64,000 nucleotides of DNA from Yuukianura sp. NJ FZ-2021 (taxonomy: Eukaryota): assembly GCA_046563655.1 (NCBI GenBank), contig CM102290.1:12276001-12340000 (forward strand), read 5' to 3'. Positions within the stretch are counted from its first letter, which is position 1, and the number at the start of each line of letters is the position of its first letter. Under the pieces are notes generated by a model. It ran no database searches, had not been told where the DNA came from, and saw only the letters and a program-made list of their open reading frames with translations. The position numbers were made by a program, and so were the translations under genes. This document shows positions 1-64,000 of this stretch, piece by piece.

Positions 1-2734
1 AACCAACATGATGCTAACATTGTTAAAAGAAACAAAATGTTAAAAGATGCTTACGTTATATGGTGTGGATGTGGTTATGTAAGGCGTAAATTTTTTGCCA
101 TGAGAAAACTCGCATTGCTTTGTGGCGTCAAACTTTTGACCCGGCAGTTTTCCATTTTTGTAATCAATTTCAGTACTTTCTCGACTAGTTTTAGACAGAC
201 ACACAGGAGGCGTGGCATGTTTACCGAGCATGTCTGGTGACCCCGATTTCATAAAGTCTTTCAGATTCTTGCTAGAACATTTTGACCAAGTCACCTTTCC
301 CGTACCGGTCGTAGGACTAAGATAAAAAAAATTTAAACCATTCTGAATTCACATTTGTCATGAGCGTGACCTCTGACCTCATCAGATACTTCTCGGCATC
401 GCAGGATTTGCATGTACCTTCGCCATCGTGGTCTATTCCCAGACCGTGCCCTAGCTCATGAGCCATCACGTAAACGGATCCAAGCTCAACCGCTTCACTG
501 TTCAAAAAGTAACATAAAATTTGACACAAATTCCACTTTTTCCAGGAAGTTCAACGTAATTTTTTGAAAATCTACCTGATGGAGCAACTTAAGTAACGCA
601 AGCACATAGTTCCCGCCCATGCCAAACCTGCAAGCATATTCGACCCGTCTTCTTTCAAATCCGATCCAGTGAGCAGGAGACCATGGTCCCACAGTGCGTT
701 GTTTTTGTTCAAACTTCCCGCGTATTCGCAAAAAGACGTCAAGTAGTCCTTGGCACTCTTTCCATTCTTCTTCATTTTACTGGGCAATTTAGTCATCACT
801 TCCAAGTGACACAACCTGAAAATCATTTCTGTTCCAAGCGATTTGTGCTCATAAATGATGTCAACCTAAGCAAATAGGTCAAAGGTCAACCGAAATTTAA
901 CACATTAATCAATAATTACTTAAAACTAGTTAAGTAAAACTTACTGAATTGACCACAGTCAGGACGTAGTCTTTGATTTTGGCATCAGTGCCTTTTGGGT
1001 ATCGGATTTTCATTTCATTATAAAACTCGGGATCCGTAAAAACGGCAATTTCGATGACAGACTTTTTTCCGGAAGTGCTCGCTTTTGAAGTTGCCTTCTT
1101 TCCGGAACTGCCCGAGTTCTTGGCCAACGGTTCCAGTGCTATGACAGAATCCTGTTCAGCCGTGACGAGCGGAATGACCTCTGCTTTTGTATGGTTCATC
1201 ACGTCCAATTGCCCTTGTTTAACAAGTTCGTTCATCGCCTCTTCCTCGGCAGCTTTTGCGTCTTCGGCTGCTTGTCGTTTCGCCTCCTTCAGTTTCTCCT
1301 GCGGTACATGCAGTTCTGTGATCAAAAGTTATTTATTACTATGCACGGCAGCATTTATGTAAAGCATAAGTTACGGTCAGTGGACAGGTCATTTGCCCCT
1401 GCTGCTCTCCGAATGCGATGATGTGATTTCTTTGTTGTGGGATTCTCTGTTTCCGGAAGTGGCTCAATCAACCAACCTCCGTCACTCGTCATAATCAACC
1501 CACTCTACAAAAACGACCAATTTCATTCAATTTCCAAGATCTACTCAAACTACTCCCGCCAATCTTCGCTCGACTTTTTTTTAGGAAATGCACAAATCCA
1601 GTACGCGGAAAGAAATGTAAAATTTTTAGTCAATTCTTAAAAGTCCAAAATTCCACGGAATTCGGAAACGGATTTTCTTGCGACGGTGTAATAAAACGTA
1701 TCTGGACTTACAACTTGACCTTGTTCACCACACATGGAAATGGCCACTTTGGAATCTGGATCGGACTTGACGACGCCTGCGTACAGACAATCCACGGTGA
1801 CGTTCAAATGTTCCCGGACAACCGTGTCGCCATCTTTGATCACAATTCTGGAACAGCATTGGACCAAAATAGAATAGAATAGAATGCAAAATTTAATTGG
1901 TAAAGCATTACTTGAAGTCAGATGTAGTCAGTGACCTCGAGGTCACATGGATTTCCATACTTTCATTTTCACATCTCCCGCCATTTATTTCAAAAATATG
2001 GTAGTCTCCTTCTCCCTTTGCAACGTTTACAGCTCTCCGCCTTCTTGGAGTCAAAAAGTTAACTTCCACAATTTCTCCGGGTGGATCTGCTCCGTCCCAC
2101 CAAAAAAAAGCAGTTTCAATTGACAAATATTTTTAACATTTCGGGAAAGTTTGAATTTTGCTTTACGCTTGATTATAGACTTACAATTTGACGCTCCAGA
2201 AATTACGGACTTTGAATCCTTGTAAACGACTGCACTTATCACGCCCTGGTCACAAAGAAACATTCTGATTCAAAATTTGGAGAAATTTTTGTGACTAAGT
2301 TTCAAAATGCAAAACCAGAATACAAAACTACGATATGACAATCAATCGTACAAATCTTTTCAACAATAATTTTTGTTCGTAAACGCTATAAAAATATTCC
2401 GACCTAACGAATGTCAATTGACGCTACAAGAAATCAACAAAAAATTCTAAAATTCAGGACATTAGTAAAAAAAAAAATTTTTTTTTTGACGTTCAAATCG
2501 AACAACAATTGAGCATGCAATCAAATTCTGTATCAAGCACATTGCTGCTACAACTAAAATCTACGAATTTGTTTTTCAAAAATTTTCATTTTTTCTGAAA
2601 ACAAAACTTAAAACCACAATCTTAAAATTTCAACACGGAAAAAACTGGCTGACCTGTTGTATTTGACTCTGCTGTCCCAATAGAAAGCAAATGAAAATCC
2701 AAGTTGTTGTAGAGACTATGGTTCTAATTCCCAT
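1..2734 (-). CDS. ADAMTS-like reprolysin (M12B) zinc metalloprotease; multi-exon, 3' end lies beyond the left edge of the window
   Basis: Signal-peptide exon MGIRTIVSTTTWIFICFLLGQQ (ATG 2734). Prodomain CLYAG..VAISMC. IEIAVFTD, YLTSFCEY and GLAWAGTMC segments. Zinc motif HELGHGLGIDHD (~430-465), Met-turn YLMSP, TWSKCS, and the start of a disintegrin-like domain LPGQKFDATKQC. Confidence 0.88.
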
Positions 2735-3641
2735 ATTTCCGAAGTTTTTTACAAAACCCGGTGACCTTATGACCCCGCACTCGGAAACTTTTCTAAAAAC
2801 AGTTTTCCAGGAACTTCAGCGTCTTCTACCTCTCAGTTCCAAGTCTTAATAAAACACATGTCAGTTTGATGTTTAACTATAAACTTCGTAAACCAGGGGC
2901 AGCTTTCCATTTCATGTTAATTAAATAACAAAAACCAACTCAAATTAGGCTATCCAAATTCAAATCTCCATGTTTCAGTATTTCCTGTCAGCAGTTTTTC
3001 CAATTTATGTTCTAACAAAACATAACTTTAAAATACTGGATCAATCAAAACTGGCCAAAATCGTACAATAAGGATTGAAGTTATTCAAGGCCATCGGTTG
3101 ACCATCACGAAATGCCAAAGACTAGTAGAAAAAATTCATAAATTGCAGCATAGAATCAAATGAAGGAAAAAAACTAATATAACAAGCCGAGTTTAGTGGT
3201 TTCTACAATGGTCACCAAAATTTTGAAATTATAAAGTCTTTAAAAAAACGACAAATTATTGTAATTTTGGAAACGTTTCGTGTAACATGGAATTCTGTTG
3301 ACTAACGACTTGACTAAAGCTTAATTTACGTCATAACCTGTGGACAGTGACATTGTCCGATGTCAAGGATACATCCAAAGTCATAGAGTTTCAGCGAAGG
3401 TCGTCCTATGCCACGTGGGTAAACTTTTTTTTTAAAAAAAAAAACCTGGCATTTCATTTTCAGATTTTGAAAATAAATCAAAACTGAAAACTTCTTTTTT
3501 TGAAAATCATAATACAAACATACATACTACAACAGCATAATGGTGAAGGCGGTGTCCAAACGTCCGCACTGTCCATTATTCGCAATGTAGTGGACATTTA
3601 CCCACCATGTCGCCCCAAAGCTACTCCAGAAGCTGGGGTTT

Positions 3642-3899
3642 CAAGGTTGCTATAGCGGCTATTCCTACAAATTCTGTAACAGGTTATGCCATAACTCCAA
3701 TTTAAAAAAAAAACTCGAAAAACAACTTTTGTTTATTTTCATAATAATCTTTCGAAATTTTCTAATTTTCCCGCTGCTGAGCCATAGATTTGATTTCGAA
3801 TTGAGTCGCGTGAGATGTACGGTTCAAAGGTTTGAAAAAAGGAGTTGTGGCATAACCTGTTAAGAAAAAACAAACACAATTTCGAGTTAAACAACCTCG
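3642..3899. mobile_element. Degenerate MITE of the CAAGG-terminus family
   Basis: Begins CAAGGTTG. Internal inverted repeat AACAGGTTATGCCATAACTCC (~3678) / GGAGTTGTGGCATAACCTGTT (3841). The right end and TSD are decayed. Confidence 0.55.
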
Positions 3900-4318
3900 G
3901 GGTTACTAAATGTAGCACAAAAACACGAAGAATCATAAGATTTGAAAACTTCAAATATTGGCATCACATTTTGCAAGTACAGAAAACTTGCCAATACTCA
4001 TGTTTACCTTCCGAAGTGTGACCTTTTACTCTGCATACGAGTTTGAAAGACCCTGGTCTCATGGAAGTTTAACTTGTGATTGATTTTTATTTTTCCAAGT
4101 TAGTTGAAATATGTTTCATCACAAAACTCGTAACTGAAAAAATTAATTTTGGAGAATTATATATTACTCTTGAAAATATGTTTAAGATTATAACCAGAGA
4201 AAATAATCTTAGTTTTCTCAAGAAAGCCCCAGAATCCCCTTGTCGCCCTTTCTAATATTTAGCTTGTCTTAGAAAGTGAGTTGTCTCGGCTCACTCGTAC
4301 GAATACGCAAAGCCTACA

Positions 4319-7114
4319 TTAATTTATCTTGAGTGCAAGAACTACGTCGTCATAAAGCCCAGAAGAAGCAGAGTTGAGGGTCGGTCGTCGCTTGGCCGGT
4401 TTCTCAGGTGACTTCTTGCTCGGGGACTGCCCGGGAGTTGAGGAAGATTTGGATACAGTTTGAACCGGTTTGCTTTCAGGAGTTGAAGTTCCATTCAGAT
4501 ACGGTTGTTGACGGCCTTTTAGTTGTTGTTGGGCGGTAGATGGAGACATGGCGCTCACAGCAGACGACGGTCCTGCTTTTTCGTCAGCAGAAGGCAATTG
4601 ACTATCATTGCTTCCCTCCTGTGGAGTCAAATGTGGGGACGAGGAGGGAGACAGTGGTGGACTATGCTGCTGGCTTTGGCTCGAAGGTGCATGCACTGGA
4701 GAAGGGATAGTGAGAGCAAGAGGTGTCGTCACCTCAGCACCAGCCCCAGACAAACCGTTCTTCATCTTTCCCGTGGCCTTGGCATAGTGAATCACGGATT
4801 CACCCAGACCGTTGTTGTTGTTGTTAGTGTTGTTGTTCCCGGAGGCCCTTCGCTGTTTTTCTTGTACAAAATCCGGAAACATGGGTTTACAGTCTCGGCA
4901 GTAGAATTTCTTTGGGACGTTCGCTTTTCGGAGTCTAGCACAGCTCATATGATGCCAGACGAAACAGTTCTCACATTCAATCATCGGGCGTCCAGCGAAT
5001 GGCTTTCCACAGAAGCAGGTCACTTCGTCCCAACTCTCATCTCGATCATCATCTGAAACCAGGAATGTAGTTGGATAAGTGACACTAATAAATACAAATA
5101 CTTAACGTAGAAAGTGATACTTAACATACCGGGATAGAATAGATTGGAACCTTGACTACGACGCCCATCCAAATGGGATGAAGTGCTCGATGCACTTGAA
5201 TGAGTTCCTTCACGTGACTCTCCAACACTATTGAGTGGACTTGAAGTTTTCCGTTCTCGGCGTCTCCCGCCTTTCATTCGGTTTTCGTCAACTTTCCCTC
5301 CTCTTGTTCCATTTTCGTCTTGACGGCTTTGATTCGGTCCAGGAACAGTCTCAGCTCTGAGTCTGGGAGGAGTTCCTGATGCAGCACCAGCGGCCGCCGC
5401 CGGAGGACATTCAAGTTTAGGGACCTTCGGTTTACGTCCGGGCTTATTCTTAACAGTTGGAGTAGTGGTTACAACAATTTTACGCTTCTGTGGTGGTCTT
5501 GCAAATCCAGTAGCCAAATCAACCTTGCTTCTAGGAGTGGGCTTAACTTTTCGTCTCCCTCCGAGTGCTTGAGTGATGGGCTTAAACTGAATAAGGATTG
5601 AATAGGTTACTAACGATACAAAATATAAGTAAAAAGAAAATATTGTGGAGTTAACTTACTTCGTCGTGAAAGCCTTCAGGGTAGTTTGTATAGTTGAGGA
5701 TGATGTTGCAGAAATCTAGGAGAGTGTTATTGTTGACAGGTTCAGGTTGGAATTGCTTCGGTGCTGGTGATGGTGGCGGTTGCTGCTGTGGCTGTTGTTG
5801 CGCATGCATCGACAAGTCCTGTGCCTAAACACAAGTAAGTTATGATAAGTTCAAAAGAGCGACAGTTTAACCTCGGAGTAAATTAAAAATAAAGCATATA
5901 CAAATACGGATGTGTCACCGGCATTGCTATTGAATACCAAATGCTAACTTGTAAACTCTCTGTGTCCATTCCTCCTGTTCATAAATGTTATAAAGTTTAG
6001 TTGGATTTATTACCTGCTGCTCGGAATGATTTTGATTTGCACTTCTAGTAGCAGAGATAGATGGAAGTGAATCTTGTCGAAATCCGTCGACTTTCTCAAA
6101 TGTATCTGTAAAAGACAAGAAACAAGGTAAATCCAAGGCATTTGTAATTTGTTTATAAGCTTGTTTGGGGTTTTGTAAAAACGCACATTACAATAAGGTG
6201 ATTTAGCATAGAAAGTGAAGTCAAAATGAACATTCATCTTGGGAATTTCGTCTTGATTCTAATCAAAATTCGATTATCGGTTATTACCATGCCTTATTTA
6301 CTTTGATTCCCGCAGATATAGCCTCGTTATATAACTATTTGGCTACTCATGTTAAATGTCAGAACCTGTGAAATATATGGTATGAGGAATATACTTACTT
6401 ATGCTCATCCGTTATACGGCAATGTCAGTCGCTAAATAACAAAGTCTTTAAAATTCTCAAAACTAAAATAAATATTTATATGGCCTAGAAGTCTATAAAA
6501 CTAATAAAGAATTTACTACCTTTGTCTTTGGTATGAATTGCCTCATTAAATTCCCTCACCTCAATATAACCTTCTACTACTGACAACTTGTCAGAGACGT
6601 GTCAAGTGTAATCGTTCCTTTTGTCCCCTCAGCTGACCTAGGAAGTTAGGTTAAGATGGGATAATAGCGCAATGGATGGTAAAGGATGCCTCCGCATGGT
6701 TCAGAGTAAACTTTAGATGATTAACCACAATGTTAATTATTTCACGAGGATACCATTTACGCACAAATACAGGAAAGCAAGAATGTTATAAACCAAATGT
6801 ATAGTTTTTCTAACCTGACCCACGACTGGCTACGCCGTTGGTAATAGCCAAATTGATCGGTTGAGACTGAATCATTGGACCAGCCGAATAGTTTGGACTT
6901 GCTGAAATATAAGAAACCAAAAATAAATTCAAGTTATAATCCCATTCGCTCTCGATAATCCAAATATTTCTCAAGTTATTAGCCACAACTGAACCAATAA
7001 TTAGCCAGCTGAGGCTCGTTTGGTAGCACAAGACGACATAAACTTACCTCCATTCCCGTTTCCTCCTTGAATAGCCGGAGGCATGGCTGCTGCTGGAACC
7101 GTAAAGACCTGCAT
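4319..7114 (-). CDS. PHF13: PHD finger protein, PHF13/PHF23-like (about 6 coding exons)
   Basis: PHD finger [45 protein letters not shown] is close to the PHF13/23 signature. N-terminal [14 protein letters not shown] resembles the PHF13 DFxxFCxxVLxYxxY motif. The 5' exons 7114-7048, 6901-6815, ~6106-6014 and 5825-5660 splice in phase. PHF13 and PHF23 cannot be distinguished here. Confidence 0.85.
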
Positions 7115-8715
7115 ATGTCCAATATATGCATCAAAGTTCAGCCTGGTCTGTTTCCAGTTGTTATATCTTTGTCGAAGTTTGAGTTCGTTTTAGCCCTTAT
7201 TGATGTCACCGTCCCCGTCAATTTCCAACCGATAGACCAATGGCGCCTACAGATCAACAACGAATTTAGACTGGATAATGAAGTTAGGATAGTTGTCACT
7301 GGACCAAAGCCTCGTCCATCGTGTGTTACTGATGGGCCTTTTCCTTTTCAGTGCTCAATTTTGAACTGCATGCAGTTGTATTAACGAATGGAAGATGTGT
7401 GTGTGATGGATCTGTGAGTTCTGGAGGCTGGGGTGTCCTGGGGTAGTGGAGTAATTGATGGTGACGATTCTGGATGTAGTTTATGAATTAGTTTCGGACT
7501 AGTTGGTCCATCCTCGTTCTTTGGAGTACTCTATCCTTCTATTTCTGCTGCTGCTCTTGATCCTTTGTAATGGAGATGAGTAGCAGGAAGTATAGTAGTG
7601 GTAGTACCTAGTACTACTTTGTTACGTTTCTAAAAAGAGGAGACGATGAGGGAACAATAGAATTCCAATGGGATCCCCTATATGCAAAGCAGGAGAGAGA
7701 AAAACGAAATCACCCACTGCCTCGCAATCCCCGTTGAGCTGAGCCAGTCCAAGGATACCAACTCAACCAGGGTTCTGCAGCACCCACAGCAACACCAACC
7801 AACGGACAAACGTCCACATTCTCACTGCATTCCACAGTTTCCAGGGGAGTTGTCCATTTTGTAGGTGGCTTGGTGAAAAGCAAATGCTTTTTGGTCTTAA
7901 CTTCACTACTAAGCTTCGCTAACTAATCTTAAGCTAAATTTCGCTAATTTACTTCTACACATTACGGCCAAAACCAAGTTAATAAACCAAACGTACTAAA
8001 ACCAAAATTAAGTTTTTCTTTAATTTTTTTTTCGATGCCTAAAATTGTATGTATTTTTTTGAACATTTTTGAATATTTTGACTTCTGTATTTTTTCTTTT
8101 TTCGACTTCTAGTAAATAATTGAAATATTAGACTTGTCCTACTATTTTACGTACTATTCGACGTAAATTTTGGAATTCTGTTTACACGTTTTAATTTTTT
8201 ATATAAAATGTACCAAACGTAGCATTTCGTCAGTTTACTAAACCCACTTATTTACCTAGAATAAAAATGAAATCGAATAAATTTTTACGTGTAAATAATT
8301 ATTGTCTAAATAATTGTGGAATTTACTGTGTTATGTAAAAAGAATGCAAGATCCGCAACGTTTTTTTAAATCGACACAAAAGTAATTTAATTACTCCATA
8401 TATTCCTAGTTATAAAAAAACGAAGAATTTAAAACCATCTACAATCTACCACCAACATTAACCATCTACATCAGTGTCAAACATTATACCTTATTTAGCT
8501 GAATTTTACCGTCGATCTATTCCCATTCTAGGATAATGTAGGCTTCTAGAAAGACGAATGTATGATTTCTATTATAATAGTTTTAAGTCAATCGCCTTAA
8601 TATCAGCTTTAATCTTCATAGAATTAAGATAACAGTTGAGGCATCTCTTGGTGTAGCAGGTTCACACAAGAAACTAACGGTACATACTGTATTCGGGATT
8701 GGAATACCCTGCTGC

Positions 8716-8830
8716 ATGACGTCACCCCACCAAAAAACCTCACTTCGTCTTCCCCTCTTGTTCAGAGGGAAATCCGTTCGAGGCCTCTTGGTGTCTCCAG
8801 GAACTTTATTGCATGGAGTCATGACGTCAC
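8716..8830. promoter_or_regulatory. Two perfect CRE palindromes (TGACGTCA) in the intergenic region upstream of the PHD gene
   Basis: ATGACGTCACC at ~8716 and 8821, with AGGTCA/TGACCT half-sites nearby (8901-8940). Function is untested. Confidence 0.3.
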
Positions 8831-9720
8831 CTACCCTCCAAATGCCCAGTCTATGCCCTACCTATGGTTACCTGGTTACTAGAACAGGTTACGGTCATCC
8901 AGGTCAAACATTCCTTCAGGTCACCTCTCCCATTTGACCTTTGCTTAACCTAATTCATGTTACATCAGTTTCCACCGATTTCAACAACCAACGGAGTGTT
9001 TATGACACATTTCCGCTTTAACCTTACTTCAATTTGTAGCGTCTAATAACTTCTTTTAGTGGAGTAAATGACAATGAAATTGTTATTGATTATAATATAT
9101 AAATTTTATTACTTGTTTTATCGGAAAGTTTCCTATTGTTAAATCATTTCTACCATAAACATAATACTTATTTAGCTAAAAACATACTTTCCCGTATCAT
9201 TATCGTCCCTCTCGTTATTAAACATTCTACTCTCGTCCAAGTCATCATCCGAAACTATAAAACGTGTGACTAGAGAGGTCATCTCTCACAGGGAGCCACC
9301 TTGACCAGCACAATTGGACTCCACGTCGACGGAAGTCACAAAAATATAATTACTTTTAACTTAACCTACAAATTTCAATAGTTTAGAGCCTAAAGGAAGG
9401 CAGAAGAATTAAAAGAAACAACAGTGGATGGGAAGAGACAAAATATTACTAAAAATGTTAGACTAATCTTAAGATGTCCGGCACTAAAATATTTCGAAGA
9501 CGCTGAGTAGCCTTGTCTGGGCAGCATATACTCCTCCCTCCCAAAAGTGCCCATTTCGTTTTACAATTTCATAGAAACAAGGTTTATAAATTCATTTTTA
9601 CCATTTCGTTATTTTTTTTTTTGAATTATGTTCAAAATAGATTCCAAGTCTTTCTGATCACATTTTGTGGGAAGGAAACGATGAGCTTAGTTGTGATTGA
9701 TTCGTTTTGTTGCAGTGTAG

Positions 9721-12627
9721 TTACGGTTTGGAGGGGAGGAGCCCTTTGCTCTCCAGAAAGGCAGCATTACTGGGTTCTCGGCCCAAGAAGTTATGGAGCA
9801 TGTCCAGAGCATCCATGGATCCTCCTGGTTCCAGAATGCAGCGACGGTAGTGAAGGCCGACTTCCGGATCAATGCAGCCAGTCGTCTCAAATGTGCTTTT
9901 GTACATGTCCATACTGAAGACTTCGCTCCACTGAAAACAGCAAAAAAAACAAAATCACAATCGTTCTTCAAAATTTTTAAAAGCGACGTATTACGCGGTT
10001 TCTTACCAAGTAGCTGTAGTATCGGCCGCTGTAGCCGACTGCAAGGTGATTAAAGTTGGCAGACATGTTGGTTCCCGGGATAGCATCAATCCCCATGCAA
10101 TCCTACAAATAACGACACACTAATTAATAGATCACAGTTTTACGAAAGTTAATTACAAGTTATCAATTGGTTCAGCTAAGTAAAGTATTTTTCTTATATT
10201 AATAACATCATAAAGTTGTTTACCTTAAGGATTTTTGCATAGACTTCCTGTGTGTCACACCGCCCGCCACTGTGAATCTGTTGGTCAAAAATGGCAAGCA
10301 CAATTTGACGCAAATTGAGTGCTGCCATATTAGCACGACGAGACTTGACCAATTTTTCCATCAACTCGGGTGGCATCGGTCGTCGAGTCTGCGTATTAAA
10401 ATTTTTGCATGTACTAAAGATGTACTAAAAAGTACTAAGAAAACTATAGTCTTATTTAAAAAACACATACCGCGTAGTGCGATGCAATCAGCCGAAGAAC
10501 TTCCGGATGCCAAACCCAGTTTTCGAAAACTTGCGACGGAGCTTCCACGAAATCCGTTTCCACCCGAGTTCCAAAGAAAAAGGCTGTCTGAGCCTTGGAG
10601 CACACGGTGTGCATCAAATGCCCGAATTCATGAAAATACTGCTCCACCTACAGGAAAAAAAAAGTTTTTTAAACGTACATTCTCTTCATTTTGAGTTTTA
10701 AAGTGTCCCTTTACCTCTTTGTGGTCGAGAAGAGACGGTTTGCCCAGCTTTGGTCGACTGAAATTAGTCAACATCGCCACAACGGAACACTGCCGACGTC
10801 CCAAGGCATCAATACATCCCATTTGGAGAGGAACACAGCAAGCATGTCCGAACTTTCCAGGACGCGGGAACAAGTCAAGGTAGATGTAGCCAATTCGCAC
10901 TTTTTCAACTGTGTCATTCACTCGGTACTATAAATTCACAACATGTTAGCTTTTTAGCATAGAGCAAGAACTAAACTCAACTTCAAACTTACAACAATGA
11001 CATCCTCGTTCCAGCGTTGAGCATTTGGCATGAGTGTGAACTTGAGATGCAACAATTTCTCAAAAACGCGAAGCATTCGGCGAGTAACAAACTGCAAGGG
11101 GAAGTACTCCGTAACTTCGTCCTGCACGACTGTAAACATTTCCTCTTCCACAAGTGTCACGTAGTAACGAAAATCCCAGAACTCAATCTTGTTGTCAAAT
11201 GGAAAATCAAATCTCTCACACTGCAAATAACAAGAAATTAAGAATTAATTAACAAATTAACAATTTAACATTAATCTTCTCCGTGAGCATCGTACCTCAG
11301 CCTTCTTTAATTCCAGCATGCGTGCTTTTTCTGTCTCCCAGACTGGTTTCAGTTTCTTTGTCAGTTCCAGCAAAAACTTCTTAACATTGTGTGGATTTTT
11401 GGCCATAAGAACATCCTGTAATAACCATAAATTGAAACATTAGTGTTAAATGTACATAAAAGGCGGAAATTCGCATGAAAAGGCAAGTTCAAACCTGCGT
11501 GAAGGCAGCATGATTTTCATATCCCAGCAGCTCCGCTTCCTTCTGGCGTAATTCCAAAATTTCTTCAAGGAGGTCCGTGTTTTCCGGAAGACACTTGGAC
11601 TGGTAATAATTTTCCATGACACGACGAGTATTTGGAACTCGGCATTTACGCGTAATTGGAAAGAAGTGATGCGGCTTCAAGGTCACAATGTACTTCTTCG
11701 TTGCGTTGTCCTAAACAACCAAAATTTCCTAAATTTACTAAGACAAGAAACGAACTGATAATGCATACCACTTTCAAGCTTTCGAAAAATGAGTACGGCA
11801 TTCCATCCAGTTCCTAAACACAGAAAATAATAAATAAAAAAACGTTGTAGTAACTTCATTTGTCTATAAAATTTAAATTACGAAAAAATAGTAGAAGTTA
11901 CCTCAAAGTCGAAGAGTACAAAAGACTCCTCCTCAGCCAAGTTCCGAGTAAACGCAAGTTGGAGTTCAGTCATTCGTTTTTTGATGGATTTAATCTGATT
12001 CCGGACTTTTTCATCAAGATGGAGTCCTGTAAAACCAAGATTCCAAATAAGAATTACACATGATTTGTAGTGGATGCAAAAACGAATATGACAGAACCGT
12101 ACCGTTTCGCATTCCGTTCCGGATCATGTGGTCCAGAGTTCGGATGTACTCTGATGTGAGATTATCTCGTCTGCAATAGCGCTCCCTGTACTCCACCAAC
12201 TTGTCAAAGACGTCTTTACGCATGCTCATCTCCACATTGGCTTCATCGAGAAGGCGCGTAGCCTCAACTGCGGCGTCACGAATGCGTTGGCTCTCCGAAA
12301 CGTGTCGTGGAAAGGTGACCAATGATCCTGCTGCGAAACTGTATCGCTGGACCTCCAAAAGTGGCTGAAAATCAAAGAAAAGAGAAGTTAGAGCTTGAGC
12401 TTTTAGTTTAAGGTATGATTTGGTTAGTAGATTACCCGCATGATTGTTTCGTATGAGAGTGACTTCGTGAAGGCAATGTCGTTGTAAATCCTTCGGGTTC
12501 GAGCGATGATGTCGTGAGTTCGATTAAGGATTTCCTCGACTGTGTAAATTCGAAGGTCCCAGTTGTGGTAAACCCCGTTCGGCCGAATTCCACAGGAATC
12601 CCAGGCTGGCATTTGGCGCATCATCAT
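9721..12627 (-). CDS. THOP1: Thimet oligopeptidase / neurolysin-like M3A metallopeptidase (multi-exon)
   Basis: [10 protein letters not shown] zinc motif, [72 protein letters not shown]. First in-frame ATG is at 12627. Confidence 0.92.
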
Positions 12628-14613
12628 GGAAATGATGCAGCAGCAACGCAGAAAAGTGATCCACAGCGACAGAAATGTTGTCCACGAAACGAGCAAGAAG
12701 AAAAGACGACTCCGCGACGTAGCTTGACTCAACACTGAAGAAGGCGTTCTTTCATTTACAATGTTTGTTCATAAGTATCGCTCACTCAACAATTTTCGTT
12801 GTCCTAACAACCACAATCACTTTAACATTCACTGAGCAGAAGGATGATTATTGCTTTGTGTGATTAGTAATTATAATTGATGTAGTCACCCTTTTTAGTT
12901 CAATGACCACTACTACGGCTTTTGCTGTCATTCTTCCAGAAGTTAATTCCGAATTACTCAAATTAATAGTTGCATCGCATTTCGTTGCTTGAAATTCGGT
13001 TCCCGGTGGTTGTGTAAGATGACAACAGCTGCTGAAAAGTATAAATCATATTTTCGTTAAGACTGCTTAGATAAATAAGTGCAAGGTATTTTGTGAGTTA
13101 CAGAATTACCGTACATAGCAGTAAGGTAGTTATATTGAAGCAAGCGATCTATTAGCGGCTTAAAACAGTGTTGATTGAAAGTGATTTGGGTATCGGAGCT
13201 ATTGACAATATAACTCCTCCACCCTCCACTTCCGCATAAACAGTTGATGCTGGAACAGTGAAACCAAGTACTTAATTAGTACTTAATTTAGTTAGTGTCT
13301 TTGATTAACTTCCCCCTGCTCCTCCCAACCTTATGAAACAAACAAACAAACCTGAGAAATGCAACTGCGAAGTTGTTTTCAAAGTCTCAAGCACATGGTC
13401 TCTATCCGATTGTTTTCATTCATCCAAAACTTGACATCAGGGAGATAACAAGATTCAGACATTTGCGCATCAAAACAGAATTTTATAATCCGTTAGGTTA
13501 TACCACACCTACTAGACTGGTAACTTGTTAGTGTAACAAAAAGTTCAGTTGTGTAACACAACTGAACATAATTTTTGAGATACTACTTACTTGCATCAAT
13601 CAACCCAGATAATTTTATAATACTACTTTATTCAAAATTAAATAATAATTTAGTTTTCTGCTACACTAATTTTTCGTACAAAAGTGCAACTGTCTAACAA
13701 AGAAATGTTCTCGGACTCTAGTCAAGGTCAAGGTAATCAATGTTCTGGATTTGTCCGTCTGTCACAACAAACACATTATTACACGGCAATTTATGAACCA
13801 AAATCATAATTTCCGACGATTGTTTAGTTTGACACTGTTAATTTGGCATGTTTCAAATTATTACCATGTCTTAAACTAACAATTTCCATAATATCCATTT
13901 TTAGTGTCAAAAAAATTCATGACTTCCCTTTAAATTTTTAAAAATCCGACTTTCAAAAGTTTTTTTTTTTGGTTTGCTGTAAATTGGTTTATTTTTGTTA
14001 TGCTCACTGGAAACTCATTTGAACAAAATTAGAATTTTGGGGTGTATCGGATCCCCAGATTAAGGTATTAAGGTTGTGATAGAAAAGTGAGCAAAACTCA
14101 GAAAAAAATGAATTGAAAAATTAATTGACTTGCTATCGTATAAAGCTTTGAAAAAAAAAGAAAGTTCAAGTATTGCAAAACTTAAAGTTAGGTTTGGTAA
14201 AACGTTACCACACCTAATCATTGAAATACTACCTCAAATTTATGGAGTCTGAGCAACTGTTTAGATGTGATTTTTAAGAATGCGAGGAGTCCGAGCTGTA
14301 CAATCCTAGGAATGCGAAGTGACAAAAAAAAAGATCTGATGAATCCGAAATCCGACGATTAGTCAGCCACTGTGGGTTGAATTAAGGTGGCGATGGGAGA
14401 TGGTTAATCTCACTGCCTTGTTGTGAATCCTGTGCCTCCTGTTCGAATGCCGGCTGATTAAAAAAAGTTTTGATCGTTTTGTCCAGTCGGAGTAAGTTCC
14501 TGTAGTCAATTTAAGCAATAAGCTTGACACTGTCATCAACATGCTTGTCACATTCTTGCTTTTTAAGACGCAGCACTAACTCTGTTTACTTAATTTCTAG
14601 GTGGACTATTAAA

Positions 14614-16204
<1,591 letters not shown>

Positions 16205-17029
16205 CTCGTTCATTTGACAAGACAGTAGTTCGGTTTCAACCTGCCCCGCCTTCAGTGACATCAATTTAATTAGAAGATACGGGGGAATGGGACTATGGGA
16301 CTGCATCCCAGAGTTACCCCTGAAAGTAACTCTGCTGAAGGACACAAAGCCTATTTAAAATGACGACAAAATTTTGTTTAATAGTATTTAACCAATGACT
16401 TTGCTATTAACAAAACTTTTTGGTTGAATCTGGAAAAGTGGATCCTACAATCTCAAATTTTCTTTTTTTTTAATTCTATTTTTTTTTCTATAAATTTTTC
16501 TATTAGGTCAATAAGTCACGAAATATTTAAATCCCACGTGCCGGTTTATGTGGTGCCTGATGAGTAATATGGAAAGCAATGAAGTCGTGGACCTCTGCCG
16601 TACAATTTTGCGTTACGGTTATGTCGAATCAAACGGGACTCTAATCGTCCTGTACATTGTAATTGTCACTTCTATAATCAAACCGAAACTGTATGTAACT
16701 TGATTAGCTGCAACATGTAAACTGATATGGAAATCAACTAAATGGAATCTCTACTTCTACTTCTTCCTGGATAAGAAATGTTGGAGCATCTCCAGAAAAA
16801 ACCTTAACCAGGAGTTCCGGACTGCCACAGTTATGTTGGATGGACACAAAAAATGGAACGTTGAAATAAACAGTGACAGTGCCAGGAGGCAGTTGGAAGT
16901 TTAGAGTCCAACCTTAGTTGACATCCCACGAGTCTCCGAACGTGACCCAGTCTTACGTAGAGAGTTGACAAGGAAGGATATCCAATACTCCACTGTCTAT
17001 TGTCTGCAAGTTACCTCAAGGTTTTCAGG

Positions 17030-20000
17030 ATGTTCCACTCGTCACTTGATAGTCAGGTCATCCAAGGCTTGCCGGAACACACAATCTCGGATACAATCTC
17101 GGAGTCCTCAGACGGTGCAACGCTTATGTCTCTCTCACGTGAAGATTTGTCGCAAGTTGGAGCTGGACCGATTCGGGAAGACGTGAGGGTCAGCCGCAAG
17201 AAGCTGGAGACGCTCATTTTGAAAGGTCAGCACTAAAATTTCAATTTTCTTTAGATTTTATACAAAACTGACCAGGGAATGCACAGTTTGACGTTCACGG
17301 ACAAAAATTTACGTTAGGATTGCTGCCGCAGACGATCGACTAATGTCGTAGACCACACATTGACCTACGTACCTAGAATTTCGACCAATCACAGTCCGTT
17401 CTACTAGCACAAATACGTTTGAATCTGGGCACTTAAAGTTAGTTAGCTTTCTTCATTGTCATTTTCATCTATTGATCACCATCTTTTGGCGTCATTAGCA
17501 AGTTCATTGCCATCGGTGCGTCAATTGACGACTCCGTTAAAAAAGTAGGTCAACGACTTCGGTTCTGTTGTTGTTTAAATTTAAATTTAACTGCAATTCT
17601 TACTTGTGCGGACATGGAGAGTATTGCCCTCAATTTACATAAGCTTAACATAGCTCCGCTTGCTGGACATGGACATTTTTGTGGTATTGCATCAGTAGTT
17701 ACTTGCCGCAAACTAATTAAAAATAGCTCCAATTAGAATTTTCTCCAGGAGTCACTGCTCCTTTGGTCTAAGACGGTATAGTAGCTCTCTACGTTTTTAG
17801 CTAAACTGTCTTAAAGTCTGGAATTGTTAGCATTTTAGATGTTGTTGACCTCTGCGTACTATGTTTAGACCAAGTTCCATAAATTTAAGCTTCATGTGTA
17901 GCATAACCTAATTTGTCGATCGATGACCCACAAATCCTTTCATTGTTGGCTTTCTTTTCATACTGGAGTGACCTAATCCGGTCAGCGTCATCTTTTTATC
18001 AATGGTCTCTACGCCTTTAAGAAAAAAGAGAGCAAAATAGTACCAACCATGGCGTAAGTGACGTCATGATTTAAAAGTCAGCAGCAGAAGGTCACTGAAC
18101 TTTGCATTGATGATGTCATAACTTCCGGAAGAGGGTAAGGTGGACTAAATGTCCCGTTCACTATGCTATTTGTGGGGGTTGGACAGGAAGTTTCTCAATA
18201 CTACCCGAAGTGTTGGTCCACTTAAAAAATTCGGGTCATTGACCTTTGGAGACAAAGAAGTCAATGTCCTCTTCTGATCGTCTGACTCGGAGTCTCAAGA
18301 TTTCTTGTCAAAATCAGCAGTTTTTTGTTCGAATTTTGTTGGACATGACTCGGTTCTCTTGACCTCAACCAATTACTAATTAAGTGGATTTTCTTAGAAA
18401 GTGACTATATTTTTTAGTAGGATTTTACTAAATAGTAAGATTGAGAGTAATAGACATAATGGTTGACTGTAGTATTTCTGGAGATCTTCCAGCAAAGACA
18501 TTCCCTACAAATGCGCTAGCTGCCTTCGCAGATGCAATGTTTCATCCAGCTATTCACGAATGTTTGTTTTCTCAAATTCTAGAACGAGATGATGCTTTCA
18601 CTGGCAAAGGATTCATTGAAGCTGTAAGTCAATTTGCGAAATCAAAAATCTTAAATTCTTGAAAATTTAGTATTTATCTGTAACGTTTTTTCTGTTGTTC
18701 CCAGGTTATGGAATCCACGAACACGTATATCGAGTGGCCATCCCGGATGAAAATTGGAGAGAAGACAAAGAAAGGTATCGATTTTACTATGTACAATTTC
18801 AGTTTCAGTTTCACTTTATAAGGAAAAATTTCAGCTATGAATGTTTGAGATTTTAAAATTTTGAATTTTCTGAATTTTAGACCTCTTTGTTCGGATTTAT
18901 GGACATGAAGAAAATGAAGTCAGCGAAGCCAAAGCACAGATTTTCCAGGAACTTGGACCACAACGGGTACAGTTTGAACGATGCCACGAATCTTAGAGCC
19001 TGAAATTTAAAAACAAAAAGAGGTTTTTAGAAATTAAACTTTGATTGTCTGTGTTTTTAGGATTTGAAAATTACGCTTAAAATGGAGATTAGTTACACTG
19101 ATCACTCGCATCTGATTAGCTGTCGTGGAGCAACGATTCGCGAGGTGATGGACGACACTGGTTGCCACATTCATTTCCCAGACTCAAATTGCATGTCGAT
19201 TGAACACAAGATAAACCAGGTTACAATTTCTGGGGCAGTGATTGATGGTGTGGAGCAAGCTCGTTCCCGTGTTCGGGTAAGCGGCAAATTTCAAAATTTC
19301 GGCGTTTCAATAATTTTCAACCATGGCTGATTTTATTTCTGTTTTTAGGAACTGAGCCCATTGATTTTTCAATTCAATTTACCGGTAATCCAAGCTCGAT
19401 TTGACGTGCACAGGAACCCAGACGCTCACAACGTTTTCATTGACAACATTCAGACGACTTACAACGTTATGGTATGGACGGCTTTAATTTTTTTTAATTA
19501 AGAATCAAAAAGTAGAGTATTATTATTTTTTTTTTGAAATTCTCATAGGTGACTGTTCATCCGCCGAACAAACTTCAGCAGACGACCATCGCAGTCAAAG
19601 GTTGCGAAATTGACCATAATCAAGTGAAGGAAGCAGTCGGAAGAATTATAAACTACTTTGCATGCGATACTCCGGTTAGTCACTTCACTTAATTCACAAA
19701 TCACAACTTCAAAACTTTGAATTTTTGACATCTAATTTTTGAAAATTCCGTTTTCAGGTTTCTCCGATTTTGGTTGAGTCTACAATGGAACTTACGCCAA
19801 TTCAACTCTCATTTGTTCGCTTCGTCAACGATTCCAACATTCACGCAATCATGATGGGCACTGGAGCTAAAATTGTGTTTCCAGATTTGTCTGATGGAAA
19901 CATTCAGCACATCAAGCGATCACGCATCTTCATCACTGGAGAGTTGGACAGCGTCTACTTGGCTCGCCAACAACTGATTGTAAGCAAAACATTTTCAAGT

Positions 20001-21912
20001 TTTTTTTTGTCGAATTTAAAAAAAAAATATTTCTGAACTTTGTTGCAGGGATGTCTTCCGCTTCAGTTGATCTTTGACTTGCCTGATCCGTATCCACTTG
20101 AGTGGGAAACTATTTGTCAAATTTGTGCTGAGCGGAATGTCCACGTCTATTTGATCAACAGCAGCCGAATTCGTTCTGGATCAAACTCTGTAGCAGGGTC
20201 AGGACTTCCGCCAGTTCCTGAACGTGGACGTACTGTGCAGCTCATAACGGCTGAGCGAAATGCTGAAGATCTCATTGAATCTCGACGTAGGATTTTGGGT
20301 GGAATTGAACAGCCAACAATTGCTAGAATTCCACAAACTTATTTTCGGCGTCACATTCAACCACCACCAGGTACCATGTTCGAACACGCATTCGCAGCAT
20401 TTTGACAAGCAACTTCTCAAACAATCATGCAAATGTTCATGTTTCTAAAATGAGTTTAACGCAGCCATTTTTTTCCTAGGACATGTGCCGTTTGCTGGTA
20501 ACTTGGCACCGATGATGCTCAATAGTCCAAACATGCTGTCTCCAGTGCTCTCTCCATCGTTGTTGCCACCGACGCCATTTTCAACGCAGTTCTGCTCACC
20601 ACATATGTTGCATCTCCAGTCTGGACATCACGATCAATCATTGATCGGTACTGGATCAATTACTCCAGGAGCTGGACATTGTGGAAGACCATTTCAAGGG
20701 CTTATGCCGCACAAGTACGGAAGAGACTTCGGTGCAGGACTTGATGGACGCAGTCCAGTGGGCATGCGCACTCCGAATTTTCATGGAAGTCCATTGGCTC
20801 CTGTCAATTTGTTGCCACAATTTGACTTTCAGCAAAGTCGTCGAGCTCCAGGATTCGAACACTCAAATGCAATTTCAGACTTTTTTGTCTACCCACCAGC
20901 GGAGGACGATAGACGACAAAACCCGCTGAAGGACAAGAAATATTTGGCAGAGAAGGGTAAATCTAAAAAATCCGTTCTAACCATTCACTGTAACCACCGA
21001 TGTTCTTAATTATTATAGCGCCTGATTGTAATCGCTTACATCCTTCATTAACCATCCTATGGGTTTGAGTTCTAATTCCAAACTCTAATTTCTTTTCTGA
21101 AAGCAAATTTAGCTGAGGGTGGAGGTGCTTGTCATCGATGTGGGGTCGAAGGGCACTTTTCTAAGGATTGTCCGGACAAGAGTAAGTAGAAACTCCACTT
21201 TCATGATCATGACTTTATCTTTCGGTACAGATTTTTACCAATATTGTTTTTTTTTTGACAGAAGAGGGAGAGGGAGCTGTCGGACACGATGGAAAGCCGA
21301 CTAAACGCTACACACCCGCCAATTTTGCAGAAGGTGAAGACGCTTTTCAACGACAGAACACAGACTCAGGAACTGGCATCAACTTCTCCTCCTACGCAAC
21401 CATTCCTGTCAAGGTCAGCATTCCATTGGCTCTCTGTTTTACTTTTACCATTTTGAGGAACATTTTATTTCGGTCTGTTTCTCTCACAACAGCCAATCAC
21501 AATCAGTTTCTCAATTTGGAGTTTCACTGTAAAAGCTTTCCTTGACTTCAAAATTTCTAAAAATTTTCGTTTTTTTTAGTCCTCCGATGAGCTAACGGCT
21601 GCGCGTGAGTTGTCTGCGCTAATTGCTGCGGCGAAAAATGAAGTAACTGGTCTTCGTCGACAAGTAGTCAGCCTGGAAAAATATAACAAGGAATTAGAGG
21701 AAGATCTGTCAGCTAGAATCAAAATTCGTCGCAAAATTGAGCTTCAACTGGATCTTGAAAGAGTGAATCACACGAAGACGAAACTGAAGCATGAACATCT
21801 CGTCTGGCTCAAAAATCGATACGAGGAGAAGTTGAGTGACCGAGCCACCCTCCAGGCAGAGCTGAGCCTCGCCAAATCCGAGTTGGCTAAACAGAAACGA
21901 CAATTCGATTAA
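17030..21912 (+). CDS. Bicaudal-C-derived KH protein with Vasa-like CCHC/GINF segment and C-terminal coiled coil (13 exons, ~813 aa)
   Basis: BicC motifs RVSRKKLE, VMESTNTYIEWPSRMKIGEKTKKD, LKMEISYTDHSHLI..TGCHIHFPDSN, ELSPLIF, GCLPLQLIFDL and DKKYLAEKA. Exons 17030-17225, 18583-18623, 18705-18774, 18881-18966, 19061-19276, 19349-19471, 19549-19674, 19758-19979, 20049-20370, 20480-20956, 21104-21181, 21262-21413 and 21580-21912 join in phase with no stop. Confidence 0.85.
17762..17872. repeat. Short imperfect inverted-repeat element in intron 1 of the BicC-like gene (possible MITE remnant)
   Basis: TTGGTCTAA...ATAGTA at the left end and TACTAT...TTAGACCAA at the right end. Confidence 0.3.
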
Positions 21913-22622
21913 TCTGATAGTTTAAAATACAGCCTAATTCACAGTTCATTGTATTGAACCGCCATTTTTGTCACCGTTTGGTATTATGGGTAATGATCTT
22001 TAAAACAATGATTTGCCAACAACTTGTTGTAAACAGTTTCACTTGGCCTCTTGAATTATTAGCATGGAATGAGTTTTAGCACAATTGTGTTTGTCTGCCT
22101 TAATTCACAAAATCTTAATTCACACGACGACTGACTGTAACTTTGTGGGGCCAACTACAAATCTAAAACGCTGATATATTTTTAGAATTTTTAAACCCAA
22201 AAGCAAACCTCTCACCCAAAAGTCGTTCAAAATTATTAGGTTGCTTTTGTTTTCGAAGGTAGAGTTATAAGAAATACTATTTATGAACTTTGCCTTTTGA
22301 ATTCTTCAACCTTTCAAAACAATCGCTGGCGGTGGTGAGTCACCACTGGGTGGTTACAAAAAGGCGGTGGTTGGTTTACTGTGTTTGGTGTTTTTTTTCA
22401 AAAATCACTGAAAATTTTAATGTCATTCTGGTAAGATTTAGTGATAAAAAGGCCCATCACGAGTATGGAGAAACACGAGCACTACAATGGCTCATGTGAA
22501 CTTCAACCCGCGTGTATTTATCTAGTTGTAACATACCACCTAAAATACATTAGCTTCTGATTTACTTCCGGTAGAATTCCGCTAAAACATACGTTTAATT
22601 CCTAATCCTAACTAACAAAGCA

Positions 22623-23470
22623 TTATACCACATTCTCATTCTCATTATCCAAGTTGCAATAACTTCCATACATCATATTGCAAGATGCACTGTGATCTAT
22701 TTCTTGAGTGCCGCCATATTCTTTAGTAAGTTGATCCTCAGCTATTTCCTGGAATATCACGCGTTGCCATTCTTTTTCATCCGAGTTGAAAATCTTAACA
22801 CGTTCTACAGTATTTCGACTCATAAAGGGCTTGAGCAGGATATACAAGATCGGTAACATCCAATTTGCTAAATGAAAATTTAAAAAAAAAAGTTAAATGA
22901 AATAAAAAATGAAATAAAAAATTCAAAATATTTTTGAAAAATGATTTTGTCGAAATCAGATTAACCGTCGTACCGTTGATGACATAGAATGATTTTAGCT
23001 GCTGAGGGTACAATTGCTCACTTCGCTTTGTCCATTCAGACAGAGTTAAAATTGCTTAAAAAAAGAAGATTGTTTTAACAATTATTAATGTTTTTTGAAA
23101 TTACGCTTCATTTTATATCTTACTCTGCCGATGCATGAGTTCTCTGATTGTGTAGCCCTTCAAATCAAAAATAATTATAACACCGTTGATGGCGCCTTGC
23201 GACGATTCTATTGCATCCTTCAATCTGTCTTGATTGATTTCAGTCATTTGAATTGCATGACGCAGAAAGCTGTCTTTTTTGCCACTTTCAATGGCGTCAC
23301 GCAAGCGCCAGCGGCCAAACGGAACTAATAAAACTTTTGAAAAAAAAACACACGAAAATTAGATAGTAAACGTTACGGAATACTTAAGAAATTTGTTTAG
23401 TACTTGGATGCCCGTTCTTGTCAAATCCATTGTTAGCATAAGGAAATAAGTTGATTTTCACTATCGCGTT
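22623..23470 (-). CDS. CRAL-TRIO / SEC14-like lipid-binding protein; first exon not located
   Basis: Four in-phase exons: FPYANNGFDKNGHP / ILLVPFGRW..IIIFDLKGY / YPQQLKSFYVIN / LLKPFMSRNTVERVKIF..IAEDQLTKEYGGT. These are typical SEC14-domain motifs. Confidence 0.88.
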
Positions 23471-23760
23471 CTGACAATTATATAGAATAGCTTCACATAA
23501 TTATTGTTAAGTAATCATTACTAATCAGTAAAATTAAACAACAATCAATAAGCAGTACGAATCAAAGTAATAATTAGATAAATCCTTGATAAATGAAAGA
23601 AAAACAAAATGTAGGCACTGAAAAGCGTCTTGTTTTCTTATGAAATTTGAAAACAAAGGCGCGAATGTGTAATTTGATAAATTTTTATTATGGTTTTATT
23701 TTTTTCTAATAATTTTTATAATTTTAATGCATGCTGATTTTCCTATAGCAATGGGCGAAC

Positions 23761-23945
23761 ATGGTTATTCCCCTCGTATAGCTCACCAAGATCCGCCTTT
23801 TCCTAATATAGTGCGCAGTAATCCGCCTTTTCCTAATATAGTGCGCAGTAACCTGCCTTTGCCTAGTATAGTGCGCGGAAAACCGCTTTCTCCTCGTATA
23901 GTGCGCGGTAATCCGCTGAATCCGCCTAATCCGCGATCCGCCTTT
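23761..23945. repeat. 30-bp minisatellite, about 5 copies plus ATCCGC sub-repeats
   Basis: ATCCGCCTTTTCCTAATATAGTGCGCAGTA occurs exactly at 23791 and 23821 and in degenerate form at 23761, 23851 and 23881. The tract ends in TAGGGAGACCCTA. Confidence 0.85.
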
Positions 23946-24215
23946 TAGGGAGACCCTACGCAGGAGGATTTGTTCTTTGTCAGTGTTTTAATTAGTAATT
24001 CGTAAAAGATTTGAGTTGGCTGTTTCGACATATGGTTATGGTTCGCTAAGATTATGATGGTACGGTAAATTACGAGTTACATTTTCAGAGTTAACTAAAG
24101 TTTAATATGTAATTCATTGACTGCATTGTAATTTGCTGATTTTTATAGCTAGCAGTTGATTTGCTGCAACTGACTAGTACATCATCACAACATCGTTGGC
24201 TGTCATTTGTCCAGA

Positions 24216-26219
24216 ATGAATACGACTAGCGAGATAAGACCAAGACCTGAGTATGTGTGGGATCTCCTTGGGCGCCATGGAATGAAGTAATGTTAATGGC
24301 AATGTTGTTAAAACTTGTCCAGCAGGCAATATCTAACAATGTGTTGATTCTCTTGCTCTAACGTTTTAGATACAGACGTAAACTGATGGTGCTGAGTTTG
24401 CTAGTCATCGTTTTCTTCTTTTGGTTTGTTGCATCGGCTTCATATGCGTTCCGGCGACATCCAAAACTGAGCCCAGTCATAGGTAAACCAGTCTCCTGAA
24501 CTTTCATGTAATTAAATTCGACGTGAATCCGTCGCGTCAACTCATAAACTGTGCAATTAAGCTACCAAATGGCTTTTCTTTATTTTGACCAAGCTACCAC
24601 CCTTGACTCCGAGATTTTCAATCGAGACTGTCTGCGGGGTAAACACATCGACCAAAGTATTCAAGAGATTTACACAACAATTCAGGAGATTCGACTATCC
24701 AGTTTGAGAGCATGCCAGAGCTTTTTGACGGTGCTAGATAGCGTTCTTTCTATAGAGGAACTAATTGGTGAAGTCAAACTACCAGATAAATTTGCCTCCC
24801 AAGTGAACTCCTGGCTTGGAAACAAGGAAGACTTGTTTCAACAGATTTATCGTCAGGTGAGTGGATTGCTTACATTCCAGTATTTCGAATCATTTTAACT
24901 TGAGTTGCATTTTGGTCTAGAAAATTTACAGAGTAGTCAGCCATCTAAGTCATGAGGAAACGAGATTCAATTTACTCAGATCTAAAAGGCCAGTTAAAAA
25001 GTCCGGGATTGATCCGATCCAGTATATTGACGAACTCGTAAACTCCTCTTCTGCGAACTGTGATTTTTGCAATTACAAGGACCATACTGCGGAAGATGTA
25101 TTTGGGAGGTGAGTTGAAAATGCTTATTCATGTGAAACTGCTCAATCTCGTAACATTTTTTAATTTTTAGGGTCACTTCTACATATTCTGCTACTGCATC
25201 CAACACTTTTAAATTAGCCAAGTTCCATTCCCTCTTCTTTCCATTTTCTCATCATCCTCTCAATCTCAATCATTCCGTACTATTCGACGTATTCATCAAT
25301 ACAGCAACGCTTTGGTTCCAAAAGGCGTTTGAATTGGATCCAAGTCAGAGGTAAAGTCAAACAGGCAATATCTTGAACAAGTCCTTAGTAGCTGATTTTG
25401 ATTCTTGTCAGTCTAATCTAATTACTTAATTAACTTATCCAGGTTTCCATCTTTGCTGTGGGACACTTTGCCACATGCTGGAGCCAGCCAAGTCCACCCG
25501 CACATACATGGACTGTTGGATGCCAAGCAGTACGTCGGAGCTTTTGAACAGTTACACCAAAGTTCAATGCAGTATTACGCAAGGAGTAGTCGTTATCTCT
25601 GGCCCGATTTTATTGAACTTCACAAGTGCCTTGGACTTGCTGTGGAGGAAGGCAGTGCTGTTGCCATTGTGCCTATGGTAAGCCACGTTTCTCAATCAAT
25701 TGCGGTTATTATCTGCTGTTGTCGTGCAGTTCAGCGCTAAACTTCAAACTTCTAATTCAAGTGTAACACTTTTTTTGAGTTAACTGATCATACCTGTTGA
25801 ATTTGTTTCATTTTTCAGACTGCTAAAAAGGACCACGAGTTTTGGATCATCAGTCCAGAGCTGAATGGCGACGTTGTGAATCTCATTGGTCGGGTGCTGG
25901 ACACCTACAGAGCAGAACTGAATATATTTTGCTACAGTGCCGGTGGAGCTCTTCCTGTCCTTGGAAGCAGAACGACTCTGCGCCTGCGTCATGGACTTCC
26001 TGTCATCCTGCGAATTGGGTCACGGGGTGACTGTACTTCTGTTGGATCTGATGTCAGCTCTTTGGAGCTCTACACGGTAAGACTTTATTTCAAAACGTTA
26101 GTTTCATTTGGCTTCATACCTCAGAGCGCTTTTGTCTTTTCTCATAGGTGAATAACATCAATTCCGATCTTGCTCAAAGTATTTCCGCTCTCAAGAAAAC
26201 GCCGTCTCGCAGTTCCTGA
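24216..26219 (+). CDS. Type II membrane protein with GalT/HIT-superfamily nucleotidyltransferase/hydrolase domain (about 8 exons)
   Basis: MNTTSEIRPRPEYRRK followed by a TM segment LMVLSLLVIVFFFWFVASASYAF. Then FNLLRSKRP, NCDFC, SNTFKLAKFH and the histidine triad AGASQVHPHIH. The junctions checked are in phase. Stop TGA at 26217-26219. Confidence 0.75.
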
Positions 26220-26736
26220 AATTGGGATTCTGTAGACACCAATTACTGTGATTTGTGATCAAATTGAAGACGAGTACACATGCCTTCTCAAACCATTTCT
26301 TGTTTGCCTTATTAATTATTTTATTATTTTTAAAGTGAATCTAATAAACATATTTTTAGGTTTTCAGAAATTTAGGCCCCGAAATTTTGTCGTTTCATCA
26401 GAATTATCACAAGTTTGTATAATTTGCAAATGATTTTGTAAAAAAGTTGTTACAGGAGAAGCTATTTCTGTCTTTTGTGGTCTACTGAGCCCAATATTGA
26501 GATGACCTTTGACTCCAGCGTGAGTATTTTTCTTTATCAATTGTGAATGGCAATGTGTGTCCAGTTGATAAGTAATCATAAATGTAATTAATAGGAATCT
26601 TACAAGCAACCCAGTTTCATCTTCTGGAAGGAACTCTTACGACGAAGACAGAAGATACAACATTTCACACCCAATTTCAACCAAAAGTTTAATTTCTTTA
26701 GGTAAAAACATAACTTACGATTAGTTGATTTTAACA

Positions 26737-29700
26737 ATGCAGCTACACAACTTGTCACTATGTGTTCTTGTTCTGACTGTTTGGCTCGTGACATACTCAG
26801 GTAAACTGTTGACATGATTCTGATAAATTCTGAAAATTTTTGAGATTTTGAAAAATTTTTTGAAATTTGATTTCGTTTAATTTTGAAAACAAATTGGTTT
26901 CAGGAAGCTTGGAAGTAATTCTTGCGAGGTGTTGCAATTTGGGTGTACGATGGGCGTGGGACAATAATACTTGCAGCCGATTCCCAAGTCCAGTGCACAA
27001 TGTGGCCAACGAGCAGCAAGGACCGTGTCTTTCTACGATTGAGGCTTGTTGCCAACGAAATTTCAGGTTAGGCTACTATTGTGTCATGTTAAGCAAAGGT
27101 TTTCACTTTCTAACTCAGCGAGGTCAAAGGTCAAGTCATTTCAAATTGTCATTTTGTTTGAATCTTATAGGGAGCGGCAATGTACCAAGGGCCATGACAC
27201 GGCCAAATCAGGCGGGGAATGTACTGAAGGGAGTGGAGTTGGTGGATCCTATCACAAGGTGAGGAGTTGTAACTATAAGCGGGAATTTTTGTTTAAATTA
27301 GTGCAAAACATTGTATTGTCGTTTTTTCGTGTTGCTATTTTAGGATTGTTGCGAGGGATGTAAGCTTGGCTTAATTGCCGGATCGATGGGCCTTCAATGT
27401 GAATTTGCTTCACTAAAAGTTGCTCTGGGGCCACCGTGGGATTCTTCTTTGACGAAATGCTGCCTACAAGCTGGCGGCATACCAACGTCGCCACAAAGAA
27501 CCACTACGGTTGCGTCATTTACTTCTGCATTAGCTGCATTAACTTCATTAACTCAACCTTCGACGACACGTAAAACATTTCATCGGCTTTTCTGCCGAAG
27601 TGTATTGTTGCTTAGCAGCGATTCAGGAATTGCGTGTAACTTTTGGTTTTTTGAAAATTGAAGGTCCTATTGCTGGAACAACAAGCTTAGCAACGTCAAC
27701 GCCAAACGATATTTGTGCCCTCTTTCCCGGACAACTGTGTTCTCATATATGTATTCCTGATGGAAACACGTTCAAATGCGCATGTCAGCCTGGATATCGT
27801 CTTCTACCGGACGGAAAATCGTGTTTCTTGGACAACATTGCTACACAGTCGACGTAAGGAGAAATTAACCAAAATGAAATTATGTTGATGTAAATTTTAA
27901 CAATACAATTTGAAAGCAGTACGGAGAGTTCAACTCAAAGTGGGAGAGACAAACAATGTCCAATTGGATTCGCGTATAACGCGCAGACGCAGATATGTGA
28001 CGGTACGTTTTCGGTTTGCTTTTTGGTTGACTAATTTATAAATTACGATGTCCATGATTTTCCTGCTTTGTTCCACAGATATCAACGAGTGTGAAATGAA
28101 TGCCTGCAGAAAGTTTCCATACAAAACTTGCGTAAACACAATTGGTTCATTTCTGTGCGAACAGGCAGAGCGAGAAAACGAGCCGAGTCACCAGTGTCCT
28201 CCTGGATATCGCCACAATGACGAAGCTGCAACCTGTGTTGGTAATTTTTGAAACCATTTTGATATCAATTTTAAAAAGTGCGAGAGTTTTAAAATTTACC
28301 TTATTCCTAAGATATCAACGAATGCGAAGAGGGAGTCCATATTTGCGATTCGACGCAGTACTGCATCAACACTCCCGGTGGATTCGACTGTCAGAGCAAA
28401 AAGGAGTTCAGTCGCTACAACTGTCCCGCTGGATACAAGTTTAACAACAATACGCTCAACTGTGAAGGTAAGTGACCTCTGCCTTGCTGGATTACAATCT
28501 AACTCGTCTAGCTACGTCTTCCATGCTCTCAGCAATGCTAATGTGTGTTGATTTTTTTTTTGCCATTACAGACGTAGACGAATGTCAGGAGTCTCTGTCA
28601 TCTTGCAGCGATTATGAAGTTTGTCGAAATACTGCTGGAGCATACGACTGCGACATTCGGTGTCGGGATGGTTTCCGTTTCGACATTCGTCTGCGGTCGT
28701 GCCAGGACGAAGATGAATGTCTGCTGGGCACACATGACTGTATGGTTTCCCAGGAGACTTGCGTCAATGTTCCAGGAAGCTACCAATGTCACCAGATCCA
28801 ACCGTCAGAGAATAATTGTCCGCCGGGCTACGAGCCTAACCAGAACTACACTTTTCTATGTCAAGGTCAATTGGAAACAACATTACTTGAAAGATGAACT
28901 ATGAAAGATGTTCAATGCTGTAATGAATCTGTTGCTTCTTACAGATGTAGACGAGTGTAAAGCATCCTACCTGCATACATGTACGGCGTCGGAGACTTGT
29001 ATCAACGAACTCGGAGGATACCGATGTGATCCGCCTGTTGTAGATGCAGACTCGTCCACTACTGAAACCGACGTAGACATCACGGACAATACTATTCCCG
29101 GAAGCAGCGGTAAGAATTGCATCAGTGATGCCATTTTCTACTTATCAAAATGTTGAAATGATCGAATTTGAAATGTTGAATAAGATTTTTGAATTTTGTG
29201 TTCACTAGGACGGATAGAACTAGTAACACAAGTACCAACAGAGCATTCCGGGTACAAGTTTCCTTCAACTGACCCGCCGCGACGGCACAATGAACCGCAA
29301 GTGACGTCATGCAAACTGGGCTTTAGAATGCGTCTAGCAACCGTCGGACAGGAACCGGGTTGTGAAGGTAGCCAAGCACATTATTTTCAAAATTGCAATT
29401 TCAAAGTGTTAATCATTGAATTGGCAAAAATGGTGCAGATATCGACGAATGCAAGGAAGGAACAGCATGTGACAGTACTCAACTCTGCCAGAACACCATT
29501 GGAAGCTTCTATTGCCACTGCAGAAGTGGATATTACCGGGACCCTGTCACCAAAACATGTCAAGGTCAGAAATCAACATTTAGAATTTCTTAGAAACAAT
29601 TTTTTTTTCGAAGCGATGAAATTCTTTTTTGTCCTATCTAGACGTCAACGAGTGTCAAACTGGGCAACACACTTGTACATCCAGTCAGCGATGTGACAAT

Positions 29701-31944
29701 TCTCCAGGCTCCTACAGTTGTATCAGAATCACAGGCTGTGGCACTGGATACACTCTGAATACTGGAACTGGACAATGTGAAGGTATTAACTCACAAGGAT
29801 CCACAAAATTTTGACTTTTATAATAAAATTTTGATTTCGATTTGAGTAGATGACGACGAGTGTCTATTTGGGAACCACAATTGTCATGCGCTAGGACCAG
29901 AGTGGGAGTGTAAAAATACGCTTGGGTCGTTCCGATGTGACAAAGCTTTGAAGTCGTGCCCCATTGGCCTTAGTTTGGCTCCTACTGGAGACTGTCGCCC
30001 AACGTGCAATCCAGGATTCCAGTTCAACTCTCGAGGAGAATGCATTGGTAATTTAAGTTACTAAAATAACTATGGAGATATTCCGTGGATTTTTGCATTT
30101 TTAAATTTTAGACATTGACGAATGTCGCCAAGTGCCTGGAGTTCGAAGTATATGTCAAAGACATCAGCGTTGTGTGAATACTGAGGGAGCGTATCGCTGT
30201 ATGTCTGAAATCATTTGTCCTTCGGGTTACGAAGCCGATGGAACTGGAACTCGCTGTGTTGGTAATCGTTAATTTCTATGCAAAATCAAATTCTTCAGTT
30301 TGTGAATAATATTTTTGTTGTTTCAGATGTAGATGAATGTACAGTCGGTGGACACGACTGCCGAAGTAACCAAGAATGTATCAATCGTCCTGGTGGCTAC
30401 GTCTGCAAATGTCCTGCAGGATACACCATTTCAGAAAGTATGGAATGCGAAGACATTGATGAGTGCAGTCGCTATGCTGGACATGTGAGTCAACTCGTAT
30501 ACTTCCTACAGGCTTTCAAAAACTTCCAAAACTAGAAAAGTTTGGTACAAAAATTTAATTCTTTTATGGAATTGATATTTTCCAACTTCTTTTTTGTCAG
30601 GTTTGCTCATCCAACTCCGATTGCTACAACACGCAAGGTTCGTTTCGGTGTATTTGCAAAACTGGATTTGAACAAGGTTCAGACGACCAAACTTGCAAAG
30701 GTGAACGAATTTATATGAATGATAGTGGATTAAATTTATGCTAAACTATTTATATTTGTGTTTTTATATTATTTTATATTTGTTGATTCTTTTAATTTTT
30801 GATGTAGACGTGGATGAGTGTGCGAATTTGCACAGAATCTGTGATCAAAACTGTCTCAATACTTGGGGCTCATACCGTTGTACCTGCACTACAGGATTTA
30901 CACTTGGCGCTGACGGACGGTGAGGTCAGAGGCCAATGACCTCATATTTTTTAACCACTGCGATTCTAATTTATCAAGTTCTGCACTTAATCTGTAACCT
31001 TTGTCCAGAACCTGTCAAGACGTAGACGAATGTAGACTAAGTCAAGGCGAGTTTTTGTGTGCCGGACGATGCATTAACACGCATGGGTCATACAGATGCT
31101 CATGTCCCGACGGCTATCAGCTCAGAAGTGACAACCGGAGTTGTCAAGGTTGGCAAATATTTCTGTACACATTGGACAATTTACGAGTTTATTAAATTTC
31201 TGCTTCTTGTTTTCTAGACATTGACGAGTGTGAACGTAGACCGTGTCGGTCGGACGAATCGTGTTTGAACATTCGCGGCGGATTTCGCTGCAACCGATTG
31301 ATATGTCCTGCGGGTTACGAAAGGGAGGGGTCAGATGAGTAAGTTCTGTGACATTTCTAAGAAATTGTGTCAACGTTGTAGTTAGTTTGTTTAAATTTTA
31401 AAATTTTCAATTAAAATTTAAAAAATTCTTATAGCCGTTGCAAGAAAACTATTCACTGTGCCGAAGGTGACACGGAATGCTTGAAACAACCGCTCACAGT
31501 TTCCAAAAATTACCTCAGCTTCACGTCCAATGTTCGTCTGGGGTCACTTGGTTACATTGACATGTTCACAATGAAGGGTCCTAGTTGGCCTGGAGCAGTA
31601 ATGCACTTCACTCTGGAAATGAAAGAAGCCAGGGCTGCTGCTGGGATCGCTGCAGTAACACGAGACCATTTTCTTCTCAGGCGACCATCTCCGCATCAGT
31701 CGATCATTTCCCTCATCAAAACAATTCCAGGCCCACAGGTTAGAAAAACATAAAAAATAAGCTTGTCTTGTATAAAATTGAGTTATTTTTTGGAAAAGTA
31801 TTTTTAAAAAATTTTTTTCTTAAATTTTTTTTAATGTTCCAGGATGTGGAATTGGAACTATTGATGGAAGTGTACCACAGAGGGGCTTATGCCGGATCAG
31901 CCCTTGCTCAAGTCGTGATTGTCGTTACAGCTCACGAGTTCTAA
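26737..31944 (+). CDS. FBLN1: Fibulin (fibulin-1/2-like) extracellular matrix protein
   Basis: Signal-peptide exon [21 protein letters not shown]. Anaphylatoxin-type CC modules, a long run of Ca-binding EGF repeats (DINEC/DVDEC), and a C-terminal fibulin globular domain ending [10 protein letters not shown]. Confidence 0.9.
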
Positions 31945-32589
31945 TTGTGACGCTGACACATTTCAACTATAACCACATGATCTGTATAAAAATTAAGTAA
32001 CTTACAAGTTGTTACAAACTATGTTAACGGTTCCCCCTGCTCCCTCACTATGTCCATCTTCCCTTGTCATCAATTGCTTTGAAATCCCACATCTCATTTT
32101 GTTGATTAAATCCTGCGGTTGACTTTTGCTGTTGATTTGTTGAGACGCTTTTGTTCCAACTTTGAGTGTTACAGCGATCGAGTCCAGTCCAAGGTCAACT
32201 GGATGCAGGGAAAGGTCAGTAGGATCTTATATGCTCCAGTTCCTTGTTCAATCACTTTGTAACGGAAACTGCGGTCTGGAAGCGGTAGACAATAATTTAG
32301 TCCCACGCTAAACTCTTACTTCCACTAAACTGTAATTTGTCACTTCAAACTTAAATCATAAGTGAGATATTGAAAATGGAGTCAAACTTATTGTCAGTTA
32401 AAGCATTTAGGTAATTGAAAATCAAAACAACAGCATTGTAAGTGACGTTTTTCGAAATGTCCAACTTTGTTTCAACGCGTGTGATTCCTTTAGTGGACAT
32501 TGTAAGTATCGTGACTTGAAATTTTGAGAGGAAATAAGAAATATAGTAATAAAAAATTCGGATTTTAGATTTTTTTTTGTTGAAAGCAG

Positions 32590-33488
32590 ATTTTGGCCCT
32601 TGCAGTGATGACTGTTTGTTGCTGGACGCTTACGGAGACATTCCAAAATGAAGAAGATGGATACTATGTTGACTCGAGAAACCAGTCTTCACGATTCAGC
32701 GTTGTGCCTAGTACGCTGATTCTTGTTGACAACGCTGCGACGACGCAGTCAACCGAATTCGTGTCAGTTACAATGTCTACTTTAGATGACAATTTGGCAC
32801 CGACCAATTCACAGCGCATGACACGACGCTACATGCTCATAATTCAGGCGTCACTGGCCGTTTGTGTCTTAGCAACGCTTTTCCAAATTGTCATCTCCAT
32901 TTATCTACTCTGCGCTGACGCAAAGGTTGGTCACAAAACTTAAAATTTTCAAAAGACAATTTTTTTTCGTGAATGCAAAACTTAAAAAATTGGTGAAAGA
33001 TAAATGAAAAGAAAAGATTTTCTTGAAATTTTGAACTTTTGTTTCTTCATTTTTTAAGGTGTTACGTTTCTAAGCAATTTTCTTGAAAAGTGTTCAAAAT
33101 ATTATATTATTTGAATTGTGTTTTTCAATTTCAGAAACGGCGGGAACGACTGCGCATGTGGCAACTGTCCCACTTGATCATATTGGTGGTGCTGACGATG
33201 TGCTTTTTGGTGCCACTGTCGTACAACCAGGACAAGGACGCTTTTCGTGGAGTGGGTTCCTTTGGAAACTACATTAGGAAGCAAGTGAGTCACTTGTACA
33301 ACGACATTGTGTCTGCTGATACTGCGCAGGACAGTGACTACCTCCAGTCACTTTTCACTAACTCAAATAATTTACTTTACTTTGTCATTCCGTTCTCTGT
33401 CTTTTTCATTTTACTTTTACTTTTTAACTCTTGCTGTGTCAGTTGCGGATGTTGTAGCAAACCTCGATACCATCATCACAACGTCTAA
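32590..33488 (+). CDS. Small multi-pass membrane protein of unknown family; 5' exon unresolved
   Basis: Two in-phase exons (32590-32925 and 33135-33488) with 3-4 hydrophobic helices, a Ser/Thr-rich loop and a Cys-rich C-tail (NSCCVSCGCC). Confidence 0.6.
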
Positions 33489-34045
33489 AAAAAAATTGTG
33501 TCGAAGAATTGCAAATAAAAAAATTGCAAGTTTTTTGCAACTTACAAAGCACTTTATATGCAAGTACAAAGTTTGATATATAAGTTGCAAAGTTGCAACG
33601 AAACTAATCTGGCATGTCCTCATTCCTAAAGTTAGGTTTAGCTGCAAAAGCAGAAAATGCTATCAGAGAGTGACGCTTTGCGGAAACAACTTTTTCAAAA
33701 ATTCTATTTTAGAACATCAGTTCGGAACAAAAGTTATTGAAAGTGTTTCAGTGTCGTGTTCATAGGAAATTAGAAAAGTAGTGAAACCATGCGGCTGAAA
33801 AGTTTTCCTTGCTCCAAATTCTTGACTTTTTAGTAACTTTTTATTTAACTTGTGCCGTTGTGCCTCAAAGCTAGCGTAGTAGCGTCTGCTTCTTCATGTG
33901 TTTCAAAATTGTTTGCCAACATGAAATAATCTTCGAACCGTAACACTTAAGGCGTGGATTTCAGTTGTGGTTAAGACCTATGTGTCCATAACCCTAACAT
34001 TATCTGTGGTGCAGCATAGGGTACAGTAACAAAAAATCAGAAATA

Positions 34046-34267
34046 CCGCATTTCCTTGCATATAATGCGCAATGCCGTATAACGCTCAATCTCAAATTGT
34101 CTCTTTGGTACATAACCCGGTTAGAGTAGAGTTTAATACACATTTCCAAAGCAATTGTTGCATATGATTAACGAAATTCTGTAATTTTCAGGAGAAATAA
34201 TTGTGGTGCTTCAGAAATTTTCCGAAATTTCATGTATAACGCGCGCACTATATGCAAGGAAATACGG
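34046..34267. mobile_element. Tc1/mariner-pogo-type MITE
   Basis: 25-bp TIRs CCGCATTTCCTTGCATATAATGCGC / GCGCACTATATGCAAGGAAATACGG (23/25 match). Flanked by TA on the left and TG (decayed TA) on the right. Confidence 0.8.
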
Positions 34268-34875
34268 TGTTCATTGTTTAATATCATGAAGGGAGGGTGA
34301 AGTTTAAGGGCTCAACGGAAAACATTATGGTCCCTTGGAATATGTTAGGTTTAGGTTAGGGTGAATGAAAGTGTTTTGAACAACGGATGATGTTAGGCTG
34401 CAAAAAGTGTTTCAGTATCGAAGTGGACTCTGAGAAAGTGCTATGACCTCTCGAATGTTACGACGTACACGAACAGCAGAAGTTTCTTTGTTCTGGATGC
34501 AAGAGGTACGTGACGATGACTCAATCCATAAAGAAACGAAGGTCAAATCACTTTCATCACACTTCCTTTGTGTTTGTATTCAATTTTAGAACGTCGAGTA
34601 AATAATTAAGGAGTCCATGGAGGAATCGATAGTCCAAAGGAATCAATAGTAGACTCGTCGGGTGACATTGACATTGACACTGGCTCCTGACAGGCCTGTG
34701 GCAATAATGACAACATGAAGACGCTCGAAGCTCCAGGAGTTACAGAAAAACTAAGGAACGCTTTTGATTTGTTTCTGGACGACAACACGACCAATCCACA
34801 ACATTTGCGTTAATTGAATTAGTGATTGACCAAAAACGAAAGTAATTAATTGCTCGAGTACTTAAATTCAATGCG

Positions 34876-36615
34876 ATGACCCCGACAAAGCCTGTGACCA
34901 CGGTCGGGATGGCCATTCGAAGGTAACCAAAAACAAATTTGCAAAAAAAAAATAATAATAATAATAATAATTTTTAGTTTACGCTATGAATTTTTCGGGA
35001 AGAAATTAGCTCTCTATCGCTTTCCGTTCTGGAGATGTAAATTTTCAAAATTATATTTTATTTGTAATTTTGACAACTTTTCTTTTGGATAGAATGTAAG
35101 CTATTTTTTTTCTGGAAAAGTCGAAAGTATTCTTCGCATTTTTTGAACTTTTTTTTTTCTGAATTTTTGAAACAAAAAGCCTAGCATTCTTTTTTTGTGA
35201 AATTGCAGAAGCGGCGCCAGATTGAGGGCCCTGAGCAAAGCGCACAGTCCACTTCACGTTCTTCTGTGGCAAACAAGGGAAACTGAGAGGGCCCTTCAGC
35301 TTGCTGCGACTGCCCAGAAAACGCTTTTTGCTGATGTCGCCACTTGGGCTTCCAATGAAAACTTGGCCATCAGCGACATTTGCTCCAACTTTGCAGAAAT
35401 CAGTGCCTTGGCGACATCAGCTCAAGCACAACTTGCTCAAGCCTACAAGTCATTTCGCAAGGACATGGCCATGGTTCTGGAAGGGGAGAAACGAGCGGAT
35501 GTGGCTCAAAGGAAATTGCAAGAAGCGGAGACCAAGCGACACAAAGCCCGTAGACTTGTAAGTGGCACTTAATCGATTGTTAATTAGTTAAATACTTCGT
35601 AATTCATCTAAGCATTGTTGGATTTCAGGTTCTTCAGTCGCAGAACAGAACGCAAGTGACCGGCATGAGTCCACAGACGTCCAGCGACTTTCCACAACTT
35701 CAGACACAATTGGCAGAGGCAGAACGACATGCCGAGAGGGCTCACTTGTCATGTAGATAATTTAAATGTCACTAATTTCAAAAATTCTGTTTTGATAAGT
35801 TCAAATATTTTGAATTCTGAAATTTTTTCTCACTTTTTTTTAGCATGTGAAGCCAAATCGGAGTCTGAAGCGACGAAACTAGTAATTCTGAGGTCAACGC
35901 TCCATAAATTGTCGCAATCCCACATTACATATGCTCATCAACTTCATACTATTTTCAGCGGTGGACAGCAATTGGCCCACCAAATTCCAGATCCGCCACC
36001 TCCAGGTTAGACTGCAAACTGTTTCATTCGATTCCGAAATTTCGTTTTTTCAAATTTTTTTTTTCAAACTTAGGAGAACACCTCAGTTGCATTCGATACA
36101 CCGGGTTTGAGTCGACCAGAAGTATCCTGAGCAGTGTCAAATCCCAAGTCCACGTTATGTCCACTAGTCCAAATTCTTCCTCTTCATTTGCATCAACTCC
36201 GCCAAGGTCATCTTCACAATTGACCCCGTCCAACCCTATTTCTTCGCCAAATTGGGCCACTCCGTCTCCATCGGCTCCAGAAAATCCATTTCTGGCTACT
36301 GACAACAATGACCTGCCACCACCCTACAACACTCCATTTAACAGGTTAGGCCAATTACTTTCCAATTTACTGAAATGGTAACAGTTTTACTAATTGTTTT
36401 GCAGGAGTGATGCCAGTCAAGGCTCAAGTTCTTCTGCTCAAAGGCACTACAGAAGTCCAAGCGTTCCTTTCACCAGTCCAACCCAAAACGTCAGCGTCAT
36501 TCCTCATCACCAAAGAGGGGATTCCGTTGGACCTGTTTTCTGTCAAGGTCAAATGTCAAGATCTTTCAACCATGGCAACAGCATTAACAATGGAAACGAT
36601 ACTGGGAGATACTGA
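34876..36615 (+). CDS. BAR-like helical protein resembling eisosome Pil1/Lsp1, with Ser/Pro-rich tail (6 exons, ~387 aa)
   Basis: Exons 34876-34922, 35209-35557, 35629-35752, 35844-36005, 36074-36344 and 36405-36615 join in phase. Long amphipathic helices including TWASNENLAISDI, YKSFRKDMAMVLEGE and RYTGFESTRSIL. The tail has NPF and PPPY motifs. Confidence 0.7.
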
Positions 36616-37225
36616 CAGTTACTCTGTGCGTGCTCGTGCTTTGCATGAGGGCATTTGACTGTATACTTTCCAACATTCGTCCAACGAAAAGTTTTTCAAA
36701 AACTAATTTTTGTACATGTACTACGATTTACGCAATTCGATTAGTATGGGGTCATCTTGTTTTAGCAAAAACATTTATAAAATGCAAACAAAAACTATGA
36801 ATACTATAACATATCAATAAAAAGTTGATTCATATTTAAACCTAACCCGTTCGATACATAATTCCCTCTTATATAGAGTGTTAATCAGTTAAATACTATA
36901 AATGTTAAATAGTTGTGTTTCTATAAAAAAAAATATATTAATGGGTATCGGTTTACTAATTTTTGTACGTTTTTTGAAAATTTTTCGGTAGTCATAAGGT
37001 GCAAAAGGACGCCACTAGTGTATAAGAGCATGAAACGCGGCAACATTGTATTCAATTGACAACGCACGTGCATGTGAAAATAATAAATCCATGTAGCCGT
37101 GTATTTGTTTTCCATTCATCTTATGTTTGTTGTGATTTGGGGTGTATTGAATTCGAAGTAATTGACATTTACAAAAGTGAAGTGACCTTTGACATCTCAC
37201 TTAACCTTGAGAAGATTCAGTTGTC

Positions 37226-40200
37226 ATGAAGAAAGCAGAAATTAGTTTCCCCAGGGGGAAAAATCCGATTCCGTTCCTGGGCTCGTCAACACCTGATTCG
37301 TCCAGCAAAGCCAAGAAATTGAAATCCAAGGCTTCTTCCGAAGGAATCACTGCTGTAAAGTTGAACAGAGTGGACGATGACCTGTTCAAAGTAAGTCATT
37401 GTGATTATCTTGTTCACCAATTAACTGTAAACTGCAGTGTTTATGATTTGGTATGTTTGCTTGTTGTAGGTATCCAAATTCAAGGGGCCGGAAGGGAAGA
37501 GCAAGAAGAAGAAGAAAAGTAGCGGTTTGACTTCTGATGAAGTTGATTTATTAGCTTCCGATACTGCTCAAGTCAAAGTGAAGAATGTGATCGACGTGTT
37601 ATCCTATGAGGTATCGAGCGATGCTTGTTTGATAAATGACTGTCCACTTAAATTGCCTTTGCTTTACTTACTACTTGTTTCAGACAATTACGGAAGGGAT
37701 GTTGAGCCTTGGCCGAATCATCAAAGTACGTGACCATGAAATTTTAGTCAGTCTACCAGGCCGGACGATGGGATCTGTACCAATTACCTCAATCTCACGT
37801 CCATATACGAAGGCCCTGGAAACACTCACTGCAGCTGGAAATTCAGAAGACGTGAGTTTACGACTTAACTTACTGCTTCGATCACATATGGTTCAACTGT
37901 AACTTGATTAAACTTTTGGTTAGCCTATCTACGGAGTTGACAGTCTGTTCCACGTAGGCCAAGTCGTATCTGTCGCTGTTGTTGGAGTCAAGAGGGAGGG
38001 ACACTCCGTTCGCGTCACGCTGTCAATGTCACCCAACGATTTACAAGCCGTTTACACTCCTGACAGTATCTGCGAATCCATGATTCTCACTGGAGCTGTC
38101 GCCAGTGTTGAAGATCACGGGTATATAATAGACATTGGAGTAGCTGGAACCACTGCGTTTCTTCCCAAAGAACAAGCCACTGGTTACATCCAACATCAAA
38201 ACCACAACAAGCCTTTAGGTAAGCTCAGAGTTAATGGAATTCCTTCTATTCAATTCTGTTGTGAAGTTACTTACAATATTGATGTTTCATACAGGTATCG
38301 GCCAACTTCTTAAATGCAAGGTACTGTCGTGCAGGTCAGCAGGGAAAAGCAAATCGGCAAAGCAGGCCCATGTGAGACTGACTCTCAGCCCGAAGGAAAT
38401 GAAGAAGACGCGATTGACTTTAGAAACTATCACCAACTATCAATTACTTCTTCCAGGAATGGAGTCAGAAGGGACTGTAATGACGGTAAGATCAGTCTAA
38501 GAACTTTGACACCGATTTGTCAATCACGCTTGAAAAAATCTTTCAGTTTTTAACCTTGATAGACTATGCAATTCCCTTAAATTTTGGAATAGTTTGTTTC
38601 CTTTTTTTTTCGTGTAAGAGTATACGTATATCATATTGCCCCAAAGACTGCATCGGTTGTCCGTCCATTGTCCGCCTCCTCCCGATTAACATTTTGCTGC
38701 AGATACTAGGATATACCATGTTAATTCCAATAAAATTAACGTTTCTACTGCTTGAATCACTAACTACTGGTTTAGGCCAGTTGTGGTGTTCTTCATTTAT
38801 ACAGTTTATGTACACTTCCTTAGCAGTTGACAGGCGTTTTGTCTTAATATGATTCACATTGCCCCAGTATTCAATTCCAGTCTACCATGTGTCTCAACAT
38901 ACCCCAATGTGAAATACTTTCACTTGAGAAGTATACAGGAAAGTTTTACTCGTTTCATCTTTGTCCGATCCTAAGCATTAACTATGTTCTAGTACTATAT
39001 GAAAGTAGACTACTTGTCCAAATGCTAATCTAACTTTCAATTCTTGTCTAATTTCCAGACGCACAAGACCGGACTGAAAGTGGATTTTCTAGACACGGTT
39101 GGTCACATTCACCTGGACCACATGGGTGACGCCTGGACACCTCCCGAATCCATTGAAATCGGATCTACCATTTTCCCTCGAGTGCTCTACACTTTGCCCA
39201 ACTCAAATAATCCAGCCTTGACCCTACAGAGTAGACTCTGTCAGAAGAAGATTGATGCTGGAATTTCACAGTCAACACTTACACTTGGCTCCAAACTCAA
39301 AGTCAAAATAGCCAGGATTGAGAAGAGGGGACTCATCATTCGATTCGAGGGTGGGGAGAGGGGGCTAGTGGCCGCAACACGCTGCTCAGACAATTCTGCC
39401 CTTACGGACGAAGACATCGCAAAAGCATTTCCTGTGGGTTCTTCCCATACCTGTTGTGTTCTGGAGTACAGTTCACTGGACAACATATACATAGCTTCAT
39501 TTCAACAGTAAGTCTACATTCATACTACTTATCACATCATGTTCCTGGAGTCATTCTGTTACTGAAAACGATTTCACGTCTGTTTTAGATCGGTGCTGAA
39601 TCAACCTGTAGTTCGGATAGATCAGCTCTCAGTGGGAGAAGTCGTATCATGTGAACTGAAGGCCTGGAAACCCAGTGGAGCCGTTGTGGCTGTAGGATTG
39701 GCCAAAGGTTTCATTCCGAAACTTCATTTTGGAGAACTTGTTCTGAAAAATCCAGCAGTCAAGTTTCCCGTAGGAAGCAAATTCAAAGGCCGGGTAGGTT
39801 GTATAGAGTCTCACTATACCCTTATTCAAGGTTCACTTTGAATGCATTATGTTTTGTGTACAGGTATGCCGGATTGACCAACTCAAGAATCAGATGATGT
39901 TAACTGCCAAGAAGAGACTGGTGAAGAGTAGTCTCCCAATTCTTTCTACTTTTGAGGAGTGTACTTACGGAACCCTTGCAGAGGGCGTCATTAGTCGAGT
40001 CACGGAATACGGACTCAATGTATATACCATTGGCGGACTTCCCGTGAGTCACTTTAGGAAAAACTGTTGTTGGTAATTAGTGTTAAACTTATGTTTAACT
40101 ACTCTCAGGCCTTCATACCCGCTTCCAAAGCGACACTGGAGGACCGCAGTCGCCTTCCACAACTCTTTTTGCCTGGACAAGTTGTTCAATTTCACGTCCT

Positions 40201-42354
40201 GAATGCCAATCAAAAGGTAGTGGAATAATACTCTCCTTTTCCGTGTCATAATTTCAAGGTTGATTTTAAAACGTTTTGATGTTTAGGAAAATCGAATTAT
40301 TCTGTCCCTGCTATTCGATGAGTCAAGAGTTCGGACAAACTCGGTATCAGACGAAGCAACAGTAGTCCAAGAGACAGAGCAGCCCAAAGCCAGTGCAAAG
40401 TCGAAGAAGACTAAATGTAAAGACGACGCAAAATCCAGGAAATCCAGCGATGAGAGTCATATCCTCAATGGAAAAAGCAGTCAATCGAAAGACAAACAGG
40501 ATGGAAAAGTAAAGAAGGCTGCCAAGAAAACGAAACGGGAGGCTGAAGCGACACCAGTAGAAGCAGAACCTCCAAAGAAGAAGACAAAGAAAGCTAAGAA
40601 GGAGAATGTCACTGAAGTGAAGATTGAAAATATGGAACTGGAGGAAACAAAGTGTCTGGAGTGTCCAACGGATACTTTCTACGATACTTCATACCTAGAG
40701 AATAGAAAAGCAGACACAGATAGTGATCTAAGTGATGATGAAGATGAACCTGCACCGAAAGACAAGAAGAGAAAGAAGGACAAGAAGCAAGTGACTGCGG
40801 TAGCACCAACAGCTGATTTGGGTGAAGAAGAAGTGTCCAAGAGCAGAAGTTCGGAGCAGTTTGCAGCGAATTCGGTGACTGAGTATGAAAAGTTGCTTCT
40901 GGCTTCTCCGAATAATGGGAAACTGTGGTGCAGTTATATCAACTTTGTCCTTCAGGTACCTTCATTTCACACGAAAGTTTTCATTTCAGTCAGTACTGTC
41001 ATTTCTTTTCCGTTTTTCAGAGAATTCCGTTAATTTAATGTAATGGAACGGTCTTCGCTTTGTTTCCTGAATTTGTTTCACATTGCCCCAGAATAGAGAA
41101 AAACCCGAAGTGCCCTACTGTATTAATAGCCTGCTGGTACTATACTTCGCTTTTTGTTGTTTCTTTTTCAGGGTGCTGACATCGAAGACGCTCGTGCCGT
41201 CGCTGCTCGTGGTATTCGCACAATCCTGTTTCGAGAGGAAGGTGACAAGTTGCTGGTCTGGAAGGCTTGGCTCAACATTGAAGCAACATATGGAACTGAG
41301 GTAATGTGAATGACGATATGGACTGTCACGAGAGTGCACGATTTCATAGTTTTGTTCATTTTTCTTATTCTATTCAAAGGAATCACTCAAAAAAGTTTTC
41401 GAGGAAGCGCTGAAGGCTAATGACCCATTGTCCACGTACCAAGCCATGGCTGAAATTCATGGACGCAAAGGAAATGTGAAAGTAAGACACCACGTACAAA
41501 GTGTATTGATTTTTCACCGTGGAGAGATTCTAATGCTTTGATTGAAACAGGAACAGGAGAACATAGTGTATCTGATGACGAAAAAATTTTCTGAAACGAA
41601 GGAGGTTTGGTATGAAGCGGTGACGTTTTACTACAAGAATGGAGACGTGGACAAAGGCAGAACAGTCTTCAAAACTGCTCTTGAAAAATTACCAAAGACT
41701 GAGCGTAAGATACTTCCTTGTTATAGGTTATCGCAATATTTTGAAATTAGTTACGATTTTAAGATTGTTTGTTCTATTGAACACCCGTTTTCTACATTTA
41801 TAGCGCTTGAAAGTAGTAACTTTCGTGCCTACATTTACTCAAACGTTTGTTTTGTTTGTCTCATTTTGCCCCAGATATTAACATGATCTCTAAAACGGCT
41901 GTTTTGGAATTCAAATACGGCGACATCGGCAGAGGTCGCACACTGCTAGACACCACACTTGAGACGTATCCAAAACGATTGGATCTCTGGCTCCTCTATA
42001 CTGCTCAACTCATCAAGAAAGGAGAATACGACTTGACGAGGTGAGCAATCAAGACATAACTGACTTAGTCCAAACAGTTAATCTGGAAGGACTTCTCTCT
42101 AAGTTTAATTATGTGATGATTTTTATGCAGTGCAATTTTTAGTGTTTTGTCTGCTGTTTTTCAGGGAAGTTTTTGAAAATGCAGTGAGGGTTGCATTTGT
42201 TCCGAAACGGATGTTGTCACTTCTAAAGAAATATCTTCAGTTTGAAATTGAGCATGGAACGCCAGAGAAGCGACTGCGTGTCAAAGAAGAGGCACTCAAG
42301 TATGTCAATTCCACAATGACTCAATTCGCCGACTCCTTCCAGGATATGGACTAG
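37226..42354 (+). CDS. RRP5: rRNA biogenesis protein RRP5 / PDCD11 (S1 repeats plus C-terminal HAT/TPR repeats), about 15 exons
   Basis: N-terminal EISFPRG. S1 motif GAVASVEDHGYIIDIG. YEKLLLASPNNGKLWCSY, ARAVAARGIRTILFREE, LEFKYGDIGRGRTL and YPKRLDLW. Confidence 0.93.
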
Positions 42355-42435
42355 TGACGGCCAGTTTAGAACTTGGTGGACGGTATGAATGGTGGCATTA
42401 GATTAAGTTAGTCTAACAGTTTTTGTCCTTATACT

Positions 42436-42658
42436 CAAGGTTTGTTGAGTGACTTTCTTTAACAGGTTGGGTAATATGTCATGTTATTTCGATTTTGCAA
42501 CTTTTCATTTCAGTGCATCGTAGTCATAACAATATGACCAATTCTTTTAAATTTTGCATACGAATTGGTACTAATTTTTTGTTTGTTTTTTTTTTCAACA
42601 AGCGAGGTAGTACTCAACCTGTTAAAGAAAATTAACTTTTCGTTGTCAAGGAACCTTG
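42436..42658 (-). mobile_element. MITE, CAAGG...CCTTG family (subfamily A)
   Basis: Termini CAAGGTT / AACCTTG, subterminal inverted repeat TTCTTTAACAGGTTG / CAACCTGTTAAAGAA, perfect 8-bp TSD CTTATACT. Inverted relative to the copies at 44401 and 61435. Confidence 0.88.
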
Positions 42659-43857
42659 CTTATACTCTTCTTTGGCCTGCCCTATTGCCAAATTATTTTA
42701 ACTGGTAGATTTAGAAAAAGATGTGTATGAAGGGGAAACCTCTTTTAAGTTTTACACTTATTCATCTGACAATGACAATAAAATATATTATTTTCATTTT
42801 TTTTTCAGGAATGTCAGCATCCTATTGTATGCTAGAGATGGCATGAATGAGTTTTGTAAATGAGTGGACAGGTGTAGTGAGGAGATTAGTAATTAACAAT
42901 TTGTGGTGATTTATGGTCAACATGCAAGCACTGCGGTGACCCAGAGTCCACGAACAACAGCTTGTGGCAGTCGGTTGACTTGGTTTTTAGCTAAATTCCG
43001 AATTCCGAGTACTGTGTTTGAGCAGGGATTGGAAAGCGTGACAACATCGTGCTAAATTCTGAGGCTTTAAAGTTGGATTTGATTTAGCTTCAACCGTGTT
43101 TTTGCACAAAACTATTTTACACGGACTCGAGAATTGTCAAATCGCATCGTTGAGTGACATCGAAGAATTTGAAATTGGCATGTGATTTGCAATTTCCAAA
43201 TTAGATTTCACTTAAGTACACAGCGGTTATTGGAAATTTATTTTTGTGTTGGCAGTAATGTGGCAAAATTTGAAAAATTTTTAAAAGTAAATCACTAAAG
43301 CTACTTGAATGCTTAGGCTTAATTTTGTGCTGCCGTTTCTTGAAAATGCCCAATTCAAACAAGAGTTTTTGACCTCTTAACAAAATTCTTCGAAATTTCG
43401 AAAAAAAAAATGATTTTCCCCGTTTTACATTTTAAGCGATCTCCAATTATTGTGTTTTGACAAAAATATCGCCTAAGGCGTCCCCATTTTGTAATTTTTC
43501 ACCTGAGCTCGTATGAATTATAATTTTTTTTTGAAATTAATGTATTACAAAGAATTTTTCTGTTAAATATTTTTTGAAAACATTGCTTTCGTGACTGTTT
43601 GCCTTCCTTTTGTGTCAAAACCACACAAAAAGTGCAGGATGTTGTGGAAATACATACGAAGGAAGAGTGTATGTGACCAATACCGTACTGCATCTCCTGT
43701 CCAAGATCAAGATGAAGGGAACAAGTCAGTGAGAAGTGTCAGTGCCTCTCATACACGCCGTGTGTCAACATCTACATGCAAAATCAGTTGCGCCTGCGCA
43801 GTCAAGTCCTTGGGCCAATAGTACTACACAAGGATTCGACGCCGTGGTGTCCTAACC

Positions 43858-46800
43858 ATGGGTGACATGCGGTTGGAGCGATCTTTTCAAAACAATTTGC
43901 CACCATTTTACGAGTCCCCACCAGCCCCACCTTCTCAGTCCCACCAACCAAAATGTGGACAGCCTCCAGCAATTCCAAGCAAACCACTTCCACCAGTACC
44001 TCTTCCGTCAGTATCCAATTCCAATGCAGCTCCAGTTCTTCCACCAAAACACTTTGAAATTGAAGCCACCGTGGTCCAAGGACTCGCTCAAAGAGACTTT
44101 TTGGTGTCGGAATCAGCGATGTCTGGAAGCAGTGCCAGTGGAACCAGTGGAAGTGTCTCGGCTTCATCAACTTGGTCAACAGCGACTGTCGATCAACACT
44201 TTCTACATGATCAGAAAATCAAAGCGTCTGCGCTGTTGGACAGTCACGACAGGTCAGAGGTTTCAACTAACCACTACTAAGCTCTTACAAACAGACTCAA
44301 TACTGTAATGAAATGCACAATTTTCGAAATTTTCGACACGCGTGACATTAGGCTGAAAAATATGAAGTTATTTTAGATAATGTCGGTAGGTCATATTGAG
44401 CAAGGTTCCTTGACAGGGAAAAGTTAATTTTTCTTTAACAGGTTGGGTACTACGTCGCTTGTATACAAAAAAAAACAAAAAAAAATTAGTACCAATTTAG
44501 TACCAGTCCAAAAAAAAAATTGGTGCCAATTTAGTACCAGTCAAAAAAAAAAAATTGGTGCCAATTCGTCTGCAAAATTGAATCAAAAAATTAGCCATAT
44601 TGGTATGACTACGATGCCCCAAAATGGGAAGATACTTTTTTTTTTTTTTTTTTTTTTTGCAAAATCGAAAACACATTAGGTATTATCCAACCTGTTAAGG
44701 AAAATCGAAAGTCAACAAACGTTGATGTTAAGCTTATTTGATAAACCAATTTTTGCTAGTTCTTATTAGTTATGATAGTTAATGTTCTTAGGTTAAGGTT
44801 AACGTTATGGCTGTTTATGTTGAGTTGAATATTCGGGTCGAAGGTGAACGAAGTGGAAAAGTGGCAGGTAGATAATATTTATTACCTTTATGCTTCTACT
44901 ACGCATACGCACATTCGAAATTGGATATTCGCACAGGAGGAATTGGATCATACGATTTAGTTTCGATTTCTGTTTTCAAGTTTTGTTTTATTTCTTTTTT
45001 TTAAACGTGGCTACTTGCCAAATTGCTCCAAACACGTAAATTGTTGTGGGAAAATTTGTGATTTCAATAACTAATCTCTGAGCATCTCTTCTCCTCAATT
45101 AAGATTCAATTCAATTTCAGTCATCTCCTTACCAAACTCACCTTTTGATTTCAATTATTTTCCAATTCAGATCTCGTTTTCTCAAGCACTTTTCTTTCAA
45201 GTAAGGCTCAAACCTGTTTGAATTTTAACGGTACAACCAGCACACAACTCACGATCAACTGCAGTTAAACTGCAATGTGTTTAGTCTTTTCAGTTTCATT
45301 TCCACTTCCGCCATCACTTTTCAAAATCATTCAAAAGTTGCTTGGGGTTAGTGCAAATTCAGGATTGGAATTCGGAATTTCAAATTGGAATTGGGCAGAT
45401 CAAGTCCCGTTATATACGTCTGCCAGAACAGTTTCCTGCCTAACCCAATCATGACAGATTCAATTGATGCAAGTATGACCAAATTGTAATTGAAGTTGTC
45501 TGTTGACACTCCGAAGTTCTAATTGGTCTATCTTGTCCAAATGACTGTTCAATTGACGTCTAACCATCCATGACATTGGCGAACTCAACAAGTCACCAAA
45601 AACATTATCAAACATTTTTGAACCAACAACATTATTTCACAAAACGCTTCCAAGCCGGTAGCTTTTTAGTTTGTTTCTTTGCAAAATTTGCAAGATTCTT
45701 CGGAAAATTTGCAAGATTCTTTGCAAAAAAAAGTCCTTTTTTCATTGAATTTGTGTCATTCTGATGCAAAACCCTTCCAACTAACCGTGCAACTGTAAGT
45801 TTACAGTCCTATGGCCTAATTTTTTTTTACAAATACAAATAAAAATTGCTGAGAAAAAAAATTTGTTTGAATAGCTACCGTAACGGGGAGGTTAACAAAA
45901 AGCTTGTTAGGGAAAAAATCTGATGCAGTTGACTTTAAAACTAACTTTTGACAGCATCAGCACATTGCAGTAAGGAAGTATCTAATTCGGTGGAGATTTA
46001 TTACATGCGTGGATGTGTCACTTTTAAGAGTGTTACATTTCACAACTTCAAAAATCCACACATAACTGACTCCAAAAAACGTCTTACGCTACTTCCAAGA
46101 CTCAAATTTTTTGAAATTTTTAAGAATTGGGCAATTCATTTCTAGCAAAATTTTAACAAATACTTGAACTTCACATATAACACTAAACTGTTTTTACAAT
46201 TTTATGAACTTTTAAAACTTTTCCACAAAGAAGAAATTCAAAATAGTTCTTTTTTTTTTTTGAAAATTGGTTCAAAATGGACAATTTTTTCATAAAATTG
46301 AGCATGAAAAGGGAATGAGAACGGAGAATATTCAAACTGGTGCCAAGAAACTGCAAGTGCAGGGACCTTGAGGTGTGGGAAGAACAGTGACCTTTGACCT
46401 GAATTAATCCAAGTGAAGTTCCCAGCATCCCTGTAATAATCCACACCTTCTAAATCCCCACCACTTTATTAGCCCAACCTATCTGCACCATCTTGGCTAA
46501 CTCCCAAGTATTTAATTTATTAAACTATGGGAATTCAGCAGTGAATCTTTCCAAAGAGTTTTGTTGTTTCTATTATCCATTTTTTAAAGTTTTTGTCTAA
46601 ATTCGTATAATTAAAATTTCATAATTTCCATCAATCTTGGTTGCTCATCTTTTGTTTTTCGAGAGACCAAGGTTAATTTGATTTAGGTTTCATCCAATGC
46701 CAAAACTTTTCCTTTCAACTTGATTGCTTTGTTCTGATTTAGTTAGTTTCAAGTTTTGAGTTGACGTGGACAAGTCTCTTCTTCAATCAAGGCTTTAAAA

Positions 46801-49199
46801 GGCTAACAAAATGTCAACATTGACTAAATATTCAAACGAAAGAGAAAATTGACGGCCTAAAGTAGGGTAATTACTGCGAAGTTTGAGCTGCTTCAATATT
46901 ACCATAGAAAGTGACAACAACCGGTGCGTAGAGTATTAAACCTAAAATTCTTTTTATAATTATTTATTTTGTAGTACATTTTTATAGTACCTGTTTTATA
47001 GTTACATATTTTATAGTACACATACTAGTAGAAAGTTGTTTCATTTTAGGAATTCTGGTACTATGTCACTTGTCACAAAATTTCAGAAAAGTATTGACAA
47101 TATTTCCGGAAAGTGTTAGAACAATTTAACGCTTCACAAACAGTATCCAGCAGTATTGGATTTAGTGTCCGCTTTAAAAAAAATTGTTGGTTGTATCGCT
47201 TTTGTGTTTACAATTTCGTTTATTTTTTCGTTTCGTTTCAGTTTTTTTTTTAATTTTGGATTTGGATTTTGTAAGACTGTGGGAATGACCTTTGACATTT
47301 AGAAAAATGTTTCAACTTATTCAATCGTTCGATTGAATCTCTATGATTACGATTCAAAATTCTTTGAAAAGTTGTTGACTTTCATACTTCTGAGACCCAG
47401 GGGGAAAACCTAGGCTGAATTACATCATAAGAGTAGATTTTCCGAGAATGACCTTTGACACATTTGATTGAATTTCAGTTTTAAGTTAGACCTAAGAATG
47501 CCTACGCATGACCGGAAACCCCAAACAAAATGAATTCATAGTCACACGCTTGAGCCAGAAGGGGGAGAATTTAAAAAAAAATCATCCCCTTGAAAAAGTT
47601 TCAGTTTGTATTTTGATTCTCTTCAGATTCAAACCAGAGAAGAGTCAGCGACGTCCTGTGCAGAAGGTCAAGTGGACGCAGTCTCGCCTAGCTCGCTCAT
47701 TGGCTGGTGACCTCTTCTCCTGCAGTCCACCAATGACCTCCATCGAGGCACGGAAGCCCCAGGGGGTCATGACCTCTCAGAAGCTAATGCCCAACAACCA
47801 CTTCCATTCCAGCAGAAACTTCTTGGCAGATCGTCTTCCACTGGAATCAGAGTCCAGAGTGTCGTCCATGACAATTGCCGATGTCAGTCCGCGACTTGCT
47901 GTCAAAAAGGTAGGTCAAGCAGTTAAAATCTTCAAGAGTTTGACGACATTCATGTCACGGCGTCTGCGAAATCCAATTTTTAGGTTCTGGTGCTCTACGA
48001 ACATGCGCAGTACCGTGATGCTGCTAATTTCATTCAACGCCTCAGTGTCGGAACTTTTCGGATTATTCTTCGGGAGTTGCCGCTGGATTTGCTTGTTGAT
48101 GCCATGCCCCACTCTTTTCCAATTTTGGAAGCACTGTACTCTAAGGTAACCTTGCATTGAAACAAGGTTTCTATAGCAACAACATAGTTTTCTTTAACAG
48201 GTTAGGCAGTAAGTATGTTTTTCAAAAAAATCTCCCTTCTAACACTTTTTTCCCCAATCCCATTTAATTACATACAAATTATCGACAAATAGAAGAACCG
48301 TGACCCAAGTTTTGCTAATTTTTTTAACAAAATTTAAAAAATTCGAGTTATTGCATAACCTGTTGAAGAAAAAAGTAGTTTCTTGTTTACGAACCTTGCA
48401 TTAAAATTGCGTCGGACTTTCGTTTTTGAGTGTGGAAAACTGAAATTTTGAAATTTATTGAAATTTTGAACCGGTTTATGACAGGTTTTCAGTTCAGATG
48501 GAGACAGAATGGATCTGGACCCCTTAAAACCGGACTCTGTTGTCCTTCACATGGTGAAATTCTATTCACAGGAAGAACTGTGGCGTGAAGTAAGTGTTCC
48601 GCTTTCCTGCTGCAGCATTACCAACAACGCCCATTTCAATTTTTAAATTCCCCGCGCAATTAGGATCCATTAGCCACCAGAAAAATGTTCCATCCAACCG
48701 GAAATACACTTTTAACTTTTTTTTATGTGTCATGTATATAGCAGAGTCGCCAAGGTGGAAAGGAATTTGTGGGTCCATTTACGGCCTCTTGCAAACGGAT
48801 TCTGCGTATTATTTTATTAGGAGATCCGAAAGTTGTGAAAACGCTTCAGGCGCGTCGCAGGGCTCTGGACAAGGCTGTCGAAGGGATGGGCCAAGTATGA
48901 CATTTTTAAAACTGAAATTTTGATCTAAAATTTTGAACTTTTGAAATTTTGAAAACCCAAAAATAAAATTGATGTGACGTGTTTAGCATGGTCTGGTTGG
49001 CACGACGGATGAATCGCTGCTTCCGCTTCACGATGCACTTAAACTGGACTTCCGTCGCGTCATGGACGCTTACAAGGGGGCGCTGCAGAAGCTAGAAGAT
49101 TTGTCACTTTCGAATAAAACAAATCCGAAAAATGTGGCCCATGGACCAGCGCCTGTCCAAGCGTCACATCAGAGACAACTTTCACTCAGGTCAGCCCAG
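43858..49199 (+). CDS. Uncharacterised protein (Pro/Ser-rich N-terminus plus helical domain); 3' exons not found in this window
   Basis: In-phase exons 43858-44252, 47627-47908, 47984-48145 (VLVLYEHAQYRDAANFIQRLS..MPHSFPILEALYSK), 48486-48589, ~48742-48893 and 48987-~49199 (HGLVGTTDESL..ASHQRQLSL). It ends at a donor site with no stop. It resembles a conserved invertebrate protein of unknown function (from recollection). Confidence 0.75.
44401..44724 (+). mobile_element. MITE, CAAGG family (subfamily A)
   Basis: CAAGGTTCCTTGAC...GTCAACAAACGTTG with subterminal TTAACAGGTTGG / CCAACCTGTTAA. Decayed 8-bp TSD ATATTGAG / ATGTTAAG. Internal short tandem repeats (TTGGTGCCAATT). Confidence 0.82.
48163..48398 (+). 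mobile_element. MITE, CAAGG family (subfamily B), intronic
   Basis: CAAGGTTTCTATAGCAAC...GTTTACGAACCTTG. TSD CATTGAAA / CATTAAAA (7/8). Colinear with the reverse complement of 54028-54269. Confidence 0.85.
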
Positions 49200-49675
49200 G
49201 TCACGATTTTAGCACTTTGCACTTTTTAGCATTTGATCACAGATTAACTTAAAAACAAAAATGTGTCATACCGCTTCTATCTTCGCGCCTTTTTGGCGTA
49301 AACGTTCTAAAAATTTGAATTCGAGGTCAGTGAACTCGCTAAAACGAAACCAGAAAGCATTTTTGTCACCTTCACCCTTCATATCGTCCATCCGCAAAAG
49401 AACAAAAGAAACTCCGTCACACATCCAGCATGCAAAGTTCCTGTTGTCCAACCGGAAGTACTTTTTCTACCTAAATTTTTTTGTATCAAAGGAGGAGTTT
49501 GGAAATGAATAGGAATCTGGGCCCAAACGCATTTCCCGTAGTGTTAGAACGTGGGCCCAACATTTAGTGACGTTTCACACATAACGTAACACCCTGTCGC
49601 CAAGGCAATATTTTTAGCGTTAAAATGCTTAAATGAAAATTCACTTGGATATGGGCAAAAACGATTTTTTTTTAC

Positions 49676-50095
49676 TTGTCTTTTGATTTTGTCACTTGCC
49701 GCGACACTTACGCCAACTCGTACCTTTCCATCTCCTCTTCTTCAAGTGGCTATCCTGCCGCTTTGGCTGAAATCCAGAAACACAAAGTGTATCAAGACCT
49801 AAATCATCAATTCATCGTCTCCATCATTGCTGTTGAAACTTCGGAGCCGAAGGACTAATTCTCATCAGGTCAATTGGTCAACGTCTTGCCGAGGTCACCG
49901 GTGAACTCCGATCCACCAATTTTTTACTTCAACGGATTAGCATCGCCATTCAACGTGGCAACTCCGCATCAATCCTTGGCACTCTTCCCCCGGGGAAATG
50001 ATTGGACGAAATTTTTTACCTCTAACTTTTCTCAATACATACTCTAAACCTTTTCAACCTGCCTTATGGCAGGTGCTTGTGAATTAAATAAATAA
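49676..50095 (+). mobile_element. 5'-truncated, decayed non-LTR retrotransposon 3' end (CRE-like clade, restriction-like endonuclease C-terminus)
   Basis: DFVTCRDTYANSY..AALAEIQKHKVY..IIAVET, then a frameshift, then IGQRLAEVTGELRSTNFLLQRISIAIQRGNSASILGT. An internal TGA, a final stop at 50023-50025, and an A-rich tail (TAAATAAATAAG) at ~50085. Confidence 0.8.
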
Positions 50096-50184
50096 GAGAG
50101 GATCCCTAATTTTTTTTTATTTCCCCAGCAGTTGACATGTGTCTATTACATGAAGCATTACTTTTTTCCCATCAAAAGTTTTAC

Positions 50185-53100
50185 TTGATGAAATCTTGCT
50201 AACTCCCATCAATATCTAAAATTTTTACTTGATGAAATCTTGCTAAGTCACATCAATATCTAAAATTTTTACTTGATGAAATCTTGCTAAGTCCCATCAA
50301 TATCTAAAATTTTTACTTGACGCAATCTAGCTAAGTCCCATGAATGTTTAAAATTTTTACTAGATGAAAATCTGCTAATTCCCAGCATAGCCTAAAATTT
50401 CTTCTTGACGCAATCTAGCTAAGTCCCATGAATGTTTAAAATTTTTACTAGATGAAAATCTGCTAATTCCCAGCATAGCCTAAAATTTCTTCTTGACGCA
50501 ATCTAGCTAAGTCCCATGAATGTTTAAAATTTTTACTAGATGAAAATCTGCTAATTCCCAGCATAGCCTAAAATTTCTTCTTGACGCAATCTAGCTAAGT
50601 CCCATGAATGTTTAAATTTTTTACTAGATGAAAATCTGCTAATTCCCAGCATAGCCTAAAATTTCTTCTTGACGCAATCTAGCTAAGTCCCATGAATGTT
50701 TAAAATTTTTACTAGATGAAAATCTGCTAATTCCCAGCATAGCCTAAAATTTCTTCTTGACGCAATCTAGCTAAGTCCCATGAGTGTTTAAAATTTTTAC
50801 TAGATGAAAATCTGCTAATTCCCAGCATAGCCTAAAATTTCTTCTTGACGCAATCTAGCTAAGTCCCATGAATGTTTAAAATTTTTACTAGATGAAAATC
50901 TGCTAATTCCCAGCATAGCCTAAAATTTCTTCTTGACGCAATCTAGCTAAGTCCCATGAATGTTTAAAATTTTTACTAGATGAAAATCTGCTAATTCCCA
51001 GCATAGCCTAAAATTTCTTCTTGACGCAATCTAGCTAAGTCCCATGAATGTTTAAAATTTTTACTAGATGAAAATCTGCTAATTCCCAGCATAGCCTAAA
51101 ATTTCTTTTTGACGCAATCTAGCTAAGTCCCATGAATGTTTAAAATTTTTACTAGATGAAAATCTGCTAATTCCCAGCATAGCCTAAAATTTCTTCTTGA
51201 CGCAATCTAGCTAAGTCCCATGAATGTTTAAAATTTTTACTAGATGAAAATCTGCTAATTCCCAGCATAGCCTAAAATTTCTTCTTGACACAATCTAGCT
51301 AAGTCCCATGAATGTTTAAAATTTTTACTAGATGAAAATCTGCTAATTCCCAGCATAGCCTAAAATTTCTTCTTGACGCAATCTAGCTAAGTCCCATGAA
51401 TGTTTAAAATTTTTACTAGATGAAAATCTGCTAATTCCCAGCATAGCCTAAAATTTCTTCTTGACGCAATCTAGCTAAGTCCCATGAATGTTTAAAATTT
51501 TTACTATATGAAAATCTGCTAATTCCCAGCATAGCCTAAAATTTCTTCTTGACGCAATCTAGCTATGTCCCATGAATGTTTAAAATTTTTACTAGATGAA
51601 AATCTGCTAATTCCCAGCATAGCCTAAAATTTCTTTTTGACGCAATCTAGCTAAGTCCCATGAATGTTTAAAATTTTTACTAGATGAAAATCTGCTAATT
51701 CCCAGCATAGCCTAAAATTTCTTCTTGACGCAATCTAGCTAAGTCCCATGAATGTTTAAATTTTTTACTAGATGAAAATCTGCTAATTCCCAGCATAGCC
51801 TAAAATTTCTTCTTGACGCAATCTAGCTAAGTCCCATGAATGTTTAAAATTTTTACTAGATGAAAATCTGCTAATTCCCAGCATAGCCTAAAATTTCTTC
51901 TTGACGCAATCTAGCTAAGTCCCATGAGTGTTTAAAATTTTTACTAGATGAAAATCTGCTAATTCCCAGCATAGCCTAAAATTTCTTCTTGACGCAATCT
52001 AGCTAAGTCCCATGAATGTTTAAAATTTTTACTAGATGAAAATCTGCTAATTCCCAGCATAGCCTAAAATTTCTTCTTGACGCAATCTAGCTAAGTCCCA
52101 TGAATGTTTAAAATTTTTACTAGATGAAAATCTGCTAATTCCCAGCATAGCCTAAAATTTCTTCTTGACGCAATCTAGCTAAGTCCCATGAATGTTTAAA
52201 ATTTTTACTAGATGAAAATCTGCTAATTCCCAGCATAGCCTAAAATTTCTTCTTGACGCAATCTAGCTAAGTCCCATGAATGTTTAAATTTTTTACTAGA
52301 TGAAAATCTGCTAATTCCCAGCATAGCCTAAAATTTCTTTTTGACGCAATCTAGCTAAGTCCCATGAATGTTTAAAATTTTTACTAGATGAAAATCTGCT
52401 AATTCCCAGCATAGCCTAAAATTTCTTCTTGACGCAATCTAGCTAAGTCCCATGAATGTTTAAATTTTTTACTAGATGAAAATCTGCTAATTCCCAGCAT
52501 AGCCTAAAATTTCTTCTTGACGCAATCTAGCTAAGTCCCATGAATGTTTAAAATTTTTACTAGATGAAAATCTGCTAATTCCCAGCATAGCCTAAAATTT
52601 CTTCTTGACGCAATCTAGCTAAGTCCCATGAATGTTTAAAATTTTTACTAGATGAAAATCTGCTAATTCCCAGCATAGCCTAAAATTTCTTCTTGACGCA
52701 ATCTAGCTAAGTCCCATGAATGTTTAAAATTTTTACTAGATGAAAATCTGCTAATTCCCAGCATAGCCTAAAATTTCTTCTTGACGCAATCTAGCTAAGT
52801 CCCATGAATGTTTAAAATTTTTACTAGATGAAAATCTGCTAATTCCCAGCATAGCCTAAAATTTCTTCTTGACGCAATCTAGCTAAGTCCCATGAATGTT
52901 TAAAATTTTTACTATATGAAAATCTGCTAATTCCCAGCATAGCCTAAAATTTCTTTTTGACGCAATCCAGCTAAGTCCCATGAATGTTTAAAATTTTTAC
53001 TAGATGAAAATCTGCTAATTCCCAGCATAGCCTAAAATTTCTTCTTGACGCAATCTAGCTAAGTCCCATGAATGTTTAAAATTTTTACTAGATGAAAATC

Positions 53101-56100
53101 TGCTAATTCCCAGCATAGCCTAAAATTTCTTCTTGACGCAATCTAGCTAAGTCCCATGAATGTTTAAAATTTTTACTAGATGAAAATCTGCTAATTCCCA
53201 GCATAGCCTAAAATTTCTCCTTGACGCAATCTAGCTAAGTCCCATGAATGTTTAAAATTTTTACTAGATGAAAATCTGCTAATTCCCAGCATAGCCTAAA
53301 ATTTCTTCTTGACGCAATCTAGCTAAGTCCCATGAATGTTTAAAATTTTTACTAGATGAAAATCTGCTAATTCCCAGCATAGCCTAAAATTTCTTCTTGA
53401 CGCAATCTAGCTAAGTCCCATGAATGTTTAAAATTTTTACTATATGAAAATCTGCTAATTCCCAGCATAGCCTAAAATTTCTTTTTGACGCAATCTAGCT
53501 AAGTCCCATGAATGTTTAAAATTTTTACTAGATGAAAATCTGCTAATTCCCAGCATAGCCTAAAATTTCTTCTTGACGCAATCTAGCTAAGTCCCATGAA
53601 TGTTTAAATTTTTTACTAGATGAAAATCTGCTAATTCCCAGCATAGCCTAAAATTTCTTTTTGACGCAATCTAGCTAAGTCCCATGAATGTTTAAAATTT
53701 TTACTAGATGAAAATCTGCTAATTCCCAGCATAGCCTAAAATTTCTTCTTGACGCAATCTAGCTAAGTCCCATGAATGTTTAAATTTTTTACTAGATGAA
53801 AATCTGCTAATTCCCAGCATAGCCTAAAATTTCTTCTTGACGCAATCTAGCTAAGTCCCATGAATGTTTAAAATTTTTACTAGATGAAAATCTGCTAATT
53901 CCCAGCATAGCCTAAAATTTCTTCTTGACGCAATCAAGCTAAGTCCCATGAATGTTTAAAATTTTTACTAGATGAAAATCTGCTAATTCCCAGCATAGCC
54001 TAAAATTTCTTCTTGACGCAATCTAGCCAAGGTTTGTAAACAAAAAAAAATAGTTTTTCTTCAACAGGTTAGGCAATAACTCAAGCGTTTTAAATTTTGT
54101 TCAAAAATTAGCAAAACTTGGTTCACCATGCCTTCCTATGGTAATGATTTATATGCAATCAAATGGGATTGGGCGAAAATTGGGCGAAAAAATTGTTTGG
54201 AGCGAATTTTTTCTTAAACAGGACTTATTGCCAAACCTCTTAAAGCATTTCGTTGCTATAGAAACCTTGCAATCTAGCTAAGTCCCATGAATGTTTAAAA
54301 TTTTTACTAGATGAAAATCTGCTAATTCCCAGCATAGCCTAAAATTTCTTCTTGACGCAATCTAGCTAAGTCCCATGAATGTTTAAAATTTTTACTAGAT
54401 GAAAATCTGCTAATTCCCAGCATAGCCTAAAATTTCTTCTTGACGCAATCTAGCTAAGTCCCATGAATGTTTAAAATTTTTACTAGATGAAAATCTGCTA
54501 ATTCCCAGCATAGCCTAAAATTTCTTCTTGACGCAATCTAGCTAAGTCCCATGAATGTTTAAAATTTTTACTATATGAAAATCTGCTAATTCCCAGCATA
54601 GCCTAAAATTTCTTTTTGACGCAATCTAGCTAAGTCCCATGAATGTTTAAAATTTTTACTAGATGAAAATCTGCTAATTCCCAGCATAGCCTAAAATTTC
54701 TTCTTGACGCAATCTAGCTAAGTCCCATGAATGTTTAAATTTTTTACTAGATGAAAATCTGCTAATTCCCAGCATAGCCTAAAATTTCTTCTTGACGCAA
54801 TCTAGCTAAGTCCCATGAATGTTTAAAATTTTTACTAGATGAAAATCTGCTAATTCCCAGCATAGCCTAAAATTTCTTCTTGACGCAATCTAGCTAAGTC
54901 CCATGAATGTTTAAAATTTTTACTAGATGAAAATCTGCTAATTCCCAGCATAGCCTAAAATTTCTTCTTGACGCAATCTAGCTAAGCCCCATGAATGTTT
55001 AAAATTTTTACTAGATGAAAATCTGCTAATTCCCAGCATAGCCTAAAATTTCTTCTTGACGCAATCTAGCTAAGTCCCATGAATGTTTAAAATTTTTACT
55101 AGATGAAAATCTGCTAATTCCCAGCATAGCCTAAAATTTCTTCTTGACGCAATCTAGCTAAGTCCCATGAATGTTTAAAATTTTTACTATATGAAAATCT
55201 GCTAATTCCCAGCATAGCCTAAAATTTCTTTTTGACGCAATCTAGCTAAGTCCCATGAATGTTTAAAATTTTTACTAGATGAAAATCTGCTAATTCCAAG
55301 CATAGCCTAAAATTTCTTTTTGACGCAATCCAGCTAAGTCCCATGAATGTTTAAAATTTTTACTAGATGAAAATCTGCTAATTCCCAGCATAGCCTAAAA
55401 TTTCTTCTTGACGCAATCTAGCTAAGTCCCATGAATGTTTAAAATTTTTACTAGATGAAAATCTGCTAATTCCCAGCATAGCCTAAAATTTCTTCTTGAC
55501 GCAATCTAGCTAAGTCCCATGAATGTTTAAAATTTTTACTAGATGAAAATCTGCTAATTCCCAGCATAGCCTAAAATTTCTCCTTGACGCAATCTAGCTA
55601 AGTCCCATGAATGTTTAAAATTTTTACTAGATGAAAATCTGCTAATTCCCAGCATAGCCTAAAATTTCTTCTTGACGCAATCTAGCTAAGTCCCATGAAT
55701 GTTTAAAATTTTTACTAGATGAAAATCTGCTAATTCCCAGCATAGCCTAAAATTTCTTCTTGACGCAATCTAGCTAAGTCCCATGAATGTTTAAAATTTT
55801 TACTAGATGAAAATCTGCTAATTCCCAGCATAGCCTAAAATTTCTTCTTGACGCAATCTAGCTAAGTCCCATGAATGTTTAAAATTTTTACTAGATGAAA
55901 ATCTGCTAATTCCCAGCATAGCCTAAAATTTCTCCTTGACGCAATCTAGCTAAGTCCCATGAATGTTTAAAATTTTTACTAGATGAAAATCTGCTAATTC
56001 CCAGCATAGCCTAAAATTTCTTCTTGACGCAATCTAGCTAAGTCCCATGAATGTTTAAAATTTTTACTAGATGAAAATCTGCTAATTCCCAGCATAGCCT

Positions 56101-59100
56101 AAAATTTCTTCTTGACGCAATCTAGCTAAGTCCCATGAATGTTTAAAATTTTTACTAGATGAAAATCTGCTAATTCCCAGCATAGCCTAAAATTTCTTCT
56201 TGACGCAATCTAGCTAAGTCCCATGAATGTTTAAAATTTTTACTAGATGAAAATCTGCTAATTCCCAGCATAGCCTAAAATTTCTTCTTGACGCAATCTA
56301 GCTAAGTCCCATGAATGTTTAAAATTTTTACTAGATGAAAATCTGCTAATTCCCAGCATAGCCTAAAATTTCTTCTTGACGCAATCTAGCTAAGTCCCAT
56401 GAATGTTTAAAATTTTTACTATATGAAAATCTGCTAATTCCCAGCATAGCCTAAAATTTCTTTTTGACGCAATCTAGCTAAGTCCCATGAATGTTTAAAA
56501 TTTTTACTAGATGAAAATCTGCTAATTCCAAGCATAGCCTAAAATTTCTTTTTGACGCAATCCAGCTAAGTCCCATGAATGTTTAAAATTTTTACTAGAT
56601 GAAAATCTGCTAATTCCCAGCATAGCCTAAAATTTCTTCTTGACGCAATCTAGCTAAGTCCCATGAATGTTTAAAATTTTTACTAGATGAAAATCTGCTA
56701 ATTCCCAGCATAGCCTAAAATTTCTTCTTGACGCAATCTAGCTAAGTCCCATGAATGTTTAAAATTTTTACTAGATGAAAATCTGCTAATTCCCAGCATA
56801 GCCTAAAATTTCTCCTTGACGCAATCTAGCTAAGTCCCATGAATGTTTAAAATTTTTACTAGATGAAAATCTGCTAATTCCCAGCATAGCCTAAAATTTC
56901 TTCTTGACGCAATCTAGCTAAGTCCCATGAATGTTTAAATTTTTTACTAGATGAAAATCTGCTAATTCCCAGCATAGCCTAAAATTTCTTCTTGACGCAA
57001 TCTAGCTAAGTCCCATGAATGTTTAAAATTTTTACTAGATGAAAATCTGCTAATTCCCAGCATAGCCTAAAATTTCTTTTTGACGCAATCTAGCTAAGTC
57101 CCATGAATGTTTAAAATTTTTACTAGATGAAAATCTGCTAATTCCCAGCATAGCCTAAAATTTCTTCTTGACGCAATCTAGCTAAGTCCCATGAATGTTT
57201 AAAATTTTTACTAGATGAAAATCTGCTAATTCCCAGCATAGCCTAAAATTTCTTCTTGACGCAATCTAGCTAAGTCCCATGAATGTCTAAAATTTTTACT
57301 AGATGAAAATCTGCTAATTCCCAGCATAGCCTAAAATTTCTTCTTGACGCAATCTAGCTAAGTCCCGTGAATGTTTAAAATTTTTACTATATGAAAATCT
57401 GCTAATTCCCAGCATAGCCTAAAATTTCTTTTTGACGCAATCTAGCTAAGTCCCATGAATGTTTAAAATTTTTACTAGATGAAAATCTGCTAATTCCCAG
57501 CATAGCCTAAAATTTCTTCTTGACGCAATCTAGCTAAGTCCCATGAATGTTTAAAATTTTTACTAGATGAAAATCTGCTAATTCCCAGCATAGCCTAAAA
57601 TTTCTTCTTGACGCAATCTAGCTAAGTCCCATGAATGTTTAAATTTTTTACTAGATGAAAATCTGCTAATTCCCAGCATAGCCTAAAATTTCTTCTTGAC
57701 GCAATCTAGCTAAGTCCCATGAATGTTTAAAATTTTTACTAGATGAAAATCTGCTAATTCCCAGCATAGCCTAAAATTTCTTCTTGACGCAATCTAGCTA
57801 AGTCCCATGAATGTTTAAAATTTTTACTAGATGAAAATCTGCTAATTCCCAGCATAGCCTAAAATTTCTTCTTGACGCAATCTAGCTAAGTCCCATGAAT
57901 GTCTAAAATTTTTACTAGATGAAAATCTGCTAATTCCCAGCATAGCCTAAAATTTCTTCTTGACGCAATCTAGCTAAGTCCCGTGAATGTTTAAAATTTT
58001 TACTATATGAAAATCTGCTAATTCCCAGCATAGCCTAAAATTTCTTTTTGACGCAATCTAGCTAAGTCCCATGAATGTTTAAAATTTTTACTAGATGAAA
58101 ATCTGCTAATTCCCAGCATAGCCTAAAATTTCTTCTTGACGCAATCTAGCTAAGTCCCATGAATGTTTAAAATTTTTACTAGATGAAAATCTGCTAATTC
58201 CCAGCATAGCCTAAAATTTCTTCTTGACGCAATCTAGCTAAGTCCCATGAATGTTTAAATTTTTTACTAGATGAAAATCTGCTAATTCCCAGCATAGCCT
58301 AAAATTTCTTTTTGACGCAATCTAGCTAAGTCCCATGAATGTTTAAAATTTTTACTAGATGAAAATCTGCTAATTCCCAGCATAGCCTAAAATTTCTTCT
58401 TGACGCAATCTAGCTAAGTCCCATGAATGTTTAAAATTTTTACTAGATGAAAATCTGCTAATTCCCAGCATAGCCTAAAATTTCTTCTTGACGCAATCTA
58501 GCTAAGTCCCATGAATGTCTAAAATTTTTACTAGATGAAAATCTGCTAATTCCCAGCATAGCCTAAAATTTCTTTTTGACGCAATCTAGCTAAGTCCCAT
58601 GAATGTTTAAAATTTTTACTAGATGAAAATCTGCTAATTCCCAGCATAGCCTAAAATTTCTTCTTGACGCAATCTAGCTAAGTCCCATGAGTGTTTAAAA
58701 TTTTTACTAGATGAAAATCTGCTAATTCCCAGCATAGCCTAAAATTTCTTCTTGACGCAATCTAGCTAAGTCCCATGAATGTTTAAATTTTTTACTAGAT
58801 GAAAATCTGCTAATTCCCAGCATAGCCTAAAATTTCTTCTTGACGCAATCTAGCTAAGTCCCATGAATGTTTAAAATTTTTACTAGATGAAAATCTGCTA
58901 ATTCCCAGCATAGCCTAAAATTTCTTCTTGACGCAATCTAGCTAAGTCCCATGAATGTTTAAAATTTTTACTAGATGAAAATCTGCTAATTCCCAGCATA
59001 GCCTAAAATTTCTTCTTGACGCAATCTAGCTAAGTCCCATGAATGTCTAAAATTTTTACTAGATGAAAATCTGCTAATTCCCAGCATAGCCTAAAATTTC

Positions 59101-61438
59101 TTCTTGACGCAATCTAGCTAAGTCCCGTGAATGTTTAAAATTTTTACTATATGAAAATCTGCTAATTCCCAGCATAGCCTAAAATTTCTTTTTGACGCAA
59201 TCTAGCTAAGTCCCATGAATGTTTAAAATTTTTACTAGATGAAAATCTGCTAATTCCCAGCATAGCCTAAAATTTCTTCTTGACGCAATCTAGCTAAGTC
59301 CCATGAATGTTTAAAATTTTTACTAGATGAAAATCTGCTAATTCCCAGCATAGCCTAAAATTTCTTCTTGACGCAATCTAGCTAAGTCCCATGAATGTTT
59401 AAATTTTTTACTAGATGAAAATCTGCTAATTCCCAGCATAGCCTAAAATTTCTTCTTGACGCAATCTAGCTAAGTCCCATGAATGTTTAAAATTTTTACT
59501 AGATGAAAATCTGCTAATTCCCAGCATAGCCTAAAATTTCTTCTTGACGCAATCTAGCTAAGTCCCATGAATGTTTAAAATTTTTACTAGATGAAAATCT
59601 GCTAATTCCCAGCATAGCCTAAAATTTCTTCTTGACGCAATCTAGCTAAGTCCCATGAATGTCTAAAATTTTTACTAGATGAAAATCTGCTAATTCCCAG
59701 CATAGCCTAAAATTTCTTCTTGACGCAATCTAGCTAAGTCCCATGAATGTTTAAAATTTTTACTAGATGAAAATCTGCTAATTCCCAGCATAGCCTAAAA
59801 TTTCTTCTTGACGCAATCTAGCTAAGTCCCATGAGTGTTTAAAATTTTTACTAGATGAAAATCTGCTAATTCCCAGCATAGCCTAAAATTTCTTCTTGAC
59901 GCAATCTAGCTAAGTCCCATGGATGTTTAAAATTTTTACTAGATGAAAATCTGCTAATTCCCAGCATAGCCTAAAATTTCTTCTTGACGCAATCTAGCTA
60001 AGTCCCATGAATGTTTAAAATTTTTACTATATGAAAATCTGCTAATTCCCAGCATAGCCTAAAATTTCTTTTTGACGCAATCTAGCTAAGTCCCATGAAT
60101 GTTTAAAATTTTTACTAGATGAAAATCTGCTAATTCCCAGCATAGCCTAAAATTTCTTCTTGACGCAATCTAGCTAAGTCCCATGAATGTTTAAATTTTT
60201 TACTAGATGAAAATCTGCTAATTCCCAGCATAGCCTAAAATTTCTTCTTGACGCAATCTAGCTAAGTCCCATGAATGTTTAAAATTTTTACTAGATGAAA
60301 ATCTGCTAATTCCCAGCATAGCCTAAAATTTCTTTTTGACGCAATCTAGCTAAGTCCCATGAATGTTTAAAATTTTTACTAGATGAAAATCTGCTAATTC
60401 CCAGCATAGCCTAAAATTTCTTCTTGACGCAATCTAGCTAAGTCCCATGAATGTTTAAATTTTTTACTAGATGAAAATCTGCTAATTCCCAGCATAGCCT
60501 AAAATTTCTTCTTGACGCAATCTAGCTAAGTCCCATGAATGTTTAAAATTTTTACTAGATGAAAATCTGCTAATTCCCAGCATAGCCTAAAATTTCTTCT
60601 TGACGCAATCTAGCTAAGTCCCATGAATGTTTAAATTTTTTACTAGATGAAAATCTGCTAATTCCCAGCATAGCCTAAAATTTCTTCTTGACGCAATCTA
60701 GCTAAGTCCCATGAATGTTTAAAATTTTTACTAGATGAAAATCTGCTAATTCCCAGCATAGCCTAAAATTTCTTCTTGACGCAATCTAGCTAAGTCCCAT
60801 GAATGTTTAAAATTTTTACTAGATGAAAATCTGCTAATTCCCAGCATAGCCTAAAATTTCTTCTTGACGCAATCTAGCTAAGTCCCATGAATGTTTAAAA
60901 TTTTTACTAGATGAAAATCTGCTAATTCCCAGCATAGCCTAAAATTTCTTCTTGACACAATCTAGCTAAGTCCCATGAATGTTTAAAATTTTTACTATAT
61001 GAAAATCTGCTAATTCCCAGCATAGCCTAAAATTTCTTTTTGACGCAATCCAGCTAAGTCCCATGAATGTTTAAAATTTTTACTAGATGAAAATCTGCTA
61101 ATTCCCAGCATAGCCTAAAATTTCTTCTTGACACAATCTAGCTAAGTCCCATGAATGTTTAAAATTTTTACTAGATGAAAATCTGCTAATTCCCAGCATA
61201 GCCTAAAATTTCTTCTTGACACAATCTAGCTAAGTCCCACGAATGTTTAAAATTTTTACTAGATGAAAATCTGCTAATTCCCAGCATAGCCTAAAATTTC
61301 TTCTTGACGCAAGCTAGCTAAGTCCCATGAATGTTTAAAATTTTTACTAGATGAAAATCTGCTAATTCCCAGCATAGCCTAAAATTTCTTCTTGACGCAA
61401 TCTAGCTAAGTCCCATGAATGTTTAAAATTTTTACTAG
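50185..61438. repeat. Satellite array: about 123 copies of an 88-bp unit (two related 44-bp halves), preceded by three 44-bp monomers
   Basis: Unit = TTGACGCAATCTAGCTAAGTCCCATGAATGTTTAAAATTTTTAC + TAGATGAAAATCTGCTAATTCCCAGCATAGCCTAAAATTTCTTC. Period 88 (e.g. 50361 to 50449). Only sparse single-base variants. Confidence 0.98.
54028..54269 (-). mobile_element. MITE (CAAGG family, subfamily B) inserted in the satellite
   Basis: 242 bp, CAAGGTTT...AAACCTTG, flanked by duplicated satellite sequence CAATCTAGC (54019-54027 and 54270-54278). Confidence 0.92.
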
Positions 61439-61754
61439 GTTCCTTGACAACGAAAAATTCATTTTCTTTTACAGGTTGAATACTACCTCGCTTGTTGACA
61501 AAAAAAAAATCAAAGAAAGAAAAACAAAAATTGGTACCAATTTTAGTGCCAATCTAAACGTTTTATACCTTTTATACATTTTATATTTTATATATACAAA
61601 TACCAATTTGTATTCAAAATTTCAATATTCAGCATTAAAATTATGCCTGCAATGCCCGGAAATCAAGAGACACTTTTTTTTTGAAAATTAAAAAAAAAAC
61701 ATCAGATTAAGCATTACGCAACCTGTTAAAGAAAACCAGCGTCAACAAACCTTG
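61435..61754 (+). mobile_element. MITE (CAAGG family, subfamily A) forming the right boundary of the satellite
   Basis: (CT)AGGTTCCTTGACAACGAAAA...ACCTGTTAAAGAAAA...GTCAACAAACCTTG. Homologous to 44401 and 42436. No matching TSD. Confidence 0.85.
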
Positions 61755-61834
61755 CTGGTCCTAATTTTAATTTTTGTTCAAAAATTTTCTGAACACGAAT
61801 TGTAGGTACACTCAAAAAATAAAATTTCACTTAC

Positions 61835-62183
61835 GTGACCTTTGACCCAACCGAAAAAGTTCGTCGATGAGTCTAATGTTTCCTTTAATGGTAAGTCCGT
61901 ACATGTACTGAGAGTGGCCACAGAATACCATCATTTCGAAGAAAGCCAAATCAAACAAAAAGTAAACAATGTTGTGGGCATCAGCAACTAATTGGAGAAA
62001 AAAAAGTAGTAATAGTAAGGAAAAAAATAGGGCGCTGACAGCGTTTGAAATCAAAACAGCCTTGTCTTGCGTTGTTACCAACTCCATTACCCACGTTGAC
62101 GTGCTCCATGTCAACTTGTAGCTCGATATTTTGAGTTTTTGACCCAGCTCCAAATACCTGGCGTACTCCTGCAGATACGACAT
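61835..62183 (-). CDS. First exon of a predicted multi-pass membrane protein (chemoreceptor/GR-like); downstream exons not found, possibly a pseudogene
   Basis: ATG at 62183, about 116 codons with two hydrophobic helices, ending at a strong donor C|GTAAGT (~61834). Confidence 0.45.
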
Positions 62184-62248
62184 TTTGGAAAAACTAGTGT
62201 GTCAACCTCAAATTTATCCTCAATATGGATCGAAAGCTTTTATTTGAA

Positions 62249-62623
62249 CTAGTTATTTATGTAAGCTTTTATTTGAGTTGCAAAATCCGTTCCAGAATTC
62301 ATATCCGTTCCAAATGCCAAGTCAGTTCCAATTGTCAATTCAGGTCCAGAAATCAGTCCAACTCCAGGGGTCAATTCAGTTGAAGGGTTCAACTCTGAAG
62401 AATGTAATGAGTAATAAAAGTTGCCAAAAAAAAATACCATATCATTTTGTTTCATACCATTTTGTTGAGTTTTCCGGTTTTTAATAAGTCCAGACGCATT
62501 CCTCAGAGCCGCAAAACATCTTCCGCAAATACGGCGAGACTTCATGTCAACATAGTGCGGACGAGTGTTGGAAGCATTCCAGCGAGAACAGCCGCATTTA
62601 CAGTCGCACTGCCACTTTCCCAT
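62249..62623 (-). CDS. Small orphan protein: Cys-rich N-terminus plus hexapeptide repeats (probably 2 exons)
   Basis: ATG start, CDCKCGC...ICGRC. Plausible in-frame intron (G|GTATGA...TTCAG, ~62456-62397). The C-terminal part is ELNPST/ELTPGV/GLISGP/ELTIGT/DLAFGT/DMNSGT. Confidence 0.45.
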   Translation of the reverse strand: MGKWQCDCKCGCSRWNASNTRPHYVDMKSRRICGRCFAALRNASGLIKNRKTQQNGMKQNDMVFFFGNFYYSLHSSELNPSTELTPGVGLISGPELTIGTDLAFGTDMNSGTDFATQIKAYINN

Positions 62624-64000
62624 TTTTCAACTTTAACGTTAAAACGCTGAACTAATTAGATTGCTGAATAAAACTATTGTAGAACTGAAACGTAATTAAT
62701 GCTATGGAAAACTCTTAAACCAATTTAAATGAACAAATCGAAAGTATGATTGAAAATCTCGAGTATTCACAATGAACGGTAATACGAAATCTTTGATTTC
62801 AGTACAATAATTGAATAATTCATAATTGTTCTTATTTATTTCAACATAAACATACAAAGCGACAACTGTTGCTAAGGCATTTCTTCAGGATTGTTAGAGA
62901 AAGTTGAAGCTTTTTAGAAAAAAGTGCCAAAAATGAACGTTTCTATCGAGCAATTTCAAATGCAAGGACTCCTGACAGCATCACGAAATTTTGGCCCTTA
63001 CTTGGTGAGCCTATGATTAATCAACTGTGAAAATTTTGTTATGCTGTCAGTAGTCCTTCTCCAGATTTTTATGGGCCCAATTTACCCCAATAATCGAAAA
63101 CGTCCTTTATTTGAAATTTCGGAACACATCCTAATGTTTCCGTATCTCATATAATCTCTCCCACATTCATATCCACAACTTTTGTATTTTGGTATGGTTA
63201 GTTCCTTGCTCTTCTTTACTTTTTATTTATTATTTACGAGACTCATCATCACAACCAGATCAAATCTTCGTGGTCTTCTTCCTTCCTCATTTTTTGGTTT
63301 AGAAAAAAATGCACGACTTTTGCGGTGGTTGTGTGGGGTAAACTACACCTATTAAGAGATTGACGTTTTTGTACTAATTTTGAGTCAATTACCTTGATGC
63401 ATTGTAATTTACAATTTGGAACAAGGGAGGAAGAGCTGTGCAAAAACTTAACAACGTTCCAACAAGAGAAAAACGGAATTCCCAAACTGAACTGAATTTT
63501 AATTTGAAAACTTTGAAAAATATTTCCATTTTGCCAAATAGTAGGAGGACAGAAATGAAATTTAATTAATGAGTACAGTAATGTATTGAGGCAATGCCCT
63601 ACAAATGATTTACCATAACCAAAAATTTAGTATACGTTCAACATAACATGAACAACATTAACATAACAACATCACATTAACATAAAACATAATCAAGAAC
63701 AACATTACAAAAAAAGCATAACATAAATATTAGTTTAACACAAAATCATTTCATTCACAAATTAATGAACAGTTACATTTTGTCTAAAAAAAAATTACTA
63801 AAGCGAAGTTTTTTCGAAACACGCCAATGCTTCTGAAATGAATTTGTTTTCAAGTAGAATTCTTTCTGAAACAAGGTGTTTCTAGATTATAGAGTTTTTT
63901 TTCGAAACTTTTACTTTAGGAACAATTTTTTTCGAACCAATGGCATAAAATCCTAAACTATATTGCATTTGGTAGTTAAAATTCTGCTACTGCCATAATA

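What the first reader, a model, noticed from the sequence alone, without database searches (positions are those of the whole stretch)
20900..21912. Chimeric germline-type gene: Bicaudal-C KH region fused to Vasa-like N-terminal exons and a coiled coil
Seen: the BicC-like frame runs to DKKYLAEK|A, the counterpart of the BicC KKLLATKAM motif. It then splices in phase to a CCHC knuckle exon (GGGACHRCGVEGHFSKDCPDK), to an exon KRYTPANFAEGEDAF..GTGINFSSYATIPVK, and to a ~110-aa heptad-rich last exon. Known: invertebrate Vasa has CCHC knuckles followed by YxP..xGI(N/H)FxxYxxIPV just before the DEAD-box core, and BicC normally ends in a SAM domain. Inference: exon shuffling between two germ-plasm genes made an intact ~813-aa protein with no SAM and no helicase domain. 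The coiled coil could replace SAM-mediated oligomerisation, and the Vasa segment could supply RNA binding or granule targeting. Both switch points coincide with introns.
Basis: partly seen in the sequence, partly recalled or inferred. Interest (0 to 1): 0.88.

Follow-up and report, generated by a model that had tools for sequence, protein, structure and literature searches.

The report
BicC gene with borrowed Vasa exons
A springtail-like Bicaudal-C gene has lost its usual SAM tail and instead carries two exons copied from a vasa-type gene plus one long-helix exon, a natural chimera of two germline RNA-binding genes whose expression is still untested.

Summary
On the + strand, 13 GT-AG exons (17030-21912) give one open 813-codon frame. 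Exons 1-10 are a Bicaudal-C homologue. The closest relatives are springtail BicC proteins, 79-82% identical in the KH exon, and all carry SAM. Homology stops exactly at the exon 10 donor, 20956. No SAM or helicase sequence was found in the 64 kb.

Exons 11 and 12 (21104-21181, 21262-21413) are homologous to the last CCHC-knuckle exon and the GINF-flank exon of a real vasa-type gene, metagenome locus L001. L001 has seven knuckles, then DEAD and Helicase_C, and its best solved-structure match is Drosophila Vasa. Both intron positions and phases are shared.

Exon 13 (21580-21912) has no detectable relatives. It folds as one 108-residue helix. It has no methionine and begins at an in-frame stop, so it can only be translated through upstream exons.

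GC content, codon bias and splice signals of exons 11-13 look like those of the confirmed exons.

Not shown: transcripts (no RNA run listed), the parental genes, self-association and germline expression.

Verdict: a real chimeric gene made by DNA-level exon shuffling, confidence about 0.6.

The parts
17030..17225 (+). Exon 1. Start ATG at 17030, ends ...RVSRKKLETLILK, donor AAG|GTCAGC.
   Evidence: tblastn of springtail BicC proteins P0002, P0003 and P0005 matches 17063-17224 at E 4e-16 to 2e-18. Model.
18583..18623 (+). Exon 2, 41 nt, encoding E-RDDAFTGKGFIEAV. This replaces my first, longer version 18436-18623.
   Evidence: The alignment shows that homologues have only ERD..(K)GFM(E/D)(T/K)L here. 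Acceptor TTCTAG|AA, phase 1.
18705..18966 (+). Exons 3 (18705-18774) and 4 (18881-18966), the N-terminal KH-like module of BicC.
   Evidence: tblastn of P0001-P0005, 58-67% identity. Model.
19061..19276 (+). Exon 5, a canonical KH domain. The GXXG loop reads SCRG, where all eight aligned homologues have Gly at the first position.
   Evidence: Pfam KH_1 at E 1.1e-11. 79-82% identity to springtail BicC. Alignment.
19349..19674 (+). Exons 6 (19349-19471) and 7 (19549-19674), BicC KH-like region.
   Evidence: tblastn of homologues. Model.
19758..20370 (+). Exons 8 (19758-19979, KH_1) and 9 (20049-20370, BicC KH-like).
   Evidence: Pfam KH_1 at E 1.2e-5 and KH_BICC1 at E 0.0064, which is below the curated cut-off. 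tblastn 47-53% identity.
20480..20956 (+). Exon 10, the Pro/Ser-rich BicC linker ending NPLKDKKYLAEK plus G. This is the last BicC-homologous exon. Donor AGG|GTAAAT, phase 1.
   Evidence: tblastn of P0001 and P0002 reaches 20958 and no further. Alignment.
20957..21103 (+). Intron 10, 147 nt. This is switch point 1, from BicC to Vasa-derived sequence. Reading through the donor gives 17 more codons and a stop at 21007-21009.
   Evidence: GC 0.34 and negative codon score in all frames. ORF 20449-21009.
21104..21181 (+). Exon 11, one CCHC zinc knuckle, a 78-nt exon with phase 1 at both ends. An alternative in-frame acceptor at 21112/21113 (TTTAG|CT) corresponds to the acceptor used in L001.
   Evidence: Pfam zf-CCHC at E 1.2e-7. 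Homologous to the last knuckle exon of L001. Splice table.
21182..21261 (+). Intron 11, 80 nt, phase 1 after CP.K. The position and phase are shared with the vasa-type gene L001.
   Evidence: L001 sequence ...ACGAAGC|GTGAGT ... TTGCAG|AAGAGGGAGAGGGAG against window ...GACAAGA|GTAAGT ... GACAG|AAGAGGGAGAGGGAG.
21262..21413 (+). Exon 12, the Vasa/DDX3-type N-terminal flank (GKP..Y.P...EGEDAF....GTGINF..Y..IPVK). Donor AAG|GTCAGC, phase 0.
   Evidence: Representative search hits P0013, P0014, P0018 and P0020 at E 1.4e-8 to 3e-5. 19 invariant columns in alignment A1. tblastn and tblastx against L001.
21414..21579 (+). Intron 12, 166 nt, phase 0. This is switch point 2. L001 has a phase-0 intron at the same codon boundary.
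   Evidence: No similarity to vasa downstream of 21419.
21580..21912 (+). Exon 13, the terminal exon. It encodes 110 residues predicted as a single helix, followed by stop TAA. It has no Met codon, and the frame is closed just upstream by the TAG that is also the acceptor.
   Evidence: AlphaFold2 single-sequence model, helix 2-109, mean pLDDT 96.5. No homologue found. ORF list.
22626..23358 (-). Convergent neighbour gene with a CRAL/TRIO domain. It bounds the 3' end of the locus.
   Evidence: Pfam CRAL_TRIO at E 6.4e-8 on ORF 22626-22892, minus strand.

Best explanation
The locus encodes a lineage-specific chimeric RNA-binding protein of about 813 aa, or about 810 with the alternative acceptor at 21113.

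Its first 627 residues are a Bicaudal-C KH platform and linker.

The canonical BicC tail, a conserved block plus the SAM domain, has been replaced at a phase-1 intron by two exons. These were copied at the DNA level, with their intron, from a vasa-type gene. They are the last CCHC zinc-knuckle exon and the GINF-flank exon that in Vasa immediately precedes the helicase core.

A terminal exon of unknown origin follows, across a phase-0 intron. It encodes one helix of about 108 residues.

Inferred mechanism: the KH array, plus one extra CCHC knuckle, binds mRNA as BicC does. The SAM-driven head-to-tail polymer of canonical BicC is gone. Any self-association would have to come from the long helix acting as a coiled coil, giving a dimer or small oligomer rather than a polymer. 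The GINF flank has no RecA domain to pack against, so it probably serves only as a linker.

Shown here: the gene architecture, both homologies, and the intron positions and phases.

Inferred: splicing, translation, oligomerisation and any germline role.
For: **Open frame.** Thirteen GT-AG exons give one open frame.

**BicC homology.** It covers exons 1 and 3-10 and ends at 20956-20958.

**Vasa origin of exons 11-12.**
- The search of 1.84 billion representatives gave 15 hits at E <= 1e-3. Four are exon-sized eukaryote fragments at 56-61% identity.
- One of these, P0013, lies in L001. L001 carries 7 knuckles, the flank exon, DEAD in 3 ORFs and Helicase_C in 2 ORFs.
- L001's helicase part is closest to Drosophila Vasa, 2db3, at E 3e-40.
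- Both introns match L001 in position and phase.
- The same knuckle, KP, Y.P, acidic stretch and GINF layout appears in the published Nematostella Vas2 antigen (PMC7515634, Methods passage).

**Coding signals of exons 11-13.**
- GC content.
- Codon bias highest in the proposed frame.
- Splice sites within the range of introns 1-9. The exon 12 donor is identical to the homology-supported exon 1 donor.
- 0 of 20000 shuffles are open.

**Dependence on upstream exons.**
- The 187 residues of exons 11-13 contain no Met.
- The exon 11 and exon 13 frames are closed just upstream.
- Exon 10 to 13, or 11 to 13, would be out of frame.

**No room for other exons.**
- A convergent CRAL_TRIO gene starts about 700 bp downstream.
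- No SAM sequence was found and no helicase sequence in the 64 kb.

**Not a repeat.** There is no repeat or transposon signature, and the region is single-copy in the window.

**Helix.** pLDDT 96.5.
Against: - There is no transcript evidence of any kind.
- The exact ORFs of the window did not turn up in either protein search that could have listed them. No independent annotation of this model was seen.
- Exon 13 has no homologue anywhere. Its heptad regularity is not above composition: 397 of 2000 shuffles reach it.
- A phmmer search of exon 12 against solved structures did not return Vasa or DDX3 at E <= 10. The word-index search found nothing either. Only the exhaustive search did.
- The top-ranked hit of that exhaustive search, P0012 at E 4.7e-12, and 10 others are long proteins with 2-9 matched stretches. 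The four I read (P0019, P0021, P0024, P0025) are tandem repeats, so part of exon 12 resembles an unrelated repeat motif.
- The BicC part carries about twice as many private substitutions as each comparison lineage: 37-39 against 11-23 in three quartets. One of them is Gly to Ser in a GXXG loop. This could mean relaxed constraint. The relative-rate test is not significant (p 0.09-0.76).
- There is no AATAAA or ATTAAA within 700 nt after the stop.
Confidence: 0.6

Rival explanations
1. The three 3' exons are not used. They would be a recently inserted, still-open fragment of a vasa locus plus a chance or relic ORF. The BicC-like gene would then make only a truncated SAM-less protein that ends in intron 10, or the whole copy would be a duplicate on its way to decay.
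For: - No transcript data were available.
- Read-through of the exon 10 donor gives a stop after 17 codons.
- The BicC branch is long, 0.41 against 0.16-0.32 root-to-tip for the others. It has 31 changes at 206 columns that are invariant in seven homologues, including the GXXG Gly.
- Exon 13 has no relatives.
- Exon 12 differs from all four Vasa-type fragments at 3 of 22 columns that are invariant among them (my count on alignment A1).
Against: - The whole 813-codon frame and all 12 intron boundaries are intact.
- Exons 11-13 keep exon-like GC and frame-specific codon bias, while their introns do not.
- 19 of the 22 Vasa-invariant columns and the full C-X2-C-X4-H-X4-C pattern are kept.
- 0 of 20000 shuffles stay open.
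Confidence: 0.2
2. Assembly artefact. The contig wrongly joins a BicC locus to pieces of a vasa locus and a third locus.
For: No reads or second assembly could be consulted. The two homology switches lie within 620 bp of each other.
Against: - Two mis-joins would both have to fall inside introns of normal length (147 and 166 nt).
- They would have to keep compatible phases, leave no N (0 N in the window) and leave no repeat at the joins.
- No further vasa exon follows 21413, as it would after a simple mis-join.
Confidence: 0.07
3. Exons 11-13 belong to a separate small gene, a Vasa-derived knuckle protein with a helical tail, that merely lies downstream of a truncated BicC gene.
For: The intergenic-looking gap of 147 nt is the longest of the short introns. 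Short tandem genes do occur.
Against: - There is no Met codon in the 187 residues.
- The exon 11 frame (21076-21189) and the exon 13 frame are each closed by a stop just upstream and hold no ATG.
- 147 nt is too little for a promoter plus a first exon.
- Exon 11 begins in phase 1, so it needs one base from an upstream exon.
Confidence: 0.05

Closest known systems
Canonical springtail Bicaudal-C (P0001 Orchesella cincta, P0002 O. dallaii, P0005 Allacma fusca)
   Same: They share the N-terminal motif, KH and KH-like array, and linker up to KKY(L/M)A.KA. Identity is 63-70% over 351 aligned KH-region columns.
   Different: All of these carry SAM_1 (PF00536) after a conserved MYN...EW(A/S)G.GFS(K/R)T block (alignment). 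The window has neither. In their place it has a knuckle, a GINF flank and a long helix. The window also has Ser where the others have the first Gly of a GXXG loop.
Vasa/DDX4-type DEAD-box helicase gene (metagenome locus L001)
   Same: The last CCHC knuckle exon and the GINF-flank exon are shared. Exon 12 is 58% identical to P0013. Stretches of 41-50 nt are 78-80% identical at nucleotide level. The introns have the same position and phase.
   Different: L001 has seven knuckle exons upstream and a full DEAD plus Helicase_C core downstream. The window has one knuckle, no core, and BicC exons upstream.
Drosophila SOLO (sisters on the loose), PMC2819681, passages read
   Same: A protein that carries the N-terminal exons of vasa joined to unrelated exons and lacks the helicase domain.
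   Different: SOLO arises by alternative splicing inside the vasa locus and shares vasa's start codon and RGG exons. Here the vasa-type exons sit in another gene, behind a BicC body, and they are the exons next to the core rather than the first ones.
C. elegans GLD-3, a BicC-family protein (PMC3352585 and PMC4561730, passages). That it has no SAM domain is my recollection and was not seen in those passages.
   Same: A germline BicC relative that keeps the KH platform and works without SAM polymerisation. Its KH region showed no RNA binding in the study cited there.
   Different: GLD-3 has no Vasa-derived segment, and its C-terminal part is unrelated to the one here. It is an old nematode paralogue.

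Membership tests
Bicaudal-C / BICC1 family | N-terminal array of KH and KH-like domains with BicC-specific sequence | tested here: met
   Pfam KH_1 on two exons (E 1.1e-11 and 1.2e-5) and a weak KH_BICC1 match. The best database relatives are BicC proteins. Colinear tblastn over exons 1 and 3-10.
Bicaudal-C / BICC1 family | C-terminal SAM domain that self-polymerises (PMC4561730, abstract and passages) | tested here: not met
   No SAM family appeared among 148 of the 156 ORFs of at least 75 aa that were scanned. tblastn of five homologue tails at E <= 50 gave nothing credible; the best hit was E 0.42, inside the M3 peptidase gene.
Bicaudal-C / BICC1 family | Intact GXXG loop in the canonical KH domain | tested here: not met
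   The window reads SCRG. The seven springtail-type homologues have GCRG and Anopheles has GRGG (alignment).
Vasa/DDX4 DEAD-box helicases | DEAD-box helicase core (DEAD plus Helicase_C) | tested here: not met
   No DEAD or Helicase_C in the window's ORFs. tblastx of 20957-22620 against the L001 helicase exons found nothing.
Vasa/DDX4 DEAD-box helicases | CCHC zinc knuckle(s) in the N-terminal region | tested here: met
   One knuckle, zf-CCHC at E 1.2e-7. It is homologous to L001 knuckles at 52-72% identity.
Vasa/DDX4 DEAD-box helicases | GINF-type flank directly N-terminal to the core (PMC7912733 passages) | tested here: met
   GTGINFSSYATIPVK is present. Alignment A1 has 19 invariant columns. 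Hits at E 1.4e-8 to 3e-5 in 1.84 billion representatives.
Vasa/DDX4 DEAD-box helicases | Gene structure: phase-1 intron after the last knuckle and phase-0 intron after IPV. | tested here: met
   Window junctions compared with the L001 sequence.
Coiled-coil oligomerisation module | Long uninterrupted amphipathic helix | tested here: met
   Helix 2-109, mean pLDDT 96.5, single-sequence AlphaFold2. No Pro, one Gly, 38% charged residues, 16% Leu.
Coiled-coil oligomerisation module | Heptad a/d hydrophobic periodicity beyond what composition gives | tested here: inconclusive
   The best 28-residue window has 0.75 LIVM occupancy at a/d positions. 397 of 2000 shuffles reach this. This was my own crude test, not an established predictor.
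Coiled-coil oligomerisation module | Self-association | not testable with these tools
Chimeric gene made by exon shuffling | Homology switches at intron boundaries with compatible phases | tested here: met
   Switch 1 is at intron 10 (phase 1 into a phase 1-to-1 exon). Switch 2 is at intron 12 (phase 0 to 0).
Chimeric gene made by exon shuffling | Parental genes present in the same genome, and a chimeric transcript | not testable with these tools
   No genome is held. No RNA run was listed.

The most novel reading that the evidence does not exclude
The chimera is a functional, lineage-specific germ-granule protein. It would couple BicC's mRNA-selecting KH platform to a Vasa N-terminal module and swap the SAM polymer for a coiled coil. 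That would route BicC targets into a different kind of RNP assembly.

It may be one of the molecular changes behind the independently evolved germ plasm that a 2026 review infers for Collembola (PMC13120685, passages).

A simpler origin is also possible. All of 21104-21912 could have come in one piece from a vasa locus that had a SOLO-like alternative terminal exon nested in the intron after the GINF exon.
Probability: 0.12. Interest if true: 0.8.

Novelty: new variant of a known kind. Interest (0 to 1): 0.6.

Why it matters
BicC and Vasa are two of the most conserved animal germline and RNP regulators, and their domain layouts are very stable. This would be a natural gene in which BicC's SAM polymerisation domain has been replaced by vasa exons and a long helix. 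SAM polymerisation is needed to cluster and silence bound mRNA (PMC4561730).

It would serve two purposes:
- A ready-made domain-swap experiment on how the mode of oligomerisation shapes BicC function.
- A clean textbook case of intron-phase-compatible exon shuffling, because the donor gene's intron is still in place.

I found no report of such a chimera. The search for 'Bicaudal-C', 'chimeric gene' and 'vasa' listed 12 of the 110 papers holding at least two of the terms, and none of those 12 describes one. The search for 'vasa', 'Collembola' and 'germ' found 49 papers holding all three terms; I read the 12 listed and saw no BicC-Vasa chimera among them. Supplements were not consulted.

Tried and rejected
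**Searches that gave nothing**
- RNA evidence: no RNA holder was listed for 18400-22300, so read laying could not be used.
- Whole genome: none is held.
- Word-index search with exon 12, longer proteins: 21 candidates, none at E <= 10.
- Word-index search with exon 13, longer proteins: 1179 candidates, none at E <= 10. Proteins of near or shorter length were not searched for exon 13.
- Solved-structure search with exon 12: only chalcone isomerase at E 0.06, judged chance.
- Solved-structure search with exon 13: nothing below E 0.4.
- ESM Atlas on exon 12: best score 0.84, bacterial cadherin-like, at chance level.
- ESM Atlas on exon 13: 0.94-0.96 to unrelated coiled-coil fragments (HOOK, CCDC144C, filament, GOLGA2, CCDC171). 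Only 1 of the ten best hits with a family shares a family or clan with the best of them. I read this as generic helix features, not kinship.
- Earlier findings of this scan: nothing by place, sequence or words.

**Rejected**
- My first exon 2 (18436-18623, giving 862 aa). Homologues have no counterpart to its first 49 codons.
- The 11 long multi-stretch hits. I read four of them (P0019, P0021, P0024, P0025). They are tandem-repeat proteins matching query residues about 4-47 through a DG..(K/R)YTP....G.DSF-like repeat and have no GINF..IPV. I treated all 11 as repeat-driven hits, and seven of them I did not read.
- L005 and L006, which match only 12-15 residues. I did not use them.
- Vasa helicase remnants after 21419: none found by tblastx at E <= 10.
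- Transposon capture: no direct repeats, only four weak inverted pairs, and no second copy in the window.

**Inconclusive**
- Accelerated evolution of the BicC part: the Tajima tests are not significant (p 0.09-0.76), and the tree leaves the window in an unresolved polytomy.
Full report
**What is there.**
The window is eukaryotic. It has 38% GC, introns of 69-166 nt (apart from one of 1357 nt), and T-rich acceptors. On the + strand between 17030 and 21912, thirteen exons with canonical GT-AG borders join into one open frame.

My first model had 862 codons. Homologues showed that the first 49 codons of its exon 2 have no counterpart.

**The 5' part is Bicaudal-C.**
Pfam finds KH_1 on exon 5 (E 1.1e-11) and exon 8 (1.2e-5), and a sub-threshold KH_BICC1 match on exon 9.

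A database search with exon 5 gave 11 proteins at E <= 1e-3 among 24 candidates. The best seven are springtail or springtail-like BicC proteins: Orchesella cincta, O. dallaii, Allacma fusca and four unnamed sequences. They are 78-82% identical, and the next named hit is Anopheles at 51%. All eight full-length hits carry SAM_1. The organism is therefore a springtail or a close relative.

tblastn of these proteins on the window covers exons 1 and 3-10 and stops at 20958. In the alignment, the window's NPLKDKKYLAEKA lines up with NPLNDKKYMAVKAMYN... The homologues then continue into a conserved EW(A/S)G.GFS(K/R)T block and the SAM domain, and the window does not.

tblastn of five homologue tails against all 64 kb at E <= 50 found nothing credible. 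The best hit, E 0.42, lies inside another gene.

**The next two exons come from a vasa-type gene.**
Exon 11 is a single CCHC knuckle (zf-CCHC, E 1.2e-7). Exon 12 has no Pfam family.

Several searches found nothing useful:
- The word-index search.
- A phmmer search of solved structures.
- The ESM Atlas.

An exhaustive HMMER search of 1.84 billion representatives did give 15 hits at E <= 1e-3. Eleven are long proteins with 2-9 matched stretches. The four I read are tandem-repeat proteins that match only a DG..YTP...G.DSF-like stretch, and I set all 11 aside as repeat-driven.

The other four, of 58-129 aa, cover the whole exon at 56-61% identity (E 1.4e-8 to 3e-5). They show CCHC knuckles followed by GPDGKPRE.Y.P..EG..AF..RN.THSG.GINF..Y..IPV..

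One of them lies on a 7167-bp metagenome contig, which I fetched as L001. L001 carries the following:
- Seven CCHC knuckle exons.
- The flank exon.
- Three ORFs matching DEAD and two matching Helicase_C.

Its helicase part is closest to Drosophila Vasa (2db3, E 3e-40) and Bombyx Vasa-like (1.6e-35), ahead of DDX3X (4.9e-29). L001 is therefore a genuine vasa-type gene.

Window 21103-21419 matches L001 2609-2944 at tblastn E 8e-19 and tblastx E 2.5e-24. Stretches of 41-50 nt are 78-80% identical at nucleotide level.

The intron between knuckle and flank is in phase 1, after CP.K, in both genes. The next exon starts with the same 15 bases in both. The intron after IPVK is in phase 0 in both. In L001 the following exon begins STGENIPPP... 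and runs into the Q motif.

Two papers give independent context:
- The published Nematostella Vas2 antigen shows the same order: last knuckle, KP, Y.PP, acidic stretch, GINF (PMC7515634, Methods passage).

Because the intron was copied along with the exons, the transfer was at the DNA level and not by retroposition.

**The last exon.**
Exon 13 encodes 110 residues with no Pro, one Gly, 38% charged residues and 16% Leu. AlphaFold2 in single-sequence mode models it as one helix from residue 2 to 109 at mean pLDDT 96.5.

It has no relative in the following searches:
- Solved structures.
- Proteins of 194-2000 aa in the word-index search (1179 candidates, none at E <= 10).
- L001-L006.

The Atlas returns only assorted coiled-coil fragments. 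My crude heptad test is not above composition: 397 of 2000 shuffles reach the observed value. 'Coiled coil' therefore remains a reasonable inference, not a result.

**Are exons 11-13 really part of this gene?**
No transcript data could be had, so the case is indirect. Five lines of evidence bear on it.

1. Their GC content (0.46-0.51) matches exons 1-10 (0.42-0.52). Introns 10-12 are at 0.30-0.34.

2. A codon-usage score trained on other genes of the window is highest in the proposed frame of all six for each of the three exons. It is negative in every frame of the introns and the 3' flank.

3. Their donors and acceptors fall within the range of introns 1-9. The exon 12 donor AAG|GTCAGC is the same as the homology-supported exon 1 donor.

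4. None of 20000 shuffles of the joined 564 nt stays open.

5. The 187 residues contain no Met, and the frames of exons 11 and 13 are closed by stops immediately upstream. They can only be translated as a continuation of upstream exons, and the only such exons are BicC's, 147 nt away.

The phases also constrain the joins. Exon 10 to 12 would stay in frame, but exon 10 to 13, or 11 to 13, hits a stop after three codons.

A CRAL_TRIO gene on the opposite strand begins near 22626. No DEAD, Helicase_C or SAM match occurs among 148 of the window's 156 ORFs of at least 75 aa. The eight I left out lie at 19061-21909, inside this gene. Exons overlapping six of them were scanned by exon coordinates.

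No repeats or second copies flank the segment.

**Points against, or left open.**
- The BicC part has more private changes than any comparison lineage: 37-39 against 11-23 in three quartets.
- It has 31 changes at 206 columns that are invariant in seven homologues, and an end branch of 0.41. One of the changes is Ser for the first Gly of a GXXG loop that is conserved even in Anopheles.
- The relative-rate test with the distant outgroup is not significant (p 0.09-0.76), and the tree is an unresolved polytomy. I therefore cannot tell a fast paralogue from a deep orthologue.
- Whether a canonical BicC and the parental vasa exist in this genome cannot be tested here.
- There is no canonical poly(A) signal within 700 nt of the stop.
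- An alternative in-frame acceptor 9 nt downstream, at 21113, corresponds to the acceptor used in L001 and may be the one actually used.

**Mechanism.**
Canonical BicC binds mRNA through its KH domains. Its SAM domain polymerises, which concentrates and silences bound mRNA. SAM is not needed for RNA binding itself (PMC4561730, abstract and passages).

The chimera keeps the KH platform, gains one knuckle and loses SAM. I therefore expect an RNA-binding protein whose assembly state is set by the terminal helix, as a dimer or small oligomer if it is a coiled coil. It would either compete with or diversify canonical BicC function. The GINF flank has no RecA domain to pack on and is probably only a linker. 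All of this is inference.

**Comparison with what is known.**
By its KH region the gene is a BicC-family member, but it fails the SAM criterion. It is not a Vasa-family member, because it has no helicase core.

The closest parallels are these:
- Drosophila SOLO, in which vasa's N-terminal exons are joined to unrelated exons without the helicase (PMC2819681, passages).
- C. elegans GLD-3, a BicC relative. That it lacks SAM is my recollection and was not seen in the passages read.

I found no report of a BicC-Vasa chimera. The search listed 12 of the 110 papers holding at least two of its three terms, and none of those 12 describes one. The search found 49 papers holding all three of its terms; I read the 12 listed and saw none among them. 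Supplements were not read.

**Verdict.**
Expression, oligomerisation and any germline role are untested.

I rate it a new variant of a known kind: an exon-shuffled chimeric gene and a SAM-less BicC variant. Interest is 0.6.

Noticed in passing
window 18447-18582: The in-frame ORF just upstream of the true exon 2 (MVDCSISGDLPAKTFPTNALAAFADAMFHPAIHECLFSQIL) shows a weak resemblance to the start of the homologues' SAM domain (tblastn E 2.3-2.7). It could be spliced in through an AG at 18434-18435. Its GC and codon score are low. It is probably chance.
   Followed up: partly
window 19061-19276 (exon 5): The GXXG loop of this KH domain reads SCRG. All seven springtail-type homologues have GCRG and Anopheles has GRGG. 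Nearby invariant sites also differ: DSNRMS becomes DSNCMS, and KSNQVTIAG becomes KINQVTISG.
   Followed up: partly
window 21580-21591 and L001 3025-3036: Exon 13 begins SSDE. The vasa exon that follows the same intron begins STGE in L001 and VSGE in L002. The first few codons and the acceptor of exon 13 may be a remnant of the vasa core exon. Identity is 7 of 12 nt, which is not significant.
   Followed up: no
proteins P0012, P0015-P0017, P0019, P0021-P0026: Exon 12 residues about 4-47 score against long proteins with 2-9 matched stretches; the four I read are tandem repeats with a DG..(K/R)YTP....G.DSF-type unit. The best has E 4.7e-12, summed over 6 stretches. I judged this a repeat-driven resemblance, not kinship.
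   Followed up: partly
L001 2938-3024 and 5900-6800: The vasa-type gene on L001 appears to use a GC donor (AAG|GCGAGT) after the flank exon. A multi-finger C2H2 zinc-finger gene lies downstream.
   Followed up: no
window 320-550 (-), 4322-5101 (-), 9724-11244 (-), 14515-16200 (+), 27552-31750 (+), 37924-39508 (+): Neighbouring genes by Pfam on ORFs are reprolysin-type metalloprotease, PHD-finger protein, M3 peptidase, ferrochelatase, a fibulin-like EGF_CA/Fibulin_C protein and an RRP5-like S1-domain protein. Nothing here is related to germline function.
   Followed up: no
window 21913-22625: The 713-nt interval shared by the 3' ends of the chimera and the convergent CRAL_TRIO gene has no AATAAA or ATTAAA on the + strand.
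   Followed up: no

Follow-up and report, generated by a model that had tools for sequence, protein, structure and literature searches.

A predicted Pil1/Lsp1-type BAR protein gene in the springtail Yuukianura sp. and its relatives in invertebrates and Capsaspora

Structure of the gene and its surroundings

The window analysed here is a stretch of 64,000 nt from Yuukianura sp. NJ FZ-2021 (GCA_046563655.1, CM102290.1), and all positions are given in window coordinates. Reading of the sequence on the + strand led to the prediction of an intact gene with six exons, the start codon of which is located at 34876 and the stop codon of which ends at 36615. The five introns are 60 to 286 nt long and all of the GT...AG type, and the joined exons comprise 1164 nt, i.e. 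387 codons and a stop codon, with no internal stop. Start, stop and the length of about 387 aa are exactly those given for a spliced open reading frame in an earlier note on this DNA. The features are:

34876..34922, + strand: exon 1, start codon and first part of the basic N-terminal segment; phase 2 at its end, donor GTAACC
35209..35557, + strand: exon 2, remaining basic N-terminal segment, predicted BAR helix 1 and the greater part of helix 2
35629..35752, + strand: exon 3, predicted end of helix 2, turn and start of helix 3 (LQTQLAEAE block)
35844..36005, + strand: exon 4, predicted helix 3 (E.EA.K block) to the invariant proline of the IPDPPPPG loop
36074..36344, + strand: exon 5, Y-x-G and predicted fourth helix closing the putative Pil1-type domain (to about 36156), followed by a Ser/Pro-rich tail with NPF and PPPY
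36316..36327, + strand: tail motif PPPY (PPxY), corresponding to residues 309-312 of the spliced product
36405..36615, + strand: exon 6, tail end with little conservation, and TGA stop codon; open reading frame
36816..36821, + strand: AATAAA, candidate polyadenylation signal found by reading, about 200 nt past the stop codon

The gene is flanked by a calcium-binding EGF gene on one side and an RRP5-like gene on the other. A two-codon upstream ATG at 34871 overlaps the start codon. The antisense open reading frame at 35051-35416 (121 aa), which spans intron 1 and exon 2, gave no Pfam match and was taken as a chance frame. Rfam at gathering thresholds gave no match at positions 30000-42000, and Tandem Repeats Finder reported no repeat at 34000-37500.

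Exons 2 to 5 were recovered independently by tblastn with two springtail proteins, P0001 (an unnamed protein of Allacma) and P0002, and no second gene copy was detected with either of them within the 64-kb window. The translation of exon 2 was 66% identical to residues 12-129 of P0001 (67% in a separate comparison); it contains the conserved W, N.A..D and F-R-K...LEGEK block and aligns with about residues 56-150 of Lsp1 in the family profiles described below. Exon 3, bordered by the splice sites GTAAGT...TTTCAG before it and GTAGAT after it, was 58.5% identical to P0001 residues 128-168. Exon 4 matched P0001 residues 170-230 and retains all residues of the columns E176, E178, K181, F207 and P218, which are conserved in 55-67 of the 67 rows of the family alignment, and exon 5 matched residues 224-251 of P0001 and 215-313 of P0002. 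No Pfam match was obtained with the translation of exon 6, and the corresponding tail end is of low confidence in the structural model of P0001.

The possibility was considered that the reading frame reflects an error of the gene model or a relic that is not transcribed, as might be suspected from the upstream two-codon ATG (34871) and from the short and weakly supported exon 1, whose only support is a short M..KP..M.IRR-type match to the N-terminus of P0001 (the M1 and R11 columns are conserved). Against it stand the 387 stop-free codons across five canonical introns and the identity of the spliced product to P0001 of 52% over 311 columns (E 6e-98); identity to P0002 was 49.5%. In addition, of the 30 family columns in which at least 75% of the rows agree, the window protein keeps the consensus residue in 26, and three of the four deviations (L76 to I, I101 to V and V242 to L, the fourth being P285 to L) are conservative. 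An artefact or relic is thus considered highly improbable.

Profile and fold evidence for a relationship to Pil1 and Lsp1

Searches with single sequences of the gene and its closest relatives did not reveal Pil1 or Lsp1. The translations of the five larger exons (2 to 6) gave no Pil1 match in Pfam at E<=10 and only a chance-level match to Exonuc_VII_S, and no Pil1 or BAR family was found at E<=10 in the three closest relatives, P0001 to P0003. When P0001 alone was compared with the PDB sequences at E<=10, the two matches were to AUGMIN (E 1.9) and to a scaffold fusion (E 6.7), and there was no Pil1 or Lsp1 chain among them. The likeness to Pil1/Lsp1 beyond chance is supported at the level of profiles and fold only, with evidence that comes from orthologues at most 52% identical to the window protein.

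Three profiles were used to search the PDB sequences. Profile A1, which consists of three rows (Allacma, Orchesella and one unnamed record), gave Lsp1 as top match with an E-value of 0.042. Profile A2 (66 rows) matched Lsp1 at 9.4e-16 and 3.4e-15 and Pil1 at 5.1e-11 and 9.5e-11, followed by the next match at 0.0099; these E-values are inflated because eight of its rows, the Pil1 protein of Capsaspora and seven more, reach the Pfam cut-off. The clean profile A3 (23 rows, none of them Pil1-positive in Pfam on its own) gave weaker values, namely 4e-5 and 5.5e-5 for Lsp1 and 0.081 for Pil1, and the next unrelated match followed at 0.56. No other BAR protein was found at E<=1 with A2 or A3.

The Pfam model for Pil1 (PF13805, cut-off 27 bits) matched 31 of the 67 family representatives at E<=0.1 and reached at least 27 bits in eight of the 67 (P0006, P0011, P0018, P0028, P0057, P0062, P0089 and P0095). 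On this fungal-based model the animal members scored at most 33.4 bits, compared with 84.9 bits for the Capsaspora protein P0062. The match between family profiles and Lsp1 forms one colinear stretch over the whole domain and includes the W, D, P and Y-x-G landmarks. The four colinear blocks pointed out in the earlier note from a comparison with Pil1 recur in the same register when the family profiles are aligned to Lsp1 by HMMER (W...D; Y/F-R...E; LQTQLAEAE versus LEQELVRAE; P-D...PGE...Y-G). The protein-language look-alikes comprised an arthropod cluster of uncharacterised proteins first and Pil1 clusters thereafter.

The fold was analysed on an AlphaFold2 model of the orthologue P0001 and not of the window protein. 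The model (mean pLDDT 80.7; 220 residues at 90 or above; above 90 across most of residues 21-250) contains helices at residues 22-59, 64-139, 143-214 and 235-251 followed by a low-confidence tail, so that the helical nature ascribed previously to the first 260 aa or so is borne out on the orthologue. With Foldseek, ranks 1-6 were all occupied by Lsp1 and Pil1 (3.5e-8 to 4e-7), while SNX1 followed at 1.4e-4 and FAM92A at 6.6e-3 on rank 25. The alignment of the model to Lsp1 by VIA-align gave a Z-score of 18.6 and an rmsd of 2.3 Å over 207 of 207 residues; next were Pil1 (17.2), Lsp1 (17.0), Pil1 (16.1), SNX1 (14.3), FAM92A (14.2) and arfaptin (13.6), and since other BAR folds reach Z-scores of 12-14, the fold alone would be a weak discriminator. 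The model helix 235-251 aligned with Lsp1 and Pil1 and not with the other BAR chains. The predicted structure is thus a three-helix BAR fold with a fourth helix after a proline-rich loop, and Lsp1/Pil1 is its best fit among the solved BAR domains.

An alternative explanation is that the gene encodes a generic animal BAR protein, similar to FAM92/CIBAR, SNX-BAR or arfaptin, and that its likeness to Pil1 stems from the long-helix architecture and the composition rather than from specific descent. Such a reading would agree with the fairly high Z-scores of SNX1, FAM92A and arfaptin, with the occurrence of FAM92 and BAR clusters at 0.82-0.85 among the language-model look-alikes and with the failure of P0001 by itself to find Pil1 or Lsp1 in the PDB. 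A weak FAM92 match (PF06730; 20.9 bits, below the cut-off of 23.6 bits) was also obtained for P0109 of Ptychodera, and one representative showed a weak match to BAR_3. However, FAM92 and BAR_3 were each limited to a single one of the 67 representatives, as opposed to 31 for Pil1, and the FAM92 profile gave no match in P0001 to P0003 at E<=10. Neither a PX nor a Vps5 domain was found by Pfam in these three proteins, and among the 67 representatives PX occurred only in P0032 (0.039) and Vps5 only in P0062 (0.048); the domain of P0001 starts about 20 residues from the N-terminus. The BAR domain of FAM92A/CIBAR1 (PDB 9uhd, 8ceg) is a three-helix fold of similar length (rmsd 2.3 Å over 193 residues), but it leaves the fourth helix of the P0001 model uncovered and gave no signal in the PDB searches with A2 and A3, in which Lsp1 and Pil1 were the only significant matches of the sequence profiles. 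Taken with the colinear whole-domain match and with the Capsaspora protein, which is linked significantly in both directions (see below), these results largely refute a generic BAR protein, which is regarded as improbable. An assignment to FAM92/CIBAR or SNX-BAR, the outcome that would have spoken against the earlier proposal, was not obtained; Pil1/Lsp1 is the top and the sole consistent signal of profiles and structure. The Pil1/Lsp1 assignment of the earlier note is upheld by the first ranks of these proteins in the profile searches of PDB sequences, in Foldseek and in VIA-align and by Pil1 as the main recurrent Pfam family.

Capsaspora relative, distribution and descent of the family

The closest non-animal relative found was P0062 of Capsaspora owczarzaki (hypothetical protein CAOG_01508). 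Pfam assigns it plainly to the Pil1 family; it matched Pil1 at 1.4e-14 and Lsp1 at 3.2e-13 in the PDB and was in turn matched at 2.3e-33 by the three-sequence animal profile. The hhalign comparison of A3 with P0062 gave a probability of 99.9% and an E-value of 3.5e-35 over 239 columns, among them those of the RR...GH.DLN motif near the N-terminus, and the spliced window protein was 24% identical to P0062 over 213 residues (58 bits, blastp). The RR...GH.DLN..IS motif and the whole domain are common to P0062 and the animal family. Unlike the animal proteins, P0062 has only 260 aa, without tail and without PPxY, and has kept the residues K66, R126, K130 and R133 (Pil1 numbering). By these scores and alignments, the Capsaspora member is intermediate between fungal Pil1 and the animal proteins.

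Among 1.84 billion cluster representatives, the three-sequence profile found 380 with E<=1e-3 and 187 with E<=1e-10, and a third homologue search with the A2 alignment added only nine further proteins, which were short fragments. The source labels of the members read 'uncharacterized' or carry seemingly misplaced names. Names were obtained for 18 of the 33 representatives looked up, namely for 17 animals (a sponge, five molluscs, five nematodes, two insects, a copepod, two springtails and a hemichordate) and Capsaspora; no fungus was among them, and none of the 18 belonged to Caenorhabditis, Drosophila or the vertebrates. In an unrooted tree of these 17 animal proteins, the Capsaspora protein and the window protein, the springtails including the window protein (100/100), the molluscs (96/98) and the nematodes (100/100) formed clades. 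Because the tree follows the animal groups, ancient vertical descent is favoured over fungal transfer.

Springtails live among fungi, and a fungal Pil1 gene might have been transferred horizontally into springtails or some other animal lineage and then domesticated. The literature also seems to speak for a transfer, as BLAST matches of Pil1 and Lsp1 are described as mostly restricted to fungi in the available text of PMC3128537 and animals are said to lack direct orthologues of Pil1 or LSP-1 in that of PMC10010689. This is opposed by the presence of the family in sponge, molluscs, nematodes, insects, copepod, springtails and hemichordate, by the recovery of animal groups in the tree and by the score pattern, as at most 33.4 bits in animals versus 84.9 bits in Capsaspora would be expected if the proteins followed the species tree and changed rapidly on the animal stem. 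Five spliceosomal introns interrupt the gene, its neighbours are animal genes, and the PPxY tail is characteristic of the animal members (58 of 67 family rows) and missing in the Capsaspora member. A horizontal transfer is therefore considered very improbable. Of the two origins left open in the earlier note, the retained opisthokont or holozoan family is favoured by the distribution over sponge, molluscs, nematodes, arthropods and Capsaspora and by the tree clades, while a recent fungal transfer into springtails is disfavoured. As argued from distribution and score pattern, the family has most likely descended vertically from a common ancestral gene with the fungal eisosome scaffolds.

In summary, the gene is interpreted as coding for a Pil1/Lsp1-type BAR protein of an unnamed invertebrate family that is also present in Capsaspora and most likely shares, by vertical descent, an ancestral gene with the fungal eisosome scaffolds; a probability of roughly 0.8 is given to this interpretation.

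Putative membrane-contact residues, tail and proposed function

The eisosome core proteins Lsp1 and Pil1 of S. cerevisiae (PDB 3plt, 8qb7, 8qb8; PF13805) share with the animal family the colinear whole-domain profile match, the best structural match of the P0001 model including the fourth helix past the proline loop, the landmarks W89, D99, R126 and Y-x-G after the P-rich loop, and a basic segment ahead of helix 1. They differ from it in sequence (14-18% identity to the model sequence of P0001), in the IRNIEA block, which is replaced by LEGEK in the animal family, and in the Ser/Pro-rich tail of the latter. Furthermore, the animal hosts have no cell wall. For microalgae, eisosomes are described in walled cells only, as far as the available text of PMC13353863 goes. 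The sporulation-specific yeast proteins Meu14 and Ssp1 illustrate, according to the accessible part of PMC12470953, that the Pil1 fold can diverge past sequence recognition and take over non-eisosome tasks; these fungal proteins work at the forespore membrane, and a PPxY tail is not reported for them in that part.

In the available text of bioRxiv 10.1101/2023.08.25.554800, R126, K130 and R133 are described as the PI(4,5)P2 pocket of Pil1, K66/R70 as its phosphatidylserine site and F33, Y40, F42, R43 and F50 as residues of an N-terminal membrane-inserting amphipathic helix. Of 66 family rows, 42 have a basic residue at the R126 position (R in the window protein), 14 at the K130 position (mostly E; A in the window protein) and 3 at the R133 position (mostly L, as in the window protein), so that two of the three pocket residues of Pil1 are not retained in the animal proteins. 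At the phosphatidylserine site the window protein has R at both positions, whereas the family is basic at K66 in 46 and at R70 in 14 of 66 rows, so that this feature is present in the window protein and only partly in the family. The basic segment ahead of helix 1, also found in Capsaspora, has R11 in 52 of 56 and R12 in 48 of 57 rows; the first 30 residues comprise six K/R and no D/E, and the hydrophobic moment of the segment is moderate (about 0.5). The VIA-align match reaches Pil1 residue 38, and the second N-terminal arginine would be placed on R43 of Pil1 if the alignment between Capsaspora and Pil1 were extended ungapped.

The tail is probably disordered and carries a nearly invariant PPxY. 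Of the 67 family rows, 58 have this motif, the window protein among them, and the aligned columns show P, P, P and Y in 59/65, 62/64, 50/64 and 60/64 rows, respectively. The NPF of the window tail was rejected as a family feature because it was found in only 6 of 67 rows.

On this basis, the domain may form a crescent-shaped dimer that would bind acidic membranes via the basic N-terminal segment and the basic residues at the K66, R70 and R126 positions of Pil1, and the dimer could stabilise or sense curved membrane. The PPxY tail might recruit WW-domain proteins, for example Nedd4-type ubiquitin ligases, to the membrane patch. With the counterparts of K130 and R133 missing, both the choice of lipids and the behaviour in a lattice may be unlike those of yeast eisosomes. 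An eisosome-like scaffold in animals is put forward as a hypothesis: animals from sponges to arthropods, molluscs and nematodes would have kept a working scaffold of the eisosome type, in which a Pil1-like lattice shapes or senses furrows of the plasma membrane, perhaps under a cuticle or apical matrix, with the pocket lost and Nedd4-type ligases brought in by the PPxY tail. In this full form the idea is speculative and rather unlikely to hold. If true, such an 'animal eisosome' would tie the turnover of membrane proteins to the tension or curvature of the membrane, and it would have been overlooked because single-sequence searches miss the family.

Searches of the literature on Pil1/PF13805, also in combination with Capsaspora and holozoan terms, revealed no description of an animal family. 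Eight of the 67 representatives reach the Pfam cut-off and may already be tagged as Pil1 by automatic databases, so that the novelty lies in recognising and describing the family and not in its raw detection. The literature places Pil1/Lsp1 and eisosomes in fungi and some walled algae, whereas a well-conserved Pil1-type family across invertebrate phyla is proposed here. If the family scaffolds membrane, animals would possess, besides caveolae and the classical BAR proteins, a third type of coat for furrows or curvature, and the eisosome core would have arisen no later than in the common ancestor of fungi and animals. Through its conserved PPxY, the tail offers a concrete, testable link to ubiquitin ligases, and tractable carriers of the gene are available in Capsaspora and in nematodes such as Steinernema and Strongyloides.

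Gene model and genomic setting

The gene likened to fungal eisosome BAR proteins was modelled on the plus strand with six exons, by reading of the sequence from 34400 to 37100 and of stop-to-stop frames. The spliced exons total 1164 nt (387 codons and a stop) with no internal stop, and the five introns are all of the GT...AG type, with lengths of 286, 71, 91, 68 and 60 nt. This proposed splice model was derived solely from canonical sites and homology; its start and end are identical to those of the earlier note.

Features of the Pil1-like gene and its neighbours (exons from sequence reading, joins checked by script)
27000-29700, plus strand, upstream neighbour, calcium-binding EGF domain gene (EGF_CA, 63.9 bits at 28472-28897)
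34876-34922, plus strand, exon 1
35209-35557, plus strand, exon 2
35629-35752, plus strand, exon 3
35844-36005, plus strand, exon 4
36074-36344, plus strand, exon 5
36405-36615, plus strand, exon 6
36316-36327, plus strand, PPxY motif of the window protein, from the sequence
37200-41900, plus strand, downstream neighbour, RRP5-like gene (S1 / RRP5-S1 domains)

The upstream neighbour is of the fibulin/fibrillin type, an animal extracellular-matrix kind of gene, and the downstream one, in which the S1 domains are accompanied by TPR/HAT-like repeats and by an acidic linker rich in lysine, resembles the rRNA-processing factor RRP5/PDCD11. The position of the Pil1-like gene between them is an ordinary animal nuclear context. 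The G+C content of the window is 38%. In and around the gene, no Rfam match was found and nothing was reported by Tandem Repeats Finder, under whose threshold a run of A residues leading into (AAT)n simple sequence lies in intron 1 (34940-34975). An antisense frame of 121 aa spanning intron 1 and exon 2 had no family match. A two-codon frame, ATG CGA TGA (34871-34879), overlaps the proposed start at 34876, so that its stop and the start ATG have bases in common. Elsewhere, an open reading frame rich in proline (43822-44280, plus strand; 152 aa), for which Pfam gave no match, may be an exon of some other gene.

The translation of exon 2 retrieved one longer protein, P0001, an unnamed 362-aa product of the springtail Allacma fusca (67% identity), and a search with P0001 retrieved P0002 (Orchesella dallaii) and P0003 (30% identity). 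Exons 2-5 were placed independently by tblastn with P0001 and P0002, which detected no second gene copy within the 64-kb window. The spliced window protein matched P0001 with 52% identity over 311 columns (E 6e-98), and the window is accordingly most likely springtail DNA, of a species without an entry among the proteins searched. The observation made from the sequence alone, an intact 387-codon gene, was thus confirmed and the gene is conserved in relatives.

Kinship with Pil1 and Lsp1

Likeness to Pil1/Lsp1 exceeded chance in profiles but not in single sequences. Neither Pil1 nor another BAR family was found by Pfam in the five larger exon translations, nor in P0001-P0003 even at E<=10, and P0001 as single query against PDB sequences retrieved neither Pil1 nor Lsp1 at E<=10. 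The three-row profile of P0001-P0003 (A1) had Lsp1 (3plt) as top PDB match over the full domain, although the E value, 0.042, was borderline. Against 1.84 billion cluster representatives, A1 matched 380 proteins at E<=1e-3, of which 187 reached E<=1e-10. Among 67 longer representatives of these matches, Pil1 (PF13805) was the recurrent Pfam match (31 at E<=0.1, of which the curated 27 bits were reached or exceeded by 8), whereas FAM92, under its cut-off, and BAR_3 occurred in one each.

The 66-row family profile (A2) matched Lsp1 (9.4e-16 and 3.4e-15) and Pil1 (5.1e-11 and 9.5e-11) in the PDB, followed by an unrelated coiled coil at 0.0099. Because A2 includes Pil1-positive rows, a profile of 23 rows, each without a Pil1 match of its own (A3), was built; Lsp1 again came first (4e-5, 5.5e-5) and Pil1 third (0.081), the next match being at 0.56. 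The four blocks of similarity to Pil1 given in the earlier note fall in the same register in HMMER alignments of A1 and A2 to Lsp1. Protein-language look-alikes of P0001 and of a nematode member were an uncharacterised arthropod cluster first and then Pil1 clusters.

The family representative P0062 (Capsaspora owczarzaki CAOG_01508) is a bridge between the animal family and Pil1. It was matched by A1 at 2.3e-33 and directly by the spliced window protein with 58 bits, and itself matched Pfam Pil1 with 84.9 bits and PDB Pil1 at 1.4e-14. By hhalign, A3 aligned to P0062 over 239 columns (probability 99.9%, E 3.5e-35), including the N-terminal motif RR...GH.DLN..IS.

An AlphaFold2 model of P0001 with the A2 alignment (mean pLDDT 80.7) has high-confidence helices at 22-59, 64-139, 143-214 and 235-251 and a disordered tail. 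A Foldseek comparison with PDB structures gave Lsp1/Pil1 chains at ranks 1-6 (3.5e-8 to 4e-7), followed by SNX1 (1.4e-4) and, at rank 25, FAM92A (6.6e-3). VIA-align Z scores were 18.6 for Lsp1 (rmsd 2.3 A, 207/207 chain residues) and 17.0 for another Lsp1 entry, 17.2 and 16.1 for two Pil1 chains, 14.3 for SNX1, 14.2 for FAM92A and 13.6 for Arfaptin. The fourth helix was covered solely by Pil1/Lsp1 alignments, and those with native-lattice chains extended to the N-terminal segment as well. Since the model is of an orthologue, AlphaFold has seen Lsp1 and long-helix folds score high generally, the margin of 3-4 Z units is supporting evidence, by itself not decisive.

Distribution and descent

Source names were available for 18 of the 33 representatives looked up, a small sample that is no proof of absence elsewhere. 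Members came from springtails (Allacma, Orchesella), insects (Bacillus rossius, Rhynocoris), a copepod (Lepeophtheirus), molluscs (Plakobranchus, Solemya, Littorina, Mactra, Mercenaria), nematodes (Aphelenchoides/Aphelenchus, Meloidogyne, Angiostrongylus, Steinernema, Strongyloides), a sponge (Oscarella), a hemichordate (Ptychodera) and a filasterean (Capsaspora); none of the 18 was from fungi or vertebrates. A maximum-likelihood tree of these and the window protein, rooted on Capsaspora, recovered three groups, namely the window together with the springtails (100/100), the nematodes (100/100) and the molluscs (96/98), among which bivalves and gastropods formed pairs; deeper forks lacked resolution and Ptychodera lay on a long branch.

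The earlier note had offered either a retained opisthokont Pil1-type family or a domesticated fungal transfer. Scores on the fungal Pfam Pil1 model fall from 84.9 bits in Capsaspora to 33.4 or less in animal members. A recent fungal transfer does not fit this gradient, the introns or the animal-group tree, and all three match vertical inheritance with rapid divergence along the animal stem, the tree being one of animal and Capsaspora sequences. Retention is thus the alternative supported.

Several representatives deserve separate mention. P0109 (Ptychodera flava), the sole one with a FAM92 match (20.9 bits) and without a Pil1 match, has the longest branch (1.62) and no PPxY, and may belong to another BAR family. 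P0006, P0089 and P0057 bear names that look wrongly transferred: two of them are labelled 'Zinc-binding alcohol dehydrogenase domain-containing protein 2', and the one from the copepod is labelled 'MyosinI heavy chain-like'. Neither a dehydrogenase nor a myosin domain was detected in the three by Pfam. P0010, with a mitochondrial L51_S25_CI-B8 domain ahead of the Pil1-like domain, and P0039, with a Sina RING finger within it, are probably merged gene models, not true fusions, and were excluded from A2.

Lipid-site residues, tail and significance

In an eisosome cryo-EM preprint (10.1101/2023.08.25.554800), Pil1 residues R126, K130 and R133 are assigned to PI(4,5)P2 and R43, K66 and R70 to phosphatidylserine, and aromatic residues of the N-terminal amphipathic helix are among the lipid-binding positions. 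Pil1 residues were projected onto the family via the A2-PDB profile alignment.

Pil1 lipid-site positions in the family profile
K66: basic in 46/66 rows; window R
R70: basic in 14/66 rows; window R
R126: basic in 42/66 rows; window R
K130: basic in 14/66 rows, mostly E; window A
R133: basic in 3/66 rows, mostly L; window L

Capsaspora P0062, like Pil1, retains K66, R126, K130 and R133, whereas the animal family has lost K130/R133 of the PI(4,5)P2 pocket; the canonical phosphoinositide pocket has therefore been altered on the animal branch. A conserved basic segment precedes helix 1 (R11 in 52/56 rows, R12 in 48/57), and residues 1-30 of the window protein contain six K/R and no D/E. The second N-terminal arginine would correspond to Pil1 R43 if the Capsaspora-Pil1 alignment is extended without gaps.

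The tail after the domain is Ser/Pro/Asn-rich, with PPxY as its single conserved feature (58/67 family rows, sponge included; absent from the Capsaspora, Ptychodera and Strongyloides members). PPxY motifs are ligands of WW domains, notably in Nedd4-family ubiquitin ligases, and on this general ground the tail would recruit WW-domain proteins.

The window gene is genuine and conserved, and belongs as an unnamed animal member to the Pil1/Lsp1 lineage of BAR domains. The kinship is detectable solely by profile and fold methods, and loss of the K130/R133 pocket and gain of the PPxY tail are the animal-specific changes. No description of an animal Pil1 family was found in the literature searched. 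According to published work, animals lack direct orthologues of Pil1 or LSP-1 (C. elegans 'meisosome' paper, PMC10010689), BLAST matches were mainly fungal and homologues were seen in Dikarya only (Olivera-Couto et al. 2011, PMC3128537), Mucoromycota also have the Pil1 domain (2023 survey, PMC10079182), and eisosomes among microalgae were observed in walled cells only (2026 red-alga paper, PMC13353863). An animal Pil1-type family runs counter to a stated view in the field, is open to direct experimental testing and would date the eisosome core back to the common ancestor of animals and fungi.
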